Source: a virus. From it: a stretch of 64,000 nucleotides of DNA. The translations under genes were made by a program, and so were the position numbers. The stretch spans positions 22,601 to 86,600 of the IMG/VR virus record IMGVR_UViG_3300030109_003951; one strand, given 5' to 3'. Below are positions 1-64,000 of this stretch, one piece after another. Every line of letters begins with the position of its first letter. Positions within the stretch are counted from its first letter, which is position 1. The notes below the pieces were generated by a model, which saw nothing but the letters and a program-made list of their open reading frames with translations, searched no databases and was not told the DNA's origin.

Positions 1-27
1 GAATGAGAGTATATGGTTTAATCTAAG

Positions 28-372
28 GTGGTTTACTTGGTTAAAGTTACCAACTATAGTGGGCGAAGATTCAGAACTAGAAATATGACTCTGATGCCAG
101 AAGAAACTAAATCCATAGATGTTGAAACAGGAATTCAACTTATGGGTTTATCTGGTGTTAAAGTTATTTTTGAGGCTGGCGACAACCTATCCAACATAAC
201 TGAGTACCGCTTAATAAAAGCAGCAAAGTTCGTAGGATTAACTGCTACATCTAAAGATGATGCAATCAAACAACTAGTACCTAAGAGAACAAGAACCAAG
301 CAATTAAAGTCAGTAGTGACCAAAGCAAAAGAAGCAGTATTACCTGCGGAAGAAGAAACTACTGAGGAATAA
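28..372 (+). CDS. hypothetical virion-module protein
   Basis: 114-aa ORF co-oriented with the structural genes; no recognisable motif. Confidence 0.6.
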   Translation: MVYLVKVTNYSGRRFRTRNMTLMPEETKSIDVETGIQLMGLSGVKVIFEAGDNLSNITEYRLIKAAKFVGLTATSKDDAIKQLVPKRTRTKQLKSVVTKAKEAVLPAEEETTEE

Positions 373-374
373 CT

Positions 375-668
375 TTGTCTTGGGAAGATATACTCAAAGT
401 AAGAGTTCCAGTAGGCAGAGCGCAAGGCTCTGATGAACGACCAGATATTACAATGGATGTATCTGAAAAAGTATTAGCGGGTGCTGATATTTTATATGCT
501 GTTGAGAAAGCAAACTTGAGAGATAAAACTGGTAAAGGTATAGGAGAAACACTTTTAGAAATGTTAGATTTTACATCTAAAGAAATGACTTTAGCCAATG
601 CATTATATCGTGATAAATCAGTACCAAGTCTTTATATTGACTATAAATTTCAAGAAATGTATGAATGA
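375..668 (+). CDS. hypothetical protein with N-terminal WxxILK motif
   Basis: 97-aa ORF with TTG start after GAGG; begins MSWEDILK. Confidence 0.6.
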   Translation: MSWEDILKVRVPVGRAQGSDERPDITMDVSEKVLAGADILYAVEKANLRDKTGKGIGETLLEMLDFTSKEMTLANALYRDKSVPSLYIDYKFQEMYE

Positions 669-717
669 CCGATATTATTAATAGACAGGTGTATTTTGGG
701 GTAAATGAGGAGATACT

Positions 718-993
718 ATGCCAGCATGTAGAAGTAGTGGAAAATTAACAGCAGATGCTTTAGTCGTGACTGGGAAAGTTAGGGTTGCTAGTCTTTTTGT
801 ACAAGAAACTGGCGGAAGCACAGCAGAGATTGCAATATATGATAATACTGCGGCAAGTGGTGATGAAATAGCAAGAGTAAAATTAAGTGCGGGTTTAGGC
901 CACGATGTTGATTTACATGGTGTTATGGTTACTAATGGTGTCTACTTTAAAAAAGTTAGTGGGGCTGCAACATGCTTCATTAATTATTACTAA
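718..993 (+). CDS. small beta-rich putative virion protein
   Basis: 91 aa, GAGGAG RBS, Gly/Ala/Val-rich beta-strand pattern. Confidence 0.6.
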   Translation: MPACRSSGKLTADALVVTGKVRVASLFVQETGGSTAEIAIYDNTAASGDEIARVKLSAGLGHDVDLHGVMVTNGVYFKKVSGAATCFINYY

Positions 994-1004
994 GAGGCGT
1001 TAAG

Positions 1005-1391
1005 ATGGCAGCAATGGATAAAGACACAAGGCTTGTAATGACGATACTGTTCGTAGGGGCGGTATCTGGAACGAATGTATATTTTTATAGTGCGTATGGT
1101 TCAGAATTACCATTTACAAATTTTGCACACGCAGTACTATTTGGATTTTTAACTGTTGGAGGAATCATGGGACTAAAAGCATGTTTTGATTTAGCAGTTA
1201 ATGATAGAATGGAACTTTGGTTATTAGACCGTAAGATTAAAATTTACTGGGAAAAGAAACAAAGAGAAACTCAACAAAAACAAAAAATTAGAGAGTCGAT
1301 GAATACTTATGGTTCATATATTCCCCCACAAAAACAAACTACCCAAGATAATGAGGTTCCAAACACATTCCTAGCATCAATAGAGCAGTAG
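1005..1391 (+). CDS. membrane protein (2 predicted TM helices, coiled-coil tail)
   Basis: Hydrophobic stretches LVMTILFVGAVSG and FAHAVLFGFLTVGGIMGL, then a K/Q-rich helix. Confidence 0.75.
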   Translation: MAAMDKDTRLVMTILFVGAVSGTNVYFYSAYGSELPFTNFAHAVLFGFLTVGGIMGLKACFDLAVNDRMELWLLDRKIKIYWEKKQRETQQKQKIRESMNTYGSYIPPQKQTTQDNEVPNTFLASIEQ

Positions 1392-1400
1392 GTGTGTTAG

Positions 1401-1607
1401 ATGCCTTTTCTCCCATCAATTACTGGCAACGAACAAGTAGCCTATGATATGAGTAGAGCGCATTCTGCTGATTTATTTTTTATCAAGATGAGAGCATGGT
1501 TTTGGGGAGTAACTGCTAGTGTTGCTTGTTTCTTATTAGGTCATATGATTGGCGTACTTGGTATCAATCTATATGAAATGGTGTGGGGTTGGTTTGGTGG
1601 TCATTAA
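1401..1607 (+). CDS. small membrane protein
   Basis: 68 aa with long hydrophobic C-terminal half; stop overlaps the GTPase ATG (TAATG). Confidence 0.7.
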   Translation: MPFLPSITGNEQVAYDMSRAHSADLFFIKMRAWFWGVTASVACFLLGHMIGVLGINLYEMVWGWFGGH

Positions 1608-2272
1608 TGTCATTAATGGCTGGATTTGCCGTAGTCGCTGCTGATATTGCTTTAGGGATATATCATAAATTAAACACTATACCTTTTGGTGTATATGGTG
1701 CTACTAGAGTTGGTAAAACAACACTACACAATCAATTAAGAACAAGGGGCGAGGTTGCCGAAATTAAAAAAAGAACAGTGGGTTTACAACGGGCTACTAG
1801 AAAATCAGTTAAGATAGATGGCGATGCTAGAACTTTAAAAACTGCCGATATAGGTGGAGAGTCAAAGTATTGGGATTTATGGAAAAAAGATATGAAAGAT
1901 AGAAAAGTAGATTATATTATTTTTGTAATTGATGATAGGCACTTAGAACAAACTTACAATTTAGAAAATCAATTAGCATGGACTTATCTTGTAGATTTAG
2001 TTTGTGACGATTATTGGCACATAGGTAAAAAAAGAAAAAAGAAAAAAAAGTTTCCTAAAGCAGTTGGCTTGTGGGCAAACAAATATGATAAGTGGGGAAA
2101 GGAACATAATTACGAAGGGCCAATAGAAGAACACCCTATATTTCAGTCATTTAAGTATGGGATGCAGCGATTACATGATAAAGGAATACCCACTCACAAG
2201 TACATCGTGAGTGCAAAATCCGACCCAGAAATGGTATATCGTGGAGTAATGACAATGATAAAAGACTATTGA
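1607..2272 (+). CDS. Arf/Sar-like small GTPase (Ras superfamily)
   Basis: G1 GATRVGKTT, G2 RTVG, G3 DIGG(E), IIFVIDD, G4 NKYD, G5 SAK; hydrophobic N-terminal helix; start moved to the coupled ATG at 1607. Confidence 0.88.
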   Translation: MSLMAGFAVVAADIALGIYHKLNTIPFGVYGATRVGKTTLHNQLRTRGEVAEIKKRTVGLQRATRKSVKIDGDARTLKTADIGGESKYWDLWKKDMKDRKVDYIIFVIDDRHLEQTYNLENQLAWTYLVDLVCDDYWHIGKKRKKKKKFPKAVGLWANKYDKWGKEHNYEGPIEEHPIFQSFKYGMQRLHDKGIPTHKYIVSAKSDPEMVYRGVMTMIKDY

Positions 2273-2273
2273 G

Positions 2274-2918
2274 ATGATAAAAATGATGCAAGGAAATTAT
2301 AATGGAGGGTTAATTGGTAATACACAACATAACCCATTTGACAAACCTAGTAAAATCGCAAGATTAGCAGGGCCGATGATGGAATATAAATTTGAAAATA
2401 CAGCCCCCAAAAAAAAGTTAAAAGAATTAAGAAAAGTTTTGTTACCAGAAAAAAGAAAATTTTTACTTTTGAAGTTTGGCTACAAGTATAACATCCGTAA
2501 TAGATGTTTAGTGTGTGGCTCATGGCATGAGTGGGAAGCATCTGACCCATTAAGGGCTGGTATCATATTATCAGAAGTAACTAAAGGAAGACCGCTCCAA
2601 GGAACTTATTGTCCTAGACATGCTAACATGTATAAACAATTTGAAATGCTTCAAGATGAAGTTTTGGCTGACAAACATGGCTTAGAATTTAAAAGATATA
2701 TCCCTAAACCGAGAATCCCGTTAATGTCACAAGGGCCAATGACTAACCTAAATCAAGCGCAAGTTTCAAGTCTGATAGCCGCAGGGTGGTTAATACAGCC
2801 GCCCAAAGGCACCAAGGAGATTCCGAAAGAACAATACGTTAGATTGATGTCGGAGATACAAGGCAAACTAAAACAAATAGAAAATTTAGTAGGAGTGATA
2901 GACAATGGTGAGGAGTAG
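2274..2918 (+). CDS. putative Zn-binding protein in the GTPase operon
   Basis: CLVC...CPRH ligand set; C-terminal helix. Confidence 0.65.
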   Translation: MIKMMQGNYNGGLIGNTQHNPFDKPSKIARLAGPMMEYKFENTAPKKKLKELRKVLLPEKRKFLLLKFGYKYNIRNRCLVCGSWHEWEASDPLRAGIILSEVTKGRPLQGTYCPRHANMYKQFEMLQDEVLADKHGLEFKRYIPKPRIPLMSQGPMTNLNQAQVSSLIAAGWLIQPPKGTKEIPKEQYVRLMSEIQGKLKQIENLVGVIDNGEE

Positions 2919-3594
2919 TACATTAAATACAGCGTTACAAGGTCAACAAACAAACACATTCAAAACAATGAATAATCTGTTAACATTACAAGATAATCAT
3001 GTTGAAGAATTTTTACAGTATCACGGTCATGAATTTTTCTTAGGTATAGAGAAGTTCTTAGAAGATATTGTAGAGAGAGTCATGAGTCAAATGTTATCTA
3101 AGTTAGAATTCAATGTAGATAATACCAGTGGCTCAATGAAATTAAATGAATATTGTCTAAAGGAATATGAACGAATTACACAAGAAAATATCGAACTAGA
3201 TATTCAAACCATTCTTGCTGCTTCTCTAAACATGGAAGTAGTTAATCAAAGAAGGTTAGCAAAAAACAGTTATTTAGAATCTCAAGGATTTAATCCTCAA
3301 AGCCCTGCTTCTCCAGCAGGACAAGGAATGCCAGCAAATCAAGGAATGATGCAAGGCCAGATACAAGGTCAACCAATGGGCGGTCAAATGAATCAACAAA
3401 TGGCTATGCAACAAAATAATCAATCTGGTTATCCTGTTCCGCCAGCAGGTTACGATAATTACGGCAATCCATACTGGGTAGACCCTAATAATGGACAAGT
3501 CACTTACACTGCCCCATCTAGTGGGTTAGGTATTGGTCGTGCGGCTATGCAAGGAATTGGTAAAGCGGCTGCATGGGCCAAGTGGTTAGCATGA
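2905..3594 (+). CDS. helical protein with Q/M/G-rich low-complexity region and C-terminal amphipathic helix
   Basis: QGMPANQGMMQGQIQGQPMGGQ tract, PPAGYDNYGNPYW, ends GIGKAAAWAKWLA. Confidence 0.7.
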   Translation: MVRSSTLNTALQGQQTNTFKTMNNLLTLQDNHVEEFLQYHGHEFFLGIEKFLEDIVERVMSQMLSKLEFNVDNTSGSMKLNEYCLKEYERITQENIELDIQTILAASLNMEVVNQRRLAKNSYLESQGFNPQSPASPAGQGMPANQGMMQGQIQGQPMGGQMNQQMAMQQNNQSGYPVPPAGYDNYGNPYWVDPNNGQVTYTAPSSGLGIGRAAMQGIGKAAAWAKWLA

Positions 3595-4559
3595 GTATAA
3601 CAATAAACATCCCGTTCCCAGATAAAAAGGGGTTCGTTGAAAGTAAATTAAATGTAGATGATATTACAAATCATTTCTTAGATTGGCTTATTGGGTGTTA
3701 TGATGGTGGAGAAGAAATATGTGGTCTGTTACCATATTATATGTCAAACATTGAAGAAGTTTTTTCAGATAAAGAAAATACTAATTTAGATATGACTCAA
3801 GATTATTTTAAAAAGGCACTTGATGAATTAAGAAATACTAGAATTGATGAAGCAGTTCAAGAAAGAATAAATAATAAAAAATTAAATTTAGACCTTAATT
3901 TAGAAAATCCTAATTTAGAAAATTGGACTTTCCAAGATGTAGATAGTTACAAAGAAGAATTCGTAGGGGCAAAAGATGATGGTGGCCAAATTTTTAATGA
4001 ACATAGATTTGATAAATCTTTATGGTCTAATGTAGAATATACTAACTCTGATTCTAAATATGAAGATGGTATTTTTTCATACACTGCACAAGCAAAAAGT
4101 TCAACTAAAAATTTCTTAACAAAACAAATAGAAAACTCAAAATCTTATTCGAGAGTTAAGTGGGTAAGGACACAAGAAAAACCAGTTATACTAACTATGA
4201 AAAAATTATCTAAAGACTTTCTTAAAGATTTAGGTGAGGCCACACTAGATACTGATACCCTTGATGATGTGTTTAGAGGAATTAGTTGGTTTGAAAAAAT
4301 GGACGATAGTTTTTGGAAATCTAAAGCAGGGTTTAGGTCTAACTCAGATTATTTATTGAACCCTAATATTCTTCTTGAATATGATATAAAGATACCAATT
4401 ACTAAAAACTCAATAGGAAAACCCACAATTGTAGCAAAACCAATACAAGAAGTTTCTTTACAAGGCGAACAACGTAAAGGAGTAAAAGATGATTTGTGGC
4501 GACACCTAAAAGGTAAAATGAAAGTATTAGAAAGATATGTTACGGAGGCAACTACATGA
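3591..4559 (+). CDS. hypothetical protein
   Basis: Long ORF; ATG at 3591 overlaps the upstream stop. Confidence 0.65.
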   Translation: MSITINIPFPDKKGFVESKLNVDDITNHFLDWLIGCYDGGEEICGLLPYYMSNIEEVFSDKENTNLDMTQDYFKKALDELRNTRIDEAVQERINNKKLNLDLNLENPNLENWTFQDVDSYKEEFVGAKDDGGQIFNEHRFDKSLWSNVEYTNSDSKYEDGIFSYTAQAKSSTKNFLTKQIENSKSYSRVKWVRTQEKPVILTMKKLSKDFLKDLGEATLDTDTLDDVFRGISWFEKMDDSFWKSKAGFRSNSDYLLNPNILLEYDIKIPITKNSIGKPTIVAKPIQEVSLQGEQRKGVKDDLWRHLKGKMKVLERYVTEATT

Positions 4560-5674
4560 AATATATATCACCATCAGATAGAACAGCAATAGCCCCTAAT
4601 TACACTAATGGGGATGGTTATTACACAACAGATACTCTCATAGCCTCGATGTTACAAATACCTGCCTTTAGTTCTTCTACTAACCCCACATCAGCAGAAG
4701 TGGGCACAATAATAAGAAATGTAGAAGATAGAATAGATAGCATCACAGGAACATCTTGGCGACCTATAATTTACAGAGACGAGTACCACAACTTTTCATT
4801 CACAAGTAATGTAGTTGCGATACCCACTGATTTTGTAGATTATGTTGGGTTTGTTCAGTTAGATAATCCACACATTCGTAAACTCATAAGATTAGAAATC
4901 TATCAAGGAAATAATTATTTAGATTTAGCATCTGCTACTGCCACAGTTAACTTTGATGATTTTACTGCTATTCAAAGTAATACCACACAAATCAATCTTA
5001 AATTGCCTAACAGTGGTTTAGTGTTTAATTTATTAGCAGGAACTACTGATTCTAGATTTGACTCAACTTATGGTAATCAAACTGCGGCAGAAGAACTTGT
5101 AGCATTAATCAATGAAACATTCCCTGCTAACACATCTACACTAACTGGTGCAACTCAAGCAAAAGCACAAACTGATAGTACAGGTGCTAAACAAGTATCA
5201 GACTTTTTCTATGCAACATTAGATTCTGAAAATAATAATAAAGTAATAATATCATCTTTATTGCCTAGTGATGATGGGGCTAATTGTTCAATTTATCTTA
5301 ATGGCAGTTCATCTACAACAACTGCTCATGGTATAACAGTTACAGGTTTTACAGATAAAGAACAGTTAGGTAGGTTAAGTAACTTCTGGACAATAGGGCA
5401 TGAAGGAAGAATCTTCTTTAGAAAACAATTCCCATATTCATTATCTAATTCAATAAGAGTAACTTATATCGCAGGTAATCAAAGAGTGCCAGCAAGTATT
5501 GCAGAAGCCGCTACAAAATTAGCGTGTTGTGAAATATTGCGTCATGATGATTCAACAGTGTTGATTGGCGAAAGTGGCAATCAAATTAGTCCTAGAGAAA
5601 AATATGATTTATTAACTTTAGAAGCAAATGAAACATTGAATGCATACAAGAGTACGGTGGTGTTGGTAGATTGA
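4556..5674 (+). CDS. head-tail adaptor/connector protein with inserted domain
   Basis: N-terminal EDRIDSITG..WR and C-terminal VTYIAG..VPASIAEAATKLA resemble connector families; lies before the tail genes. Confidence 0.7.
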   Translation: MKYISPSDRTAIAPNYTNGDGYYTTDTLIASMLQIPAFSSSTNPTSAEVGTIIRNVEDRIDSITGTSWRPIIYRDEYHNFSFTSNVVAIPTDFVDYVGFVQLDNPHIRKLIRLEIYQGNNYLDLASATATVNFDDFTAIQSNTTQINLKLPNSGLVFNLLAGTTDSRFDSTYGNQTAAEELVALINETFPANTSTLTGATQAKAQTDSTGAKQVSDFFYATLDSENNNKVIISSLLPSDDGANCSIYLNGSSSTTTAHGITVTGFTDKEQLGRLSNFWTIGHEGRIFFRKQFPYSLSNSIRVTYIAGNQRVPASIAEAATKLACCEILRHDDSTVLIGESGNQISPREKYDLLTLEANETLNAYKSTVVLVD

Positions 5675-5826
5675 AGTCTTTGAAACAATACATGAAAGAT
5701 GTCCAAGATTTAGAGGCTATGTTTGCTGAGGCAGGTTTTGGCGCATTTGCTAGAAGATTAAGCCAAGAAGATATACTATCTGAGGCATTAGATTTATGGG
5801 CTAAAGATTTGAAGGAAGGTAAGTAA
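5671..5826 (+). CDS. small hypothetical neck protein (51 aa, not in ORF track)
   Basis: TTG start overlaps the upstream TGA; MKSLKQYMKDV...KEGK fills the gap exactly. Confidence 0.55.
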   Translation: MKSLKQYMKDVQDLEAMFAEAGFGAFARRLSQEDILSEALDLWAKDLKEGK

Positions 5827-5827
5827 T

Positions 5828-6391
5828 ATGGATGAAGTGACTTATGTAGTTGAGTTGTTAAAAGGCACTAATATTGCCACTAGTCAATATGGTGGGACTA
5901 ATACATGGGCAGGTTCAATTTCTTCATTGTCTATACCTGCGGCACATCAAGTAACTCCAACAATCATAGACATTCGCAACATGACAAAAAATAAAGGTAG
6001 GGCTTACGATTTATCTACTGCGGCTTCTGGAGAATCTTCTTCTGACCTTATAGTAGTTTTTGAGGATTCTCAAACAATAACACATCCTACAGTAGCCTAT
6101 GATGTTAGGAATGAAACCTACACATTAACATTACATATTCGCACAATACAAGACGATAGGGGGGCAAGTGATGCAAATTTCGCTAGAGATAGATTAGAAA
6201 ATTTGTATAAAATTGTCCGTCATAGACTTGAAGCGAACCGTAAAGGAGCAAAGGTGACAGTTAGTGGTGACTCTAATTCTTTCGACCTTATATATTTAAG
6301 GGGTAGAACGGAGTCGAATGACCGAGCCAAAAGGCTGTTTGGGTACAAAGTTCAGATAGAATTACAAAAGTATGCAGTGGCCTTACCGTAA
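5828..6391 (+). CDS. tail terminator/completion protein
   Basis: Directly before the tail tube gene; strand-helix-strand pattern YTLTLHIRT...LENLYKIVRHRL...GYKVQIEL. Confidence 0.6.
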   Translation: MDEVTYVVELLKGTNIATSQYGGTNTWAGSISSLSIPAAHQVTPTIIDIRNMTKNKGRAYDLSTAASGESSSDLIVVFEDSQTITHPTVAYDVRNETYTLTLHIRTIQDDRGASDANFARDRLENLYKIVRHRLEANRKGAKVTVSGDSNSFDLIYLRGRTESNDRAKRLFGYKVQIELQKYAVALP

Positions 6392-6413
6392 GTAAGTAAG
6401 TAGGTGAAAAGAA

Positions 6414-8171
6414 ATGGTAACGAATAGTGAAGTATGGATGGGGTCTGGTGCATCAGTAACATTAGTCCCAGAGAGTGATTTATTTTTAGGATTTAAAGAT
6501 GGTGCATTTAGCAGTTCAACCACGTCCACAGATAAAACTAGAGGACAATATGAAATTGATTTAGCCAACCTTAAATCTCAATTTAATAACAGTGGAGATG
6601 CATTTACTGATAAATATTTGTTAACAGATAGTGTCTATAGCGGTTGTATTGCTGATTTTATTAAAGATGATGGAACTCTCGTACACAGTAGAGTTATTTC
6701 TGGTAACAGTTATAATAAACTTTATTTCAATGAAGAATACCATAGTGGAACTGGTGATAATACTTATATCATTATAAGAAAGTTTGGTGCGCCAGTTTTC
6801 GGCCCTAAAACAAATGATGCTGGTGGTCAAGCCCAACCTACATTGCTCGCAGATAATTGGTTAGGAATAGTAAACACTATTACTTTCCCTAATCCATCAG
6901 TAGAAGTATTACAAAAGAATCTTGCTCTTGGAGGAAGTAGAAATTTTACTCTTCAATTCAAGGGATTGGAAAATGCCGAAGGTGGAACTTTTGAAGTTAG
7001 TGCTAATCAAGGAACATGGTTGTATTATGCGTTAGGTAAATGTACTAATATAAATGCTACATTTACAGATGTTGATAATTATACTGATATGTTCACTACC
7101 ACAACTACCACTGGATTTTACTTAGATGATGGTTCTACTGGAAATAATTCTGGGATGTTAGAACAAGGCCCATTCTTTTACCGAAGCGTTGTTAATGTTT
7201 CATGTCCACCACCAATACCTTCTGATTTAGGGATAACTGCGGAAGCACATGTAGCAAGTGCAACCGCAACTTTAGAAAAGTTAACACATTCAACTGTTGG
7301 GGCAGATGGTGAAATAGATGATGCAATCACCTATACTTTTGGAGAAGCCAATGGTAGCGATTTACCTTCCTTCACATTAGAACATGTAATCAACAAAGGT
7401 TCACCTACACAATCAATGTTATCAGACGGTACAAATAAAAATTATTCTACTACTGCCAATGATGGAGAATCAAAAACATTAACAGTGAGTGATGAAGTTT
7501 TTACAAGAATAGCAACAGGTAATACAGTCAACACTTTAACTTTAATGGCTAATGAAGGTGAAGAACTTAAAATGAGCATGGATTTAATGACAAAGCAAAT
7601 TATAAAACCACAAGGTAATGATACATCTTCTGTCGCTGCGGCTTATTTGGCAAGAAGAGGAGTAACAGATGATAGAAGTTTAATCAACTTCGGTTCTGGT
7701 GCTGGAGGGGCAAATGCTAGTGTAGAAGAGTTCCTAAAACCATTCTTTTTCCATGATGGTAGTTTAAGTATATTTGGCCAACAATTTTTGAAAATATCAA
7801 ACTTTACATTAACAATAAATAATAACTTACAGGAAAAAAGATTTGTTGGTAATTACAAGAAAGGCTCAAAATCAATTTTACCAGCACAAAGAATGTATGA
7901 GATTACATTAAGTGGTTTAGTTACAGATTCATTATTGTTTGACCAATTATTGAATGATGCAGAAAATCCAAGTACAAGCGCACAAATGATTGAGTTAACA
8001 TTTACTAAAGAAAATGGTGAAAACATTACATTGAAATTTACAGATTATTTTGTTAGTGTGGCTAACTTCCCAATACCAGAAGATAACAGTCCTTTCATTG
8101 TAGATGCTACAATTATGCCAAGAACTTTGAATACATGTACAGTGAAAACACACTGGGTATTACAAGGGTGA
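6414..8171 (+). CDS. major tail tube protein with insertions
   Basis: LPSFTLE, VNTLTL..NEGEELKMSMD, PFFFHDG, NFTLTINNNL, RMYEITLSG motifs; GGTGA RBS. Confidence 0.75.
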   Translation: MVTNSEVWMGSGASVTLVPESDLFLGFKDGAFSSSTTSTDKTRGQYEIDLANLKSQFNNSGDAFTDKYLLTDSVYSGCIADFIKDDGTLVHSRVISGNSYNKLYFNEEYHSGTGDNTYIIIRKFGAPVFGPKTNDAGGQAQPTLLADNWLGIVNTITFPNPSVEVLQKNLALGGSRNFTLQFKGLENAEGGTFEVSANQGTWLYYALGKCTNINATFTDVDNYTDMFTTTTTTGFYLDDGSTGNNSGMLEQGPFFYRSVVNVSCPPPIPSDLGITAEAHVASATATLEKLTHSTVGADGEIDDAITYTFGEANGSDLPSFTLEHVINKGSPTQSMLSDGTNKNYSTTANDGESKTLTVSDEVFTRIATGNTVNTLTLMANEGEELKMSMDLMTKQIIKPQGNDTSSVAAAYLARRGVTDDRSLINFGSGAGGANASVEEFLKPFFFHDGSLSIFGQQFLKISNFTLTINNNLQEKRFVGNYKKGSKSILPAQRMYEITLSGLVTDSLLFDQLLNDAENPSTSAQMIELTFTKENGENITLKFTDYFVSVANFPIPEDNSPFIVDATIMPRTLNTCTVKTHWVLQG

Positions 8172-8176
8172 TTTAG

Positions 8177-8317
8177 ATGGAAAAAACAATTAATTTAAAA
8201 TCTCATCGTAGAGAAGCAATTCCTAAATTAAGAGCATTAGAGGTTAAGAAAAACCCTCCTAAGCCAAAGAAACAACGCAAACCTAGAAAGAAAAAAGTGG
8301 TAGAGGAAGATGAGTGA
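8177..8317 (+). CDS. small basic protein (46 aa, not in ORF track)
   Basis: ATG after GGGTGA; MEKTINL...KKQRKPRKKKVVEEDE. Confidence 0.5.
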   Translation: MEKTINLKSHRREAIPKLRALEVKKNPPKPKKQRKPRKKKVVEEDE

Positions 8318-9095
8318 ATGGCAATCTGTGTTGAAATCTACTTCTATTGAAAAACAAACTTCTAATGAAGTAATGGATAAATTCGTAGAAAATTTAGGAA
8401 AAGTTATAGCAGATTACCAAAAAGAACAACAAACCAATCAATCCACAACAGCAACACAACCAACTCAACCAACTCAAGCACCCTCGGTTGCGGGTAGAGC
8501 AGATACTATAACTGTTGGAGGAAATAAACCAGCAAGTGGTTATAAAACTTATACTTCTGAAGAAATCCAAGCATTAAGAGGAGCAGGAGTTAGCACTAGC
8601 GAAATAAAACGATTAGATACTGCTAGAGCAAAAAATATGCAAAAACCACCATCATTAGCCGCACCAGCAGCAGGAGTGGCACCAACAAGCGTTGCGGGTA
8701 ATATAGCACCACAAAAACCACTTTCAGCAAGAACAACACCTCCAACATATACTGCTTCGCAAGCAAATATAGATAGAGCGATGCGCAGATTACCACCTTG
8801 GGCAGAGAAACTTAGAGAACGTCAAGCAACTGCTCAAGTGACTCAACAAGAAGGTCAACCTGCTACTTCTCAAGTGAGGCGGGACTCTTATGATAGAGGA
8901 GAAGACGACTCTAGAACAAGAGGACTTGGGCCAGCAAAGCCAGTTGGTGGTCAAGGTAGAGTTAAACGTACTCCAACACAAAAAGATAAAACTATGGCTC
9001 AACAAGGATTATCTCTAGCCCAGCAACGTGAGTTAGAAGTTGATACACTTCTAGGAGAAACACTACAGGATAGGAGAGAAAGACAACGAAAATAA
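8310..9095 (+). CDS. low-complexity Q/T/P/A-rich protein with N-terminal WxxVLK motif
   Basis: 261 aa, apparently disordered; begins MSEWQSVLK. Confidence 0.65.
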   Translation: MSEWQSVLKSTSIEKQTSNEVMDKFVENLGKVIADYQKEQQTNQSTTATQPTQPTQAPSVAGRADTITVGGNKPASGYKTYTSEEIQALRGAGVSTSEIKRLDTARAKNMQKPPSLAAPAAGVAPTSVAGNIAPQKPLSARTTPPTYTASQANIDRAMRRLPPWAEKLRERQATAQVTQQEGQPATSQVRRDSYDRGEDDSRTRGLGPAKPVGGQGRVKRTPTQKDKTMAQQGLSLAQQRELEVDTLLGETLQDRRERQRK

Positions 9096-9138
9096 TATTC
9101 ACACCAAAACAATGTATGTAAGTAAAAAGGTGAAAAAA

Positions 9139-9507
9139 ATGAAAAAAGTAATAACAGATAAATCAGCATTATTTGCTGGTGGAGCAAGAGAGCATTATAT
9201 TCGAGTCGCTCCCGATTCGGATGAATACCTAAAAGTTTGGGTAAAACAACCAACATGGCTACAAGTAGAACAAGCAATGGCCTCTATTATGAAAATAGAT
9301 AATAGAACAGGAAACATGGATTTAGATTTAAATGCCATGTATAAATACATGCTTGAAAATTTTATTGAAAAAACTGAGCCGCAATTATCAGCAATTGATA
9401 TTATAAGATTAACACCTTATGTTGGAAACCAAATAAAAGAAATTCTTCCTAACCCAATGGATATGTCGGGGGATGAAGAAAAAAAAGGACTTTCCGAGAT
9501 GGTCTAA
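9139..9507 (+). CDS. tail assembly chaperone (G form)
   Basis: Lies between tail tube and tape measure; ends in an A8 slippery run; AAGGTGA RBS favours ATG 9139. Confidence 0.75.
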   Translation: MKKVITDKSALFAGGAREHYIRVAPDSDEYLKVWVKQPTWLQVEQAMASIMKIDNRTGNMDLDLNAMYKYMLENFIEKTEPQLSAIDIIRLTPYVGNQIKEILPNPMDMSGDEEKKGLSEMV

Positions 9508-9695
9508 AGGGTAAGCAGGTAGATATAAAATCCATGTCTAGGATTATGGTCTACATGTTGTCCCAAGCACTATCTATAAGTCCATTAGAAGTTTACAATT
9601 TACCAAGTGATTTATTCAAAGATATGTTAATAATATATGGAGAAGTGGAAAAGATTAAAAGTGAAGAAATGGAGAAGGCGTTGAGGAAGAAATGA
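9480..9695 (+). CDS. -1 frameshift extension of the tail assembly chaperone (GT form)
   Basis: A AAA AAA at 9480-9486; -1 frame is open (RTFRDGLK...ALSISPLEVYNLP...RKK) to a TGA overlapping the tape-measure ATG. Confidence 0.75.
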   Translation, partial: KKRTFRDGLKGKQVDIKSMSRIMVYMLSQALSISPLEVYNLPSDLFKDMLIIYGEVEKIKSEEMEKALRKK

Positions 9696-10993
9696 GTTTT
9701 GTAGATTTTGAAAATACGGTTAAATCGCTTCGTGCTGAACTTCGAGGAGGTTCAGAAGACGCAGGAGGTTTTTTAAATAAACTTTCTGATAATAGGGCGA
9801 TTGCTGGTTTATCTCGTTTCGATAATAGTGTTGGTCAATTACTTTTTAAATTTAGAGGTCTTGTTGACACTTTTGCATCAGTCAAAGGTAGAATTGGAAG
9901 TGTAATCAATGCCTTCAATGTTTTTTCGAGTGCTAGTGCAAAAGAAAATAAAATAATCCAAGATAAACTTGGTGGTTATAAAAAATTAATACGTGATTTT
10001 AAAAATATAAAAAAAGCACATAAGGAAGGCACTGTTGGTGCGATGGAATATGCTGATGCTATTCAAGGGTTAAAAGATGCTGGAGTTTTAGATAGTAAAG
10101 GAAAACCTACGGGTGGTTTCTTTGGTAATTTAAAAGCATTCATTAAAACTGGATTAAAATTATTCAAGAACTTTTTGATATTTGGAAGTTTACTTGTTAT
10201 TGGGTTTGCTTTATTATTCCCAATACTAAAAGAAAATTTACCAAAAATAAAAGGTTTATTTGCAATAGTAAAAGAAAAATTCAATCAAGTTGTTGATACT
10301 CTCAGACCAGTGTTTGAGGCAATCAAAGTATTTTTCAAAGTGTTACTTGACCCTAACGCTACTTGGATAGAAAAGGTAGGTGCTTATGTTATTGTACTTG
10401 GTAAACTAGCAGAAGCGTTGATTAAATTAGCACTTGCTGCTTTAGCAGGTTTAGCCAAACTATTATTAGCAAGTGTAACAAAACTCTTAGTTCCAATGAT
10501 TGTTGAATTCTTTACAAATATACCTACCTTTTTAGGAAAATTTTATGAAGATTTTTTGAAACCAAAATTAGGCGAACTTCTAGAGGCTTTGAAGGGATTC
10601 GTAGATAAAAACAAAGGAAAAATTAAACAAGTAGGAGGAGGCGCACTTATTGGTGGAGCAGTAGGAGGTATAGTTGGCTCAATCGTCCCAATAATTGGAA
10701 CTGGTGCTGGTGCAGTAATAGGTGGTACTATTGGTGGAGCGATTGCTGCCAGAGCAGATGGTGGCCCAGTTATGGCTGGTAGACCTTACATGGTCGGAGA
10801 ACGAGGCCCAGAATTATTTATGCCAAACTCTAGTGGGATGATAATACCCAATGGTGCAGGAAATACAATCAATGTTCACGTTAATGGTAGAGTTGGTGCA
10901 AGTGACCACGAACTAAGAGACATTGCTAGAAGAGTAGGACAAATGGTTAGTAAAGAAATTAATAGAACTACTAGTTTTGGGGTGAGATTATGA
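9692..10993 (+). CDS. tail tape measure protein
   Basis: Helical and hydrophobic segments, Gly-rich stretch, C-terminal RADGGPV..GRPYMVGERGPELF motif. Confidence 0.85.
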   Translation: MSFVDFENTVKSLRAELRGGSEDAGGFLNKLSDNRAIAGLSRFDNSVGQLLFKFRGLVDTFASVKGRIGSVINAFNVFSSASAKENKIIQDKLGGYKKLIRDFKNIKKAHKEGTVGAMEYADAIQGLKDAGVLDSKGKPTGGFFGNLKAFIKTGLKLFKNFLIFGSLLVIGFALLFPILKENLPKIKGLFAIVKEKFNQVVDTLRPVFEAIKVFFKVLLDPNATWIEKVGAYVIVLGKLAEALIKLALAALAGLAKLLLASVTKLLVPMIVEFFTNIPTFLGKFYEDFLKPKLGELLEALKGFVDKNKGKIKQVGGGALIGGAVGGIVGSIVPIIGTGAGAVIGGTIGGAIAARADGGPVMAGRPYMVGERGPELFMPNSSGMIIPNGAGNTINVHVNGRVGASDHELRDIARRVGQMVSKEINRTTSFGVRL

Positions 10994-11805
10994 GTACAGC
11001 AACACCAAGCGCAGGTCTAAGTGGCCACCATGTATTTTTACAGTTGGCCGCTAGAGAATCGGCTTTTGGTGGAGCAGTAGAAGCCATAGGTAGTGATATG
11101 CAAAACAGAATTGCACTTAAAGCAGATAACATTACAATATCTACTAGTAAAGTAGTTCCTTCTATGCCTATTCCATTTTCTGGTATTGTTACTGGTGAAT
11201 CAACTAATGTTGGTGTAGATTTAGGAATGTGTACAAAAACAATTAGTTTATCTGGGGTGATAACAGAACAAACTATCGTTAAGGCTTATCCATTAAATTC
11301 TATTGATACTGTTACTGCTTCATTAGCAACTGAATTAAATAGAAGTTCTACGCCAGAAAAAACTACATCTACAAATAATAATTTTGATGTTGTGACTGTT
11401 GACATGACAGCACATGAAGTCGCACAACTAATCCATTCTTATGTTGATTCTTCTATGGTTCAACGACAACAAAACCTTAATGAATTAATCATTTTGATTC
11501 CATCTTTTGTATCTAAATATTGGTTGTATCATAACGATACGATTGCAGCAGATGCTACTAGAAATGTCGATAGTGCTGTTATGGTTCCTTTTAGTTTTGC
11601 AGTTAGAGGTGAGGGAAAAGAGGGTGCTAGATTAGATAATTTTATGACCACAGGCACAACTGCTTTCCCAGACGAATTTTCATCTACTGGTAACTCTGCT
11701 GGTTTAACTGGTTTCATTAGAAATTTTTCTACTCCGTTTATAGGTGGACAACCACATGTAGAGTTCAGCATGGATTTTGAAGTGGCTTTTATTCCTATGG
11801 GGTGA
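10990..11805 (+). CDS. distal tail/baseplate protein
   Basis: Follows the tape measure gene; DLG..TKTISLSGVI and terminal FSMDFEV strand. Confidence 0.55.
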   Translation: MSTATPSAGLSGHHVFLQLAARESAFGGAVEAIGSDMQNRIALKADNITISTSKVVPSMPIPFSGIVTGESTNVGVDLGMCTKTISLSGVITEQTIVKAYPLNSIDTVTASLATELNRSSTPEKTTSTNNNFDVVTVDMTAHEVAQLIHSYVDSSMVQRQQNLNELIILIPSFVSKYWLYHNDTIAADATRNVDSAVMVPFSFAVRGEGKEGARLDNFMTTGTTAFPDEFSSTGNSAGLTGFIRNFSTPFIGGQPHVEFSMDFEVAFIPMG

Positions 11806-11821
11806 TATTATTCCAATAAAC

Positions 11822-12997
11822 ATGTACGTTTCAAATAGGAAAGCATTAGTATTTCCTGTGATGTGCAACGGACATATAAAAATTCCAGAAGTTTCTGGAG
11901 AAGGGTTTGGATTATTTGGACATGAAGGTAGTTTTACAATTGAAACTATTATTACCCCATATGATGTAAATGGTTGGGGGTTTGATTTTGAATTACAATC
12001 TAGTGGTATTGCATCTCCTGTGGGCGATGCTGGTGTTTTGTCTAGTAGAAGAACGATGCCTTCTAATTGTGATGGTACACATACCAATTTTGAAGATTTT
12101 TTATACTCTCCTTCTCATGGTGGGACTGGTAACATACAAGTTGGTGGAGTAGATTTACGCTATCTTCAAGAGATGACATTATTTTATAATGGGAATGTTA
12201 GTTTGAGTTTAGTTAACAACACAAACCATAACACAAATCAGCCCGCAGAATATCAAGTTAAATTCCAAGTACACAATAATGGCACAACCAAATCTATAAC
12301 TTCAGACTCAGTGATAACTGCTGACCACACCCATACTGGAACTAAGACCACAAGAGCATATGCAACAACTGATTATAATGAAAATGTGTATGAAGGGGAT
12401 AATAAAATAAGATATAGAAAAGCAGGAACTACAGTAAACGGGGCTACATCAAGTGCTGCTAATTTTACTGCTACTACACAATATAGAGTTTACAAAGGTC
12501 AAAGATTATACACTTTGAGTGGGACTACGTTCACTTCTATTGGAACTGTAACTGGGATAAGTGGCACAACAATTACTATGAGTCAATCTAACTCTTTATC
12601 AGATACAGCAGTTCTTTATACTGATGCTTACAAAGAAGCATTTTACATGTTTAACTCATTTCATATAGCAGCAGTTTACAATGATATGACTAAAGTTATG
12701 ACATTATATGTCAATGGCAAAAAAGTAAAAAGAGACGTTATTAATGTTAGTGGTGTTTTTTCATTTCAACAGGCAGATAGTTATATTGGACAAGTTCCTG
12801 CGACTGGATTAGGTAATCTTAACAACACTATTGGCCCAACTGGTTATCAATTTGGGACACCCACACAATTTATGGGAGAATTACATGAGTTTGCTATATT
12901 GAATGATTCTAAAGAACATTTTGATGTTGTTGATACTTTGGCTCCTAGTATTAGAAGTGTATTATTATATTATAGATTTGAGGAGGCGAACTTGTAA
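11822..12997 (+). CDS. LamG/concanavalin-A-like tail protein
   Basis: FTIETII, FHIAAVYN, MTLYVNG, YIG, FMGELHEFAI, LLYYRFEE; start uncertain. Confidence 0.75.
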   Translation: MYVSNRKALVFPVMCNGHIKIPEVSGEGFGLFGHEGSFTIETIITPYDVNGWGFDFELQSSGIASPVGDAGVLSSRRTMPSNCDGTHTNFEDFLYSPSHGGTGNIQVGGVDLRYLQEMTLFYNGNVSLSLVNNTNHNTNQPAEYQVKFQVHNNGTTKSITSDSVITADHTHTGTKTTRAYATTDYNENVYEGDNKIRYRKAGTTVNGATSSAANFTATTQYRVYKGQRLYTLSGTTFTSIGTVTGISGTTITMSQSNSLSDTAVLYTDAYKEAFYMFNSFHIAAVYNDMTKVMTLYVNGKKVKRDVINVSGVFSFQQADSYIGQVPATGLGNLNNTIGPTGYQFGTPTQFMGELHEFAILNDSKEHFDVVDTLAPSIRSVLLYYRFEEANL

Positions 12998-15900
12998 TGG
13001 CTGGTGTAGGGTTATATCAATTGACTGTTATGAAAGAAGGCTCAACTCCTATGACAACTATAACAGGGTCTAATATTCAATTTTCTGTTCCTACAAACCC
13101 ATTATTAAAAGATAAAAATAGTTTTGCTGTATCTAGTTTTAAATTAGTTTGTTATGAGATTTATAATAGTGCCACTGCACCTACTGCTTCTGGTACATCG
13201 TCTAGTGCTAATGGTGTTTCTAATTCCGATGGTTCGTCAGATGCGACTTTATCTGGTTTAGTAAACAAAGCATATCCAACAGGTATTACTGGTGTGGCAA
13301 TAAACAATGGTGGTGGCTATAGCACTAGCAATGACACTTTTACTGTCGATGGTAGAGATGCAACTTTATATTTTTCAGAAGGCGATGAGGTTTTTGATGA
13401 TGGTGGAAATCTAATAGGAACAATCAACGCTGTTACTTCTACCTCCATTGAACTTAAAGCCAACGCATTAGTTGCTGTTTCAGATGATGAAGTTCTTAGA
13501 AGTAATGCTTCTGATAGTTTTGATGATTATTTATCAAACTTAGGAAGAACAAAACCGTACAGGCTTAGGGTGTTTGATGCGGAACGAGCAATAGGGCAAG
13601 AAATGTCTACTCTAAATACTAACATTGCAACTAATGATTTTTTTGTTGTAATTCATGCAGATAATGCTAACTTACACCATGTAGCCAAAATAACAAATGT
13701 GATAGCCTCTGATGGTGGAACACATGATTTTATTGAGTTTGACCCGCCAATGGCAGCAGATATTCCTATTAATACTAAATTTTCAATTTACAAAGGCCCA
13801 CTAAAAACAAGAACGGATGCTGTTGCAGTTGCTTATGGGTTATTAAATACTGAAACTAATTTCGATAGTAGCGGAGATGGTTCTGATGATATTACTGTAA
13901 ATAAACACATTGAATATACTTATGTGGCTGCCCCTAATTTTTACTTTTATAATGATAGGTTGAGAAAAGATGACCAATTAGACCATGACACTAAATATGC
14001 GATAAGAAGAACTATTCTCAAAAGTGATAATAGTGAAGACCATAGTGTTTCTATTTTTACTACTAAATCGGAATTTGGTAAATTTATATCTGATACAGGA
14101 GAATATAATCATCATGGTCTTTTAGTGGATAATCTTAGGACAGCAGATGAAGTAACTTTAACTGTTGCGGGTCAAACAATTACACAAGATAATGTTACAG
14201 CATATAGAAGATATGTTGACGATAATGATGGTGACGCAACTCCTTTTGGTTTATCTAGCAAAACAGTTTCTTATGACCCAGATACTACTGTTTGGGCAGA
14301 TTTTGCTCTTAATATATCTAGGGAAAGAAGTGGTAAAATTACTACTGCTTTTGGAGATGGGCCAAAACGATATTTGTATTATGATGATAGCGCAATCAAA
14401 AATGAAATTATCCCAAGAGTCATGGATGTTCAATTTTCAGATTCAATTACGGATGCGGGTTCATACGCTGAAATTAAAATAGCAGATACTCAAAACATAA
14501 TGGCAAAAAAAATAAAAATATATGACCCTATAGAATTAAAACAACTTGTAAGTAGAGGAGAAATAACTCATTTAGAAAATTCTAAATTATTTGGTACTAT
14601 TACTTCTCAATCTTCTGGTGATACGGTTTTGGTTTTTGACGGTTTAGAAGAAGGGCAAGATTTGAGAACTTTACTTGCATTTGGTAGTCTGTTTGAAACA
14701 ATTAGAATAAATTCACATCGTTATAGAATAAGTGCCATTGGTGCCCCTTCTAATGGCTCGCAACAAGTTACAATTTCACATCATAGAGCATCCGATGCTT
14801 CTAGTTTTTCTTCTGGAGGACTTCAAGAAAATTTAACTTCTGCCGTAGCGCATAGAAGAACTTGGTCAAAATTAACCTCTACTCTCATGGTAGATTTCAC
14901 AATAGATACTCAAATAAGTTATAATTCACTTCCTTTATCTGCTGATATAGTTATAGGGAGTGATACGCTTTCATATAATGGTGTAGCACTTACTGACTTT
15001 TCTGAATCTAGAATTAATGGTTTAGAATTGACATTACTGGGCAACAATAATTTTAGGGGACAAAGAGTAAAAGTAAAATATGGAGATGCTAAAAATGGCT
15101 ATGTTAAGTTGCAAGATTTTACTAGAAGTCATTATTCTACCTTATCTCAAGGCACAGGCTTAACTACTAATAACATGGTACAAGGTTATTTTCCTGTAGA
15201 TGTTATGACTAATATTGCAGGAGTTACAACGTATCAATCAGCAGTAAATTTAACAGATACTTCACTAAAAACTCCTAGTTTATTAGATTATTTTTCTGGT
15301 GGTTTTGTAGTAGAAAAAACAATATTCAAAGGTAAAGTAGAAACTTTAGAAGAAAAAACAGAATTTGGTGGAAGTCAAATTTTAAATATAACTGGTAGAA
15401 GTGATATTTCTAAATTGTTAAATCCTGTATTAAATAAAGGTTTTAAGTTTTCAGAGGACTGGGTTTATTCTACTTTATCTCCTTACCAAGAAATAACCGA
15501 CAGTACTAAGAATACAGCAGAAACAGTAGAAATAGGTGAAGTGGCTATTGATGCAAGTGCAAGTGGTATTCTCACTGGAGATATTATTTTTAATAGTAGT
15601 GGGAGATTCATGGGTGTTTGCGGAGATAGTGGAAGCACTTTTAAATTAGAAGACGGTAGTTTATCTTATTCTGGTAATAGTAAAGATATATTTAAGTCAA
15701 CATATAATTTATTAGATTCTAATATTACTGGTTCTAGTGCTTCTAGTAGTTCAAATCATATACTATTTGGTAAAGCAATAACTTCTAATCCCTTATTAAT
15801 TAATACACCTACACCATTGAAAGGGGTATCAGATAAGGGATTTTTCTTCACTGGTGGTAATAGGTTAACATTTAAAATTACTTCTGAGTTATTGGATTCT

Positions 15901-18900
15901 ACAGAAGGCTCAACTCTTATTGGTACTAGTTCTTCCTCAGATGGTAGGGCTAGAGGATATTTCTTAGATGAAATTAGAGATGTTGGAGATTTAGATATTG
16001 GTTTTTATGCAAAGGCAAGAGATGAAGGAATACACACAATAAATTCTTTATCACATTACACTGTTGTAAATATAGAAAGTGGAGAAGGTGAAGTGGCTAT
16101 TGAATTAGCCCCTAATTGTCCTGCCATTCTAGCAAGAGTAGATAGGAATGCAAACGATATAAGATTTGAAACTGTAACTGTAACCACTACACAAATAGAT
16201 GCTGCTAGTGATGATGATAGTTCTCAAACTTTTTTTGATGGTACTACTTATGCAGTAGGGCATAGAAACTCAATAACAGTAGATACTGGTAGTCCTAACG
16301 TCAATATTGGTGAAGGAAACCCTGTTTACAAAAGTGATGGAACATTCGTAGGTATTATTTGGAAAATTCTTGCCGTCACTGGGGCCACTACTCCAAGTGA
16401 ATGGCAAGTTCTTTTTTATTCGGCTCTACCAGTTAGTTTAACTGAAAATGAACAATTGTATGTTTGTAATACTAAATATACACATGGAATGTATTTTATA
16501 AATACTCAAGGATTAAATGATGGGGGTTTATTAATGCACGTCCATCCAAGTTTAGGTAACAGTAGAAAACCAATAAGATTTACTGGTAATTTTACAACTG
16601 CATATAAATCCATAACCCCGACAATAGAAAATAAGTCAACCAGTGACAGATATGGTGAGCCAATATATCGTTATATTGATTTACAAAGAGGTACAAAAGG
16701 CGGTCTTAGGAGAACTACTAATAATAGAGTAACAGGTCAAAAACATTTAGAGTATAAAGTGCAAAGTGGAAATATTCATGCTTATGCTCCAGCGTTTAAA
16801 GCAAAACAAGGAATAGTTGGGACTTTCCACCAACCTGTCCCCATCACAAAAGATAGTAAATCTGACGACTTTAATGGTGGTGGGATAGGCAGACCAGAAT
16901 CTAGAGGAGTTGGGCCAGCACATGGTAGTAATACATTAGACGAATCTATAAAAAATAAAGGGTATTCCCATTTTAGTAGAATTGCAAAAATAGCAGCCGT
17001 TTCTGGAAATGCTTGGGCAATAGATGCTGCTACAGGAACAGGCTTTGGTGACGGTGCGTCACATGGAGCAAGTGTAACAAATATTTACGGCAAAGTAGAT
17101 AATTGGAGATGGGGAAATCCTTTAGAAAAATTAAAAAATATAGTAGAAAGATTAGACCCTAAAACTATAAGTTATCATTTATTTTCCCCTTGTGATTTAT
17201 TTCCAGAATCCATGTCTAGACCAAATCATTTAGGATATGCTGCTAGAGATTTAACTGATTATAATTTAGTATTACACGATAGGGGGGCTTATAGAAGGTC
17301 TGATGTATTACATGAAAGTTATGCAGGTTCATTATCTTCACATGAAATGACAGACGAATCTTTTGAAACTGTACCAATTACTTCATCTTCTATTACTGGC
17401 GACCAAATTAAAAGATTTGGTTTGATGAGATTAATTGAATTAACATTTGATTGGCATTTTAATGTAATTGATGCTGAGAACCCTCCCGAAGATGATACTA
17501 GTATAGATGGTGATGATGAATACCAATTTTTCCCATCAAGGGCTATGAATACTTATACTCCTGCTGGTTCTTATAAAATCACAAGTTGGGATAGTATCAC
17601 AGTTGCTAATGTTCAAAAATATACTAGTGGTTCTTGGGGTACTCCTAATGAAGCGACTATTGATGCTGATTTTGCAAATCAAACTAATGAAGCGGGCGCA
17701 GGTATTCTTTATACTGAGACTGGGGATTTAATTGGGTATGTTGGTAGCAGTGGGTCAGCATCTTCCGCAGACGGCAAATTGACAATAACAGGAGGAGGAA
17801 GTCCTGTAACTCAATTTCCAACAGGTTCAGATTCATTATATACTGGGGTTGTTTTTCAATTTAGACATATAAAAACTAATATAAATCAAGGTAAATTTAG
17901 TAATGTTCTAAGAGGGGTAGGAGAAGCAGACTCTACTGTAGCCACAAGTACATCCAAATATCATCAATTAAAAGGTGCAGTATTTTCTGGAAGATATTTT
18001 GGTGGTGCAAATTATGATGACAATGCCAAAGATACCACTCTCAATTTTAGTACGGCTTCTGGTTCTATTGGGTTTGCTAAAACAGGAGATAACGCAACCA
18101 CAATACAATCTGAATTTGCTACAGGTAGTTTCACTGGAAATCCTGCTTCAACAGGCAGTGGGGTAATAACAAATATTAGTATAAACACATCTAATTTAGC
18201 AGTAGGAGATTATGTTTTTAGTAGTGAAGTTTCTGGAGCAATCGCTAGTATAGATGCTTCTGACGAAATTACTCTTGATGTTAATAACACTGGAACTACT
18301 GCTGGCCAAACAATTTTTTATGTTAGAGATGATAATTTAGCACTATTAAGATTGCCTCCAGTATTTGATAATATAAGTGGCACTTGGACTGGAAATCCGT
18401 TTTTGTTTGAAGACCCAGACAGTGTATATGCAACTCAAACTCATCATGCTCAAGGAGATATGTTTTTTACTTCTAGAGTTATGTATTATTTATCACAAGG
18501 TCTTCATATTTATAGGGGAACTAAAGCCGTTGTTCTTGATAGATTTAGTATTGAAGATACTACCTCTGAAACATTATCTAAAGGGATGGTTTTCCCTGTC
18601 TCTGATATGTTTTACAAACATTATCAAAGTGGTTCAAGCAACCAACACGTAGAACTTTTTTTAAAAATGTCTAGTAAGAAATTCCAGTCTAATGCTTCTG
18701 ATGCTACAGAATATCCCACTACTGGCCCATACATACAATTCGCTAACAAAAATTCTAATGGAGTAGTTAATACTAATGTTACAACTGAAAATGCTGCTAA
18801 TAATGTTGGGGATGGGGCGAAAGTTGTATTCAAACCTTTATTACATTTAAATCAAGGAGGGTATAGTAGCGATACTCCTGTACAAAATGAATTTTGTGTT

Positions 18901-20886
18901 ATTGATTTTGGTGAAGACGATGGTGATGATATTCTACCAAGTGGGTATTCTACTTCTGCAAACACTGGCTCTGTAGGAAAAATTACTATCACTTTAGATG
19001 GTTCTACAGGGGATGCTGATGAAAACAGTTGGCTATTGTTCTCTCCCAATTTAACTGGGTATTACTTAGTTTCAACAGAAGGTTATGACCAAGACGGGAA
19101 TAGAAATTCCAATGATAATGCTGCTTACCCTACTGGTACTTGGAGTAATGGCACTGCTAATGCTGATAACGCTCATTTACCTTTTTTGGCAAGTCCAGAA
19201 GGATTAATCCCAAAACATATAATGCATGTTATCAGTCATGAAATTGTATTAGGTAATGAGTCTGATGGAGATGCAGGAACAGCAGGTAACGATGGTACGC
19301 CATATAACACAACACAAAAACACATATTGATAGTAGATAATTTAAACACAAGTTCTACTTTTATTTCTAATTATTATATGATTATGAGGCCAGCAGAAAC
19401 TTGTATATATCCTAATACCCCTCATAATAAAATTGATTTATACAAGTGTAGTTCTAAATATACAAAACAAGCATACAGTGACGAAATGTATTCGACTACT
19501 GCTCACATAAATATTTGGAACGGAGAAAATGTTGGAGGATTTAAAAACCGAATCGGATTTAATGAGGCAGTTCAATCTATGTACGTTTTAGTAAATACTG
19601 ATTCAACATCTAGTGATATTCAATTAGTTCCTAGAGGTGTCGAAAACATCGCTAATACAGGCTCAACATATGGAACATCTAGCCCGACCTTTAATTATTA
19701 TTCTACACTGTTTGGAAAAGACAAAAGATTTGAAGACGGTATTTCTTATGACGTGTTGTTAAATGATGGCGATGTTAATGAAAGAAAACAAATGGGTGTA
19801 TCTGTTAGTGCTATTGCTAATGAGTTAAAATGTAGATTAAATTTCGGTTCTAAATTTTCTAATAAAATGGCAGGTATAGTTTCTGTTGGGGAAATATTTA
19901 CAGTAAAAACCCCATTACCCTCTAAAATAAGAAACCCAGTCAAAGCAAATATTGCATCTACAGTTACTATTGCATCTGAGGCAGAAGATATAGTTAAAAA
20001 TATAATGAAAACACATGATATTGATTTTACAGAAACGGCTTTAGAATATCCTTATTTCACAGGGCCAGAATTTAATGGCACTGATTTATATAATTCTATA
20101 AAATATTTATTAGACTTTAAAGATAAAAGGTTGATTGTAAAGCCTAGCGGTATTACTTTAAGACCAGATACTTCTGATTTAGATTATTCTCCAATAAGAA
20201 TATCAGAAAAAGATAGCACAGTTCAAGTAATAGATGTCCATAAAGAAGATTCACGTTACGATTTTTATAACGAAATAATAGTATATGGTAGAGATGTAAA
20301 ATCAATTAGAAGATTAAATAGAAGTGTAAAAGAGATAGGAAGAAAAACATTAGAACATGTGGACGAAACCATAGTTACTCAAACCGAGGCGGATTCTAAA
20401 GCATTAAAATTATTAAATTTACATAGTAAAAGTACTTTTAGGATAACTGTAAAAATACCAATAACTAATGTCGAATTACTTAGAGTTGGTGACATTATTA
20501 CTATGCATTTCCCGAATAAAAATATACCCAATGGGGAATATTTAATTTTTGAAATAAGATATAATAATATGGGTATTATGGAATTAGAAGTTGGCGCATA
20601 CAATAAAGGTTTAACAGATAGCATCGCTGAACTTATGGTCAAAAATAAAAAGACTCTTTCGTTCTTGAGGTCAACCAGATTTAAGGCTGTAGACGAAAGT
20701 TCTAACTTTTTTGATACTGTTAAAATTAGAGATATTAAGTTAACAGTTAGTAAAACTGGGGTGTTTGGAACCCCATTTACCATTGGATTTAATTATGCAG
20801 TTAATGTAGCGAGTAACAGCGTGGGATTCAACCCAAGTTTAGGTTCAGTTGGTACAGAGATAATTTTAGAGGAGGAACTAGTATGA
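12997..20886 (+). CDS. giant tail-tip/hub (host recognition) protein
   Basis: 2629 aa, beta-rich; hub-like IFKGKVE..ITGR and C-terminal YNEIIVYG...LRVGDII...YLIFEI segments. Confidence 0.75.
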   Translation: MAGVGLYQLTVMKEGSTPMTTITGSNIQFSVPTNPLLKDKNSFAVSSFKLVCYEIYNSATAPTASGTSSSANGVSNSDGSSDATLSGLVNKAYPTGITGVAINNGGGYSTSNDTFTVDGRDATLYFSEGDEVFDDGGNLIGTINAVTSTSIELKANALVAVSDDEVLRSNASDSFDDYLSNLGRTKPYRLRVFDAERAIGQEMSTLNTNIATNDFFVVIHADNANLHHVAKITNVIASDGGTHDFIEFDPPMAADIPINTKFSIYKGPLKTRTDAVAVAYGLLNTETNFDSSGDGSDDITVNKHIEYTYVAAPNFYFYNDRLRKDDQLDHDTKYAIRRTILKSDNSEDHSVSIFTTKSEFGKFISDTGEYNHHGLLVDNLRTADEVTLTVAGQTITQDNVTAYRRYVDDNDGDATPFGLSSKTVSYDPDTTVWADFALNISRERSGKITTAFGDGPKRYLYYDDSAIKNEIIPRVMDVQFSDSITDAGSYAEIKIADTQNIMAKKIKIYDPIELKQLVSRGEITHLENSKLFGTITSQSSGDTVLVFDGLEEGQDLRTLLAFGSLFETIRINSHRYRISAIGAPSNGSQQVTISHHRASDASSFSSGGLQENLTSAVAHRRTWSKLTSTLMVDFTIDTQISYNSLPLSADIVIGSDTLSYNGVALTDFSESRINGLELTLLGNNNFRGQRVKVKYGDAKNGYVKLQDFTRSHYSTLSQGTGLTTNNMVQGYFPVDVMTNIAGVTTYQSAVNLTDTSLKTPSLLDYFSGGFVVEKTIFKGKVETLEEKTEFGGSQILNITGRSDISKLLNPVLNKGFKFSEDWVYSTLSPYQEITDSTKNTAETVEIGEVAIDASASGILTGDIIFNSSGRFMGVCGDSGSTFKLEDGSLSYSGNSKDIFKSTYNLLDSNITGSSASSSSNHILFGKAITSNPLLINTPTPLKGVSDKGFFFTGGNRLTFKITSELLDSTEGSTLIGTSSSSDGRARGYFLDEIRDVGDLDIGFYAKARDEGIHTINSLSHYTVVNIESGEGEVAIELAPNCPAILARVDRNANDIRFETVTVTTTQIDAASDDDSSQTFFDGTTYAVGHRNSITVDTGSPNVNIGEGNPVYKSDGTFVGIIWKILAVTGATTPSEWQVLFYSALPVSLTENEQLYVCNTKYTHGMYFINTQGLNDGGLLMHVHPSLGNSRKPIRFTGNFTTAYKSITPTIENKSTSDRYGEPIYRYIDLQRGTKGGLRRTTNNRVTGQKHLEYKVQSGNIHAYAPAFKAKQGIVGTFHQPVPITKDSKSDDFNGGGIGRPESRGVGPAHGSNTLDESIKNKGYSHFSRIAKIAAVSGNAWAIDAATGTGFGDGASHGASVTNIYGKVDNWRWGNPLEKLKNIVERLDPKTISYHLFSPCDLFPESMSRPNHLGYAARDLTDYNLVLHDRGAYRRSDVLHESYAGSLSSHEMTDESFETVPITSSSITGDQIKRFGLMRLIELTFDWHFNVIDAENPPEDDTSIDGDDEYQFFPSRAMNTYTPAGSYKITSWDSITVANVQKYTSGSWGTPNEATIDADFANQTNEAGAGILYTETGDLIGYVGSSGSASSADGKLTITGGGSPVTQFPTGSDSLYTGVVFQFRHIKTNINQGKFSNVLRGVGEADSTVATSTSKYHQLKGAVFSGRYFGGANYDDNAKDTTLNFSTASGSIGFAKTGDNATTIQSEFATGSFTGNPASTGSGVITNISINTSNLAVGDYVFSSEVSGAIASIDASDEITLDVNNTGTTAGQTIFYVRDDNLALLRLPPVFDNISGTWTGNPFLFEDPDSVYATQTHHAQGDMFFTSRVMYYLSQGLHIYRGTKAVVLDRFSIEDTTSETLSKGMVFPVSDMFYKHYQSGSSNQHVELFLKMSSKKFQSNASDATEYPTTGPYIQFANKNSNGVVNTNVTTENAANNVGDGAKVVFKPLLHLNQGGYSSDTPVQNEFCVIDFGEDDGDDILPSGYSTSANTGSVGKITITLDGSTGDADENSWLLFSPNLTGYYLVSTEGYDQDGNRNSNDNAAYPTGTWSNGTANADNAHLPFLASPEGLIPKHIMHVISHEIVLGNESDGDAGTAGNDGTPYNTTQKHILIVDNLNTSSTFISNYYMIMRPAETCIYPNTPHNKIDLYKCSSKYTKQAYSDEMYSTTAHINIWNGENVGGFKNRIGFNEAVQSMYVLVNTDSTSSDIQLVPRGVENIANTGSTYGTSSPTFNYYSTLFGKDKRFEDGISYDVLLNDGDVNERKQMGVSVSAIANELKCRLNFGSKFSNKMAGIVSVGEIFTVKTPLPSKIRNPVKANIASTVTIASEAEDIVKNIMKTHDIDFTETALEYPYFTGPEFNGTDLYNSIKYLLDFKDKRLIVKPSGITLRPDTSDLDYSPIRISEKDSTVQVIDVHKEDSRYDFYNEIIVYGRDVKSIRRLNRSVKEIGRKTLEHVDETIVTQTEADSKALKLLNLHSKSTFRITVKIPITNVELLRVGDIITMHFPNKNIPNGEYLIFEIRYNNMGIMELEVGAYNKGLTDSIAELMVKNKKTLSFLRSTRFKAVDESSNFFDTVKIRDIKLTVSKTGVFGTPFTIGFNYAVNVASNSVGFNPSLGSVGTEIILEEELV

Positions 20887-21302
20887 TAACAGAAGAGGCA
20901 AAGAAAAAAATTAATTTGTTTTTACAAAATTTTTTTACAACGGGTAATGTAGGAACTGGTAGCGATTCAACTAATCCGAATTCAAATAGTTTAGATGTCC
21001 CTATATTAGCATCTAATAGTAGTTTGACGGTTACAAATACTGGTGATACTAGCACAGATTTTAAAATGGTAGTTTTAGGTAGTCAATTGTCAGCAAGTGT
21101 TGTTAGAGAGTTTGGTATATTTGGTACGTTGCCCCAAGATGATGCATTTGATGAAATGTATGGTGGTACTTCTAATCCTGCAACTGATGGTAGTAATTAT
21201 GCATCAGAAACTACTATGTTATCTAGATTATCTTTTGAAGGTTTAGGCCCATTTAATAATTCAGATGAAATAACATTTACACTTTCAGTGGAGGTAGAAT
21301 AA
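20883..21302 (+). CDS. baseplate/tail-fibre attachment protein
   Basis: VGTG..., VREFGIF, MLSR..F, ITFTL pattern; coupled to both neighbours. Confidence 0.6.
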   Translation: MITEEAKKKINLFLQNFFTTGNVGTGSDSTNPNSNSLDVPILASNSSLTVTNTGDTSTDFKMVVLGSQLSASVVREFGIFGTLPQDDAFDEMYGGTSNPATDGSNYASETTMLSRLSFEGLGPFNNSDEITFTLSVEVE

Positions 21303-23851
21303 TGACATTAATAGTTAACAATGACGGAGTAGGAATAAGCCAATTGGTAACACCAGCAAATACTGGTGACGAAACAGCAAGTTTACAAATTAGAGATGGG
21401 CTAGATTTCCCACACTCTGGGGTTTTCAAAGCATTGTATTCTGCGGCTACAGGAAATTACGCATTGAAAAATGGTGCGGCTGGAAGTATGGGATTCAATT
21501 TCACTTATGCTGGTGGAACATCCCCAACAGTAGCAGTTGCAGCAGGTAAAATATTTAGAGACGGGAAATATGTTTCAATAAGTGCTTTAAGCGCACACGC
21601 ATTAACTAGACCAAGTTCTGGTCACTTCTACCATCTAGTAGTAGTCAAAGCAGATAATTCAATGGATGTTAGGGAATCTTCTGCTAATGATGACATCCCA
21701 GAATTAACAGATGGAGATATTCCTATTGGTTTAGTTAAAGTTGCTCACGATGCTAATACTGCAACTGCAAGTTTACCAACACAGTTTTTTACATCACACA
21801 AAACAGACAATAATTTATCAGTAGGTTATGTAAATTCAAATGCATATACTCCGATAGGTGAACTAAGTGCTAGTGCAAGTGGTTTAGCGATTGATGGAAC
21901 AACTGCTACTATAGTTACTACTCCATTTATGTCATTAGGAAATGGTGCTACAAATGCGGGAGCATTAAGATTATTAGAAGATACAGATAATGGCGCACAT
22001 TATACTGGTTTTCAAGCACCTGCGGCAGTTACCGCAAATACACTTTATACTTTACCTGCCGATTATCCAGCAAGTAACAAGGTATTACAATCTACAGATG
22101 CGGGTATCTTAAGTTGGGAAACTATGTCTAGTGGAGCGGCTTTAACTGGTTCAACTGATAATACAATAGTAACTGTTACTGGTGCAAACGCTATTGCTGG
22201 TGAAGCCAATTTAACTTTTGATGGAACAGATTTAAAATTATTAAAAGATGCTAACAACGCAGATGTTTCATTAACTTTAGGTACATCTGACACTGAGGCA
22301 CTTAATCTACAAGTTCTTAACGGCAGTTCTAACAAAACAGCAGAGGAAATTAGAATTACTACAAAAACTGCATCGGGTACAGCAAATCATTCTAAAATAT
22401 CTGTTTACATAGATGAAGTAGAAATCTTAGATATTGATGACGGTGGTATAGATTTAGCATCGGGCAAAACATTTGCAATTGATGGAACTGATTTAGTATC
22501 AAGTCCTATTACTGCATTAAATAATGCAACCGCAAATGAACTTGTTACTGTTGGCTCTACTACAACTGAGTTAGATGCTGAATCCAATTTAACTTTTGAT
22601 GGTAAATCTATGGTGGTTAACACAGATACTTCGGGGGATGGTGCAGAAGATTTAGTAGGGCTTCACGTTGATTTTGATAGAACAGTTGCGGGTTCTGGAA
22701 CAGCCGCACATAACGATATTGGAATTAACTTAGATGTTAACTCTGCTAGTTTAGGAACATCATCTGTTATAGGTATGGACATTGATGTTGTTGGGGCGAC
22801 CAGTGGAACTTCGACAGCAACAGGTCTTACGGTTAATGTGGGTTCAGCAGATACGAATTATGCAGCACTTTTGAATGGTGGTAATGTTGGTATTGGGACT
22901 AGTACTCCTACTGCTCCTTTACATGTATTTACAACTAGTACTGCTGATACATTAAGATTAGAGGTAGATGATGATGGTACTGATACTGCACCCGATTTAG
23001 TTTTCAAAAGAACTAGTGCCGACCCTGCATCGGGAGATACACTTGGTAATATTATTTGGCAAGGTATGAATGATAATGGTAGTGGAACAATAGCAGAACA
23101 TGAATACGCAGATATGTATGCTAGAATAAATACCACTACTGCTGGTTCTGAATCGGGAGAACTATACTTTAGAACTCTTTTATCTGGTACTAGTAGAAGA
23201 AGATTGGATATGTCTTTGACAAAAACTGTAATAAATGAAGACGGTCAAAACATTGATACTAGAATCGAAAGTACTGGTGATATTAATTGTTTTGTTGTTG
23301 ATGCTGGTTTAGATAAAGTAGGAATTGGTCTTGCTACACCTAAAACAAAGTTAACAGTTGAGGGTGCTTTCACACTAAAAGAACAAGCAGATGCCGATGG
23401 TGATACTGCGGCTTACGGTCAATTATGGGTTCATGATGACACACCTAATACATTATATTTTACAAATGATGCAGGTAATGATATACTATTATCAGAAGAA
23501 GTTTTCATAATTTCTTTATCTGATGAAACTACAGACTTAACAACTGGAAATGGTAAAGCAAGTTTCAATATGCCTTTTGCTATGACACTAACTGGTGTAA
23601 AAGCAACTGTTAATACTGCACCAGTAGGCTCAACTATTACAGTAGATATAAATGAAGCAGGGTCAACAATACTTTCTACTAAATTAACAATAGATGCTAG
23701 TGAACTTACTTCTTCATCTGCTGCTGCTGCGCCAGTAATCAGTGATGCTTCTTTAGCGAATGATGCTTTGATAACTTTTGACATAGACCAAATAGGTTCT
23801 TCTACTGCTGGTAAAGGATTAAAGGTTACACTTTATGGATATAGGACATGA
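21302..23851 (+). CDS. tail fibre/receptor-binding protein
   Basis: GNVGIGTSTP and KVGIGLATP fibre motifs, repeated ExNLTFDG module. Confidence 0.8.
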   Translation: MTLIVNNDGVGISQLVTPANTGDETASLQIRDGLDFPHSGVFKALYSAATGNYALKNGAAGSMGFNFTYAGGTSPTVAVAAGKIFRDGKYVSISALSAHALTRPSSGHFYHLVVVKADNSMDVRESSANDDIPELTDGDIPIGLVKVAHDANTATASLPTQFFTSHKTDNNLSVGYVNSNAYTPIGELSASASGLAIDGTTATIVTTPFMSLGNGATNAGALRLLEDTDNGAHYTGFQAPAAVTANTLYTLPADYPASNKVLQSTDAGILSWETMSSGAALTGSTDNTIVTVTGANAIAGEANLTFDGTDLKLLKDANNADVSLTLGTSDTEALNLQVLNGSSNKTAEEIRITTKTASGTANHSKISVYIDEVEILDIDDGGIDLASGKTFAIDGTDLVSSPITALNNATANELVTVGSTTTELDAESNLTFDGKSMVVNTDTSGDGAEDLVGLHVDFDRTVAGSGTAAHNDIGINLDVNSASLGTSSVIGMDIDVVGATSGTSTATGLTVNVGSADTNYAALLNGGNVGIGTSTPTAPLHVFTTSTADTLRLEVDDDGTDTAPDLVFKRTSADPASGDTLGNIIWQGMNDNGSGTIAEHEYADMYARINTTTAGSESGELYFRTLLSGTSRRRLDMSLTKTVINEDGQNIDTRIESTGDINCFVVDAGLDKVGIGLATPKTKLTVEGAFTLKEQADADGDTAAYGQLWVHDDTPNTLYFTNDAGNDILLSEEVFIISLSDETTDLTTGNGKASFNMPFAMTLTGVKATVNTAPVGSTITVDINEAGSTILSTKLTIDASELTSSSAAAAPVISDASLANDALITFDIDQIGSSTAGKGLKVTLYGYRT

Positions 23852-24348
23852 TTGATATGGGTATTATTGTTATTAATTCTTATGCTTTTGGTGCTGCTTC
23901 TGCTACTGCTGGAATTACTGCATCTATAGTATCTGATGATGGGGATGGGGATTTACAAGGGGTTTCTAGTAATAATTTTAATGATGGTGAAGTTCTACAA
24001 GTACAATATTCTGGTAGTGGAGGAAGTTCCGTAGCATACACATTTGCTAGAGGTTCTTCAGTAATGGATGTAGGAACTTTAAGTGATGGTCCCGCAGGTG
24101 GTAGACAATCAATGCAAGTTATAGCATGGAAAGGTAATGCTAACCCTGCCAGTGGTAGTGATGTCACTTTATCGGGAACTGGTAGTAGCAATTCTAATGT
24201 TCATACAACTGTTGAAGAAACAGGAACTATTTATGTTATGATTAAAGCCAACTATGGTTCTGATTTTACATTAACTATATCCCAAAACGTAGATAGTGGA
24301 ACTGCTACCGCTTCTGATACTTCCATAACCGTTTTAGATAATACATGA
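23848..24348 (+). CDS. tail-fibre-associated beta-rich protein
   Basis: Ser/Gly/Thr-rich; follows the fibre gene. Confidence 0.55.
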   Translation: MIDMGIIVINSYAFGAASATAGITASIVSDDGDGDLQGVSSNNFNDGEVLQVQYSGSGGSSVAYTFARGSSVMDVGTLSDGPAGGRQSMQVIAWKGNANPASGSDVTLSGTGSSNSNVHTTVEETGTIYVMIKANYGSDFTLTISQNVDSGTATASDTSITVLDNT

Positions 24349-24355
24349 GGTAAAC

Positions 24356-24475
24356 ATGTCAGAAAAATTATCTCTTACCGTTTTAGAAACATGTGGTTTA
24401 TTTTTGATAGGAATATCTATGATTTCTAGTTTTTTTCTATTCATGTATGTTGTAGTTGAAAAACTGAAAAAGTAA
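24356..24475 (+). CDS. small single-TM protein (39 aa, not in ORF track)
   Basis: GAGGT RBS; hydrophobic core, ends KLKK. Confidence 0.5.
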   Translation: MSEKLSLTVLETCGLFLIGISMISSFFLFMYVVVEKLKK

Positions 24476-24837
24476 AAGTGCAATTTTACCCAAACATACC
24501 CCTTCTACCCCTACCTTTGCGTTGCCACTTTTTTTAGTTGTAACATGTTACAAAAATAAATTGTGTTCACTTTCATTTACAAATACACGTTACAAAAATT
24601 TAACAAAAGAATATTTTAAAAAAAATTAGTTTTATGTATTTTCAAACTTCTTCTCTATCTGGAACACTTCTGGTTTTGGCGGACTTCGAGGTTTGATGCT
24701 TACGATAGTTTTCGACTTGGAAGGCTTACTCACAATTAATCCAAAAATAAAAGTCCAAAAGTAAAAAGATAAAGTTAGCATCAAATCATACGACATGACG
24801 CAAGTAAGTTTAATCGAATTATATTTTTTTCCCAAAA

Positions 24838-24869
24838 TCCCTCCGCCTAAGCATCATTGGGAGGGGGGA
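24838..24869. terminator. GC-rich hairpin at the convergence of the late and replication operons
   Basis: TCCCTCC...GGAGGGGGGA stem just downstream of the last minus-strand ORF. Confidence 0.35.
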
Positions 24870-24874
24870 AATAG

Positions 24875-25015
24875 TTAAGCGTTATTCCAAAAGTAAGAAC
24901 ATTCACTACAGTTCCACAATTTTACATCTGGCCTATTTGATACATATTTTCCTATCAGTCTCAAAGGAATGATTGACTTTTTACAATTAGGACAGTATTG
25001 CCTAATTGAAGCCAT
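24875..25015 (-). CDS. Zn-ribbon mini-protein (46 aa)
   Basis: CPNC...WNCSEC, read manually. Confidence 0.6.
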   Translation of the reverse strand: MASIRQYCPNCKKSIIPLRLIGKYVSNRPDVKLWNCSECSYFWNNA

Positions 25016-25017
25016 CG

Positions 25018-25173
25018 TTACCGTCTTCCACCGTCTTTTTCTTGTTCCATTAATCTTGCCATATATTCTTCGATAGTTGCTTCATCAATATTGCTTGAGC
25101 CGAAGGCTGCGAAGAACAATATAGATATTACCACTAAGAAGAAAAACCAAGCCATTACTTCTGCTGTTTCCAT
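25018..25173 (-). CDS. small membrane protein (51 aa)
   Basis: METAEVMAWFFFLVVISILFFAAFGS..., GGAGA RBS. Confidence 0.6.
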   Translation of the reverse strand: METAEVMAWFFFLVVISILFFAAFGSSNIDEATIEEYMARLMEQEKDGGRR

Positions 25174-25192
25174 TCTTTTTCATCTCCTTTTT

Positions 25193-25480
25193 TTAATCGT
25201 GGGGCATTGCTTCTAAATAATTTTTTAATTGTATTAATAATTTTGTTATTTCTTGATACTCTTTTTCTTGTTTTGTGTCATATTGTTTATATTCGCTGCT
25301 GCTTTTATCTCTCGTAAAATATCCCTTCGTTGCCTGTGACGAACCAAAACTAATAATCTCTCCACCCAACTCACCAATTGCATTTATTGCATCTCTTTTA
25401 CTTTTGATTTGTTTAACAATATCTTCTTTTTTAATTTCCTCATTACTAAATCCTGTTCCTGTAAAATTTTGCATTACCAA
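25193..25480 (-). CDS. hypothetical protein
   Basis: ORF coupled to the exonuclease stop. Confidence 0.55.
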   Translation of the reverse strand: MVMQNFTGTGFSNEEIKKEDIVKQIKSKRDAINAIGELGGEIISFGSSQATKGYFTRDKSSSEYKQYDTKQEKEYQEITKLLIQLKNYLEAMPHD

Positions 25481-26061
25481 TCAACCCCGATTTCAATTAC
25501 GCTATCTTGCACTTGACTATAAGCCTTTACCATGTTTTCTTTACCATGCTTCCACAAATCATATACTAATTTAGTATCTTTTGCACAATAATCCATAACA
25601 GTGTCATATTCTCCAGATTTCCACAATGCTGGTGCTTGGACACTTTCTAAAGATTTTTTCTCTCCTAAATTATAGTGAACTAGATTTTCTAAATGGAATC
25701 TTTCTCCTTGAGTCTTATTCAAGATAGTGCTAGTATCAATATATCTTTTTTCTGTTAAGTATTTGTGAATGCAACCAATGTGTGTCGTTGGTGAATCTCT
25801 TAATACTGGTAAATCAAATCCACGAATGTTATGGCCCAATAAGAAACCACCTTTCTCAAAATGGTCATCTAAATCAAACTTTAATTGTCTAAGAGGAAAT
25901 ACCCCTTCTTTTTGAATATCATTTTCATCTGCGTAAGTTTTCATTGTTGTGCCATCATATGTGCAAACTGTAGAAACTACAAACATGTGAGTGTTGCCCC
26001 AACCACCTATTTCATTGGAAAGATTTTTTGTTTCCAAATCTAAGGCCATTACATTACTCAA
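25474..26061 (-). CDS. DEDD/RNase H-like 3'-5' exonuclease
   Basis: ExoI LDLET, ExoII GHNIRGFD, ExoIII YCAKD. Confidence 0.85.
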   Translation of the reverse strand: MSNVMALDLETKNLSNEIGGWGNTHMFVVSTVCTYDGTTMKTYADENDIQKEGVFPLRQLKFDLDDHFEKGGFLLGHNIRGFDLPVLRDSPTTHIGCIHKYLTEKRYIDTSTILNKTQGERFHLENLVHYNLGEKKSLESVQAPALWKSGEYDTVMDYCAKDTKLVYDLWKHGKENMVKAYSQVQDSVIEIGVDW

Positions 26062-26117
26062 TTAATACCACCTACTACAAGACGCTATTTCATAAATCGA
26101 AAGCCAAGTAGTAGTGT

Positions 26118-26348
26118 TCATTGTTTATCGCTCCAAAGATTTAGTAGTTCTTTTTTCTTCTCATCTTCTTTGCCTTCTGGTTCTTCTGGCTCAACTGCTC
26201 TTTTCATATAAGCACATAATTTTACACCAGCAACAGGTAACAAGGAACACAATTCCCAACCATCTGCACCATGAGTATTCAAGACCTCTTGAATAATTTT
26301 TGGCCCCTTCTCTATATCAAATACTATGAAATCGTATTCCCAATTCAT
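26118..26348 (-). CDS. DUF4177-like small protein
   Basis: WEY...LNTHGADGWELC...YMKR. Confidence 0.7.
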   Translation of the reverse strand: MNWEYDFIVFDIEKGPKIIQEVLNTHGADGWELCSLLPVAGVKLCAYMKRAVEPEEPEGKEDEKKKELLNLWSDKQ

Positions 26349-27934
26349 TCTTGTTTCCTCCATTTTATGTAGTAAGTACGTCCTACTTGTTTCTCCTCAA
26401 AGTATTCTGATACTTTATCTTTATTCCAATATCGCCATATTGTGACTGTTCCTTTACCCATTTGGGATGCAACCTTGTCTAAACATGTCTTTTTGTGGAC
26501 AAATCCTTCTGAGTCCTTAGAGCATGAATCAAATGCCTCTTTGAAACATTTTAATCTAATAGATTGTTCCAATAATACATTTGCCCCATCTCCCCTTATA
26601 CTATTTTGTAACCATTCTATCAAATAATCATAACATGGTTCTACAATTTTTCTTGCTTGATGCATATTTTTAGCAGTGACTATAAATTTACCTTGTGTTC
26701 TGTTAACTGATTCAATAGCACAAATCAAAGTAGAAAATATCATTTCATATTGTATTAGATTGATTTGGAATGACCTTGCAAGTTTTCTTATTTTAGGTGA
26801 GTGGTGAATAATTGCATTTTCCATTTGATTGTAAGATATTCTCAACACTTCCTTAGCATTAGGGTCAAAATTAAAAACTCTAGATTTAACCTTAACATCA
26901 TTATATCTTTTTTCTACTTCTTCATAGATTCTAACCATAGCCTTTGCGAATCTCTCACAATCTGGGAAACCATCGAATTCTTCCCCTAACCCATCAATGA
27001 ATGTATCTCTTTGTAAATAAAGCATGTCTTCATCTACTTCTCTAACATAAACTAATGCCCTTTGCAATGCACCACTGTTAAACAATATTTCTAAAAAATT
27101 GTTAGGAACATATGTCGTTGCGTACATTGAACGCTGACAATCACAAACTATTTCCTTGTCCCCTCCTGCCAATCTTTTACGAATGACATTAGAAGAACTT
27201 TCTAAACCATTCATGAATTTTTGAAGATATACTAACACGTTGTCATTGTTTGCTTTTTTCTTGAATATACCACTTGATTCAAATTCATCCCATTGTGCAA
27301 GACCGCTCCCTTCTAAACCACCTTGTATGAAAATTTGTCTGTTTATTCTTACGTCATTTGGGCCTAAGAAGTCGTTTGGTAAAGTGGGTACATCGTCAAA
27401 CATTTGTGTCAAATCTTCATCAGATAGGTCTTCTAGTTCCATGTTGTTATTATCTAACCAATTCATTACTCTTTGTCTAAGGGTGTTGTCAAATGAACCA
27501 TTAGTCCCGAAAGAACCTATCATTGCAGCATCAGTTGCTTCAACTATTTCAAACACATCGAATTTACTTGCTTCATCGTTATCTTCATTTTTAGTGTTAA
27601 GGTCTTCAAATACCATATCACAAACAGACTCTAACATTTTCCATATTGCGGTTTTACCAGTCCTTGCTGTTTGAAACCAAGCAAAATGAACTCTGGGGTC
27701 GATACGTTGTGCTTTTACTGGAATGGTATAGAAGTCTTTCAAAATTTGCCCAAGTATCATAAAGAAAGATATTGTAGCAGGAAATTCATTTTGAATAGAA
27801 AACTGACTTGCCGTTTCTACATAATCCTTTACCAACTTAGGTAATTCGTAATCTTGTCCTTCTGGCATGGGTATGTTTAAATTTGGAACCTCGTCCATAA
27901 AGTCTCTAAAGTCATCTTCAAATCCGTCAATCAT
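26345..27934 (-). CDS. AAA+ ATPase, putative replicative helicase (MCM/DUF3987-like)
   Basis: Walker A ARTGKT, Walker B WDEFE, arginine-finger-like GALQRAL; replisome context. Confidence 0.65.
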   Translation of the reverse strand: MIDGFEDDFRDFMDEVPNLNIPMPEGQDYELPKLVKDYVETASQFSIQNEFPATISFFMILGQILKDFYTIPVKAQRIDPRVHFAWFQTARTGKTAIWKMLESVCDMVFEDLNTKNEDNDEASKFDVFEIVEATDAAMIGSFGTNGSFDNTLRQRVMNWLDNNNMELEDLSDEDLTQMFDDVPTLPNDFLGPNDVRINRQIFIQGGLEGSGLAQWDEFESSGIFKKKANNDNVLVYLQKFMNGLESSSNVIRKRLAGGDKEIVCDCQRSMYATTYVPNNFLEILFNSGALQRALVYVREVDEDMLYLQRDTFIDGLGEEFDGFPDCERFAKAMVRIYEEVEKRYNDVKVKSRVFNFDPNAKEVLRISYNQMENAIIHHSPKIRKLARSFQINLIQYEMIFSTLICAIESVNRTQGKFIVTAKNMHQARKIVEPCYDYLIEWLQNSIRGDGANVLLEQSIRLKCFKEAFDSCSKDSEGFVHKKTCLDKVASQMGKGTVTIWRYWNKDKVSEYFEEKQVGRTYYIKWRKQE

Positions 27935-28626
27935 TGTCTCACCTTTTCTTCTGAATTTAATATATTTAATAGTCTTTCGGCAGTTACTTTGCCTATGCCT
28001 TTGATTTTAAGAATATCCGAAACTTCGTTTTCCCCTATCTCCATAATACAACCAAAATGTTCTAACAACAATCTTGCTTTTGGCCTAGTAAGACCTTTTA
28101 ACATTGCCAACATATCTACTCTGATGTCCTCTGTTGTTATCTTTTTAATTATTGTGGGTTCAATGACCGCTCTTTTATTTGGAGCCATTTTTATAATAGT
28201 CATTAATTCATCAATAACATTTACTTCGCTATCTTTCCAAATAACATCTACATCATAATCTAGCCTTATCCTACCAACTGCACCCATAAATTTTTGTTTT
28301 AACCAAATAGATTTTGAGCGGTAATCAGAACTACCTCCTGTACTGTGAGTCATGAATTTATCTACTGCTTCTAATACTGTCCCATGAATAACAACAAAAT
28401 TTCTTTGATAGTTTCTATCCATGTTATCTATTTGATTCCAAATTCTTTTGTTTAATACAGACTGCAAAAAATCTTGAGAAGATTTTATTTCAAAACAGAT
28501 GTCACCAAATACATAGTCGCCAACCTTTAATCTTTTTCTCTCAGTTAATATTCCCATCTTACCCGCTTTCTCTTGCACTACATTTGTAAAGGAAGATTTT
28601 TCTCTATCATCAATAATTAAAGCCAC
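27931..28626 (-). CDS. ERCC4/XPF-family endonuclease with HhH domain
   Basis: IDDRE, LKVGDY, FEIKS..DF..S, IKGIGKVTA. Confidence 0.9.
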   Translation of the reverse strand: MALIIDDREKSSFTNVVQEKAGKMGILTERKRLKVGDYVFGDICFEIKSSQDFLQSVLNKRIWNQIDNMDRNYQRNFVVIHGTVLEAVDKFMTHSTGGSSDYRSKSIWLKQKFMGAVGRIRLDYDVDVIWKDSEVNVIDELMTIIKMAPNKRAVIEPTIIKKITTEDIRVDMLAMLKGLTRPKARLLLEHFGCIMEIGENEVSDILKIKGIGKVTAERLLNILNSEEKVRQ

Positions 28627-28880
28627 TAATCTTCCCTCCTAAATAAAGTGTGTTGTTTCGGTTTATGATAAATATATACTGGATTACTCCTAAGATATTT
28701 ACTCAACCTAACCGATTGAGGTACATATAGAGTTCCCTTTCTAACAATGAGGTCTTCTATAATACCTTTCAAACTTCTTTCTTTCCCGTCTTTCATAATT
28801 TCATCTACCCAGTCTTGCCAATAAGACCTTCTTTTTCTCTCTATCCTTGGTGCTTTTTTCATTCTGGAAACCTCCAACAT
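28626..28880 (-). CDS. small basic putative wHTH protein
   Basis: 84 aa, basic helical pattern. Confidence 0.5.
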   Translation of the reverse strand: MLEVSRMKKAPRIERKRRSYWQDWVDEIMKDGKERSLKGIIEDLIVRKGTLYVPQSVRLSKYLRSNPVYIYHKPKQHTLFRRED

Positions 28881-29872
28881 TTTCCGATACAGTAACCTTC
28901 TGGTATTAATATTTCAGAACAACTGGGCGCATTATAACCCTTCTTCACAATACCTGTTACATATTTTCTAGTAAGGGTTTCATTCCAATCTAGCCAAATA
29001 TTTTGACCTAAACCCTCTATTGATTTTAATTCATTCATAATTTTTTCAATGACTACTGGTTGGTCTTCCATTGCTATTTTAGCAGTAGTTGACCCACCAC
29101 CCAATATAGTTCTCCACCAAGATATAAGATATACTCTTGCAGCATGAGAGGGATTTTGAACCATAATTGCGTTATATAAACAAGGCAATACTGATAGTTT
29201 TCCCAACTTTCTCACTTCCGCAATTTCCTTCGGTGCTGCCGATAGTACTTGAACTTCTGGCCAATTAACTAATTTTTCACCATAAGTTTTTCTTGTGTGA
29301 CTTTTAGATTTAGCCATGTCCATTGTGAATTTTTCTAACTGCTCTGTAGTCAATGGAATACAATATAGTTGAGATGCCATGTTCATAGTATTAACAATTC
29401 TTCTATGCCTTCCTATTTGAACACCACAATCATCTAAAGTTTCATACTTCCATTGTTTGAACCAAGATTGTATTTGTCTAATATCTGTCGCTCTTTCACC
29501 ATACACATGAATGTGAAATCCTCGACCACTAAACACAATGTCATGTTTAATGTTGTTATTTAGCAACACCCTAGCACAATGCAAAGTGTCTTTTCTAGCC
29601 TGTTCAAGTTGGTCATCATGAGCATCAAAATCTAAAAACACCCTATCTAATATGACAGTTCTTTGTATAGGAACACCTGTCGTCCTACCCCAAGTATCTA
29701 CCTTATCTGTAAATTGTTCATAGTCATATACATTAGTGTAACAATTTCTCCTGCCACTATTTATCTTTACCAAGTCTGCATATTCTTCTTTATTCCAAAC
29801 AACAATCCTTGGTGATTGCCCATCAGTAGAAAGATGTGACCCAAACCAAACTTCTCTAGGAAACCTCATCAA
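28859..29872 (-). CDS. archaeo-eukaryotic primase, PriS-PriL fusion
   Basis: FLDFD and FSGRGFH catalytic motifs; LPC...HAARVYL...YNAPSC...C...C Fe-S-type domain. Confidence 0.85.
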   Translation of the reverse strand: MMRFPREVWFGSHLSTDGQSPRIVVWNKEEYADLVKINSGRRNCYTNVYDYEQFTDKVDTWGRTTGVPIQRTVILDRVFLDFDAHDDQLEQARKDTLHCARVLLNNNIKHDIVFSGRGFHIHVYGERATDIRQIQSWFKQWKYETLDDCGVQIGRHRRIVNTMNMASQLYCIPLTTEQLEKFTMDMAKSKSHTRKTYGEKLVNWPEVQVLSAAPKEIAEVRKLGKLSVLPCLYNAIMVQNPSHAARVYLISWWRTILGGGSTTAKIAMEDQPVVIEKIMNELKSIEGLGQNIWLDWNETLTRKYVTGIVKKGYNAPSCSEILIPEGYCIGKCWRFPE

Positions 29873-30018
29873 AACACCAAAACAAATATTGTGATAATTG
29901 TTGCGATGTTGACACCATTAACCATCATCAATATTCGATTACTGAATTGTAAAGTTTTATGGATTTCTTCCAACGTCTCATTTAACTTATCTTGTCCCTC
30001 TATTATTTTATCATACAT
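29869..30018 (-). CDS. small membrane-anchored protein (49 aa)
   Basis: Coiled coil plus C-terminal hydrophobic helix; fills the gap between neighbours. Confidence 0.5.
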   Translation of the reverse strand: MYDKIIEGQDKLNETLEEIHKTLQFSNRILMMVNGVNIATIITIFVLVF

Positions 30019-30019
30019 A

Positions 30020-30430
30020 TTATACCCTCTTTACTTTTACGTTACCGCCTCTTGTTTTTATCTCGCCTTCCTTTGGCGGCTCTGATTCCTTTATAGGTTC
30101 TTCTACTGGTTCTGGTGGTAGCGGTGGTATTTCTTCCACAACTGGAAACGACACATGGTCGCCAAAAGAAACAGTAGCCGACTCAAATTTATTTTGAAAT
30201 ACAACCATTATTTCCTTTGTTAACTGCCCTTTGACTAATGGTGGGAACACCATAGCAAAAGTTCCTTGTGGAATATTACATTCCCACACTAATTTTATTT
30301 TTTCAGTATTAGTCATTTCCATGTATAGTTCTTCTGCCAATTGGTTGGCGACCTCTTTTAATTTCAATAAGTCTGAAAACTTCCATTCTTGCTTTTCTAT
30401 TTTTTTTATTATTTTATCTTTCATTACCAA
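30020..30430 (-). CDS. hypothetical protein
   Basis: 136 aa with P/E-rich linker. Confidence 0.6.
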   Translation of the reverse strand: MVMKDKIIKKIEKQEWKFSDLLKLKEVANQLAEELYMEMTNTEKIKLVWECNIPQGTFAMVFPPLVKGQLTKEIMVVFQNKFESATVSFGDHVSFPVVEEIPPLPPEPVEEPIKESEPPKEGEIKTRGGNVKVKRV

Positions 30431-31284
30431 TCCTCCAATCCTGTTTCTCCTGCTGTTTCACATAGTCCTAAGAAAGAGCAGTGTTGACATTTTTTATAAT
30501 AAAAAGATGCTGGAAACTGATTGTTCTCATAAGCCCATATCAACTTAGCAAATCTTTTCTTTAGTGCTGTCGAAGAAGAATTTTTGACCTCCTCTAAATA
30601 GCAGTAATTACTTTCTGGATAATACCAACCCCATTTTGTTATAGGGCCAAATAAATTTTCTCCGTTTTCATCTACGGCTAATTCCATTAGCAATTTGTAA
30701 AAAGCCATCTCCCCTCTCATGTGACTGAGTTTAGTATCTTTCCAAAGTCCTGTTTTTAATTCCATAGGAAAGCAGTGACCGTCTTCGATAAAAACCCTAT
30801 CAATGATTCCTTGTAAATGTACAATGTAACTTCTTTTTAATTCGTATTTAGGGTCAGCATCAAAAGGAATAAGTAATTGTGCATCTAATCGTATTTCATT
30901 TTCAACGGGGATAAAAGAACTTAGTGCATCGTTTTCTTTAGATTGTAAAAACCTTTGAGTTTCAAAAGCAACTACATTGTCATAGACATCACCATAATCA
31001 TCTATAGGAAATAATGCTGTAAAATAATCATACAATTCATCTTCATTCATATTTTCTGCTTTCTTAATATCGAATTCATCCCATAAATTTTCATAAGCAT
31101 TGTGTACAGTAGAACCTTTAATCATTGCAGGAGAAGAATCTTGAGGCAACCTTTCTATGTATTGGTGTAGATATTGTCTATTACACCATTTAAAAGTGCT
31201 TAAAGACGATTTAGTAACCTTCAATATAGGTTTAGTGTCATCATCAAAATTTTCTGGGTTCCATTGGTATGTGTATTCTTGCAT
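30424..31284 (-). CDS. Cas4/AddB-like PD-(D/E)XK exonuclease
   Basis: WC, G.TVH, GIIDRV, ELKTG, C-terminal CQHCSF..LC. Confidence 0.85.
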   Translation of the reverse strand: MQEYTYQWNPENFDDDTKPILKVTKSSLSTFKWCNRQYLHQYIERLPQDSSPAMIKGSTVHNAYENLWDEFDIKKAENMNEDELYDYFTALFPIDDYGDVYDNVVAFETQRFLQSKENDALSSFIPVENEIRLDAQLLIPFDADPKYELKRSYIVHLQGIIDRVFIEDGHCFPMELKTGLWKDTKLSHMRGEMAFYKLLMELAVDENGENLFGPITKWGWYYPESNYCYLEEVKNSSSTALKKRFAKLIWAYENNQFPASFYYKKCQHCSFLGLCETAGETGLEDW

Positions 31285-31451
31285 TATAATTCCTCCTTCC
31301 ATTCTTCAATTACTTGTTCTATTTTTGAAATTAAATTAATTATTTTTTTTTGATTGTTTGTTAAGACATTTACTTGTCCCTGTAAAGATTCTATTTTAAT
31401 TTGCATTCTAGTTACTTTTTTATCATCTCTAACTTCTTTCTTCCAAAACAT
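31284..31451 (-). CDS. small coiled-coil protein (55 aa)
   Basis: Read manually; overlaps both neighbours by 1 nt. Confidence 0.5.
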   Translation of the reverse strand: MFWKKEVRDDKKVTRMQIKIESLQGQVNVLTNNQKKIINLISKIEQVIEEWKEEL

Positions 31452-32254
31452 CAAAACCAATCCTCCAATGTTTTTTGTTTAGGGTCAGCATAAATATGAT
31501 ACATATCCCAACCCATTGCTTTGTATATAGGTTCGGCTTTGTTTATACAGTAACCTGCGTAATATTCGTAATCTATTTCTATTTTACCTTCATCTAATAA
31601 AGGTAATAATTCATTTTTTTCTTTGACTGAAATATAAGTAGCAACTCTAGAAGTCCCATCATTTAATGGGATTGTCTTAGGGCCAGATAATATGTTACAT
31701 TTGATTGTGATAAAAGAATCAGTTATGGGGTCGGACGAGTTCAAGTGTGTGTTATAATAAACTGCACCAGCAACTCCACCCGCTAATGTTGCATAATCAT
31801 TAATAGATTTCCTAAGCCTTGACCTCTTAAGAAAACTATCCATTTCTATTTTACCTTTCTTAATATTTTGATATGCTTGTTTTAAATACTTAGTAACTTC
31901 TTTTTCAGTTTTACCATTAGCCCACATTTTTAAAACCATCTCTTGTATAATTTTTGCAATGTGTATTTCAGTAGATTTCTTTACTGCAAATCCTGTAACT
32001 ACAAATTCTGGTTCATCTAAATGTTCACCATCTTTCCAAGATATAAAACCAGCATTACGGTTTTTAGTAATACCTATACCGAGAGAAGAATAAAACTTTT
32101 CAAACTCTAAAGTTACAGGGTGTTGGTCTAACCCAAGTATATTAGGAAATATTTCCCTAACCTGTTGATTAAGATAATTACACGTATCTTTAGCATGGTC
32201 TATCGACTCAACAGGACAAAACAAAGAATCAGTATGAGCGTATATTACTTTCAT
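31451..32254 (-). CDS. polB: family B DNA polymerase, C-terminal subunit
   Basis: Motif C YAHTDS, LEFEK, thumb region, C-terminal PIP-like KQKTLEDWF. Confidence 0.9.
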   Translation of the reverse strand: MKVIYAHTDSLFCPVESIDHAKDTCNYLNQQVREIFPNILGLDQHPVTLEFEKFYSSLGIGITKNRNAGFISWKDGEHLDEPEFVVTGFAVKKSTEIHIAKIIQEMVLKMWANGKTEKEVTKYLKQAYQNIKKGKIEMDSFLKRSRLRKSINDYATLAGGVAGAVYYNTHLNSSDPITDSFITIKCNILSGPKTIPLNDGTSRVATYISVKEKNELLPLLDEGKIEIDYEYYAGYCINKAEPIYKAMGWDMYHIYADPKQKTLEDWF

Positions 32255-32496
32255 AAATTCAACTCCTTCCAGCATTTTTTATGATATTTTCTAGATGCCC
32301 AATCCTTGTGTGGTGCGCCTCCTCTACGGGCGAAACCAATGGGTTGTAATGCCCCACGACAATGTAAACAATAACCATGTGGAACCCACTCATAATCACA
32401 TTCTACACACACAACTAATCCCTTACCTTTTATTACTGTTTTATAAGCCTCAGTTCCTTTACATCTTCTACATATGTGTGTGGCCTCGTCACTCAT
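32251..32496 (-). CDS. double Zn-finger protein between the polB halves
   Basis: CRRC, CVEC, CLHC, HKKC. Confidence 0.65.
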   Translation of the reverse strand: MSDEATHICRRCKGTEAYKTVIKGKGLVVCVECDYEWVPHGYCLHCRGALQPIGFARRGGAPHKDWASRKYHKKCWKELNL

Positions 32497-32713
32497 CCCA
32501 AACCCTCCATCTTGCAGGATAATCATATTTATTTAATCTGACAAATTCTTTGTGTCTTTTTAGAATGTTACTCAATCCTTGAATTGTAGGGCATGTCCTA
32601 AAATGCCTATCAACATAAATATCATAAATTTCTCTGGTGGTCATTTCACCATCACCTAATATATTTATTGCTTGTTGAATAATTCTCTGATATTTATTTT
32701 TTGCACTGGGCAT
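32489..32713 (-). CDS. winged-HTH protein between the polB halves
   Basis: MTTREIYD...PTIQGLSNILK...W. Confidence 0.65.
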   Translation of the reverse strand: MPSAKNKYQRIIQQAINILGDGEMTTREIYDIYVDRHFRTCPTIQGLSNILKRHKEFVRLNKYDYPARWRVWDE

Positions 32714-34362
32714 TATAATCCCTCCGCAACTTTAGCAGCATGTCTGATTGCTTCTCTAGCACTAGCAGTGATGCTGTTCGCTAAATCTGGGTCATACCAA
32801 CCAAACTTAGGAAACGCAGTTACCCCATAGAAACTCGCCATGAGTCTCTTTACAGCCATTTGATTGTTAAACCATTTTTGATGTTCTTCCTTAGTGTCTG
32901 CTTTTTTCATTTTAGACTTGTATTCATCTCTAAGTTGTTTAAGATTAAGAACAGACCTTGGTAATAAACCAAGTTTGTCTGTTTTGTAATATCGCATGTT
33001 CTTTTTAATTACAGGGCTAAAGTCCTGTGGTGTTGCCAAATTACAAGCAAACTCTGTAGGTGTGCGAGACTTAGTTTCCCAACTAATATTCCTAGCCATC
33101 ATCATAGAAGGATATAGTTGTGCAAAATCAAAAGCCGCAACATTACTATGCCTACCATGCGTTTTGTTTACTTCTGGGTCAAATATCATGGCCCCAGTAA
33201 CTTCTACTCTCTCAGCATCTTTATTACCTGTCGGCACTTTCCAATCAGCATGTCTCATGAAGTAAATGCCTCCCATGTGAGAAGCATAAAAACACGCACT
33301 AAATGGTGCAACTAGTAATCTTTGTAATGCTAATATAGATTCTGATATTGCATTATCTTCATCTATGCGTTTTAGTAAAGCAACATCTTGAATATTATAA
33401 TCTAAATAATTTTGAGTATCTTCTAACCAAGCCCTTCTAAAGAATTCGTTTTTGTCTGTGAATTTAGAATCTTTCTTTTTACCTTCCCCGAATAAAAGAT
33501 TACCAACAAAATCTAAAGCAGTAGATGGAAGTGTGCCACGTTGAGCATCGTTCCATTGTCTTTCAAATGCATGGTCTAAGTTTAAACACAATCTACCATA
33601 GATAGGTTGAGATATAGGTGATATTTGATTCCATGCCTTTTTGTTGGGTTTGACCAACCCTATAGGAGATAGTCTACTAATATCAATATTATTTTCTTCT
33701 AACCTTTCAAACAACTTAGGAATATCTGCTTGTAATCCAAACCATGCAATCAACATGTCTGGGTCTTGTTCTTCCATATCAGAAACGAAAGCCTCAAGCA
33801 TATCTTCTTCTGAATTAAAATGATATTCCGCAGCATCGACTACAATCATATCTAGTTTAGCATCTTTGGGAGTCCAATAGTATAAGTTTATGCAATCTGC
33901 ATAATTATCGTAAACTGCAATAGTTGTTATCGCCCCATCATATTTACCTGTGTTCATCCATTCCATATCCCAATACCACTTACGTAAATCATACTCTGGT
34001 ATTTCAGTCATTTTATCAATACAATAACGATGTGTAAAATTAACATCTGCTTCATACGTTTTGTCAAAGTATTTTCTAGCGGTTCTAATATCATTATATT
34101 TAGTAACCATAACTTTAGTCAAAGGTTGGTTTTCCAAATTAACATGGCTAGTTCTTTCATAAATAAACTCTTGAGGTAGTTTCATCTTTCTACCTTGAGA
34201 ATTAGTAACACTGATGTTATATGCTTGCGGCATTCTTTCGTCAGAACCAACATAAAAATACGGTCTAAAATCAGTGACTTCTTTTTCTAATCTATTACCA
34301 TTTTCATCACGCCATCTAAGATAAATAGTGTTATCTTTATGTGTGATAATCATGTGTCTCAA
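32713..34362 (-). CDS. polB: family B DNA polymerase, N-terminal subunit (exonuclease, motifs A and B)
   Basis: DME, YNIQD, DFAQLYPS, KRLMASFYG. Confidence 0.92.
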   Translation of the reverse strand: MRHMIITHKDNTIYLRWRDENGNRLEKEVTDFRPYFYVGSDERMPQAYNISVTNSQGRKMKLPQEFIYERTSHVNLENQPLTKVMVTKYNDIRTARKYFDKTYEADVNFTHRYCIDKMTEIPEYDLRKWYWDMEWMNTGKYDGAITTIAVYDNYADCINLYYWTPKDAKLDMIVVDAAEYHFNSEEDMLEAFVSDMEEQDPDMLIAWFGLQADIPKLFERLEENNIDISRLSPIGLVKPNKKAWNQISPISQPIYGRLCLNLDHAFERQWNDAQRGTLPSTALDFVGNLLFGEGKKKDSKFTDKNEFFRRAWLEDTQNYLDYNIQDVALLKRIDEDNAISESILALQRLLVAPFSACFYASHMGGIYFMRHADWKVPTGNKDAERVEVTGAMIFDPEVNKTHGRHSNVAAFDFAQLYPSMMMARNISWETKSRTPTEFACNLATPQDFSPVIKKNMRYYKTDKLGLLPRSVLNLKQLRDEYKSKMKKADTKEEHQKWFNNQMAVKRLMASFYGVTAFPKFGWYDPDLANSITASAREAIRHAAKVAEGL

Positions 34363-35114
34363 CTCATGTACGGTGCTACAACAATAGCAGCGAAATCTGT
34401 GCTTGCAAATAACGGCATGTCATCATGTAATCTCAAATTGATTCTATTATTCCATTCGTTTTCACTTTGAAATAAAACATGAATAGGTGCTGCAAAAGGA
34501 ACAGTAGCAGCATTACCACTATGTTCTCTCATTTGTAATTCGTTAGATATTTTTCTTTGGCCTTTAGATGCCTGTAAATATAGTCTTTCATTGGGGTGAA
34601 AGTTCAAAACATAATTAGATGCTCCCACTGTGTCACAAGCCTTAATAGATTGAGTTAAACTATCGACATCTAAATTTACTGTTAAGTCATATTTAGTTGA
34701 ACCGAATGTAAAGTCTGGCCCAAAACCCTCATCAATCCAATTAATCAACTTAGGGCTAAACCTATCAATAGCCGATTCATTTTCATGATGTGCAACTAAA
34801 GGAACTGTTGCAGAATCACTATCTTGTAATATTGTCAAAACACTACCAACCTCAAACTCAACTTCTCCAGAAAAGGTTTTCAACATCGGTAATATTTCTA
34901 AATCTAAAACAAACTGAACATCTTCTGCGTTGTCTAAAACTATCTTATATGCTACAGCGACAGAGTTTGCCCTATTAGCACTAAGTAAATATAAATTGTT
35001 ATCTTCAATTTTACAAGTTATTTGAGAAGACAACTCACCATTTTTATCGCCCCATTTACCTTTCATGGTACAATACTTGATTCCCTTTAGAAAACTATCC
35101 ATGTTTATTATCAT
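34359..35114 (-). CDS. pcn: PCNA sliding clamp
   Basis: About 250 aa with a two-fold clamp pattern; between polB and the RFC cluster. Confidence 0.7.
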   Translation of the reverse strand: MIINMDSFLKGIKYCTMKGKWGDKNGELSSQITCKIEDNNLYLLSANRANSVAVAYKIVLDNAEDVQFVLDLEILPMLKTFSGEVEFEVGSVLTILQDSDSATVPLVAHHENESAIDRFSPKLINWIDEGFGPDFTFGSTKYDLTVNLDVDSLTQSIKACDTVGASNYVLNFHPNERLYLQASKGQRKISNELQMREHSGNAATVPFAAPIHVLFQSENEWNNRINLRLHDDMPLFASTDFAAIVVAPYMS

Positions 35115-35947
35115 ATAGTCCCCTCCTTCAATGGCGGGATTCCTTCCCACTTAACTTCATTCTTTTGATGGTCAACTGCTAAAACTTTGAATGTTTTACC
35201 AACACTTAATGTATTAGATTTAGATGAAAGTATTTCTGCTGAATATTCTACACTGTTTAATTTTTTAGTTTTAGTCATCCTAATTTCGTGGCTAAATCTA
35301 GCAGGAGTGCTTTTATGCCAATCTGCTTCTTTACCAACTGGATTAGGATTGTTTATTCCTTCATATACATCTTTCATGTGTGTAATGAAAAACACATCAC
35401 ATTCTAAAGCATCAACCTTGTCTAATAATAAATTATAATGTCTGTTTCTTTTACCGTACAAAATAGGTAGAAACTTAAAGTCTGTTTCTTTTTTACCTTT
35501 AGTTAAAGTATCAAAACATCTGACTAACCATTTATCTACACCATCAAATACAAATTTGTATTTATCACCGAAGTCACCATTCTTAACTCTACGAACAAAA
35601 GCCTCAGCCAACTTTTCACTTTGAGCAAAATTTGGCGAGCCATCTTCATTAAAGCAATGGGGGTCAAACACAATTATGTGGTCACTAGAATCCCAGTTGT
35701 TTCTCCACGTAGGTTCACAACCATTATCCCAATCTAATGCTATTACTTTCCAACCATCTTTAATTTCTTGTTCTGTCAAACAATCCAAGGCTACACCAGA
35801 CTTTCCAGACTTAGGCTCACCGTGAATTCCAACTCTCAGAAAAGACCTGTTTCTTTTATTCATAGCCTTTAATCTTCTATCTATTTCATCACATTGTTTT
35901 TTAAATTCTTCTTCAGAATTAGTTCCTAATTTAAACGCACTTTGCAT
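35111..35947 (-). CDS. RecA/RadA-superfamily ATPase (AAA_24/Sak4-like)
   Basis: GEPKSGKS, LDWDNG, FVFDG, FITH; AGGAGA RBS supports start 35947. Confidence 0.8.
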   Translation of the reverse strand: MQSAFKLGTNSEEEFKKQCDEIDRRLKAMNKRNRSFLRVGIHGEPKSGKSGVALDCLTEQEIKDGWKVIALDWDNGCEPTWRNNWDSSDHIIVFDPHCFNEDGSPNFAQSEKLAEAFVRRVKNGDFGDKYKFVFDGVDKWLVRCFDTLTKGKKETDFKFLPILYGKRNRHYNLLLDKVDALECDVFFITHMKDVYEGINNPNPVGKEADWHKSTPARFSHEIRMTKTKKLNSVEYSAEILSSKSNTLSVGKTFKVLAVDHQKNEVKWEGIPPLKEGTI

Positions 35948-35972
35948 ATTTATTTCTCCTGTAATTTTTGTC

Positions 35973-36051
35973 GAAGGAAACAAGTTCATGGGGTCGTAAT
36001 CCACTATTTCCGAAACGGAAGTGTTTTCTTGTTATTCACGGATAAACCTTC
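35973..36051 (-). ncRNA. structured element, copy 1 (stem, 13x1 internal loop, stem)
   Basis: Plus strand reads GAAGG-A-AACAAG...CTTGTT-ATTCACGGATAAA-CCTTC. Confidence 0.45.
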
Positions 36052-36092
36052 TATCAAAGGGGTTGCGAGGGTGCCCCCCTTTTGACTTTAAA

Positions 36093-37406
36093 TCACCACC
36101 AGTCATCATCAGTGCTTTCTACACTGACTACAATAGGTTCTCCCTTTCTTTCTTGTACTAATAATCCATAAACATTAATTGTTACTGGGTTGACAATAGT
36201 TTCACCTGTATCTTCATCAATAGTTTCTCTTTGTGATGTTCTACCAATAATTAAGATTTGACTGCCTACACCAAAGTCTAAATCAATGTGAGGCGGTAGC
36301 CAACAAACTGTGTCTTCATATTGATTAACATCATAATTATAATTGTCTAAAGATGCAAGCCAAATAGTTCTGTTACCAACTTTGTTTGGAGATGGTTGCA
36401 TATTTGTAACCATACCATCAGTGATAACCAATCTTTCAGCATAAGGTCTTGTTAAAGAATTATTATGATACATGTCTATATTCACTAAGTTTGTAGTCAT
36501 ACCACCCATACAATTTTGAATAAGTTCCATAACATTTGGAGTTACTGCAATTTTATCATCATGTTCATCTGGTAATTGGCTATTAATCATTAAAGAATCT
36601 AATGACCTAACTGTACCATAAACAACATTTCTTTCTTCATTCCAAACACCTGTAAAGTATAATGGTTCATACAACGGAACTTTTTCTGCAAATTCTGTTG
36701 CTACTAAACTACCACCTTTGTCTCTAAGTTGAACTGGCCAATATTTAGGGCTTTCATCATTTGGCCCTTGACCAATAAAGTGTGCTTTACGTGTATTGTC
36801 AGTTAATGGTAATGGTTTACAATATGATGGGTTTTTATCACCATTTTGGAATTTTTCTGTTAAATCAATTGGTGTAGCCCAACCAAGTTCAAATTCCCAA
36901 GATGCATCTTTAATTCTATTGAACCAATTCTCATCTAATGGTTTACCAGCAATCGTAGTGTTACGAACTGTTTCTTCACCATTTGCAATGTAACTGTTTT
37001 GATAACCTGCTTCTGTTTTAGTAGTAAGTGAAATACCATATGGTCTACTATTAACTTCTATACCATTACGATAAACACCTTCTAAATCATGCTCACAAGC
37101 AGCCTTAATCATATCTCTAGGATATTGCATGTTATTACGAACATCTTCCATACCTACAAATACACCAAAACCTCTTTTGATAAAAGAGCCACCTGTGTTT
37201 GAAACATTAACTGTGTTTCTTTGCATTGCCCTTCTACGCCCAGATACCCAATTTCTAAACAAGGCTCTTATTTGCAAAGAGTCTGTCTCTTTATTGAAAT
37301 TGTGTTTTTGCACTATCTCTTCTATTTTTTCTGTCACCGCACTAGCATCCATTTCAAACATTCGTGCTGTATTCTCTATCTCTTCTATATCGTTTTCCCA
37401 ATACAT
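36093..37406 (-). CDS. RPA-like ssDNA-binding protein (OB folds)
   Basis: C-terminal OB pattern (FGVGSQILIIGRT...INVYG), acidic DDDWW tail. Confidence 0.7.
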   Translation of the reverse strand: MYWENDIEEIENTARMFEMDASAVTEKIEEIVQKHNFNKETDSLQIRALFRNWVSGRRRAMQRNTVNVSNTGGSFIKRGFGVFVGMEDVRNNMQYPRDMIKAACEHDLEGVYRNGIEVNSRPYGISLTTKTEAGYQNSYIANGEETVRNTTIAGKPLDENWFNRIKDASWEFELGWATPIDLTEKFQNGDKNPSYCKPLPLTDNTRKAHFIGQGPNDESPKYWPVQLRDKGGSLVATEFAEKVPLYEPLYFTGVWNEERNVVYGTVRSLDSLMINSQLPDEHDDKIAVTPNVMELIQNCMGGMTTNLVNIDMYHNNSLTRPYAERLVITDGMVTNMQPSPNKVGNRTIWLASLDNYNYDVNQYEDTVCWLPPHIDLDFGVGSQILIIGRTSQRETIDEDTGETIVNPVTINVYGLLVQERKGEPIVVSVESTDDDWW

Positions 37407-37418
37407 ATTTTTTCCTCC

Positions 37419-38339
37419 TTATATTTTTATTGATGCTACTAACCAAGACAACAAAACTCTTGGTGTCATGTTAGTGCTTCTCCATTCTGCTTCACCTATG
37501 GCTCGCAAGAAAATGAATTTCTTATTGTAATCAATCTCATCTCTCATCACAACTTCATGTAAACCAGAGCAAATCTCTTGTAGAGATTGACCTTCTCTAT
37601 TCATGTCCGATAATAGTTCTAACGCATCAATCCTATTACCGTCAATTATCTTGTGTACTACTTCTGAATATCCTTTCAGACTTTGAACAACTTGAACCCC
37701 TAAAGGTCTACCAGAAATCAAAGCCGCTTGCAATTCAGTCAACACCCTACGGACATCCCCATTGTACGCACTTATAAAGTGGAACAAAACTTTTTCCTCA
37801 ATGTTTGGAATTTGCTCGTTTTTCAAACATCGCATAACTAAGTCAAAAATTCTCTGGTCAGTTAATCTTTGGAAAAAGTAGTTAGCACATCTTGATTGAA
37901 TCGGGTGAATAATTTTGTTTCTGTCATTACAGGTAATAATAAATCTAACATTGTTAGAGTATCTTTCCATGACTCTCTTCAATGCATTCTGAGCATCTGT
38001 TGTCATACCATCCATTTCATCTAAATGTATAATCTTAAAAGGAACATCACCAATCTTCATAGTTTGTGCAAACTCTCTTATTTGAGTTCTAACAACTTCT
38101 AACTTTCTATCGTCACTAGCGTTGATTTCTAAAAAGTTATCCATGTATTCCCCTAACAACTCTTTTCCTAACACCATCGCTGCTGCTGTTTTACCAACAC
38201 CTGCTGGCCCAAACAACAAAAGGTGTGGCATGTCTTTATGCTCAATCCACCCTTCGGCATCTAGTCTAAAACTATCTTGTCCTATGATGTCTCCTAATCT
38301 TTCTGGTCTGTATTTTTCTGCCCATAATTCACTTCTCAT
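37419..38339 (-). CDS. rfcS: replication factor C small subunit
   Basis: WAEKYRP, GPAGVGKT, EINASD, LDEMD, AQNALKR, SRC. Confidence 0.95.
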   Translation of the reverse strand: MRSELWAEKYRPERLGDIIGQDSFRLDAEGWIEHKDMPHLLLFGPAGVGKTAAAMVLGKELLGEYMDNFLEINASDDRKLEVVRTQIREFAQTMKIGDVPFKIIHLDEMDGMTTDAQNALKRVMERYSNNVRFIITCNDRNKIIHPIQSRCANYFFQRLTDQRIFDLVMRCLKNEQIPNIEEKVLFHFISAYNGDVRRVLTELQAALISGRPLGVQVVQSLKGYSEVVHKIIDGNRIDALELLSDMNREGQSLQEICSGLHEVVMRDEIDYNKKFIFLRAIGEAEWRSTNMTPRVLLSWLVASIKI

Positions 38340-39172
38340 ATATAATCCTCCAATGTTTTCTTGCTTTTCTTTCGTATTTTCTTTCTAGTAATTGGCTTTT
38401 CACCAATCCCTAATAATCTATATTCTTGATTGTTTAATCTTTTTTGAGTGTAATATTTGAATTCCTCTGACCCTTTTACAATATCCATTAGTAAATGCCA
38501 TTCATTAGTTTTGAACCCTAGCCTTCTTAGTATTCTACGTCTTTCTTTATCTTGGGCAAACTTAGGGAATCTTAACATTCCCGCATGTCCACCATCAAAA
38601 GCATAAGCCAACATTTCATAAAAGTAAGGATATTTCCATCTCCGCTTAACTTTAGCATCCACAAATAATAATCTATTAAAGTGAACATGGTCAGATAATG
38701 CATTCATGAGAAACACATCTGGTGGTCGATTGCTCTTTAAGATTCTGGCAACTTCATCTCTATCACGATTTTTTAAGAACAACTTTACCATCTCGAAAAC
38801 ATCAACCTTTGGATTTAATGCTGGCACACTTCTAGGTGCAATATCTGCAAAAGGTAAATGCACCGTAGCACCAGCCAATTTTATTCTACATAATTTTTTG
38901 ATTGCTGCTGGTATTGATTTTTTATCAACAGAAGTTAAAACAACTTTGGCTTTTGCTTTACGCAAATGTTCAACTATCTCGTCTGTGTTGGCTTTATAGT
39001 GAACATCCTCAATTAACAATTGTAAATCTTTAGGCACTCCTCCCTCAAACTCATTAGCAAAAAATACCAACGGGTCATCTAACAAAGAAAGAGCCATTGT
39101 CGTTTTACCAGTAGATGGTTTACCAACCACAATAATTGGTTGTTCTTTTTTTGACATGCTGGCCCAACTCAT
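38336..39172 (-). CDS. divergent replication factor C large subunit
   Basis: GKPSTGKT, IEDV, C-terminal PIP-like KKTLEDYI; adjacent to rfcS. Confidence 0.65.
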   Translation of the reverse strand: MSWASMSKKEQPIIVVGKPSTGKTTMALSLLDDPLVFFANEFEGGVPKDLQLLIEDVHYKANTDEIVEHLRKAKAKVVLTSVDKKSIPAAIKKLCRIKLAGATVHLPFADIAPRSVPALNPKVDVFEMVKLFLKNRDRDEVARILKSNRPPDVFLMNALSDHVHFNRLLFVDAKVKRRWKYPYFYEMLAYAFDGGHAGMLRFPKFAQDKERRRILRRLGFKTNEWHLLMDIVKGSEEFKYYTQKRLNNQEYRLLGIGEKPITRKKIRKKSKKTLEDYI

Positions 39173-39570
39173 TTATTTCCCTCCTTCAAGTCTATGATGT
39201 CCTGTATTCCATCTTGATTCAAATGTTCACCAAATTCTACTATTTCTAAAGCCTGTAAGAAATTGTCCCACTGACCTAAAGCATCTGGAATAACAGGAAT
39301 TAAATCACCTAACTTTAACAACGATTCAAGTTTTCTAACAGACAATATTGGTTGCTTTCTAGTTTTACTTTCATGTAATCTTAGATTACTTTCTATTTGA
39401 TATTGTAAAAATGTTCTTTGCAACGCCTCAATAAATTCAAGATTCTTCGCTCGAAAATGAACGGCTAACCTCACAGCAAAACCTACATCCCTACTTTCTT
39501 GACGTTGGACAGTGATTTCAGTTTTAGCCAATGATAATAATATCCCTTGTAATTGCTCTTTAGTAAACAT
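39169..39570 (-). CDS. degenerate single-motif LAGLIDADG-like protein
   Basis: LQGILLSLA helix and EHLNQDGIQDIIDLK tail resemble the I-CreI family. Confidence 0.55.
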   Translation of the reverse strand: MFTKEQLQGILLSLAKTEITVQRQESRDVGFAVRLAVHFRAKNLEFIEALQRTFLQYQIESNLRLHESKTRKQPILSVRKLESLLKLGDLIPVIPDALGQWDNFLQALEIVEFGEHLNQDGIQDIIDLKEGNK

Positions 39571-39574
39571 AGTA

Positions 39575-41005
39575 TCATCTCACATAACTTATAACATCTT
39601 CAAGTGTGCTAATATCTGCAACTGGTTTATCATATCTTATTGCTACCATTCTAGGAAATCTTAGTGTCCAACCATATTCTGTTTTGGTGATTAAATCTGC
39701 ACACACAGATAATACAATTCTTGGTAAAAATTCATATGTACCATTATGGAATTTGATAACAGTTCTTTTTAATTTGTTAGTTATTAACTTGCGTTCTTCA
39801 TTACTAAACCCAACACCAACTGAACCTACATTGGCAAAACCACCTTCATCTTTAACAGAAATATCAAATGAAGTAAAGACAGATTGGTGTTTTCCTTTGC
39901 CATGTCTAGCAGAAGTAATCACAACATCCAAGTCTATCTTAGCAGGTTTGAATTTTAACCATGACCTTTTTGCAGGTTCGTATATTCCGTTAGCATCTTT
40001 TAACATGATTCCTTCAAAACCATCAGAAATCGCTTGAGCATAAAATAAATTTTTGTGCTTTTCAAATGAATTATAATCTGGGAAGTTCGTATATTTTATT
40101 GACCTGTATTCTTCTGGGACAATATCTTCTATAAATTTTAATCTCTCACGCAACGGTGTATTTTCAAAAAGATAATCAAACACTGCTAACTTCACAGGAC
40201 ATTTTTCTATAGCCTGTTTTATATCATTAGAATGTATTCTAGAATTTATATTTTTGAGAGGGGCTGGTTTACCTTTCTCTACTGGATAAATCTCACCGTC
40301 TAAAATATAATTACCGTTGTCCCAATTCTTTATTATGTCAACAACATCTGGAAACTTTTTAGTTATGTCTTTACCTATCCTATTGAATAATAATACGATG
40401 TCACCTTGCCTATGTATTTGTACTCTAACCCCATTATACTTGTATTCCATAATCAAGGGCCAAGTATCTGGTATTCCCTTGAGAGGTTTTGCTAACTGTG
40501 GTGGGACGGCAACACCCACTTGAAATTTTATTTTAAGTTCTCCAAACATTTTTCTCACAACACCATCATCTATTCCATTTCTAGGTTTTCGCAACCAGTA
40601 ACGAATAAACCATTTGATTTCATTATTCTTCATTTTATGAAAAGCCTCTTTAATTAAAACAAACGCATTAGATTCTGTTTTGCTACAATCTAATTCTAAA
40701 AGGTGTTTTATTTGTTTTACCGTATAATCTGATTCATTACTATTTTCAACATACCATTTTATGCCTTCACCAATATCACCATGTATTTTTATTTGTTGAG
40801 ATATATCATCTTCCAACACTTCATAAATTTTAGCAAGCCAAACAATTGCTTTTTTCTCTCCCATAAAATTAGCATCTAAATTAAGGCCGAGTATTTCTTT
40901 GGCCTCATTTGTCAAATTAGATGTTTTAACTATACCTTCTTTTTCATTGAGAGATTTTCTATTTTGAATTGCTTCGCACATTCTGGCGAAATCAGACCAG
41001 AGCAA
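39575..41005 (-). CDS. lig: ATP-dependent DNA ligase
   Basis: EYKYNG, LDGEI, FDYL, EGIMLK, WLKFK, LRFPR. Confidence 0.93.
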   Translation of the reverse strand: MLWSDFARMCEAIQNRKSLNEKEGIVKTSNLTNEAKEILGLNLDANFMGEKKAIVWLAKIYEVLEDDISQQIKIHGDIGEGIKWYVENSNESDYTVKQIKHLLELDCSKTESNAFVLIKEAFHKMKNNEIKWFIRYWLRKPRNGIDDGVVRKMFGELKIKFQVGVAVPPQLAKPLKGIPDTWPLIMEYKYNGVRVQIHRQGDIVLLFNRIGKDITKKFPDVVDIIKNWDNGNYILDGEIYPVEKGKPAPLKNINSRIHSNDIKQAIEKCPVKLAVFDYLFENTPLRERLKFIEDIVPEEYRSIKYTNFPDYNSFEKHKNLFYAQAISDGFEGIMLKDANGIYEPAKRSWLKFKPAKIDLDVVITSARHGKGKHQSVFTSFDISVKDEGGFANVGSVGVGFSNEERKLITNKLKRTVIKFHNGTYEFLPRIVLSVCADLITKTEYGWTLRFPRMVAIRYDKPVADISTLEDVISYVR

Positions 41006-41009
41006 AAAA

Positions 41010-41174
41010 TCACCTAAATTTAAATTCGGGTTCTCCTGTTAAATCACTAAGGACTTTCACCATAGCATCCAAATCATAATCATATTTTTTCTTTAACCAA
41101 TCAAACCTTTCTTCCAACTCTTGCACTCTTGATTCTAGTTCTTTCATTTTATCTATTTCTTCTTCATCTTCCAT
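41010..41174 (-). CDS. small coiled-coil protein (54 aa)
   Basis: Read manually; GAGGAGG RBS. Confidence 0.5.
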   Translation of the reverse strand: MEDEEEIDKMKELESRVQELEERFDWLKKKYDYDLDAMVKVLSDLTGEPEFKFR

Positions 41175-41176
41175 TT

Positions 41177-41386
41177 TTATTCCTCCTCTAATAAGTCTGG
41201 GAATAAAGTTATAAGTTGTTCTGCAACCATACTCATCCCTAAAAACACACCCACTTGAAATTCTTTTGTTCCCATATTAGTATCAGTGATTAAATCTTCA
41301 ACTTCACCATATAGAGTTTCTACTTGGTCCCTAAACTGTTGTATTCTTACTAATATTAATTTAATTCCTAAATCCATTTTCATCAC
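41177..41386 (-). CDS. hypothetical protein
   Basis: ORF within the operon. Confidence 0.5.
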   Translation of the reverse strand: MMKMDLGIKLILVRIQQFRDQVETLYGEVEDLITDTNMGTKEFQVGVFLGMSMVAEQLITLFPDLLEEE

Positions 41387-41603
41387 CTTCTATTCTTTTC
41401 AGCACTCCCATCAATTGTTTAAACTCATCACGATTACATCTAAACCCTTTGAGTCCTGCTTTCATTTGTCCTGCCTTATCTCTATAAAACCAACGAACAT
41501 CAATTACTTCTATTTTTTGATATTCTCCTACACTAACTCTTATTTCGTTATCTGTATCTCTTGGTATTTCTCCTACTGTTTTCATATTTCCATTCCTCCA
41601 CAA
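41361..41603 (-). CDS. PC4/Sub1-like ssDNA-binding protein
   Basis: IRVSVGEY...IDVRWFY...KG. Confidence 0.8.
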   Translation of the reverse strand: MWRNGNMKTVGEIPRDTDNEIRVSVGEYQKIEVIDVRWFYRDKAGQMKAGLKGFRCNRDEFKQLMGVLKRIEGDENGFRN

Positions 41604-42001
41604 AATTTTGTCAACTCTTGATAATTCGTAAAATACTGTGGTGGTGCATATTCATCTATTCTGTTAGCAATCCAACAGGCACCTCCTATACTACTTATCT
41701 GAACTATCTCATATTGACCATCATTAATTTTAATTACTTCTTTTGTATTTATCTGTGGTGTCATTCCATACTTTTTAGTTATCTCTTGAGCAATCGTTTG
41801 TAAATTATCCACAACATACTTTACGATGTGCGCTCTTTGAATAGGAACTTTAGCATCTACAGTAATTGATAATTTACCAGACCATTCACAGGCTATACAT
41901 TTGTTACCATCACATATAGGACACTTTACTTCTGCTCCCACTGGTGCGGGAAACTTGACAGATATTACTTTCTTAGAATCCATCTCGTTCCTTCTCCGCA
42001 A
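41582..42001 (-). CDS. Zn-finger protein
   Basis: CPICDG..CIAC..SG. Confidence 0.6.
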   Translation of the reverse strand: MRRRNEMDSKKVISVKFPAPVGAEVKCPICDGNKCIACEWSGKLSITVDAKVPIQRAHIVKYVVDNLQTIAQEITKKYGMTPQINTKEVIKINDGQYEIVQISSIGGACWIANRIDEYAPPQYFTNYQELTKFCGGMEI

Positions 42002-43499
42002 TAATTACTTCTGTTGATAATATTAAATTTGCAATAGATGCTGCTACTCTCAATGAATTCATAGTAACCAAAACTGGGTCAACAATACCATGTTGTAAAT
42101 CTAAAAAGTCTTTAATCATTCTTTTGTTTTTAGCATCATAACCATAACCGTCAACAATATTTCTTTCATACTGACCATTGATTTTTTGACCTGCATTTCT
42201 AGCAATAATTTTCATAGGGTCTGATAATGCTTTTTTCAATGCTTCACATTTGATGTCACACTCTATAGTAGCAAGATTCAACATAAATCCTCCACCAGCA
42301 ATGATACCATCCTGTAATGCTGCTCTACTTGCATTTAATGCATCATCTAATCTTTCTTTTCTTTCGGTGATTTCTGTTTCTGTCATACCACCTACTTTTA
42401 TTACGGCCACCCCACCAGTTAATCTACCAAGTCTTGTTCTGAGTTTGTCCTTTTCCCAATCCTCTTTTACTTGTTCTAACATAGCATTAAGGTCGCCTAT
42501 TCTCTTTTGATATATTTCTTCGTTTGGCGGTTTACCAATTAAAACAGTACTGTATCTATTTACTACTGCTCTATCTAAAGTCCCTAAATCATCCTTTTTG
42601 ATTTTTCTTAAATCCATATCTAATGTGGACAAGTATGGGTTAGCCCCACAAATAGCAGCCATGTCTCTTAATAGTTCAACTTGTGTCGGCCCCCAATCTG
42701 GCGCACGAACCACACAACAATCTATTCTTTTTTGGACTATGTTTAACAAGATATTAGATAACGCACTACCTTCCATTTCTTTACATATAACAAGAAGTGG
42801 TTGTGAATTAGCATCTGCTATTTTTAATGCTGGTAATATATCTTCAAACTTTTTAATTTCTTTATCCGTTAATAATACTAAAGGATTTTTTAAAATCGCT
42901 TCCCCTGTAGAATCATCATTAATCATAAGATGAGATAAATACCCTTTGTCTATTTCTAATCCTTCTGTCATATTATATGTTGTTTGGTTTGTATCTGATT
43001 TTTCAACAGTGATTACACCATCTTTACCTATTTGTTTGAACACGTCATGAATAAGTTGACCTAACTCAGAATCATTGTTAGCAGCAATAGTAGCCACATT
43101 AGTAACATCTTCTAAATTACAAACACTCTTTTTATTGTATAAGAACTCACATACCTTTTCAATATCCTTTTCTAATAATTCGGTAAAATCTGAAACACGA
43201 CTATAATCATAATTTTGAACAATAGAATTAGCCAACACTGTTGCAGTTGTCGTACCGTCACCAGATTTAGATTGAGCGTTTTCTGCTGCCCCTAAAATTA
43301 AATCAATACCCATTTGTTCATAAGGGTCTTCTGACCAAACCTTCCTTGCAATAGTAACACCATCATTAATCACAATAGTTCTCCCATTACGTTTTAGTGC
43401 AACGGTTCTTGCTGCTGGCCCTAGTGTCGGGGCAACTGCTGTGTGTACTTTGTGTAAACCAGTTTTGAAAACCTCTCTTGCTTCGTCACCAATCAACAT
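41973..43499 (-). CDS. groEL: group I chaperonin GroEL-like
   Basis: TLGP, NDGVTIA, GDGTTTATV, GKDGVITVE, GGVAVIKVG. Confidence 0.92.
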   Translation of the reverse strand: MLIGDEAREVFKTGLHKVHTAVAPTLGPAARTVALKRNGRTIVINDGVTIARKVWSEDPYEQMGIDLILGAAENAQSKSGDGTTTATVLANSIVQNYDYSRVSDFTELLEKDIEKVCEFLYNKKSVCNLEDVTNVATIAANNDSELGQLIHDVFKQIGKDGVITVEKSDTNQTTYNMTEGLEIDKGYLSHLMINDDSTGEAILKNPLVLLTDKEIKKFEDILPALKIADANSQPLLVICKEMEGSALSNILLNIVQKRIDCCVVRAPDWGPTQVELLRDMAAICGANPYLSTLDMDLRKIKKDDLGTLDRAVVNRYSTVLIGKPPNEEIYQKRIGDLNAMLEQVKEDWEKDKLRTRLGRLTGGVAVIKVGGMTETEITERKERLDDALNASRAALQDGIIAGGGFMLNLATIECDIKCEALKKALSDPMKIIARNAGQKINGQYERNIVDGYGYDAKNKRMIKDFLDLQHGIVDPVLVTMNSLRVAASIANLILSTEVIIAEKERDGF

Positions 43500-43852
43500 A
43501 AAGTATCACCGCCTACTTCTATTGTTCTAACTAAAGGTATAACACAAAAAACATCTGTGTCTCTTACACATTTTAAACCTTGAACGTCAATTGCATTTCT
43601 AGGACTAAAATAACATTCTGCCCCAATAAAGGGATTTTCTGTTGAACCCTGTATGAACACTTCCTCTGGTGGAGTTTTCCACATCTCACCATTTTCATGC
43701 AAGGCCGTCATTATACCTTCTGCTATGTCTTTCACGAAACAACAATCTGCACCATAAGAAACTATTTTCCCACGATTGCCTTCTTCTACGAGAATGCCAC
43801 TTTCTTCTTGTTGTTCTACTTCTATCAATACCCATTTACCTACTGCTTTCAT
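43493..43852 (-). CDS. groES: GroES-like co-chaperonin with internal insertion
   Basis: MKAVGKWVLIE, SGIL, GKIVSYG, VRDTDV; directly upstream of groEL. Confidence 0.7.
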   Translation of the reverse strand: MKAVGKWVLIEVEQQEESGILVEEGNRGKIVSYGADCCFVKDIAEGIMTALHENGEMWKTPPEEVFIQGSTENPFIGAECYFSPRNAIDVQGLKCVRDTDVFCVIPLVRTIEVGGDTLC

Positions 43853-43964
43853 TTTTATCTCTCCTTTTTTCTAAACATTCTTGACTACAATATATTCTGC
43901 CATTTGTGTCTGGGACTCTTTCTTCCCCCCACAATATAGGATGGCGACACTCAAAACATTTCAT
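43836..43964 (-). CDS. TRASH/YHS-like Zn mini-protein (42 aa)
   Basis: CFEC...YCSQEC, read manually. Confidence 0.55.
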   Translation of the reverse strand: MKCFECRHPILWGEERVPDTNGRIYCSQECLEKRRDKNESSR

Positions 43965-44200
43965 TCTCCAGTGTCCTCCAGTGGGATGATGCCAATCACC
44001 CCATCTTCTTTAAGAGAATGATACATTCTAGCCGCAACGATGAATGCCTCTCCTGCATTTTTTGTCCAGAAGGTAGTTCTAGAAAATTCATCACTTGCCC
44101 AATCGACTTGATGGTTTTCTACTTCATCAACAGTGGCCACTGCTATTTTCCAATGACCATCTACCTTCTTAACAAAGATGAACATTATTCTTCCTCCCAA
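43961..44200 (-). CDS. hypothetical protein
   Basis: ORF coupled to the JAB gene. Confidence 0.55.
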   Translation of the reverse strand: MGGRIMFIFVKKVDGHWKIAVATVDEVENHQVDWASDEFSRTTFWTKNAGEAFIVAARMYHSLKEDGVIGIIPLEDTGE

Positions 44201-44715
44201 ACACCTGCTACAGTTGCCCCTTTATTAATTGGAACAAAAATTTCAAAGTGGGTATCGGTTTTTCCTTTAATCCAAGTCATCCGTTCTGCCCCACCTAATA
44301 CAATCGCTGAATCCATAATTGGCTCATAGGTATTGATTGTATTCCAATCCGTTCCACTAAAGTAAGCCTTACCAAATGGGTGAGTGTGAATCCAACATTT
44401 GATGGGCATTTTCATACCAGTAACTTCTTCATTATCGTGGAACCAAACAAATGAGCCAGTCCCGAAAGTAATGAATAATTTATTATTGCTGTCTATTACT
44501 ACTTGCACTTCTCTGTCACAATCAAATGCAGTTTTACTCATGTGCCATATAGAATCTAAAACATCTTGACCCGCTTTAGTATGTCTAAGATAATGAGTTA
44601 TTTCTTCTCTAAGATATTTATTTACATAACCCCAATCTAAGAATCGTTGCCATGCACTTTCTATTTCTTGTTTCCATTCTTGGTTAACTACCGTGTCTTC
44701 TAAATTCAAAACCAC
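44185..44715 (-). CDS. JAB/MPN+ (JAMM) metallopeptidase
   Basis: E (REVQ) plus WIHTHP....FSGTD JAMM motif. Confidence 0.85.
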   Translation of the reverse strand: MVLNLEDTVVNQEWKQEIESAWQRFLDWGYVNKYLREEITHYLRHTKAGQDVLDSIWHMSKTAFDCDREVQVVIDSNNKLFITFGTGSFVWFHDNEEVTGMKMPIKCWIHTHPFGKAYFSGTDWNTINTYEPIMDSAIVLGGAERMTWIKGKTDTHFEIFVPINKGATVAGVWEEE

Positions 44716-45257
44716 ACCACCATTTCATTGTCAACGTGGTCTTTACTAAACCACCGTTGAATCCACTGTGCGCCTAATCCAGCCACAACATAATGCATGC
44801 AGTTGATTCCTTTTGCTTTGCCATCCCAATCATTTCCTTGACAAGAAAAGTTACCATCTGGCCCTGCCAACAATTCATCGTATTTTTCAACTGGTGTTTT
44901 ATATGAGACAAGAATACTTCCTCTACCCTGTGCCCTTAAATCTAACCAAGGTTTATCATAACCATACAACAATCTTCTTGCTGTTAAATTATCAACACAA
45001 CACACAATCAAATCATATCCTTTGAGTTGACTTTTGGTTAATACAGCAAAAGGTTCACCTTTTACTTTGTTATACTTGGCCATTACATTTGCCTTTTTCA
45101 TTCCTACTTCACCTATCTTAAAGTTTTGATATGTGATATTTTTTTCTTCTACTGTGTCTGGGTCATATACTGTAATATCATATGTTCCTATCTTACTAAG
45201 AATAGGAATCAAGTTACTACCGATACCACCTGCACCAATTATCATTACCTTCTTCAT
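44706..45257 (-). CDS. ThiF/E1-like activating enzyme
   Basis: IIGAGGIGS, DPDTVEEKN, CCVDNLTARR, candidate catalytic Cys in FSCQ. Confidence 0.9.
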   Translation of the reverse strand: MKKVMIIGAGGIGSNLIPILSKIGTYDITVYDPDTVEEKNITYQNFKIGEVGMKKANVMAKYNKVKGEPFAVLTKSQLKGYDLIVCCVDNLTARRLLYGYDKPWLDLRAQGRGSILVSYKTPVEKYDELLAGPDGNFSCQGNDWDGKAKGINCMHYVVAGLGAQWIQRWFSKDHVDNEMVVWF

Positions 45258-45258
45258 T

Positions 45259-46140
45259 TTACCATGCTCCTTCTATTAATTGTTCTATTGTTATTTTTTC
45301 TACCATTTGCTTATTTAATCTGATTGCGTTTAATATATCACTGTAACCATAAGATACAGTTGCTTTACTTTTGTTGTTCTTCAATGCCATAGCCAGTGAT
45401 TCCATTGAAACTTTATTTCTACCAGTTTCCCCTCTTATTTGTAGAGTTAACCATATAACTCCTGCCATGAATCTTTTTCTTTTAGTATCTAGTAAGTCAC
45501 CTAAGTTATTTGCTAATGCATAGTAAACCCTTCTAACATCGTTAGCGAAAGCAAAAGATAAATCTAATTCGTGCCTAACTTTATCTATATCTGCCTCTGG
45601 GTTATATTGATATAAAACATGTGATTTACCGAAATGGTTCGCAACCTTTTTGGCCATGCGAATAATTCTCTTTTTGGGGACTTCTGTTATCTTAGAGAGG
45701 GTGCCCACATCTACTCGTATGTTGTTATCCTTTAACGTAAAGTAAGATAATCCTGCACATCTTTCTATGATTGAGTTTCCACGAAATACATGATTTTTTT
45801 GTAGACTATTATAATTTGTTTTAAATTCTAATCTTATGTCTGGGCTACTAGTGAACTCACTTAGAATCATCCAACCTTCATTGATTGCATCGAAGTTTCT
45901 ATTTTTACGATAATTAATAACTGCTCTATTACCCACAAAAGTTCTATTGTTGTTTGACTGGTCTGAGCCTAATCCATAATATTCGTCTTTATTGTGCATT
46001 ACTTCCCCATCATATGTAATCGCCATTACAGTTTCTTCAAGGTTTTCTACTTGGATATAACCACATACATCACAAACCCATTCACCAAGTCTGTCATCAA
46101 AGGTCATCCCTGCATACTTACATTCTTCACAACTTCGCAT
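45259..46140 (-). CDS. tfb: TFIIB/TFB-like transcription initiation factor
   Basis: Zn ribbon CEEC...GEWVCDVCG followed by two cyclin-like repeats. Confidence 0.8.
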   Translation of the reverse strand: MRSCEECKYAGMTFDDRLGEWVCDVCGYIQVENLEETVMAITYDGEVMHNKDEYYGLGSDQSNNNRTFVGNRAVINYRKNRNFDAINEGWMILSEFTSSPDIRLEFKTNYNSLQKNHVFRGNSIIERCAGLSYFTLKDNNIRVDVGTLSKITEVPKKRIIRMAKKVANHFGKSHVLYQYNPEADIDKVRHELDLSFAFANDVRRVYYALANNLGDLLDTKRKRFMAGVIWLTLQIRGETGRNKVSMESLAMALKNNKSKATVSYGYSDILNAIRLNKQMVEKITIEQLIEGAW

Positions 46141-47411
46141 TACTCTTCCTCCCATACATTTTCATAAGAATCAAAATCTTCTATCATCAACGGTGTCCTA
46201 CCAGATAACTTATTATCCATAGTGCTAATTATTTTTCTAGATTCTGAATCGTTCAAACATAACATAGCCCTAGCATAAACTTGGTCGCCTATAGAACTGC
46301 CACCCATTAGATTATCAATACAAACATTTACACCCCCATACTTAGAATAAAAATTATCATTTAATTTTTTTGTTCTGAGGGCTTCGGGGCTTTCTGGATT
46401 TTGAAGATGTGTAATCATAACAGTAGATACATCTTGTAAGTTACCTTCGTTCTTATTTTTTATTTCACCGAATATAAACCAATACGCTTCCTTTCCTTTT
46501 ACAATTACTTTAAGTTGGGAGCCATGTCTTCTAACTCTAATGTCATCAAACTTCTCTAAACTTCTAACCAACTCTAGGGATTTGTCCACGACAATTTTAT
46601 CTTTCCTGTTGTGTAATAAAAATTGAATCATTGTATTAAGTTGTGATTCTGAGGGATAGTCACCTATTGTATATTTCCAAAGATAGTTTGGGCTTATACC
46701 CCACCACTTACTTCTTCTGTTTTTTCTTTCACCATTGTAAATTTTGATAAAGGCCAACATATCTTTTTCTGACATTTCGCCCCATACATTATCACTTATT
46801 TCCAAAGCATATCTTTTACTGGATATTTTTTGAACATTAAGGAGAACCTTTTCTCTCCTGTGATAAGGTCTTGTTTCGTAAATGTCTTCTAAGGTTTCCA
46901 TGTCCAAACCAACTATTTTTTTAACATAGGTTACGTGATTAAAATAATATTCTATTCTCTCTTCAATTGCTCTTTTGATTAAATTTGGCGTTTCCATATA
47001 CTTATTGAAAAACAAATAAACATCACTACTATCTCTTTTAGAAGTGCCAGCGTACATTGCTGTTTTAGCAATAGTAACCAAAGCATCTTTCTTAGTCATA
47101 ATTTTGCCCATGAGTTTGAATCGACAATCATCCTTTTGTAAAACAAAGGGAAATCCATTGATGTAAAAAGTAACAACATAAGATACAGGGGCATTTGAAT
47201 ACCAATCACCATTAGGTAAATTTTTTTCCAACACCGTACAAAAGTTTTCAATCAAAGGGTCAACTTTAGAATATCTATCCACACTAGTTTCCCAACGGGA
47301 TTCTCTCATGTGACCTTGATACTTTAAACCGTTTCTCTCATCATCGTGTGGATAAGAGTTTACTTCATTGGTTTGTATCTGTATATCTATTTCTACTCCT
47401 CTTACTTCCAT
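46140..47411 (-). CDS. unknown protein in the ubiquitin-like cluster
   Basis: 423 aa; C-terminal VCID...GDQ..ARAMLCLND segment. Confidence 0.65.
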   Translation of the reverse strand: MEVRGVEIDIQIQTNEVNSYPHDDERNGLKYQGHMRESRWETSVDRYSKVDPLIENFCTVLEKNLPNGDWYSNAPVSYVVTFYINGFPFVLQKDDCRFKLMGKIMTKKDALVTIAKTAMYAGTSKRDSSDVYLFFNKYMETPNLIKRAIEERIEYYFNHVTYVKKIVGLDMETLEDIYETRPYHRREKVLLNVQKISSKRYALEISDNVWGEMSEKDMLAFIKIYNGERKNRRSKWWGISPNYLWKYTIGDYPSESQLNTMIQFLLHNRKDKIVVDKSLELVRSLEKFDDIRVRRHGSQLKVIVKGKEAYWFIFGEIKNKNEGNLQDVSTVMITHLQNPESPEALRTKKLNDNFYSKYGGVNVCIDNLMGGSSIGDQVYARAMLCLNDSESRKIISTMDNKLSGRTPLMIEDFDSYENVWEEE

Positions 47412-47581
47412 TATTTAGCACCATATGTTTTCGATTTGTAATTCTTTAAACACTTATCATGGAATCCTTTTCTTGCCTCTAAAGGATGCGTTAACTGTCC
47501 CCCGCATATCCTACATTTAGTTGCAATAACCTTGTCTGTTGAGCGTCTGCTCGTAACATACTCTGGGTCAAAGTCATCCAT
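47411..47581 (-). CDS. Zn-finger mini-protein (56 aa)
   Basis: CRICGG.L......G.H..C; AAGGTGA RBS. Confidence 0.6.
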   Translation of the reverse strand: MDDFDPEYVTSRRSTDKVIATKCRICGGQLTHPLEARKGFHDKCLKNYKSKTYGAK

Positions 47582-47595
47582 AAATATCACCTTTT

Positions 47596-47681
47596 AGGTA
47601 GGAAGAGAGCAAGACACGCACCGACAGAATTAACGTCACGACAAGACTGAAACATCTCTCTATTACTGTGTCAACCTACCT
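47596..47681 (-). ncRNA. structured element, copy 2
   Basis: Plus strand reads AGGTAGG-A-AGAGAG...CTCTCT-ATTACTGTGTCAA-CCTACCT. Confidence 0.55.
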
Positions 47682-47694
47682 CAATGTTTTGAGT

Positions 47695-47895
47695 TTAATA
47701 TCCCCCTACTAATGACGGCATCAAGTCAACAGTCTCTACTCCATCCCAATCATAATCTGAAAGGTTTTGTCTGCTGACGATTGTTCCATCAACGCAAACC
47801 CAATGTGTTGGGTAGTCACTGATGTAATCAATTATTTCTTCTGATGTCACCTCAATAGGTGTGTGTCCACTTGCATTTAATATTCTAAGTTGCAT
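47695..47895 (-). CDS. ubiquitin-like beta-grasp protein (SAMP/ThiS/MoaD-like) ending GG-Y
   Basis: 66 aa; VCVDG, VDLMPSLVGG plus Tyr; GAGGAG RBS supports start 47895. Confidence 0.8.
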   Translation of the reverse strand: MQLRILNASGHTPIEVTSEEIIDYISDYPTHWVCVDGTIVSRQNLSDYDWDGVETVDLMPSLVGGY

Positions 47896-47896
47896 A

Positions 47897-48181
47897 TTAT
47901 ATCTCCTCTGTGTTGTTGGTACTGCCACTAGTATATAAAGTGGAACGTTCATTTAACCTTGAGAATGCTATTCCTAGAGTCTTTTCATAGTGCAGAACTA
48001 ATTTACTTAAGTTCTCAACTTGTGCATTACCCTCTAATACCATCTGTGTTAATTTTTGGTTGTTCTGTACAGCAGTCTCTAATTGCGTAGTAGCAGTTAG
48101 TAACTTCTGGCTCGTCTCTTGTAATTGTTTTTCCATTTCTTTTTTGTTCATGTTTTCACTCTCCATCTTTTTCCTTTCCAT
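47897..48181 (-). CDS. coiled-coil protein
   Basis: Heptad pattern. Confidence 0.6.
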   Translation of the reverse strand: MERKKMESENMNKKEMEKQLQETSQKLLTATTQLETAVQNNQKLTQMVLEGNAQVENLSKLVLHYEKTLGIAFSRLNERSTLYTSGSTNNTEEI

Positions 48182-48933
48182 AATGAGCCTTTACTTAGAT
48201 TATCTTTAGCCCATAATGGTTGTAAGTTAGTATAATGAAATGCTATTCTTTGTTCTTCTATTTTACTTAAATCAAAGGAACTCAAAGGAATGATGTGGTC
48301 TATATGCCAACCTGTTCTTGACCAATTATCCCAAGTCATCCCTTCTTCCCATAGACTCTCTATATGTTTTTTAAGAACTGGTATATCTACTCCCACTAAT
48401 TTAATTGCTGATTCGGATTTTTTAACCCTTGATTTCCTAAGTAACCTACCTAAACTATTTCTTAAACTTACTCTTAATTTATGTTCGGGATTATTATGAT
48501 ACCTTTCATTAATTTTTTTATTGAGTTTTTCTTTATGTTTTTCACGATAGTTTTTATCCCATCCACTTTTTTGTTTTTTATATAATGTGGTTTTTTGCTT
48601 AGGCACTCTCCATGTATTATGAGCGCATGGTTTACAATAACTTTTTTTATTATAGAAAACTTTTCCACTATTATCATTTGGAAAATCATCAAGGATTTTT
48701 ATTGTGTCACAAATTCTACATCTTCGTTTTCCTATTTTTTGGAGTTGATGAAGTTCTTCTCTATAGGCCATTTCTTTTTTATATTTTTTATAATGTTCCT
48801 CACCTTTCGATTTGGCTTTATGCTCACTTCGACAACTCTTACATTCACCTCGCCTACTACCATACTTATCACCCACCAAATCAAAATTTTCTATGGGAAA
48901 AGTTTCCTTACATATCCTACAATTCTTTTTCAT
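48148..48933 (-). CDS. HNH homing-type endonuclease with Zn-finger repeats
   Basis: WHIDHIIP...HYTNLQPLWAKDNLSKG; two CxxC...CxxC units. Confidence 0.85.
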   Translation of the reverse strand: MKKNCRICKETFPIENFDLVGDKYGSRRGECKSCRSEHKAKSKGEEHYKKYKKEMAYREELHQLQKIGKRRCRICDTIKILDDFPNDNSGKVFYNKKSYCKPCAHNTWRVPKQKTTLYKKQKSGWDKNYREKHKEKLNKKINERYHNNPEHKLRVSLRNSLGRLLRKSRVKKSESAIKLVGVDIPVLKKHIESLWEEGMTWDNWSRTGWHIDHIIPLSSFDLSKIEEQRIAFHYTNLQPLWAKDNLSKGSLWKGKRWRVKT

Positions 48934-49193
48934 TGCTCATCAAACTCTTTCATCCTTAATTGTTCTTCTAAATACCCATTGAGTATGCTATCTATCTGAG
49001 CAAACATTTGCTTGTTAGCCCCTGCGATAGATTTGCGCTTTAGACTCAACCATATCTTGTGATGTAGATTAATCATGATTACCACTGTCATTTCATGCTC
49101 ATGTTGCTTGATGATAACTGGTGGCATATCCACATCTTCTATCAATCTAAATTCTACTATGTCACTTGATTCATCATTAAGTTCAAATCTCAT
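48930..49193 (-). CDS. hypothetical protein
   Basis: 87-aa ORF with RBS. Confidence 0.55.
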   Translation of the reverse strand: MRFELNDESSDIVEFRLIEDVDMPPVIIKQHEHEMTVVIMINLHHKIWLSLKRKSIAGANKQMFAQIDSILNGYLEEQLRMKEFDEQ

Positions 49194-49275
49194 TCCTCAA
49201 TCACCTCACTATCACACATTGAACAAAACCAATCTTGATTCATTGGGAAACTTGGGTGGCAAACACACAAATATC

Positions 49276-49692
49276 TCATTTTTTCACCTTGTATTTTTGA
49301 TTTCTACATTCAGCAGAACAGTATTTAATTTTAGGATTCCTTGTCTTTGGTGTAAACATTTTGTTACACGCTGGACATAGTTTCTGTTGAATAGGATTCT
49401 TATCTTTCCATTCGTTTCTTCTTGCTAAATCATACTCTTGTTTTTTTGACAACGCATTACCAGTTTTTCTTTTAGCAACAACATAATCTCTTTTAGCATA
49501 ATCTTTTTGTCTGAGGTATCTTCTCTTTTTCAAACATGCATCACAAAATCTTTTTTGCGGTTTGTATGGAAATACATCATCACACATTTCACACAATGTT
49601 AATTCTTTGTTCTCTATTTTACGATAGAGTTCATCTTCGTATTCCTCTACCTTCTTTACTAGTTTTTCATCTATCTCTATCATTTCTATCAC
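49276..49692 (-). CDS. Zn-finger protein
   Basis: CEMC...FCDAC and CPAC...YCSAEC. Confidence 0.65.
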   Translation of the reverse strand: MIEMIEIDEKLVKKVEEYEDELYRKIENKELTLCEMCDDVFPYKPQKRFCDACLKKRRYLRQKDYAKRDYVVAKRKTGNALSKKQEYDLARRNEWKDKNPIQQKLCPACNKMFTPKTRNPKIKYCSAECRNQKYKVKK

Positions 49693-49907
49693 TCTAACGG
49701 GTGTTTAATATTTTTATCCCCTAACACCCAACGTAAGGATTTAATTACTCCTTCCAATGCTTTGAATTGTCGCATGTGGAATATTCGTTCTTTCTTAGGT
49801 AACTCCTTGCTCATCTCCACTGAATGAAAGTTTTGCTTCCTCTCAGCCTTGTCGAGCATTGCCTCTATCTGCTCCCAACTTCTATCATAAGTAAAATGCC
49901 CATTCAT
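49689..49907 (-). CDS. hypothetical protein
   Basis: 72 aa, ALEGVIKSLRWVLG. Confidence 0.6.
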   Translation of the reverse strand: MNGHFTYDRSWEQIEAMLDKAERKQNFHSVEMSKELPKKERIFHMRQFKALEGVIKSLRWVLGDKNIKHPLE

Positions 49908-50031
49908 TTCAATAACCTCAATCCACCCATTTTCTTTGGGGAAGATTTTGCCAACCTTGTAGGTTTAACTAATCTGTTTGTAGGTCTATCATATTTCATT
50001 ACTTCTCTCTTGTATTTTCTCTTTACCATTC

Positions 50032-50256
50032 TTATCTCTCCTCGAATATTATAACACATGGAACTGGCAATCCTTTCTTCCTAGAAGATTCTGATTGCAT
50101 CAATATTCCTCTATGCCTTTTTGTTCCTTTTAAGCCATCATCTAGCACCTTTAACATGTCTTGTACTGTCTTACCCGCATCTGGGAAAAACTGAACGCAT
50201 TGCCTACCTTTTAGTTCGTGTATTTTCATACGACCTAATCCTGTAAAATCAATCAT
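50032..50256 (-). CDS. hypothetical protein
   Basis: Coupled ORF. Confidence 0.5.
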   Translation of the reverse strand: MIDFTGLGRMKIHELKGRQCVQFFPDAGKTVQDMLKVLDDGLKGTKRHRGILMQSESSRKKGLPVPCVIIFEER

Positions 50257-50461
50257 TCAAAAACGCCTCCCACATATCTTTTTTCATGTCTGGCCACATT
50301 TTATTAAACTCACTCATTTCTTTGCTATATGATTTTAATATAAGTGTTGATTCGCCATTTTCTATTTTATAAAGATTATAATTAGTACTAAGGTGGTTCG
50401 GGATGGTAATACCATAATAGTAGTTTCCTTTATGAGAATACACGTCATTTGATTCAATCAT
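50249..50461 (-). CDS. hypothetical protein
   Basis: Coupled ORF. Confidence 0.5.
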   Translation of the reverse strand: MIESNDVYSHKGNYYYGITIPNHLSTNYNLYKIENGESTLILKSYSKEMSEFNKMWPDMKKDMWEAFLND

Positions 50462-50784
50462 TCTTCTTCACCTCTCAATGGGCAAACCCACATACCCTCA
50501 TCATCATCATAAATCTCAATCTCATTATGACATTCACAGCGAATCTTTCTCCATCGTTTTGTGTCGTGATTCCATTCCAGATTGTAGTAATTCTGGAAGC
50601 AACAAGCACACCACCATTCATCGGATTTATTTGGATATTCAAACAAGGTGTCTCTGTCGTCATCTTCACATTCACACATCACACATACGAGAGGTCTATG
50701 ACCAACTCCCAACCATCTCTCAAACGCATCGGATTTGAAATATAGTGGATTCATTCTTCTTCCACCTCTATACAATCTAACCAC
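50458..50784 (-). CDS. Cys-rich Zn-binding protein
   Basis: CVMC, CACC, CEC...C. Confidence 0.55.
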   Translation of the reverse strand: MVRLYRGGRRMNPLYFKSDAFERWLGVGHRPLVCVMCECEDDDRDTLFEYPNKSDEWWCACCFQNYYNLEWNHDTKRWRKIRCECHNEIEIYDDDEGMWVCPLRGEEE

Positions 50785-50931
50785 TTATCACAACTCATAA
50801 TTGGTCGCAATTTCCCTAAACAATTACACTTCATTCTTGTTCACATCCTTGACTACAAACTGTTGAACCATAATAACATAGTTCGTTACAACCACTTACT
50901 TCACATTCTACTACATGTAAATTTTTACCCA

Positions 50932-51183
50932 TTAGGCCACCCCCATATATGTTGCAACTGGTAAGACTATACTCACTACCAATCCAACTACTTTCAACAT
51001 TGGATAAATTGAATCTGGCACACCCTCATAATCGCACTTTAATATAAAATCAAATGCTTCTTGATATGCTGTACAATAGTCAGTATTTCTTCCACTTCCA
51101 CTTCTTCCTAATGGCCCGTTTACTGATACCGACCAGCACCATTGACCATCTATATTATTCATTTTAATTTTACTGTTTGTCAT
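50932..51183 (-). CDS. hypothetical protein with C-terminal TM helix
   Basis: Hydrophobic C-terminus. Confidence 0.5.
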   Translation of the reverse strand: MTNSKIKMNNIDGQWCWSVSVNGPLGRSGSGRNTDYCTAYQEAFDFILKCDYEGVPDSIYPMLKVVGLVVSIVLPVATYMGVA

Positions 51184-51303
51184 TTTAATTTCCTCCTAAT
51201 TTGTTTAGGTGTTTGAAGAACACCCTTTACATAAATTAAATCATTCACAGATAATTTACAGTGAGTGCAATTTTTTAAATTGTGCGAATAGCACCATCTT
51301 GCA

Positions 51304-51885
51304 TCAAACCATTGTGTCATTCTCAAACCCCCAATCAATATTGTTAACTTTTTCTTGAAGATTGTATTCAAAATCAATTACTTCCATTTCTGTTTTGAAA
51401 AGAGAGTCATCGAATCCAGAACAATGAGCATTGTTATCATACCATCCCGACCCCTCGCCAACACATTCTTCTAAAACCCAATAACCAGCATGGCGTAAAC
51501 CATCTGTATTGAAAAGAGAAACATCAAGTGTTGCTCCCTTTCCACTACCGTATTCATCTTTACAAAATACATCATAAAGTAAACTTTCGGCCTTACCCAT
51601 ATTATCATAAATTTCACGTAATATTTTTGGCGTGTATTCCATATTATTCTCATATCGTGAATCAATTGTTTCAAAAATTGGCTCACCATTTTCATCGTAT
51701 TTCCCATCTGTATTATATGTTTCTTCAAATATATCCATACCTGTACCTTCACATAAAATCACAAGTCTATCATATATACAATCCACTTGTTTTTTTCCAA
51801 ATCTAACTTTCATCATTGTTCCCTCGCATATTGTTAACGAGAATACATCCCATATATAAGCATTGTTCCTCACTAGAAAAAACAA
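51304..51885 (-). CDS. hypothetical acidic protein
   Basis: Long ORF; true start probably near 51816. Confidence 0.55.
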   Translation of the reverse strand: MFFLVRNNAYIWDVFSLTICEGTMMKVRFGKKQVDCIYDRLVILCEGTGMDIFEETYNTDGKYDENGEPIFETIDSRYENNMEYTPKILREIYDNMGKAESLLYDVFCKDEYGSGKGATLDVSLFNTDGLRHAGYWVLEECVGEGSGWYDNNAHCSGFDDSLFKTEMEVIDFEYNLQEKVNNIDWGFENDTMV

Positions 51886-51956
51886 TCCAAGTTTGGCCCC
51901 AACATATTTACTTGCACAAATTTTCTATAGAACGTGTTATATCGGTAAAGTAAGCA

Positions 51957-52289
51957 TTAAGCGACTTGTTCAAAATTTAAACAAGACATATCTAAACTCC
52001 ACTTCATTACTCTATTGCACCTACTCCCTATATATGCAACGGTTGTCTTCTCTGTTGACTTGAACAAATCATAACCACGCAAGATATTTCCCAGTTGATT
52101 AGAGGTGGGAATATGGGTGGATGTGTCTGCAATCTTATCTCTTATACCATTCACTGTCAACCCTTCTTTTTCTTTCCAAAGTGCCTTAATCATTTTCCCT
52201 TTTATTCTGGAAGCGTTCTTTTTGGATTCGTATTGTATTCTCCATTTTCCTTCTTTATCAGTGATGTGGAAGGAATAGGTTTTTTGCAT
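51957..52289 (-). CDS. winged-HTH protein
   Basis: LTVNGIRD...PTSNQLGNIL...W, similar pattern to 32489-32713. Confidence 0.6.
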   Translation of the reverse strand: MQKTYSFHITDKEGKWRIQYESKKNASRIKGKMIKALWKEKEGLTVNGIRDKIADTSTHIPTSNQLGNILRGYDLFKSTEKTTVAYIGSRCNRVMKWSLDMSCLNFEQVA

Positions 52290-52386
52290 GTAAGGTTCGC
52301 TGGCAAATCATACATAAATAACTAATGGATGTTTTCACACACAATCCTACCTACTAGTTTATTTTCTACACCGACTTGCGCTGGTC

Positions 52387-52563
52387 ATGTCAACACTATT
52401 TATAGCGGGAGCAACAGCAATAATTCTACTGTCTTTGACTTGGTATTTCTTATTGAATATCATAACTTTTGAAATAGGTGAGATACCATTCAATGAAGTA
52501 GAGAAAGAACAACTGAATAATGATTTTAAAGGAGGATTAAGGAATGTTGGGAGGGATAATTAA
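52387..52563 (+). CDS. small membrane protein (58 aa)
   Basis: MSTLFIAGATAIILLSLTWYFLL..., read manually. Confidence 0.5.
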   Translation: MSTLFIAGATAIILLSLTWYFLLNIITFEIGEIPFNEVEKEQLNNDFKGGLRNVGRDN

Positions 52564-52825
52564 ATCCTTTCTTAGACTCATGGGATGGGTTTATGTTTTC
52601 ATAGAACAATTCGTATCTTATCCAAATGATGGTAACATTTTAGGTCTAGACATTGATGAAGATTTCCAAAAGATGTCACGTAAGGAACTATGTGCTTACA
52701 TAGATTCAGTCAATGATAAAAACAAATCTAATGTTACCTTTTGGGATTTAGACTCTACAACTAAAATAAGATACGGTTGTCAAATAGCACGTCTAAATGG
52801 ATTGGTAAAAGATGGACGTAAATAA
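52544..52825 (+). CDS. hypothetical protein
   Basis: GGAGG RBS. Confidence 0.55.
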   Translation: MLGGIIKSFLRLMGWVYVFIEQFVSYPNDGNILGLDIDEDFQKMSRKELCAYIDSVNDKNKSNVTFWDLDSTTKIRYGCQIARLNGLVKDGRK

Positions 52826-53006
52826 TATCCCACACATTGACGGCCCCAGAATGTCTGATGTATGTGAGCAAGTGAAAGGTTGCCTCAACGGAGACATATT
52901 CAAATTTGGCCCAATCGTAGCAGGTATTCTAATTGCAGCAGAAGTTTTGTTTTGGGTATCGCTATCAACATTAATTGTAAAGAGAGTGAAGAAATGGAAA
53001 AAATAA
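52812..53006 (+). CDS. small membrane protein
   Basis: C-terminal TM helix plus basic tail. Confidence 0.5.
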   Translation: MDVNNIPHIDGPRMSDVCEQVKGCLNGDIFKFGPIVAGILIAAEVLFWVSLSTLIVKRVKKWKK

Positions 53007-53839
53007 CTATTTACGAAGTTGGCCCTAGAGATGGTTTACAAGGAATCAAATCTGTAATCCCTCTAGAAGACAAAGTAACTATGGTTAATTTATTATACAA
53101 TGCTGGTCTGAAAAATATAGAAGTTGGAAGTTTTGTACATCCGAAGAAAGTTCCTAACATGGCTAACAGTGATGTACTCTATAGAAAAGTTTCGCACCTC
53201 GATTGTAATCTAGGAGTTCTTGTACCTAATGAAAAAGGACTCCAACGTGCAATTTCAGTAGGTGCTAAAAAATTCAATGTATGTCTTTCTCCTTCTGAAA
53301 CATTCAATAAAAATAACTTTGGCATAAGCCTAGAACAACTCTTTTCACAATACAGAAGTATGCTCTATGGCATCCCTAAAGATGATATTCGTGTCTATGT
53401 TTCTAATGCATTCGGTTGTCCAGTCGAAGGAAAGTTTGACCCAGAACATCTCAAGCGTACATTACAATCTTCTGCAATATTAGGCTCAACAGTTGTCCTA
53501 TCTGATACATCTGGCCTAGCCAATAAAGAATCCATTTCAGAACTTTCGCCCCTAATAAAAAACATAGGAACTACATGGGCTATTCATTTCCACCACAATG
53601 AAAAATCTGAACCCATCTTAGATAATGTCCAACATGCCTATGACTTGGGCATCAGACAATTTGATTCAAGTATTGGTGGTTTAGGTGGCTGTCCTTTTGC
53701 TAAAGATTCTGGTGCTAATCTAGCCACAGAAGACTTGGTAACTTGGGCCATTGACAATAATATCCCAATAGACCCGATTAACAATTTATCCCAAGTTAGT
53801 TTATTTGTAAATAAATTCAAATCTAATTACACATCATAG
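52994..53839 (+). CDS. hmgL: hydroxymethylglutaryl-CoA lyase (DRE-TIM family)
   Basis: EVGPRDGLQ, HFH, FDSSIGGLGGCPFA..GANLATED. Confidence 0.9.
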   Translation: MEKITIYEVGPRDGLQGIKSVIPLEDKVTMVNLLYNAGLKNIEVGSFVHPKKVPNMANSDVLYRKVSHLDCNLGVLVPNEKGLQRAISVGAKKFNVCLSPSETFNKNNFGISLEQLFSQYRSMLYGIPKDDIRVYVSNAFGCPVEGKFDPEHLKRTLQSSAILGSTVVLSDTSGLANKESISELSPLIKNIGTTWAIHFHHNEKSEPILDNVQHAYDLGIRQFDSSIGGLGGCPFAKDSGANLATEDLVTWAIDNNIPIDPINNLSQVSLFVNKFKSNYTS

Positions 53840-54203
53840 GTGAATCATCTTTATTTAAATCTCTTTTCATATTCATTAAATGTTGTTTTCTTTCTAACTC
53901 ATGCATTTCTTCCATTTCTTCTATTTCTTCAACAGGCATTAAATATGTTTTTGGTATTATAGTTTTAATATTTATTATGCCCATTCTTGGAATACAAGTG
54001 ATTTCTTTTTCTCCAGTATCTACAGCCCAAAAATCATTAAATAATCCACCAGCAGTTACTATATTTCCTTCAACTGTTTTTGTTTCTTTTAATCCTGTTC
54101 TATATTCAATTTTCACATTTTTTATTATAGTGTACTTACTATATGTCTCCATAATATATCCCATCATCTTTTCATACTTAAGGTAGGTATGTGATGTGAA
54201 CAC
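53823..54203 (-). CDS. hypothetical protein
   Basis: ORF convergent with hmgL. Confidence 0.5.
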   Translation of the reverse strand: MFTSHTYLKYEKMMGYIMETYSKYTIIKNVKIEYRTGLKETKTVEGNIVTAGGLFNDFWAVDTGEKEITCIPRMGIINIKTIIPKTYLMPVEEIEEMEEMHELERKQHLMNMKRDLNKDDSPMMCN

Positions 54204-54367
54204 AATTTAATGACCCTGTGACAATATACAATTTTCGCCACTTCCAAAAAACACCCTTCCTAAATACACTCCCCGAATTTTAAATAAAAGCCCCTCTTCC
54301 AATATATTTGTGGGATAGGGCATTGTCTCTTGCATTATACCTTCTTATGTCTTATCTCACTCCTTAA

Positions 54368-54665
54368 TACATTTCATGTGAAATGTAAATGAAATGTAAA
54401 AAACGCTGTACTGCTCTTCATATTTCATATTTCATGAAAAATGGGAAATATAGGGGGTGCCCCCTAACTACCCCCCTATTATTCACCTGTACACATGAGT
54501 GAAATGTATGTAATATGAAATGTATATAATCCTATACAACGTTTTTAATTAAATATTATATGAAATATATATGAAATGTATGAAATGTATTTTTTGCCCC
54601 TTGATATAATATATAATATATAATATAATATAACTATACTAATATTATCTATTAATATAATATAC
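54368..54665. repeat. iteron-like TGAAATGTA array plus AT-rich tract (putative replication origin)
   Basis: Direct copies at 54379, 54390, 54500, 54516, 54572, 54581; inverted copy at 54368; (ATATA)n tract 54604-54665. Confidence 0.65.
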
Positions 54666-54796
54666 AACACTACTTTCGACCCCTCGAATGGTAGGCTAAA
54701 ATAATAACAATATATTGTTCGTATTAGGAGAGAGGAACTATAGGTTTAGTTTGGTTAAATGCGTTTAAGCATTGGTACTCTCGGAAAATTTCCTAG

Positions 54797-54829
54797 CATA
54801 TGGTTAAGTCTTTGGAACCCTATAAAAAA
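54797..54829. repeat. partial copy of the palindromic cassette
   Basis: CATATGGT-N5-CTTTG-N2-ACCC-TATAAAAAA (right arm only). Confidence 0.6.
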
Positions 54830-54836
54830 CGGTATA

Positions 54837-55094
54837 TTACCAAAAGTCAACCTCTCCGCTTTCGTCCATATACATTTTTAAATCATCCTCGTACCATATC
54901 AAGTCCCAACTATAACCACCGTAGGCTATCTCTTTAGTATAACCTTCAAGCCCTTCCTCGGCATTATCCCTTAATTCTTTAGCGTGTTCTATTGCTTCTT
55001 TCTCTGTGCCTGTGAATTTTTCTAATATATCCCAAGAAGGGCAAGGTAAACCACTTTTACAATAAAACGATAAGAGAATTGTGTATTCTGTCAT
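54837..55094 (-). CDS. hypothetical early protein
   Basis: GGTGA RBS. Confidence 0.55.
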   Translation of the reverse strand: MTEYTILLSFYCKSGLPCPSWDILEKFTGTEKEAIEHAKELRDNAEEGLEGYTKEIAYGGYSWDLIWYEDDLKMYMDESGEVDFW

Positions 55095-55098
55095 AATA

Positions 55099-55467
55099 TC
55101 ACCACCCGTTTGATAAAAACCATTTTAAAAGTTTTAAAAGTTCTATTTCTTCACTATTCATTAAAGAAGATATATTATCAGTAGTTATTTTTAAATTACC
55201 TGCTAGTGTCCTCCTACCCTCAAAAACTGTGCATTTATTACTTAATATCACCATAGTATAACTCACGGGTGAAGGGTTCCATTCTTGCAACCTTTTAGCC
55301 AAATAATTAGGCCGAATATCTAAATTAAAATTTATATCATCTATTCCTCCCCAAAAATCTGTTTTTGGGATTTCTAAAATTTCATCTATTTTGTTTATTA
55401 TCTCTTGTCTCATGTTTCTCAATCCTATATATTTCTCAAGTCTATTTTTCTTGTAACATGTTACCAA
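55099..55467 (-). CDS. hypothetical early protein
   Basis: ORF; start uncertain. Confidence 0.45.
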   Translation of the reverse strand: MVTCYKKNRLEKYIGLRNMRQEIINKIDEILEIPKTDFWGGIDDINFNLDIRPNYLAKRLQEWNPSPVSYTMVILSNKCTVFEGRRTLAGNLKITTDNISSLMNSEEIELLKLLKWFLSNGW

Positions 55468-55799
55468 TCTTGAACGATAAACCCACCGTCTTCATATTTC
55501 ATTGTCTCATGGTTTAATTTGTGTATTTCAATTACTTGGGTATATTCTCTAACTTCTTCTAAATCTTCAAAATTCTTATTATATGCTTGGTTTAGTTCTT
55601 CTAAATTTTCATACTCTGTGAATTCACAACAAATAGCGATAGGGTCAAATTCTATTTGTTCGCCTATGTCATTCTCAAGTTGTTCAAAGTATTCAAAGAG
55701 TGCAAGTCTCCCGTAATAACTAAAATTGTTTTCTCTGTTTATTTTTACAAATGTGTCAACAAATGTACTTTCTGTTACTGTTTCTATCATTATTGCCAC
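55461..55799 (-). CDS. acidic hypothetical early protein
   Basis: FSYYG..ALFEY...DPIAICCEFTEY. Confidence 0.6.
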   Translation of the reverse strand: MAIMIETVTESTFVDTFVKINRENNFSYYGRLALFEYFEQLENDIGEQIEFDPIAICCEFTEYENLEELNQAYNKNFEDLEEVREYTQVIEIHKLNHETMKYEDGGFIVQDW

Positions 55800-55975
55800 A
55801 CCCCTTGTTCAAATTCTCCGCAGTCATCACAGTCACCATCATAAGAAGTATTTTTTTTAGTTGCCATAGGATAAGCACAAGCGCACTTATCACATACGTT
55901 CAATACTTCGGTGTCTATTACTATTTCATTTCCGTTTACGTCTATATCTGTTTCTTCTATTGTTATTATTTTCAT
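55790..55975 (-). CDS. Cys-rich mini-protein
   Basis: CDKC...CDDC. Confidence 0.5.
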   Translation of the reverse strand: MKIITIEETDIDVNGNEIVIDTEVLNVCDKCACAYPMATKKNTSYDGDCDDCGEFEQGVWQ

Positions 55976-55989
55976 TTTTCATCATCTCC

Positions 55990-56340
55990 TTAAATTTGAA
56001 ATCCCCAATCGTTAAAATTCATAGGTCTTGCTAATTCCCAGTTGTTCTCTAATAAATTCCTAAATGTATTACTTAATTGGTTCTCAAAAATATTACAATA
56101 ATTAGAATCTAAATGGTATCTAGGGTTTCTAGGTGCATATCTATAATGGTACATTTCAAAAGCATCTCTTAAATCTAGTAAATCTCTAGTACTTGGATTA
56201 TCTAAATTTTCTAACCCTGTTTGTAATACCATCATTAAATCATTCGGTCTTGTGTTTCTATTTGTTAGTATATTGTATATACTACTTATTACTTGTTCGT
56301 TATTCATTTTTATCATCTCGTTGTCTGCGTCTCCGCCCAA
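55990..56340 (-). CDS. hypothetical early protein
   Basis: Directly downstream of a cassette promoter. Confidence 0.55.
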   Translation of the reverse strand: MGGDADNEMIKMNNEQVISSIYNILTNRNTRPNDLMMVLQTGLENLDNPSTRDLLDLRDAFEMYHYRYAPRNPRYHLDSNYCNIFENQLSNTFRNLLENNWELARPMNFNDWGFQI

Positions 56341-56359
56341 ACTGTCCTATATGGTGTCC

Positions 56360-56450
56360 CCTTATAATAACTGTCATTATTCCTCTGTATATAGTATAGG
56401 GTAGCCAAAGTCTACTACCATATGGGAAGTAACATCTTTGGGTCGACCCC
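56360..56450 (-). promoter_or_regulatory. palindrome + GGAATAATGA + TATA cassette
   Basis: TCATTATTCC 56374-83; GGGT..CAAAG..ACCATATGG..CTTTG..ACCCC 56399-56450. Confidence 0.75.
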
Positions 56451-56513
56451 GTTGAGAAATTATCAATATTTGATATGAGATAACCTCAAGAGTTCATTCT
56501 TAATAATTTCACC

Positions 56514-56867
56514 TTACCCTATTTCATACATTGATAAATTCCAAGCATTTCCTAATTCGTAATAGTAGCCATAACTCTTAATTAAATTAATGAACTCATC
56601 TTCTAAGGTTTCATATCTTTTACTATCACAGGCGTAGTTTAATACTTCATATAGTGGGCCTTCAAATGACATACTAATAGTTTCATCATTAGCATAATCA
56701 AAATAATCTGAGCCTTTAATATCTTCAATTATCTTTTTATTTTTAGAACTGTCATACCAACAAAAACATTTGTTGTTGAAATATATTCTCACACAAGAAG
56801 TTAATCTGTTTTTCTTTAACCAAGATTCAATTTTCCTAACCATTTCTACTTTTTTCATTTTAATCAC
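56514..56867 (-). CDS. hypothetical early protein
   Basis: ORF, SMSFEGPLYEVLNY. Confidence 0.6.
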   Translation of the reverse strand: MIKMKKVEMVRKIESWLKKNRLTSCVRIYFNNKCFCWYDSSKNKKIIEDIKGSDYFDYANDETISMSFEGPLYEVLNYACDSKRYETLEDEFINLIKSYGYYYELGNAWNLSMYEIG

Positions 56868-57202
56868 CTTATCCTCATTGAACTCATTAAAATTTCCATC
56901 TTGTCCTTTTTACTTATTCCAATTTCTTCATTTCTTTTGATTACTGATTCTTCAATCGCTTTGTTCATGGCTGTCATATCTAACTTACCATTTTCATCTT
57001 TGTAAGCATTAAAGTAAGCATAATACCAAGGTGCTTGTAGAGGGTCATTTCCTCTCATCGTTCTATATCCTCTCATGTTTTCAACTACCATACAAACAAT
57101 TACTCCATGTTCATCTGCTTCATGTAGATTGACATAACACATTCTGTTTCCATATCTATCTTTTAATACTGCATCTTTTCTCGCTTCCGCTTCTGTCGTC
57201 AT
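56864..57202 (-). CDS. hypothetical early protein
   Basis: ATG 34 nt downstream of GGAATAATGA. Confidence 0.65.
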   Translation of the reverse strand: MTTEAEARKDAVLKDRYGNRMCYVNLHEADEHGVIVCMVVENMRGYRTMRGNDPLQAPWYYAYFNAYKDENGKLDMTAMNKAIEESVIKRNEEIGISKKDKMEILMSSMRIR

Positions 57203-57221
57203 ATACCCTCCTGTCTTTTCC

Positions 57222-57327
57222 CCTTAATAAAGGTTGTCATTATTCCACACTATACATGTGGGGCCGTGTTCACTCCCGCTCCAAAGATATGCTCAACCAT
57301 ATGGTGTGGTCTTTGCTACCCTAAAAA
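57222..57327 (-). promoter_or_regulatory. palindrome + GGAATAATGA + TATA cassette
   Basis: TCATTATTCC 57237-46; CAAAG..ACCATATGGT..CTTTG..ACCC 57282-57321. Confidence 0.75.
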
Positions 57328-57503
57328 GAACTGATAACCCCACCAGTTACTCATTCCACCAATATCTAGGTATCATTCTTGCATCACCCCTGTGCTATAC
57401 AAGAGCGTTTCTATTTTACCAAGCACTTCATCATCGTCAATAATATACCTTTGATACTTTTTCCAAACCACCCTTAGATTCTTCACAAGTCTGTCTGTGT
57501 CAA

Positions 57504-57893
57504 TCATTCTTCTTCACCTTCCCATTCTCCATTCTTTCGTAAATGTTCTCTCGCCCTCAACATCAATTCCTCATCAACATGAAGTCCATCGGGCAACTGT
57601 TGATGAAGGGCGATGCAAAGAACGATTCGTTCGTAAATCTGCAACCGCTTGACTTCTTCTCGTAACTCTTTGACTATTTTGGGTGCTAAGTCCCAATAAG
57701 CAAGAGGCTCTTCATATCCTTCAAAAATTAATAACAATAAATCAGTGAACCACTTATGCGACTCTATTCTATCATTACGTATTACATCTGAAACGGTGTG
57801 GTTATCTGTTACCAAATTTGTGATTTCACAATTATAACTTATAACTAACTCTTCATCAGAAATCTTTGGATTAAGTGCATCTAAGGGGTGCAT
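57504..57893 (-). CDS. hypothetical early protein
   Basis: Coupled ORF. Confidence 0.55.
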   Translation of the reverse strand: MHPLDALNPKISDEELVISYNCEITNLVTDNHTVSDVIRNDRIESHKWFTDLLLLIFEGYEEPLAYWDLAPKIVKELREEVKRLQIYERIVLCIALHQQLPDGLHVDEELMLRAREHLRKNGEWEGEEE

Positions 57894-58108
57894 TATTCTT
57901 CCTCCTCACTGAAATGCCAATTATATTGCCAATGTGGTGCTTGTGCTTCTTGTCTAGCATACTCCATCAAGTTACCAATGAAATCCCTAACTAATTTCTT
58001 GTGTACTGTCACCGTAAAAGACTGATTCCAAAAACCAATCTCCTCATGATTACTGCTACCACTAGGACATCCTGCTTCTATCTGTATTGTTACCATATCT
58101 TTACTCAT
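57893..58108 (-). CDS. hypothetical early protein
   Basis: GAGGTGA RBS. Confidence 0.55.
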   Translation of the reverse strand: MSKDMVTIQIEAGCPSGSSNHEEIGFWNQSFTVTVHKKLVRDFIGNLMEYARQEAQAPHWQYNWHFSEEEE

Positions 58109-58327
58109 GCTATCACCTCATCTAAGATAGTTCCACACTTAGGACAATTGATTTCATATATTCTTATTACTTCACATAACCCATTGGAGTTAATGTAATC
58201 TTCACAACATTGGTAACTCATTCTTTCAACCCCTTCTTATTAATTTCTTCTTTATTATTTTCATAATGTTTTCTAGCCTTGAATTTACTCAAGTATCTAC
58301 TTCTTGCCGCTTTTCTTTTTACATGAT

Positions 58328-58870
58328 TCATTCTTTCACCTCCTTCGGGTAGCCAAATACTGGAACTCCTTTCACTAACTTACCATCCCATGTTCTCACT
58401 TTAGGTTTGAAACTTGCTGTGCTTATCTTACAGTGGTTCTTATACCAGTCTTGAAGATTCCTTCTCATAGTTCTAACTTCTTTTTCTGCATATTCTTGAG
58501 CAGTAACAGCACTCAAGTTTTTACCCTTAGCCATAACTGACAATATCTTACTAGACTTGTATGCTGTTATACTAACATTGTGTATTTCTTCACAGATAGT
58601 TTGAATGTTTGCTTCTACATCATAAGGAAGTTCACCCATTTTACCTCTACCTACTGGGTTGTCAATTCCATAACTAGATAGTGAGGAACAAGTCCCTACT
58701 ATACCAGCCCAATAGGATTCAAAATTATCCATATCACTTTTTACACTTTTTACCAAAGCCCTCAATGGAGTCTTGATATGTGCTGGTAGTTTCTTTTCAG
58801 TCTTGATAAACATCTCAATTAACTGAACCTTCTTTTCGTTCTTAGTCATCTCCGCATTATTCCCTGCCAT
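58328..58870 (-). CDS. hypothetical early protein
   Basis: ATG 36 nt downstream of GGAATAATGA. Confidence 0.65.
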   Translation of the reverse strand: MAGNNAEMTKNEKKVQLIEMFIKTEKKLPAHIKTPLRALVKSVKSDMDNFESYWAGIVGTCSSLSSYGIDNPVGRGKMGELPYDVEANIQTICEEIHNVSITAYKSSKILSVMAKGKNLSAVTAQEYAEKEVRTMRRNLQDWYKNHCKISTASFKPKVRTWDGKLVKGVPVFGYPKEVKE

Positions 58871-58891
58871 ATTAGTGACACGGTCATAGGT

Positions 58892-58976
58892 TGTATATAT
58901 AGTTAGTCATTATTCCTTACTATGGGGTTGCAAAGACTACACCATATGGTAGTGTCTTTGTTACCCTATAAAAAAA
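58892..58976 (-). promoter_or_regulatory. palindrome + GGAATAATGA + TATA cassette
   Basis: TCATTATTCC 58907-16; GGGGTTGCAAAGACTACACCATATGGTAGTGTCTTTGTTACCC 58924-66. Confidence 0.8.
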
Positions 58977-58980
58977 GAGA

Positions 58981-59096
58981 GGGGAAGGAAGATGAGGCCC
59001 GTCTAGGGAACCACCCCTATAAACCCCATTCACGACAGACAACAAATTACCTAACCGAAAATAATTAAAGTTTCTTCCTATTACTGTGATAACCCC
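58981..59096 (-). ncRNA. structured element, copy 3
   Basis: Plus strand reads GGGG-A-AGGAAGA...TCTTCCT-ATTACTGTGATAA-CCCC. Confidence 0.55.
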
Positions 59097-59103
59097 ATGA
59101 CTC

Positions 59104-59292
59104 TTATTTTATTACTAAATCCTCCCTGTTCCTTTTATTTTTGAAATGTTCTAAGGCTTGTTCGTAAGCATTATCACTCATAAAATATCTAACTAAGTGA
59201 TGACCAAACATATTCATTACCCCACTCATTTGTGTAGTGTAGAATTCATCCCACATATCTAATGTAATTGTGTAAGGTTTTTGCATTACCAT
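59104..59292 (-). CDS. hypothetical early protein
   Basis: Q.SGVMNMF motif. Confidence 0.55.
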   Translation of the reverse strand: MVMQKPYTITLDMWDEFYTTQMSGVMNMFGHHLVRYFMSDNAYEQALEHFKNKRNREDLVIK

Positions 59293-59906
59293 TCCTCCTT
59301 TGTTTTACTTAACTTCCATTCATCTTCTTTTTCATCCCATACTAGATACAATGGTGTGTTGTTACTATTATGATATATTGGCTTATATTGAAGTTCACCA
59401 TTCATATTGAATACATCTGCTATTTCATTAACCATAGTTTTTACAAAGTCATCATAGTAATATGTTTCCCCAGATAAGTAAATCCCAATGAAACTTTTAA
59501 TCATATCAATTTGTTTTTTCTTATCTTCCCATGTTTGTCTATATGGTCTTTTGATATTGTCATAACCTCTTACTGCTTCATCAAATAATGATTCTTTCAT
59601 TCTGTGTGCAAACGCCTCATCTTTTTCATTACCAACATTAGAACTCCATTCTGCATCAGCCATCTTTTGCACAAATTCTGTTGTGAAAGGAGAATCCCCT
59701 TTACCATACATACTCCATACTAGATTGAATCTATCTGTGGCTACATCAACTGATATTCCATATCTTTCGTCTTCATTCTTTTTTACTCTACCAATTCCAG
59801 CACTCATAGCAATCATTCCCATATTAAATGATGCTAAGAACTTCCTTTCATCTTCAGTAAATATTTCTGCTTTATCTTCATCTTTTATTCCTACTATTAA
59901 TGGCAT
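59286..59906 (-). CDS. hypothetical early protein
   Basis: 206-aa ORF, GGAGG RBS. Confidence 0.6.
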   Translation of the reverse strand: MPLIVGIKDEDKAEIFTEDERKFLASFNMGMIAMSAGIGRVKKNEDERYGISVDVATDRFNLVWSMYGKGDSPFTTEFVQKMADAEWSSNVGNEKDEAFAHRMKESLFDEAVRGYDNIKRPYRQTWEDKKKQIDMIKSFIGIYLSGETYYYDDFVKTMVNEIADVFNMNGELQYKPIYHNSNNTPLYLVWDEKEDEWKLSKTKEEW

Positions 59907-60206
59907 TTATTGCACCTCCAAATCTACAGTTTTGAATTTTTCGCCATCATCTGATGTATGAATGGTTGTTTGTTTTGATACTTTCTCATCATGTTCTGTG
60001 AAAATACTACATTCACCTTTTAATTTGAAAATACTAATATTTGGTTTAGTTAGTTTTCCATTATATCTTTTGTGCATTTTAATATAAATCGAAGTTTCAC
60101 CCATTCTAACTGTTACTGTATGTATTTCACTTCCAGAATCGTGAAAACTTGTTTGTTCTGTTATCGTTCCTAGTTCTTGTGTTGTTGCCATCTTTGTTAC
60201 TGCCAT
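59907..60206 (-). CDS. hypothetical early protein
   Basis: ATG 34 nt downstream of GGAATAATGA. Confidence 0.65.
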   Translation of the reverse strand: MAVTKMATTQELGTITEQTSFHDSGSEIHTVTVRMGETSIYIKMHKRYNGKLTKPNISIFKLKGECSIFTEHDEKVSKQTTIHTSDDGEKFKTVDLEVQ

Positions 60207-60227
60207 ATACCCTCCTAGCAGTTCCCC

Positions 60228-60313
60228 CTTATAATACTTATCATTATTCCTTTCTATGGGGTTTACAAAGTTAATACCATATGGTGTGAGTCTTTGGGCA
60301 CCCCAAAAAAAAA
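60228..60313 (-). promoter_or_regulatory. palindrome + GGAATAATGA + TATA cassette
   Basis: TCATTATTCC 60241-50; GGGGT..CAAAG..ACCATATGGT..CTTTG..ACCCC 60258-60304. Confidence 0.8.
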
Positions 60314-60409
60314 GGCGTTCTAGAGGGCAGAGCGGCCCGTTTTTAAGCGGCCCTGCCCCAAGAACAATTTTACGATTTCATATCGTCTTAGGTTATTTCT
60401 GTGGTACTA

Positions 60410-61402
60410 TTAGCATACTTCTAAGCATCTTGCTACTGCTCTTTCTCTTTTCCTTCTACCATCATTAAAAATTGCATTTTCTCTACCTTCGGGCTTCAAT
60501 TCACCAGTTGTTGAGTTCAATGTTCTTTGGTGGTCAATGAAGTAAGTATAAGCATTGTAAACAGCCCAAACAGTTCCCCTCATATTATCAACATTGTTAG
60601 ATTCATGGTCTAAATTTTCAATAATTTTGTTTCTCATGTTTTCATGTTTTCCCGAATATTTTAGAACTTTTTCACCATCATCATTATTGTACATTCCCAT
60701 TTTTGAACCAATTAAATAATCAATTAAATCAATTGATTTTTCTCTATCAATTGTAGTATCTAACATTTGATTGTATGATACTTCATAACTTTGGATAGAT
60801 TTTCTAACAGTTTCTAAAACACCATCAACAGTTGAAAATAATTTGTTATTAATTCCACTTGTATGACTTAGTTTAATTTGTGCTTCTCTTGAAAACATTG
60901 GCATTTGATTTTGGCAAAACATTCTGATACTTGTAAAAGTAATTTTTAAACTACCGCTACCATCATGAGAGTTTTGAAAAACCATGTAAACTTGAGCAGG
61001 GTCTTCTTGACCTACCATTACACTATATTCTTGGGGTAATACTGCTACACAAAACATTGAAGCCCCGTTTTTTCTGCTTCCAATTCTTTCAATAGTTGCA
61101 CCAGCATGACCACAGATTTCAATAATTGTGTTTGCTACTGTTTGATTTTGAACAATCCCATAACCTTTTGATAATCCATTACCTAAAACTTGGTCATTAT
61201 CAGTTCTAACAGTATACATATTACCTGCTATTCCATTCATTAGTTTACCATCTTCGGTTTTACATTGTCTTAATTCAACAGTAAAATTTAACCCTGCTTT
61301 ATCAAGTGCTTCATCGGGTGTCATAACACCTCTTGCTTCATTCCCTACATTTAGGAGGTTAGCCCCTCCTCTAGCGTTGTCCGTCAATACTATACCTGAC
61401 AT
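60410..61402 (-). CDS. DUF932/DUF945-family protein
   Basis: AGLNFTV, VRTD, Y.IVQN, NSHDGSGS, IRMFCQN, GTVWAVYNAYTYFIDH. Confidence 0.85.
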   Translation of the reverse strand: MSGIVLTDNARGGANLLNVGNEARGVMTPDEALDKAGLNFTVELRQCKTEDGKLMNGIAGNMYTVRTDNDQVLGNGLSKGYGIVQNQTVANTIIEICGHAGATIERIGSRKNGASMFCVAVLPQEYSVMVGQEDPAQVYMVFQNSHDGSGSLKITFTSIRMFCQNQMPMFSREAQIKLSHTSGINNKLFSTVDGVLETVRKSIQSYEVSYNQMLDTTIDREKSIDLIDYLIGSKMGMYNNDDGEKVLKYSGKHENMRNKIIENLDHESNNVDNMRGTVWAVYNAYTYFIDHQRTLNSTTGELKPEGRENAIFNDGRRKRERAVARCLEVC

Positions 61403-61419
61403 GAGGTGTCCTCATCTTT

Positions 61420-61511
61420 ATAGTATATATACTTATCATTATTCCACACTATATATTTGAGCGGGGTGACAAAGGCCACACCATATGGTAGCATCTTTGT
61501 GACCCCAAAAA
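61420..61511 (-). promoter_or_regulatory. palindrome + GGAATAATGA + TATA cassette
   Basis: TCATTATTCC 61436-45; GGGGTGACAAAG..ACCATATGGT..CTTTGTGACCCC 61463-61506. Confidence 0.8.
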
Positions 61512-61708
61512 GAAATGAGGCATAGGGGCTATGACGAAAAAAACTTCACATAAGAAATAAATGGCATCCCTGCCAACCCCTATCACCTCACTTCAAAGAA
61601 TCTATGCTGTCACCTCAACCTTATACCTTTTACAATCTTTATTGACACATACAGGCATCATAGTCCATAGGTATAACATATGTTCTCCACAATCTGAACA
61701 TGGATTAC

Positions 61709-61924
61709 TCATGGTATCTCCTCATCTTTCTCATAAGTGGTTTGTTCTTCAAAATACTTTTCTTTAAGATAAGTCTCTATTCTCAAACGCTCCGATACTA
61801 TATTTCCAAGATAACCTATCATTTGACATAATTCTTTATCTGGCAATTCATGTATCAATTTCAAGATTTCTATTTGTTCTTTGGAGTATGTCATGCTGTC
61901 ACCCCACCACATTTCTCTTTCCAT
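61709..61924 (-). CDS. hypothetical early protein
   Basis: ORF; likely start 61894 after GGGGTGA. Confidence 0.5.
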   Translation of the reverse strand: MEREMWWGDSMTYSKEQIEILKLIHELPDKELCQMIGYLGNIVSERLRIETYLKEKYFEEQTTYEKDEEIP

Positions 61925-62178
61925 ACTTTATATCCTAACTCTGTCATGTGTGCTGTGAAAGCCCCATCATAAGGAATACTTCCCATTACATCACCTGTCC
62001 CATCACCACTGTAGTAGCAAATGATTAATCCTTTATCCCTTAGACTTTCAATCACTCTAGCCTCATGGGGTTTGCCCCAACCCTTACTTGTTTCAATATA
62101 GGAATATCCATGTCCGTATTCATGAATCTGTCTTCCTACCCAATCTAAACTAAATATTTGTTGTTTACCTAATCTCAT
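61891..62178 (-). CDS. hypothetical early protein
   Basis: ORF with RBS. Confidence 0.55.
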   Translation of the reverse strand: MRLGKQQIFSLDWVGRQIHEYGHGYSYIETSKGWGKPHEARVIESLRDKGLIICYYSGDGTGDVMGSIPYDGAFTAHMTELGYKVWKEKCGGVTA

Positions 62179-62578
62179 TCTTCCTCATCCCCCTTTTTAC
62201 AACATGGCAATAATTTATATTTACATAATGCACTATAACATCCGAATTTCAACCTTTCTTTCATTGTTCTTCATCCTCCCATACAATACAGTCCTCGTAT
62301 TCCCCAACAAGTAACTTCATGTTGAGTTGTATCTCACCCTTCACACCGTCATCACGGACAACTATGAAGTAGAACTCATCTCCTATCCATTGCTCCACTT
62401 TTTCAACATCATAATTCATTCTTCATCATCCTCCACAATCTCTTCAACTTCTATATCATAAACATGGAGTAAATCCATCTGTTCATATTTCCACCCAATT
62501 GCTTCTGCTTCTGCTTCATTTGCCGCCTCAACAACTTTATGAAAATGAACAACAGTAATCACATCATATTCTGGCATA

Positions 62579-62803
62579 TCACTCAACCTCCTCTACTTCA
62601 GTAACATAACATTCATTTATCATTGCCCATATACAATTAATATCTTCACAAAAGTAATGGTCATATGCATCATGATATAATACTGGATGTTTTAAATCCA
62701 AGATATTGCAACCACAAAATGTACAATTCAAATCTTCTCTGACTTCTTCTTCAGTTGATATACCCCCACCAGTAGTTGAGGACACCTCATATCTTTTACT
62801 CAT
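62579..62803 (-). CDS. Cys-rich early protein
   Basis: CTFC...FC...C. Confidence 0.55.
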   Translation of the reverse strand: MSKRYEVSSTTGGGISTEEEVREDLNCTFCGCNILDLKHPVLYHDAYDHYFCEDINCIWAMINECYVTEVEEVE

Positions 62804-63150
62804 TCTTCACCATCTCCGTTTTTTAGTTTGTTTCTGTTCATTGCCCATAATTCTTCTTGCATTTTATTTAATTCTTGCCGATTATTTTCTATGGAATCTT
62901 CACGAAATGCACACCAAGCCTTATCATCAACCCACTTACTATAATCAGTAGGTGTAGGTGTACCTAACCATTTTCTGAACATTGCATACCAACATAACAG
63001 CCTTTCTTTTTCATTTCTTTGTTTTAATAATTCTTTGTCTAGTATATACAAAGGGTTAACCCCAAGTATTGTTTCCCAAGTATCATCACTTGTAACTTTA
63101 GCACTTTCTTGCATTGCATTTACTATTTCCCAATTAGTAAATCTTCTCAT
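62800..63150 (-). CDS. hypothetical early protein
   Basis: Coupled ORF with GAGGTGA RBS. Confidence 0.55.
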   Translation of the reverse strand: MRRFTNWEIVNAMQESAKVTSDDTWETILGVNPLYILDKELLKQRNEKERLLCWYAMFRKWLGTPTPTDYSKWVDDKAWCAFREDSIENNRQELNKMQEELWAMNRNKLKNGDGEE

Positions 63151-63479
63151 TCAATCACCTCAGTTATTTCATTTACAGCCCTGTACAACATGTCAAGGAA
63201 ATCACTTTCACCATCACTTAAATCCCAAACTCCACCATGAACACTTGCTTGAAATTGTTGGCGTTCATCTTTGTCCTTAATTCTTCTTATCTCCACCATA
63301 AGTTTCCTAGCCCCTTCTGATAAAAATGATTTCACAAAGGATTCATTTTCAGAGATGTGGTTTAATGGGTCTACCATTTTATCCACAACACTTTGATGTT
63401 TGTCTGTATTGTCTTTCATTACTTTTAACATAGATTTTACTACTATGTCTATTTCTTCTGCCATAACTTGTTTCGTCAT
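63147..63479 (-). CDS. hypothetical early protein
   Basis: Start re-assigned to ATG 63479, 34 nt from the promoter motif. Confidence 0.6.
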   Translation of the reverse strand: MTKQVMAEEIDIVVKSMLKVMKDNTDKHQSVVDKMVDPLNHISENESFVKSFLSEGARKLMVEIRRIKDKDERQQFQASVHGGVWDLSDGESDFLDMLYRAVNEITEVIE

Positions 63480-63499
63480 GTACATCCCATTATTCCCTA

Positions 63500-63580
63500 C
63501 CTTATAATACCTTTCATTGTTCACCACTATAGGGTTGACAAAGTCACAACCATATGGGCCTTTGCTTCCAAATTTTTTTT
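63500..63580 (-). promoter_or_regulatory. palindrome + promoter cassette (variant)
   Basis: TCATTGTTCA 63514-23; GGGT..CAAAG..ACCATATGG..CTTTG 63532-64. Confidence 0.7.
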
Positions 63581-63683
63581 TAAAACCCTTTTTACATCAA
63601 ACTTTTTTTTAAACATTTTTTGTTATTTTTTTTAAAAAACAATTGTTGCGAGTCGATTCTTGATGCCTATGCCCGACCCCATT

Positions 63684-63741
63684 CTTTTGTGGGGATTTTT
63701 ATCAAAAGATTCTCATCATGCTGGCTTTTGTGGGGATTTTT
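63684..63741. repeat. 17-bp direct repeat CTTTTGTGGGGATTTTT
   Basis: Copies at 63684 and 63725 in a non-coding region. Confidence 0.6.
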
Positions 63742-64000
63742 TTCAAAAGGAATAATGACATGTGATAACCTCAGCACAAACTTGACATGGCCCCACAGGA
63801 AGTTGACAACCCCCCACGCCAAAAATTCCGACAAGAGATTTTATGCTAAGATGTTATGTTGAAAATTTGTTGATTAATTCTTATGTCGCTGGAAATAGAA
63901 TAAAAGGTCTTAAAAAAATTTTGCAAGCGACAAAAAAATTTGACCCCATTTTTTGAAAAGCGATGGATAACATATTGTCCGCCCCAAACTATAAGACCAA

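Follow-up and report, generated by a model that had tools for sequence, protein, structure and literature searches.

Small GTPases of the Arf family carry an N-terminal amphipathic helix, often with a myristoylated Gly2, that enters the membrane on GTP binding, and an interswitch toggle that shifts register by two residues between the GDP and GTP forms. SR-beta, a eukaryotic protein that works in protein targeting, has a hydrophobic membrane anchor at its N-terminus followed by an Arf-like G domain. In Euryarchaeota, the vesiculation system ArvA/ArvB/ArvC (OapABC) of Haloferax volcanii consists of a GTPase, a DUF2073 protein (PF09846) and a Zn-ribbon DUF2072 protein (PF09845), and ArvA is the euryarchaeal precedent for membrane deformation and vesicle formation driven by a GTPase (PMC10927574). 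An Asgard genome carries Arf GTPases in a mobile-like region; these cluster with cellular Arf and represent recent capture (PMC11529989), and the Rab of mimivirus (PDB 5XC5) is likewise a recent capture that clusters with cellular Rab; neither belongs to a tailed prokaryotic virus or comes with fixed membrane partners.

Lytic tailed viruses carry holin-endolysin cassettes, which are compact, late clusters with small membrane proteins. To our knowledge, no lysis cassette has a GTPase, and we know of no tailed archaeal virus whose exit route from the host has been established. We analyzed a 64,000-nt stretch (the window) of an 86.6-kb magrovirus genome. The virus is tailed and its hosts are Marine Group II archaea, which are abundant in the ocean and have no peptidoglycan. 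An earlier note, made from the letters of the window alone, had pointed to five genes around a small Arf-like GTPase as a candidate membrane-remodeling or egress system. No paper describing this cassette was found in the searchable literature. What is new here is its recurrence in three virus lineages, the apparently virus-only GTPase family, the Glu/Gln polymorphism at the catalytic position and the absence of the ArvB and ArvC families.

Organization of the cassette

All five open reading frames were present on one strand, as claimed (Table 1). The junctions consist of a 9-nt gap (A/B), a TAATG overlap (B/GTPase), a 1-nt gap (GTPase/D) and a 14-nt overlap (D/E), and the five co-oriented genes are translationally coupled. 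The term operon held for this tight coupling but not for a separately delimited unit, since the flanking genes on the capsid and tail sides are joined equally tightly in this lineage. The GTPase most likely starts at the ATG rather than at the upstream GTG, judged from the sequences of about 300 homologues that share the 221-aa form (97% query coverage).

Table 1. Features of the cassette and positions in the window
Feature	Positions	Strand	Remarks
Gene A	1005-1391	+	128 aa ORF
Gene B	1401-1607	+	68 aa ORF
GTPase gene	1607-2272	+	221 aa; alternative GTG start 1583
GTPase N-terminal hydrophobic helix, residues 2-22	1610-1672	+	AF2 model
G1/P-loop GATRVGKTT, G31-T39	1697-1723	+	G31, G36, K37, T38, T39 invariant
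G3/switch II, D81-W92 (DIGGE, then YW..W)	1847-1882	+	D81, G83, G84, W89, W92 invariant
Polybasic insert KKRKKKKK, K141-K148, helix 3 to strand 5	2027-2050	+	K146 invariant, K147 >= 90%
G4 NKYD, N158-D161	2078-2089	+	N158, K159, D161 invariant
G5 SAK, S202-K204	2210-2218	+	invariant in group 1
Gene D	2274-2918	+	214 aa ORF
Gene E	2905-3594	+	229 aa ORF
E C-terminal Trp-rich amphipathic helix	3538-3591	+	ends ...AAWAKWLA

The cassette lies between the protease/major capsid protein (MCP) genes and the tail tube gene in the window lineage, indicating a late-gene context; a place within the head-to-tail morphogenesis block is as compatible with a role in assembly or in the virion as it is with egress. 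According to transmembrane (TM) predictions over the 86.6 kb, A, B and the N-terminus of the GTPase form the sole membrane-protein cluster of the genome, apart from which the tape measure is the one large hydrophobic protein. Isolated small TM ORFs occur elsewhere in the genome, for example at 24632-24835 on the minus strand, and might represent holins that belong to an unknown family.

No holin, endolysin or spanin family matched A, B, D or E in Pfam, PHROGs or NCBIfam, nor did any match the other small TM ORFs of the genome, and scans of the genome gave no alternative lysis genes, in agreement with the earlier observation that none was visible. A role in defense or antidefense was rejected because PADLOC matches were at noise level only (pAgo, E 0.011; Cas6, E 0.037). 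The sequence of the region was found solely in marine DNA metagenomes, with no RNA data set listed for it.

Motifs, catalytic site and inserts of the GTPase

The complete G1 to G5 set was recovered as GATRVGKTT, RTVG, DIGGE..YW..W, ANKYD and SAK, together with IIFVID, as had been read from the window. G1 to G5 were invariant in 28 diverse family members, and all five were also kept in 128 unique sequences from two lineages; GK[TS] was present in 132 of the 132 unique sequences from the window lineage (group 1) and a second lineage (group 2) in which the G1 pattern was found. G4 takes the form NK[YFH]D in group 1 and NKAD in group 2, while G5 in group 2 is MAT, nearer to the CAT of Arf than the SAK of group 1.

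The window GTPase has Glu at the position of the Arf catalytic Gln, as noted before, and this residue turned out to be polymorphic across the family rather than a fixed feature. The residue after DxGG was Glu in 29 and Gln in 31 group-1 sequences, so that half of group 1 carries Glu where Arf has its catalytic Gln; the group-1 tree shows at least five Glu/Gln switches. The group-2 sequences had Gln (47), Glu (14), Asp (6) or His (1). Such variation might point to slow or partner-dependent hydrolysis.

The polybasic insert KKRKKKKK was also present, and the region is basic throughout the family: the mean net charge of the 20-aa stretch was +3.5 in group 1 and +9.1 in group 2, and the insert was basic in tiers 2 and 3 too. 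The region forms a beta-hairpin (residues 136-145) in the AF2 model (pLDDT 75, pTM 0.75), a hairpin before strand 5 that distinguishes the viral GTPase from Arf.

An N-terminal hydrophobic helix was found as described (mean hydrophobicity 0.53, moment 0.27 over 28 members), with a profile that is TM-like and not amphipathic and, unlike that of Arf, without Gly2. It passed the TM threshold in some orthologues but in no group-2 sequence, and several group-1 members also fell below it; being neither reliably transmembrane nor amphipathic in the Arf manner, the helix is a counterpoint to membrane anchoring. An acidic residue in the middle of the helix is conserved in group 1. An intramembrane salt bridge from this Glu to a Lys or His of A or B was considered and rejected, the Glu not being conserved in groups 2 and 3.

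Placement of the GTPase family

The GTPase belongs to the Ras superfamily of small P-loop GTPases in the TRAFAC class, with ordered G1 to G5 motifs on a Ras-like fold in the AF2 model. Foldseek against the PDB returned at least 500 matches at E<=1e-3, and among those listed all were small GTPases; Ras, ArfR, Arl13B and Rab11 were tied at E ~5e-8. The best 50 VIA-align matches comprised ~36 Arf/Arl and ~9 G-alpha structures, with KRas at rank 37, over Z scores of 15.1 to 13.9 that were counted as tied. A family profile against the PDB placed KRas first (E 0.007). Of the Arf G3 signature, WDxGGQ with a conserved Trp further on (...RPLW), the viral family has D-x-G-G-[Q/E] and an invariant W92 at D+11, whereas the Trp that precedes the G3 Asp in Arf is replaced by Ala or Ser. 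The viral protein is ~15-22% identical to members of the Arf family (Arf1/Arf6/Arl2/3/6/8, Sar1; Asgard ArfR1, PDB 8OUM/8OUN/8OUK), and it is encoded by a virus of Euryarchaeota.

In Pfam, the window GTPase matched MMR_HSR1 (PF01926; E 9.5e-7, 29.4 bits against a cut-off of 21.9) ahead of Arf (PF00025; E 3.7e-5, 23.7 against 22.3) and Ras (E 1.3e-4, 22.1 against 21.6), and over 21 members the matches were MMR_HSR1 in 10, Roc in 10, Arf in 8 (best E 2.8e-9) and Ras in 8. The Arf pattern proposed earlier thus stood for the G3 signature, while an exclusive Arf assignment did not, MMR_HSR1 scoring higher and Ras and Roc similarly. By its modeled fold, the protein looks like a very divergent Arf-type GTP switch with a Ras-superfamily, Arf/G-alpha-like G domain. 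Its anchor-like N-terminus ahead of an Arf-like domain recalls SR-beta; PF09439 gave 17.0 bits for the window GTPase against a cut-off of 25 bits, matched 5 of the 21 members (best E 5.9e-6) and is the precomputed label of one distant relative. Unlike SR-beta, the viral GTPase had no SR-alpha/SRX-like partner that could be recognized nearby.

With PF01926 as the best Pfam match, the protein could be a translation- or ribosome-associated GTPase of the MMR_HSR1/Era type, or another cytosolic regulatory GTPase whose neighbors are functionally unrelated. We consider this highly improbable. The match is confined to the N-terminal half of the G domain (residues 36-129), which is generic; the protein showed no additional domain, neither KH nor any other RNA-binding domain; and the structural neighbors are Arf, Arl and G-alpha rather than Era or EngA (Era/Obg/EngA-type families are absent from the best 50 VIA-align rows, from which their exclusion does not follow). 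The five-part neighborhood, kept in three lineages despite relocation, also argues for one functional unit.

Of 1.84 billion representatives, just 85 matched the family profile, and most of these were singletons or fragments of the viral family. Only two close copies occurred in 185,579 species genomes, both on viral-type contigs with the full cassette. A distant relative, P0198, is a singleton; for the most distant (tier-3) relatives, P0181 and P0180, searches of viral contigs returned no match, as did a search of metagenome contigs for P0181. Alignments A3 and A4 of distant relatives could not be scanned for patterns because of their diversity. By sequence comparison, the GTPase family is apparently isolated and restricted to viruses.

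This distribution bears on whether the cassette is a captured host ArvA-ArvB-ArvC operon that hijacks host vesicle formation. The two systems share an Arf-like small GTPase of Euryarchaeota that is labeled PF01926, with Arf as the next or closest family, and that has an N-terminal helix and is followed by a Cys-containing protein. However, PF09846 (ArvB/OapB) had no match at E<=0.1 in four magrovirus genomes, with Haloferax and Methanosarcina controls positive, and PF09845 (ArvC/OapC) had none in the genome of the window's virus, with controls including Haloferax positive. Protein D, the Cys-containing neighbor, had no Pfam match at E<=1, and two integral membrane proteins and a Q-rich protein are extra components of the viral cassette. 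The 85 proteins found by the profile do not resemble a cellular family of ~1,700 members, nor do two viral-type copies among the species genomes. Homology is largely refuted for ArvB and ArvC, whose families are absent, and capture of the operon is very unlikely. In functional terms, ArvA, which acts on the cytoplasmic membrane, is the nearest analogue in an archaeal host that lacks ESCRT.

Partner proteins

Protein A has two hydrophobic helices followed by a charged Gln/Lys-rich tail, which is cytoplasmic. Its description as a 2-TM protein applied in full to orthologues, in which both segments passed the threshold; in the window only the second did (residues 43-61). Conserved among 60 unique orthologues were TM1, LKAxFDL at the end of TM2 and a C-terminal FL..IE, and identity across loci was 45-73%. 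A homologue of A was detectable in group 2 and in the third lineage (group 3; g2_A against L172, 24% identity, E 9e-10). Protein B was correctly called a 1-TM protein (TM helix at residues 37-55); it has a conserved N-terminal AYDxxRAHSAD, of which RAHSAD is invariant in 58 unique orthologues, and groups 2 and 3 have a gene of the same size and topology in this position.

Protein D is a soluble Cys/His-knuckle protein and the most constant partner of the GTPase. Its CxxC and CxxH motifs were present as CLVC and CPRH (C78-x2-C81 ... C113-P-x-H116), with no recognizable fold; the best ESM Atlas score for D was 0.85 with no family, and the search gave nothing usable for E.

Protein E is Q/M-rich and ends in an amphipathic helix, as reported (last 18-mer, mean hydrophobicity 0.20, moment 0.41). 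Its helical N-domain, which is conserved, is followed by a variable Q/M/G-rich linker, then by a hairpin-like motif (GYPVPP..NPYW.DP..GQ..Y.P), also conserved, and by the C-terminal helix; the conserved blocks and the invariant ...AAWAKWL end were seen in 52 unique orthologues. A Q-rich protein of similar size occupies the same position in groups 2 and 3. The NPYW.DP..GQ stretch resembles a WW domain; the reading was dropped, as no Pfam WW match was obtained at E<=1. No coat-like or pore-like fold was recognized among the cassette proteins.

Conservation of the cassette in three virus lineages

Relatives of the GTPase were found in more than 310 protein clusters and at 559 IMG/VR loci. Related IMG/VR loci were fetched and compared by local tblastn. 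The linkage of the GTPase to the membrane genes, proposed from the window, was kept in all 80 fetched loci with flank, where the order was u3-A-B-GTPase-D-E-(variable)-d2-d4-tail tube. The 559 loci and the order kept wherever the flank suffices place the cassette far beyond chance. The GTPase was the most conserved gene in the fetched loci (60-66% identity vs. 30-45% for the tail tube), and among 33 relatives selected through the capsid protein it was present in 32, the lone exception being a contig that ends ~1.2 kb past the MCP gene.

The same order is common to three deeply diverged virus lineages, between which the GTPases are ~32% identical. The tail tube has diverged to a similar extent (~30%), in keeping with old vertical inheritance, which speaks further against capture of ArvABC. 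Group-2 genomes (92-118 kb, with a thermosome) have the order 2-TM/1-TM/GTPase/D/Q-rich plus an extra 2-TM gene, at 21-23 kb from the MCP and tail tube genes. Intergenic gaps delimit this cassette, exactly two genes precede the GTPase in 42 of 47 loci, and a giant 2,300-aa protein is encoded immediately ahead of the cassette. A conserved GGTGAAT...TTAT sequence upstream of some group-2 cassettes was rejected as a general promoter, with no occurrence in the window and one in L111, as expected by chance. In group 3, the cassette stands behind glycosyltransferases, and the GTPase and one other gene were the only shared ones in local tblastn. The genomic context thus differs in each lineage while the gene order is the same, indicating that the cassette is autonomous.

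The contexts also bear on two alternatives to virion release. First, the proteins might remodel the host membrane without lysis, forming a platform or vesicles for virion assembly, packaging or replication in the manner of Arf1/Sar1 or ArvA. This reading draws on the membrane and GTPase evidence already given for egress, the cassette of the window lineage is embedded between capsid and tail genes, and a small GTPase, ArvA, drives vesicles in Euryarchaeota (PMC10927574). On the other hand, the cassettes of groups 2 and 3 are far from capsid and tail genes, so that linkage to morphogenesis is not conserved, and no coat-like protein was recognized in the cassette. We also know of no need for membranes in the assembly of tailed viruses, and we regard nonlytic remodeling as unlikely, though worth weighing.

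Second, the products could be membrane-insertion or ejection proteins carried in the virion to bring the genome across the host membrane, or a superinfection-exclusion complex that keeps other viruses out. T7-like phages encode ejection proteins in the structural block, the group-1 cassette is located among structural genes, and the group-2 cassette adjoins the giant protein. But that protein proved unrelated to the 2,629-aa tail-region protein of the window; strongly hydrophobic 2-TM and 1-TM proteins are expected in the membrane of the producer cell rather than packaged; a GTPase inside a capsid would have no nucleotide supply; and exclusion genes are usually early. A role in entry or competition appears distinctly unlikely.

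Discussion

We infer that the magrovirus cassette encodes a membrane-associated GTP switch that acts late in infection, with egress as the leading guess. In this tentative reading, held with less than even confidence, the products would form a GTP-controlled assembly at the host cytoplasmic membrane, most likely serving virion release. Membrane association is suggested by the TM segments predicted in A, in B and at the N-terminus of the GTPase, by the basic insert and by the amphipathic C-terminus of E. The GTPase would be held on the membrane beside A and B by its N-terminal helix and basic hairpin, D and E would bind it as regulator or effector, and its GTP/GDP state would set when the assembly acts on the bilayer. 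The likeliest action would be to open or disrupt the host membrane so that virions are released, in a host that lacks peptidoglycan and by viruses that lack recognizable holins and endolysins. As a compact, late cluster with small membrane proteins in a lytic tailed virus, the cassette may fill the role of a holin-endolysin cassette, although it has no recognizable holin, endolysin or spanin family.

The working mode, nucleotide-gated membrane engagement, we infer to resemble that of Arf/Sar1 and of ArvA, with a separate and apparently virus-only ancestry. A more ambitious proposal, possible but doubtful, is that the cassette is the release machine of tailed archaeal viruses without holin and endolysin, in which a virus-only, membrane-bound Arf-like GTPase, two membrane partners and two soluble partners would together break or bud the host membrane and the guanine-nucleotide state of the cell would serve as timer or trigger. 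If true, bacteriophages would have nothing comparable to this GTP-gated lysis, and viruses of Euryarchaeota would have independently evolved a mechanism that parallels Arf/Sar1 coat nucleation in eukaryotes.

The host is uncultured, and direct proof must come from heterologous systems. A core, strongly conserved, apparently virus-only GTPase with its membrane proteins provides a concrete, testable gene set for viral exit. It would also extend the range of membrane-engaging Arf-like GTPases past eukaryotes, Asgard archaea and ArvA into viruses of prokaryotes, with consequences for estimates of how many times nucleotide-gated membrane engagement arose in evolution.

Organization of the GTPase gene cassette

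The earlier note had described an operon of late genes encoding protein A with two transmembrane (TM) segments, protein B with one, a small GTPase, a Cys/His protein (D) and a Q/M-rich protein (E). Five plus-strand ORFs matched this description in full, and all of the quoted motifs were present in them. A is separated from B by 9 nt and the GTPase from D by 1 nt; B overlaps the GTPase at TAATG, and D overlaps E by 14 nt. The GTPase (221 aa) almost certainly starts at ATG 1607, as its homologues start likewise. The tight coupling of the five genes was therefore confirmed, but the operon has no bounds of its own in this lineage, since the flanking genes are joined equally tightly.

The virus record is 86.6 kb long and approximately 92% complete (CheckV); the window, its positions 22601-86600, has a GC content of about 35% and carries the magrovirus hallmarks family-B DNA polymerase, RFC, ATP-dependent ligase, thermosome-type chaperonin, PD-(D/E)XK nuclease and tail tube. 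The plus strand holds late genes as far as about 24.3 kb; the replication genes are on the minus strand. The polymerase is split: the upstream ORF encodes the exonuclease domain together with the start of the polymerase domain, and the downstream ORF encodes the remainder. An ATP-dependent DNA ligase domain was found in two proteins, a canonical ligase of 476 aa and a protein of 820 aa in a position that might have been expected to hold a portal gene.

The 5' side of the cassette was read from locus L003 (96% identity to the window), in which gene A is preceded, in order, by the 820-aa ligase-domain protein, an S78 prohead protease, an HK97/SU10-type major capsid protein and four small ORFs. 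The 3' side holds a variable gene, two conserved genes, the tail tube, the tape-measure protein and a 2,629-aa protein. With capsid-side genes upstream and tail genes downstream, the cassette is placed within the head-to-tail morphogenesis block in this lineage.

Coordinates of the cassette and associated features (L numbers, related loci; G000, whole virus genome)
Feature	Position	Strand	Remark
Five-gene cassette	window 1005-3594	+	
Conserved motif in E	window 3420-3530		E residues ~172-208
Insertion hot spots	window 3573-4559; L005 8660-9073; L046 8660-9830; L132 8721-9774; L038 10092-14072		
67-aa single-TM ORF	window 24632-24835	-	boundary of late (+) and replication (-) genes
Family-B DNA polymerase ORFs	window 31451-32275 and 32713-34362	-	two-ORF split, ~440 bases apart
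476-aa canonical ligase	window 39575-41005	-	replication module
820-aa ligase-domain protein	G000 17076-19538 = L003 812-3274		upstream of window, directly 5' of prohead protease
Glycosyltransferases before the group-3 cassette	L172 1822-5117		811-aa GT1/GT4 double and 286-aa GT2, with the cassette just downstream
GGTGAAT...TTAT(T/G)T element	L084 7084-7220		equivalent place in L085-L099

Conservation of the cassette in the lineage of the window (group 1)

GTPase homologues formed more than 310 protein clusters with 59-72% identity, on contigs of up to 96 kb, and 559 IMG/VR loci encoded a GTPase relative. Among the best 80 of these 559 loci, the order u3-A-B-GTPase-D-E-(variable)-d2-d4-tube (u3, d2 and d4 being conserved flanking genes) was kept wherever the contig extended, and identity was 60-66% for the GTPase, 38-56% for D and 30-45% for the tail tube, the GTPase being the most conserved member of the gene set. 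In a sample independent of the GTPase, relatives were picked via the capsid protein (records of at least 19 kb, n = 33); the GTPase was present in 32, and the contig of the lone exception stops about 1.2 kb past the capsid gene.

Strongly conserved blocks were seen in each of A, B and E (52-60 unique orthologues); among them, RAHSAD in B and the C-terminal AAWAKWL of E were invariant. Protein E also carries the motif GYPVPP.GYDNY.NPYW.DP..GQ..Y.P, conserved in 52 orthologues. This motif loosely resembles a WW-type three-stranded sheet beside a Pro-rich stretch; Pfam gave no WW match at E<=1. Two insertion hot spots were observed, one within the cassette, where one to three additional small ORFs separate the GTPase and D in some loci, and one adjoining it, the slot after E, in which the gene varies among relatives; its 328-aa product in the window is 43% identical or undetectable elsewhere, and L038 has one of 1,326 aa there.

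Retention of the cassette in distant lineages

A profile search of 1.84 billion representatives with the GTPase family recovered only 85 proteins. Second-tier relatives were full-length (E 1e-35 to 1e-24, ~32% identity), the third tier consisted of metagenomic singletons, and fragments of the core family were also among the matches. One second-tier type (P0131-like, group 2) was found at 127 IMG/VR loci in genomes of 92-118 kb that also encode a thermosome, a related capsid protein and a related tail tube. Upstream of the group-2 GTPase come a 2-TM protein whose tail is Q-rich and then a 1-TM protein; downstream are a clear D homologue (69/80 loci), a Q-rich protein and an additional 2-TM protein. 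This cassette lies 21-23 kb away from the capsid and tail genes and has intergenic gaps at its borders; in 42/47 loci, precisely two genes precede the GTPase. Group 3 (P0130-like, contigs up to 81 kb) keeps this cassette order, plus one additional acidic protein; here the cassette is located behind glycosyltransferases.

The GTPase is thus linked to the membrane genes in three lineages, in the same order and in differing contexts. We argue from this gene order that the five-part set is one functional unit, its retention through relocation being the strongest argument; a cytosolic GTPase with unrelated neighbours is very improbable. Relocation away from the capsid and tail genes also weakens membership of a head-tail connector. 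Divergence between groups was similar for the GTPase (~32%) and the tail tube (~30%), which fits old vertical inheritance rather than a recent capture of the GTPase.

A search of 185,579 species genomes yielded only two close GTPase copies, both on contigs of one bacterial MAG labelled Maricaulis sp. (NZMJ01000101.1 and NZMJ01000024.1), with u3, A, B, GTPase, D and E at 46-63% identity. Since both carry the whole magrovirus cassette, the two contigs are probably of viral origin and were mis-binned into the MAG. In some group-2 viruses, a conserved element consisting of GGTGAAT, with TTAT(T/G)T about 10 bases further on, lies 45-60 bases ahead of the first gene of the cassette. This element may be a promoter; it did not occur in the window and does not represent a general motif.

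Family assignment and catalytic position of the GTPase

G1 (GxxxxGKTT), switch-I RT[V]G, G3 (DxGG), G4 (NKxD) and G5 were all invariant. The AF2 model (pLDDT 75, pTM 0.75) placed a helix at residues 2-22, followed by a Ras-like domain with the polybasic run on a beta-hairpin. Foldseek tied Ras, Asgard ArfR, Arl13B, Arl6 and Rab11 (all E ~5e-8), leaving these families not separable. Pfam scores of the window GTPase (MMR_HSR1 29.4, Arf 23.7 and Ras 22.1 bits) were barely above cut-offs and covered the N-terminal half only; among 21 members of all tiers, Arf gave the best single E (2.8e-9), and more members were matched by MMR_HSR1 and Roc. The top PDB match was KRas with the family profile and Asgard Arf 8OUN with the single sequence. 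IMG automatically labelled some members "GTPase SAR1 family protein".

The Arf pattern reported previously holds for the G3 signature, DxGG[Q/E] with Trp at D+11, which is of the Arf/G-alpha type, as is the group-2 G5 (MAT), but not for the group-1 SAK G5, the missing Trp before the G3 Asp or the 24-residue spacing from the switch-I Thr to the G3 Asp. We concluded from sequence and model that the GTPase represents a separate Ras-superfamily family leaning to the Arf/G-alpha side, with membership of the Arf family proper not established.

The Glu noted at the Arf catalytic Gln position is present in the window, but it is one allele of a polymorphic site and is not fixed. Unique group-1 sequences had Glu in 29 and Gln in 31, with at least 5 state changes on the tree versus about 20 with shuffled labels, and group 2 had Gln in 47, Glu in 14, Asp in 6 and His in 1. 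Judged from these residues, the common state is Gln, as in Arf, with Glu repeatedly tolerated, and the position gives no sign of a dead enzyme. GTP hydrolysis may be slow or partner-assisted.

Membrane association

A, B and the GTPase N-terminus form the sole cluster of predicted membrane proteins genome-wide; the other large hydrophobic protein is the tape measure, and the few isolated small TM ORFs elsewhere belong to no family. Whereas the Arf N-terminal helix is amphipathic, that of the viral GTPase is hydrophobic (mean H 0.53) and its moment is low (0.27). The TM threshold was passed by part of group 1 only and by no group-2 member, and the helix is best described as membrane-seeking, with its predicted depth uncertain. 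The stretch before strand 5 was basic in every lineage (net charge +3.5 to +9.1), and E ends in an 18-residue amphipathic helix rich in Trp (moment 0.41).

No lysis genes were recognisable, in agreement with the earlier note. The 67-aa ORF with a single TM segment, which belongs to no known family, offers another holin-like candidate.

Comparison with ArvABC and proposed role

ArvA of Haloferax is a small GTPase with a PF01926 annotation, Arf as its nearest family and an N-terminal helix; it is encoded together with ArvB (OapB, DUF2073) and ArvC (OapC, DUF2072 Zn-ribbon) (PMC10927574) and is required for extracellular vesicle formation (PMC10927574; review PMC10791045). Because the pairing of a GTPase with a Cys protein is a striking parallel, homology was put to the test. 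OapC was absent from this virus and OapB from four magrovirus genomes, with positive Haloferax controls for both; D, whose fold is an orphan, had no Pfam match, and the exhaustive search of the same 1.84 billion representatives revealed no large cellular family related to the viral GTPase. The cassette was therefore rejected as a copy of ArvABC, and its capture from that system is highly unlikely. The searchable magrovirus literature does not mention a GTPase. On archaeal-virus GTPases of the small or Arf-like kind, the literature offered only speculation on ArvA and a mobile-like stretch of an Asgard genome that carries Arf genes.

What was directly supported is that the gene set is conserved and relocatable, that its GTPase is intact, that it includes predicted membrane proteins and, for this lineage, that it sits in a late-gene context. 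Virion release, the shared core claim included, ranks first as the role of the cassette, a tentative reading at somewhat less than an even chance. Non-lytic membrane remodelling for assembly or vesicles comes second and is unlikely; a role in entry or exclusion is more doubtful still, and ArvABC capture and an unrelated cytosolic GTPase rank last. In the proposed mechanism, the five proteins would come together at the cytoplasmic membrane, where the GTPase, through its nucleotide state, would gate an action on the bilayer. By analogy, the viral cassette may work in an ArvABC-like manner.

Follow-up and report, generated by a model that had tools for sequence, protein, structure and literature searches.

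What does a sequence repeated seven times between groups of small genes do for the virus that carries it? Within the window, the 64,000-nt stretch of IMG/VR record IMGVR_UViG_3300030109_003951 analysed here, the boxes GGGGT, CAAAG, ACCATATGGT, CTTTG and ACCCC recur in this order at 54795–63564: five copies are exact, a sixth has a degenerate distal half, and the seventh is a half copy. The reading that we favour, with somewhat better than even confidence, is that each copy is a regulatory cassette (terminator, dyad-symmetric element and TATA promoter) that marks gene modules, with exchange at the element. A hairpin and an oligo-T run would end the upstream module; the conserved element would come next, followed by a TATA-box promoter; its transcript would begin at the start codon or immediately beside it, as a leaderless mRNA. 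A virus-encoded dimeric factor may recognise the invariant ACCATATGGT centre, the CTTTG loops and the GGT/ACC stem bases, probably while the arms are extruded or kept in hairpin form, since the distance from the centre to the TATA box is constant in that state alone. Such binding would switch a whole block of accessory genes on or off together. Since all module boundaries share this conserved sequence, the element would also be a preferred recombination site, so that related viruses would come to differ by replacement, loss, reordering and probably inversion of promoter-plus-gene units.

Copies and order of parts in the window

The first-pass annotation had described a seven-copy repeat, and its centres are borne out by the motif counts. 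With up to one mismatch, ACCATATGGT has nine matches in the window against 2.55 expected, and seven of the nine lie at these centres, within 54795–63558. The composite CAAAG-N3-10-CCATATGG-N3-10-CTTTG occurs five times in the whole 86.6-kb genome and in none of 100 Markov-1 simulated genomes, and the remaining 22.6 kb of the genome, beyond the window, has no flanked copy of the element. The half copy placed near 54800 was located at 54795–54820; it is without the proximal half, decamer or TATA box and closes the block.

The coding strand of the block is the minus strand, on which a full cassette runs from a hairpin and T-run through the element, the decamer GGAATAATGA and the TATA box to the start codon (Table 1). 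The decamer is exact in five cassettes and present as a variant in c63553. The proposed distance of 33–36 nt from decamer to start holds for the five, with an in-frame TTG counted for c56421, but not for c63553, where the first in-frame ATG follows after 28 nt and the next after 34 nt. Spacers are near-constant in the window: S2 is 5–6 nt, S3 is 5–6 nt except in one 9-nt copy, and S1 and S4 are 2–3 nt except for one 18-nt insertion. In c63553 an inner spacer is 2 nt and the distal half, with its outer arm, is degenerate; a proximal hairpin GGTTG/CAACC is predicted. The general proposal that terminator–element–promoter cassettes head modules of small unknown genes is supported by both the sequence and the comparison with relatives.

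Table 1. Coordinates of cassettes, hairpins and gene modules in the element block
Feature	Position	Strand	Details
Cassette c63553, first in transcription direction	63479–63564	−	Proximal half-element and centre
c63553 boxes	63532–63564	−	CAAAG 63560–63564, CCCATATGGT 63549–63558, CTTTG 63539–63543, ACCC 63532–63535
c63553 promoter parts	63479–63523	−	Decamer variant TGAACAATGA 63514–63523, TATA TATTATAA 63502–63509, in-frame ATGs 63485 and 63479
Cassette c61484	61400–61515	−	T-run 61507–61515, element 61463–61506 (centre 61480–61489)
c61484 promoter parts	61400–61445	−	Decamer 61436–61445, TATA TATATATA 61424–61431, ATG 61400–61402 (DUF932 gene)
Cassette c60280	60204–60313	−	T9 run 60305–60313, element 60258–60304 (centre 60276–60285)
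c60280 promoter parts	60204–60250	−	Decamer 60241–60250, TATA TATTATAA 60229–60236, ATG 60204–60206
Cassette c58945	58868–58976	−	T7 run 58970–58976, element 58924–58966 (centre 58941–58950)
c58945 promoter parts	58868–58916	−	Decamer 58907–58916, TATA TATATATA 58894–58901, ATG 58868–58870 (family A gene)
Cassette c57300	57200–57327	−	T-run 57323–57327, element 57259–57321 (centre 57296–57305), 18-nt insertion in proximal outer spacer
c57300 promoter parts	57200–57246	−	Decamer 57237–57246, TATA TTTATTAA 57224–57231, ATG 57200–57202
Cassette c56421	56338–56450	−	Element 56399–56450, centre CCCATATGGT 56417–56426
c56421 promoter parts	56316–56383	−	Decamer 56374–56383, TATA TATTATAA 56362–56369, in-frame TTG 56338–56340, next ATG 56316
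Half copy c54800	54795–54829	−	T6 run 54824–54829, GGGT 54817–54820, CAAAG 54810–54814, centre variant ACCATATGCT 54795–54804
G+C-rich terminator-like hairpin	60317–60365	−	−34.2 kcal/mol, z −3.68; with T9 run 60305–60313, end of DUF932 module
Terminator-like long stem	61512–61594	−	−37.8 kcal/mol, z −5.06; directly before c61484 T-run
Module 1	61602–63485	−	About 8–9 small ORFs without family match
Module 2	60410–61402	−	Single DUF932 gene, 330 aa (PF06067, E 1.9e-33; phrog_1221)
Module 3	59104–60206	−	3 ORFs (99, 206, 62 aa), function unknown
Module 4	57373–58870	−	Family A gene (58331–58870, 180 aa) and 5 small ORFs
Module 5	56514–57202	−	2 ORFs (112, 117 aa; second matches phrog_35453)
Module 6	54837–56340	−	About 5 small ORFs, function unknown
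Composite motif, whole-genome search	56406–56440, 57282–57315, 58931–58960, 60266–60296, 61470–61499		5 occurrences

Twin stem-loops across relatives

Extension of the motif search to relatives, as the annotation had suggested, places the element in more than 118 IMG/VR loci, clustered and with up to seven copies per locus. Among 596 Gb of prokaryote genomes there are single matches only, plus one contig with five copies that carries the same viral gene families. Judged by these matches, the element is virus-specific, and the comparison shows it as a family-wide mark of one class of putative promoters. Rfam has no match for it, and we found no description of it in the searchable literature.

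In most relatives the element consists of two adjacent stem-loops, [GGT-stem-CAAAG loop-stem-ACC] ATAT [GGT-stem-CTTTG loop-stem-ACC], directly abutting the TATA box. The three symmetric boxes had been read as one long hairpin or cruciform; across the family they form side-by-side stem-loops instead, with CAAAG and CTTTG in the loops. The pairing of S1 with S2 and of S3 with S4 is copy-specific (z about 20; z −12 and −17 in a second test), and when partners are swapped within a genome, 0 of 200 swaps pair as well as the true ones. Arm lengths also co-vary within each stem (rho 0.56 and 0.59). The proximal half is 16–32 nt long, without helical periodicity, and varies by up to 12 nt inside one genome.

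The window lineage departs from this pattern. Its outer arms have shrunk to 2–3 nt, its twin stems are just 3–4 bp, and the minimum-energy fold of its copies is a single long hairpin with weak z-scores (+0.7 to −3.9). Thus, stem-loops cannot be essential in this lineage, and recognition of the sequence boxes is favoured. The decamer, taken by the annotation as a part of the cassette, is one in the window but is specific to this lineage and not family-wide; it pushes the TATA box about 22 nt, or about two helical turns, from the element. The window copies, with their even spacing, their long-hairpin fold and boxes that persist where stems are lost, would also suit a plain double-stranded operator, in which a single three-box palindrome binds one rigid dimer and hairpin potential is incidental. 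We consider this unlikely, because family-wide box spacing varies by up to 6–10 nt, S2 and S3 show no pairing and no covariation in length (rho −0.01), and complementarity is copy-specific within the halves even inside one genome.

For the regulatory cassette that we prefer, we infer both the role of the hairpins and the factor that would bind the element. The most conserved element-linked protein is that of family A, which is multi-copy (51 members in 39 loci) and has no fold match; a scan of 19 ORFs of the block, a set without four ORFs shorter than 50 aa, gave no DNA-binding match. Coliphage N4 offers a hairpin promoter for comparison. Its hairpins, with stems of 5–7 bp and loops of 3 nt, are centred near −11, and a packaged T7-like RNA polymerase (the virion RNA polymerase) reads them on the template strand. 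In both systems small DNA hairpins, conserved in their loops and at the base of the stem, precede early or, here, putatively early genes. However, the hairpins here lie upstream of the TATA box as an inverted pair with 5–11-nt loops, so the N4 analogy drawn by the annotation fails on geometry. No T7-like polymerase was detected, in a search that was uninformative.

Proposed module exchange at the element

The annotation had suggested a test of whether gene-content breakpoints coincide with cassettes, and ends of homology between relatives are concentrated in the element: 30 of 63 in-register ends fall within 50 nt of the element centre, compared with about 8 expected. In 13 of 17 one-sided pairs, homology ends 5–46 nt past the centre. 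This clustering is partly to be expected, since the short intergenic region is where any viable replacement of a gene has to break. Apparent crossover points scatter from −68 to +46 and do not fall at one nucleotide. Because the boxes are conserved, the precise point of crossover is blurred. Loci differ in the order of their gene families (A–D versus D–A, E–A versus A–E), and at one locus family K lies on the strand opposite to family A. In a strain variant, a 156-nt island around cassette c56421 (56339–56494) is kept while the flanking genes are both replaced. The homology ends in the element and the permuted family order together make it plausible that the element serves as a joint for module exchange. 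The proposal of recombination joints stands to that extent; its integron-like mechanism does not, as no integrase, tyrosine or serine recombinase, resolvase or Y1 transposase was detected in the genome (estimated to be 92% complete).

These data also bear on a second reading, in which the twin hairpin serves a dedicated, structure-specific recombination system that captures or shuffles gene cassettes, attC-like or by hairpin-dependent transposition, with an unrecognised viral enzyme to run it, and the promoter is secondary. Conserved boxes with variable stems that keep their pairing resemble the logic of attC, the concentrated homology ends and the units permuted or on opposite strands would follow, and family A could be the enzyme. 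Nevertheless, this is improbable: besides the missing recombinase and the scattered crossovers, recombination alone does not explain why each unit has its own promoter at a fixed 26–31 nt, and the window lineage keeps the boxes with its stems almost lost. Like attC sites, the elements are imperfect palindromes between gene cassettes; they differ in the boxes, in the promoters that the cassettes carry, and in having two hairpins around a palindromic centre, whereas attC forms one long bottom-strand hairpin. Bacterial REP/BIME sequences likewise lie downstream of genes, as small intergenic palindromes in inverted pairs, but REP stems have a conserved sequence and require a RAYT (Y1) transposase, whereas the stems here vary and a promoter follows at a fixed distance.

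Putative promoter and terminator, and type of virus

In five window cassettes a TATA-like octamer (TATTATAA, TATATATA or TTTATTAA) lies 21–23 nt before the start codon; in c63553 it precedes the first in-frame ATG by 16 nt and the following one by 22 nt. This spacing fits a putative archaeal leaderless promoter. In relatives, the element is followed by YYATATA, the distance from element to ATG peaks at 26–31 nt, and an ORF starts 24–33 nt from an element edge in 85 of 145 instances (background, 12% per direction). Family A genes have this same TATA box, but their leader is about 60 nt long and contains a Shine–Dalgarno sequence. AGGAGG stands 4 nt before the ATG in two window cassettes; this would point to a transcript with a leader, initiated from the weak TATA-like ATAG adjoining the element. 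Separate hairpins precede the T-runs (z −3.7 and −5.1; Table 1). The palindrome itself was ruled out as the stem of a bacterial-type terminator, because on the coding strand the T-run lies upstream of it. Start sites, 'early' timing and termination are predictions from the sequence.

The element could instead work as RNA, transcribed either as the 3′ end of the upstream module or by read-through, with hairpins as a stability, processing or termination signal. The UNCG-type tetraloop hairpins (cccTTCGggg) that overlap the distal GGGT in relatives, and the better sense-strand folding of the proximal hairpin with G–T pairs (p 6e-7), would agree with this. We regard it as quite improbable, given that the T-run precedes the element in the window, the TATA box and predicted start site come only after the element, Rfam is silent, and the strand bias mirrors the dyad symmetry, with inner spacers C-poor on the outward-reading strand on both sides.

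The virus is most likely an archaeal tailed virus, a magrovirus of marine group II archaea, judged by its gene content. Its replication genes are archaeal-type (ATP-dependent ligase, split PolB, RFC and an XPF-type nuclease with ERCC4 and HhH), its PolB is nearest to haloviruses HF1/HF2, and Cpn60 is also encoded. Its GroEL is bacterial-type, as reported in magrovirus groups B, B1 and C (PMC5434244). The sequencing runs that contain the region are all labelled marine or seawater metagenome, with no RNA runs among them. In an archaeal virus the promoter would be TATA-type, with starts 21–23 nt downstream, and not sigma-70-like as in T4, the model named in the annotation. A strict T4-type arrangement of a bacteriophage intrinsic terminator followed by a sigma-70 promoter, despite the hairpin and T-run structures, the bacterial-type GroEL and Shine–Dalgarno-like sequences genome-wide, is very remote given these replication genes, the magrovirus precedent for GroEL, the lack of a convincing −35 box, a TATA-to-start gap too short in most copies for a −10 box, leader and Shine–Dalgarno sequence, and the ATG position in relatives.

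The closest analogues of the cassette are the intergenic repeats of halovirus HF2 and the T4-type PeSLs. HF2 and other haloferacalesviruses carry class I (58 bp) and class II (29 bp) repeats, some active in both directions and conserved in position within the genus (Russ, Pfeiffer and Dyall-Smith 2021, PMC8707807). As here, an archaeal tailed virus, of the group nearest in PolB, has a conserved intergenic repeat with a TATA promoter and extra motifs thought to bind viral regulators (PMC8707807). The two share no sequence similarity, however; in the window, the HF2 beta and gamma motifs occur no more often than by chance. Nor have HF2 repeats been described as twin hairpins or recombination joints, and their promoter activity was demonstrated experimentally (PMC8707807), whereas that of the window element is predicted. 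PeSLs, the promoter-early stem-loop cassettes of T4-type phages phi1 and RB49, are also short repeated intergenic units with a strong early-type promoter and a stem-loop/terminator; they are concentrated upstream of small ORFans in a region that is plastic, they are where relatives differ by insertion, deletion or replacement, and mini-circles have been shown for them (Arbiol et al. 2010, PMC2839356). PeSLs have sigma-70 −35/−10 boxes, a poly-G/poly-C stem at variable positions and Shine–Dalgarno-led genes (PMC2839356), whereas the present element comes with an archaeal TATA box, predicted starts that are mostly leaderless and an invariant ACCATATGGT centre between two loop-conserved hairpins, and its terminator is a separate hairpin with a T-run.

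Cassette layout and the virus that carries it

The window is the final 64 kb of a linear 86.6-kb virus record with an estimated completeness of 92%, and the palindromic repeat in it, GGGGT-CAAAG-ACCATATGGT-CTTTG-ACCCC (the element), is real and statistically secure. With one mismatch or none, ACCATATGGT matches the window nine times against 2.55 expected, and seven of the nine matches lie at the positions reported in the first-pass annotation. The composite CAAAG-N3-10-CCATATGG-N3-10-CTTTG has five matches genome-wide, every one within 56406-61499, and none in 100 Markov-1 simulated genomes. Motif search and alignment confirm the seven copies at the centres first proposed: five exact, one with a degenerate distal half and one half copy. 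The whole genome was searched, and all of the copies are confined to a 9-kb block of unknown genes, every one of which is carried on the minus strand. Rfam searches over 54000-64000 (E up to 0.1) and megablast of the region against cultured phage records gave no match.

Aligned on the minus strand, the seven copies read in the order T-run, GGGGT-CAAAG-ACCATATGGT-CTTTG-ACCCC, ATAG-N3-GGAATAATGA, 4-6 nt and a TATA octamer (TATTATAA, TATATATA or TTTATTAA), with the start codon 21-23 nt further on. At c63553, the cassette centred near 63553, this spacing holds only with the second in-frame ATG, the first lying 16 nt after the octamer. The distance of 33-36 nt from the decamer GGAATAATGA to the start codon, as originally described, is true of five cassettes when the in-frame TTG of c56421 is counted; at c63553 it is true of the second ATG (34 nt) and not of the first (28 nt). 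Tiny ORFs start at the ATG inside the decamer and look like a by-product of DNA conservation.

A conserved -35 box is absent from the cassettes, and the conserved box is the TATA octamer. Its distance from the start codon is the spacing expected of an archaeal promoter giving a leaderless mRNA, and we infer such a promoter here. A leadered transcript may be the alternative, since AGGAGG lies four nucleotides 5' of the ATG in two window cassettes and a weak TATA-like ATAG adjoins the element. On the coding strand the T-run precedes the palindrome, which rules the palindrome out as the stem of an intrinsic terminator of bacterial type. Stable hairpins distinct from it lie just 5' of the T-runs at 60317-60365 (z -3.7) and 61512-61594 (z -5.1), and a smaller one lies ahead of the T-run 57323-57327. 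Oligo-T is a termination signal in archaea. The 127-nt spacer 58977-59103 (-), between the gene 59104-59292 and the T-run of c58945, had been taken for a structured element and folds no better than shuffled sequence (z +0.18). The repeat would be a terminator-element-promoter cassette of an archaeal virus; the order proposed in the first-pass annotation stands, with the putative terminator hairpins placed 5' of the T-runs and not in the palindrome. What can be said of a regulatory factor, of expression timing and of the role of the hairpins is inference at this stage.

The genome encodes an ATP-dependent DNA ligase (N, M and C domains), a family B polymerase split over two ORFs, Cpn60, an RFC-like clamp loader, an ERCC4 plus helix-hairpin-helix nuclease and a ThiF/JAB pair. 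The support for a TFB-like ORF at 45259-46155 is weak (Atlas score 0.98, PDB TFIIB zinc-ribbon E 0.0086, Pfam below threshold). The polymerase has its nearest counterparts in HF1 and HF2, tailed viruses of haloarchaea, at 27% identity. The chaperonin is a bacterial-type GroEL, and a protein search against cellular genome contigs found no close relative of it. Magroviruses are tailed viruses with genomes of roughly 65-100 kb, whose archaeal-type replication module is near-complete and includes GroEL or a thermosome, and groups B, B1 and C carry GroEL inside the replication cluster (PMC5434244). All of the sequencing runs in which window DNA occurs are labelled marine or seawater metagenome, and no RNA run is listed among them. 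Given the archaeal-type replication genes, GroEL as in the magrovirus paper and the marine runs, we treat the host as archaeal and the virus, by gene content, as most likely a magrovirus infecting marine group II archaea. CTTTG, an FCB-like GroEL and one 'Altibacter' MAG contig had suggested a Bacteroidetes phage with TTTG or TAnnTTTG promoters. This reading was rejected: the spacer after ACCATATGGT rarely forms TAnnTTTG, the genome is rich in Shine-Dalgarno-like motifs, its replication genes are of archaeal type, and the MAG contig shares its viral families and their order with IMG/VR locus L100. In the virion module, a 2629-aa ORF at 12997-20886 (+) has no PHROG match.

Two stem-loops across the related loci

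An exact-pattern scan of IMG/VR returned at least 118 loci; those listed lie mostly on 60-100 kb contigs and carry up to seven clustered copies each, with five to seven at L016, L030, L059 and L112. Among 596 Gb of bacterial and archaeal genome sequence, that pattern was matched singly 35 times, in unrelated bacteria. The 'Altibacter sp.' MAG contig (L145, NZ_NZTP01000027.1, 14.8 kb) carries five copies, with the gene families of the IMG/VR locus L100 in unchanged order; it probably comes from a magrovirus and was mis-binned into a Flavobacteriaceae MAG. Since the prokaryote matches are singles plus one probable viral contig, the element is peculiar to these viruses rather than a site taken from a host.

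We parsed 161 unique instances, or 103 once oriented by gene direction, as GGT-S1-CAAAG-S2-ACCATATGGT-S3-CTTTG-S4-ACC, where S1-S4 are the spacers. The mean helix extension is 1.66 for S1:S2 and 1.45 for S3:S4, compared with 0.5 for partners taken from other copies (z about 20). The corresponding folding energies are -3.7 and -4.9 kcal/mol, compared with -2.1 and -2.5 kcal/mol for the chimeras (z -12 and -17), and with partner swaps restricted to copies within one genome none of 200 was as good. S2:S3 and S1:S4 pairing, tested likewise, gave no comparable signal (z -0.6 and -2.7). Spacer lengths co-vary inside the halves, with rho values of 0.56 and 0.59, and across the centre rho is -0.01. 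Pairing and length co-variation inside the halves, and none across the centre, mean that the element is built across the family as a pair of neighbouring stem-loops: their loops contain CAAAG and CTTTG, GGT and ACC form the stem bases, and ATAT joins the two. The single long palindrome of the earlier description is replaced, across the family, by two hairpins, one in each half of the element.

Loop lengths are 5-11 nt, and about 29-60 nt separate the hairpins, which lie 5' of the TATA box, from the start. Long stems are seen, for example, at L106. Folding of each hairpin is slightly more stable for the strand that runs outward from the centre, on which the inner spacers contain little C, and the proximal hairpin shows a preference for the sense strand (p = 6e-7). 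We read this bias as a symmetric property of the element and not as proof of an RNA function. The mismatches counted are G-T in 14 cases and A-C in six, too few to separate RNA from DNA. On sequence grounds, we regard the element as belonging to a family-wide class of twin-hairpin promoter elements coinciding with module boundaries, of which the window holds a derived variant.

In the window, S1 and S4 are 2-3 nt long apart from one 18-nt insertion, so the twin stems are just 3-4 bp. The minimum-energy fold of the window copies is the single long hairpin, as first noted, with modest z values (+0.7 to -3.9), and a clear proximal hairpin is seen at c63553 only. The segment ATAG-N3-GGAATAATGA shifts the window TATA box by about 22 nt. 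The decamer was sought in the 118 relatives listed and is absent from them; it is present in one closer IMG/VR contig, L155, where it lies 5' of the TATA box and recurs within the gene at codons 3-5. The form found there also has a second site in the window (see table), and its occurrence after a start codon could mean either that a second operator flanks the start site from the other side or that the coding sequence matches by coincidence. Because the invariant boxes persist without stems, sequence recognition matters and the stems are dispensable in at least one lineage. The window lineage is informative in this respect, with its boxes kept, its stems nearly lost and a second box added. Next to the block, 63600-64000 is a gene-poor terminal stretch in which long runs of A/T, TTGACA-like boxes and the repeat TTTTGTGGGGATTTTT occur; it could mark the end of the genome or serve in packaging or control. 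An exact plus-strand GGAATAATGA lies in it at 63749-63758.

Positions of element copies, decamer copies and the family A gene
Feature	Sequence	Position	Strand	Remarks
Sixth element copy	window	63532-63564		distal half degenerate
Seventh element copy	window	54795-54820		half copy
Decamer as GGGAATAATGC	L155	4124, 6051, 6089, 7230, 7277		
Second decamer copy GGGAATAATGC	window	58854-58863	(-)	just past the family A gene start codon; codons for G-N-N-A
Family A, window member	window	58331-58870	(-)	aligned with 46 relatives (alignment A2); motifs YW.AIR and RWDG conserved

Spacing of the predicted promoter and the genes of the block

In the relatives, the sequence after the proximal ACC is YYATATA, and the distance from this ACC to the next open ATG has a sharp peak at 26-31 nt. 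An ORF start lies 24-33 nt from at least one element edge in 85 of 145 instances, compared with a background of 12% per direction. Starts at that distance flank the element in 17 instances, and some copies may therefore act in both directions. The proximal half measures 16-32 nt and shows no helical periodicity; even within a single genome its length differs by as much as 12 nt. On straight B-DNA, the TATA box and the centre are therefore not in fixed phase. The centre-to-TATA distance would become constant only with the arm looped out, and this is our main argument that the element may be recognised in a folded state. Twin hairpins of conserved structure and variable sequence, set against a TATA box, are unusual among archaeal promoters and point to a factor reading DNA shape.

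A scan of 19 block ORFs for DNA-binding families (four ORFs below 50 aa left out) gave no match, and the sole family matches among the 19 are DUF932 and two PHROGs of unknown function. Elements most often head genes of family A (about 170 aa), which counts 51 members at 39 loci and often two or three paralogues per locus. Family A has the same TATA box and a leader of about 60 nt, in which a conserved hairpin, UGCUUC-N-GGGG-N-GAAGCA, is followed by a strong Shine-Dalgarno sequence (L016, L019, L100, L106, L112 and other related loci). This hairpin, which could be a translational control site, is missing from the window's copy. The other element-headed genes look mostly leaderless, and from the family A leader length the predicted start site lies about 25 nt past the element for both gene kinds. 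The family A model is all-helical and confident (pLDDT 84); Foldseek and VIA-align found no significant fold match to it, and Pfam gave no match. A further element-headed family of 97 aa (L002:4074-4370 and 16 relatives) has a Pfam match to Kyano_Gp96 (E 2.9e-18), which is known from T4-like cyanophages. It is a small gene common to archaeal and bacterial marine viruses.

Module exchange and comparison with known systems

We took 800 nt around the centre of each of 232 elements and compared these stretches between contigs. The in-register homology ends peak inside the element, with 30 of 63 within 50 nt of the centre, an interval of about 13% of the range. Among unique one-sided pairs (n = 17), 13 end 5-46 nt past the centre, four stop 47-68 nt before it and none lies between. 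The mode of the ends, 13-19 nt, coincides with where the distal conserved box stops, which limits crossover resolution. The analysis supports breakpoints within the element, not yet ones exactly at its palindrome, and its pattern fits exchange either with or without one fixed crossover nucleotide. Part of the enrichment is expected, since any viable replacement must break in a short intergenic region. The order of element-headed families also varies among loci (A-D and D-A, E-A and A-E), and in locus L101 family K lies on the strand opposite to A.

In contigs from other marine samples, a variant keeps the 156-nt cassette 56339-56494 with five differences, and the genes on both sides of it are replaced. 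Neighbouring genes are replaced by unrelated sequence over 55792-56338, 56495-56873 and 59302-59889. The gene at about 62800-63150 (62796-63145) is precisely lost, with no cassette nearby. These losses and replacements indicate strain-level plasticity of the block. On the enriched homology ends, the permuted family order and the replacements around 56339-56494, a role of the cassettes as joints for gene shuffling, as proposed earlier, is plausible. The contig joints 54823>56466, 56429>57347 and 58124>63570 were set aside as short-sided and indistinguishable from alignment to repeated cassettes.

A search for tyrosine recombinase (PF00589) found no match in this genome, estimated 92% complete, with its control positive in 14 of 14 genomes; no serine recombinase was detected in the genome, and PF01797 (Y1/HUH transposase, RAYT) had no match there. 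With none of these enzymes detected, exchange by homology- or palindrome-provoked recombination is favoured over a dedicated site-specific system. It seems to us unlikely that the twin hairpin is the recognition site of a novel structure-specific DNA transaction, either capture or inversion of cassettes (recombinase-independent or by a novel enzyme) or an extrusion-dependent promoter; the family A protein is a candidate enzyme for the capture or inversion. If activity did require extrusion, the element would be a supercoiling-sensing archaeal promoter, and in either form magroviruses would own a dedicated machine shuffling self-expressing accessory genes.

The functionally closest systems are the promoter-early stem-loop cassettes (PeSLs) of T4-type phages, which are promoter plus stem-loop units in plastic regions and mediate modular shuffling (PMC2839356), and the HF2 intergenic repeats, which are promoter-bearing repeated sequences with extra conserved motifs, some of them bidirectional (PMC8707807). 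The element belongs to neither, since it lacks both the sigma-70 boxes and the motifs of HF2. Like PeSLs, it lies in a plastic ORFan region where replacements between relatives map to cassettes. However, PeSLs have sigma-70 -35/-10 boxes and an AT-rich upstream region, whereas the element has a TATA octamer in an archaeal-type virus. In PeSLs a stem-loop within the cassette acts as terminator or attenuator; here stable hairpins and T-runs precede the element and may have such a role. Exchange between neighbouring PeSL cassettes gives mini-circles; the analysis here covered assembled contigs, in which short-sided joints between cassettes look like repeat mis-alignments. The likeness to the HF2 repeats, at sequence level, is a repeated intergenic sequence with a predicted archaeal promoter, its TATA box at a fixed distance to starts, but the class I alpha/beta/gamma and class II C-separated AT motifs are not present, and the HF2 motifs CTTTAAGT and CGTCTNNTAGAG occur in the window at chance level and in none of the cassettes.

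The remaining analogies are more distant. Both the attC and the N4 comparison of the first-pass annotation fail on defining features. Integrons encode the tyrosine recombinase IntI, unlike this genome, and their promoterless cassettes end in a single attC hairpin with R and L boxes, whereas here each cassette has its own TATA box and a twin hairpin around ACCATATGGT. N4 hairpin promoters have a 5-7 bp stem and a 3-nt loop just 5' of the start site, in contrast to the larger loops and the position 5' of the TATA box seen here. The N4-type virion T7-like RNA polymerase (PF00940) had no match in the genome, in a search whose control likewise matched nowhere. A T7-like promoter reading of GGAATAATGA..TATTATAAGGGG was also considered and set aside. 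REP/BIME and IS200/IS605-type elements differ in needing a Y1 (HUH) transposase or RAYT.

No published account of this class of putative twin-hairpin promoter elements was found in the literature searched. Literature searches for ACCATATGGT returned cloning primers only, those for magrovirus with palindrome or promoter returned nothing relevant, and in the magrovirus literature, where searchable, the words promoter, palindrome, hairpin, TATA and cassette are absent. Magroviruses are uncultured and among the most abundant archaeal viruses of the surface ocean. The element would be their first recognisable cis-regulatory signature: it would define a co-regulated accessory gene set, presumably for host takeover, predicts leaderless transcription starts and marks the boundaries of module exchange, as an archaeal counterpart of the T4-type PeSL. 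Lastly, many IMG/VR contigs start or end inside the element-rich block (L001, L016, L025, L039, L043, L054, L081, L097, L112, L155 and the window's own record), where repeats and microdiversity may break assemblies.
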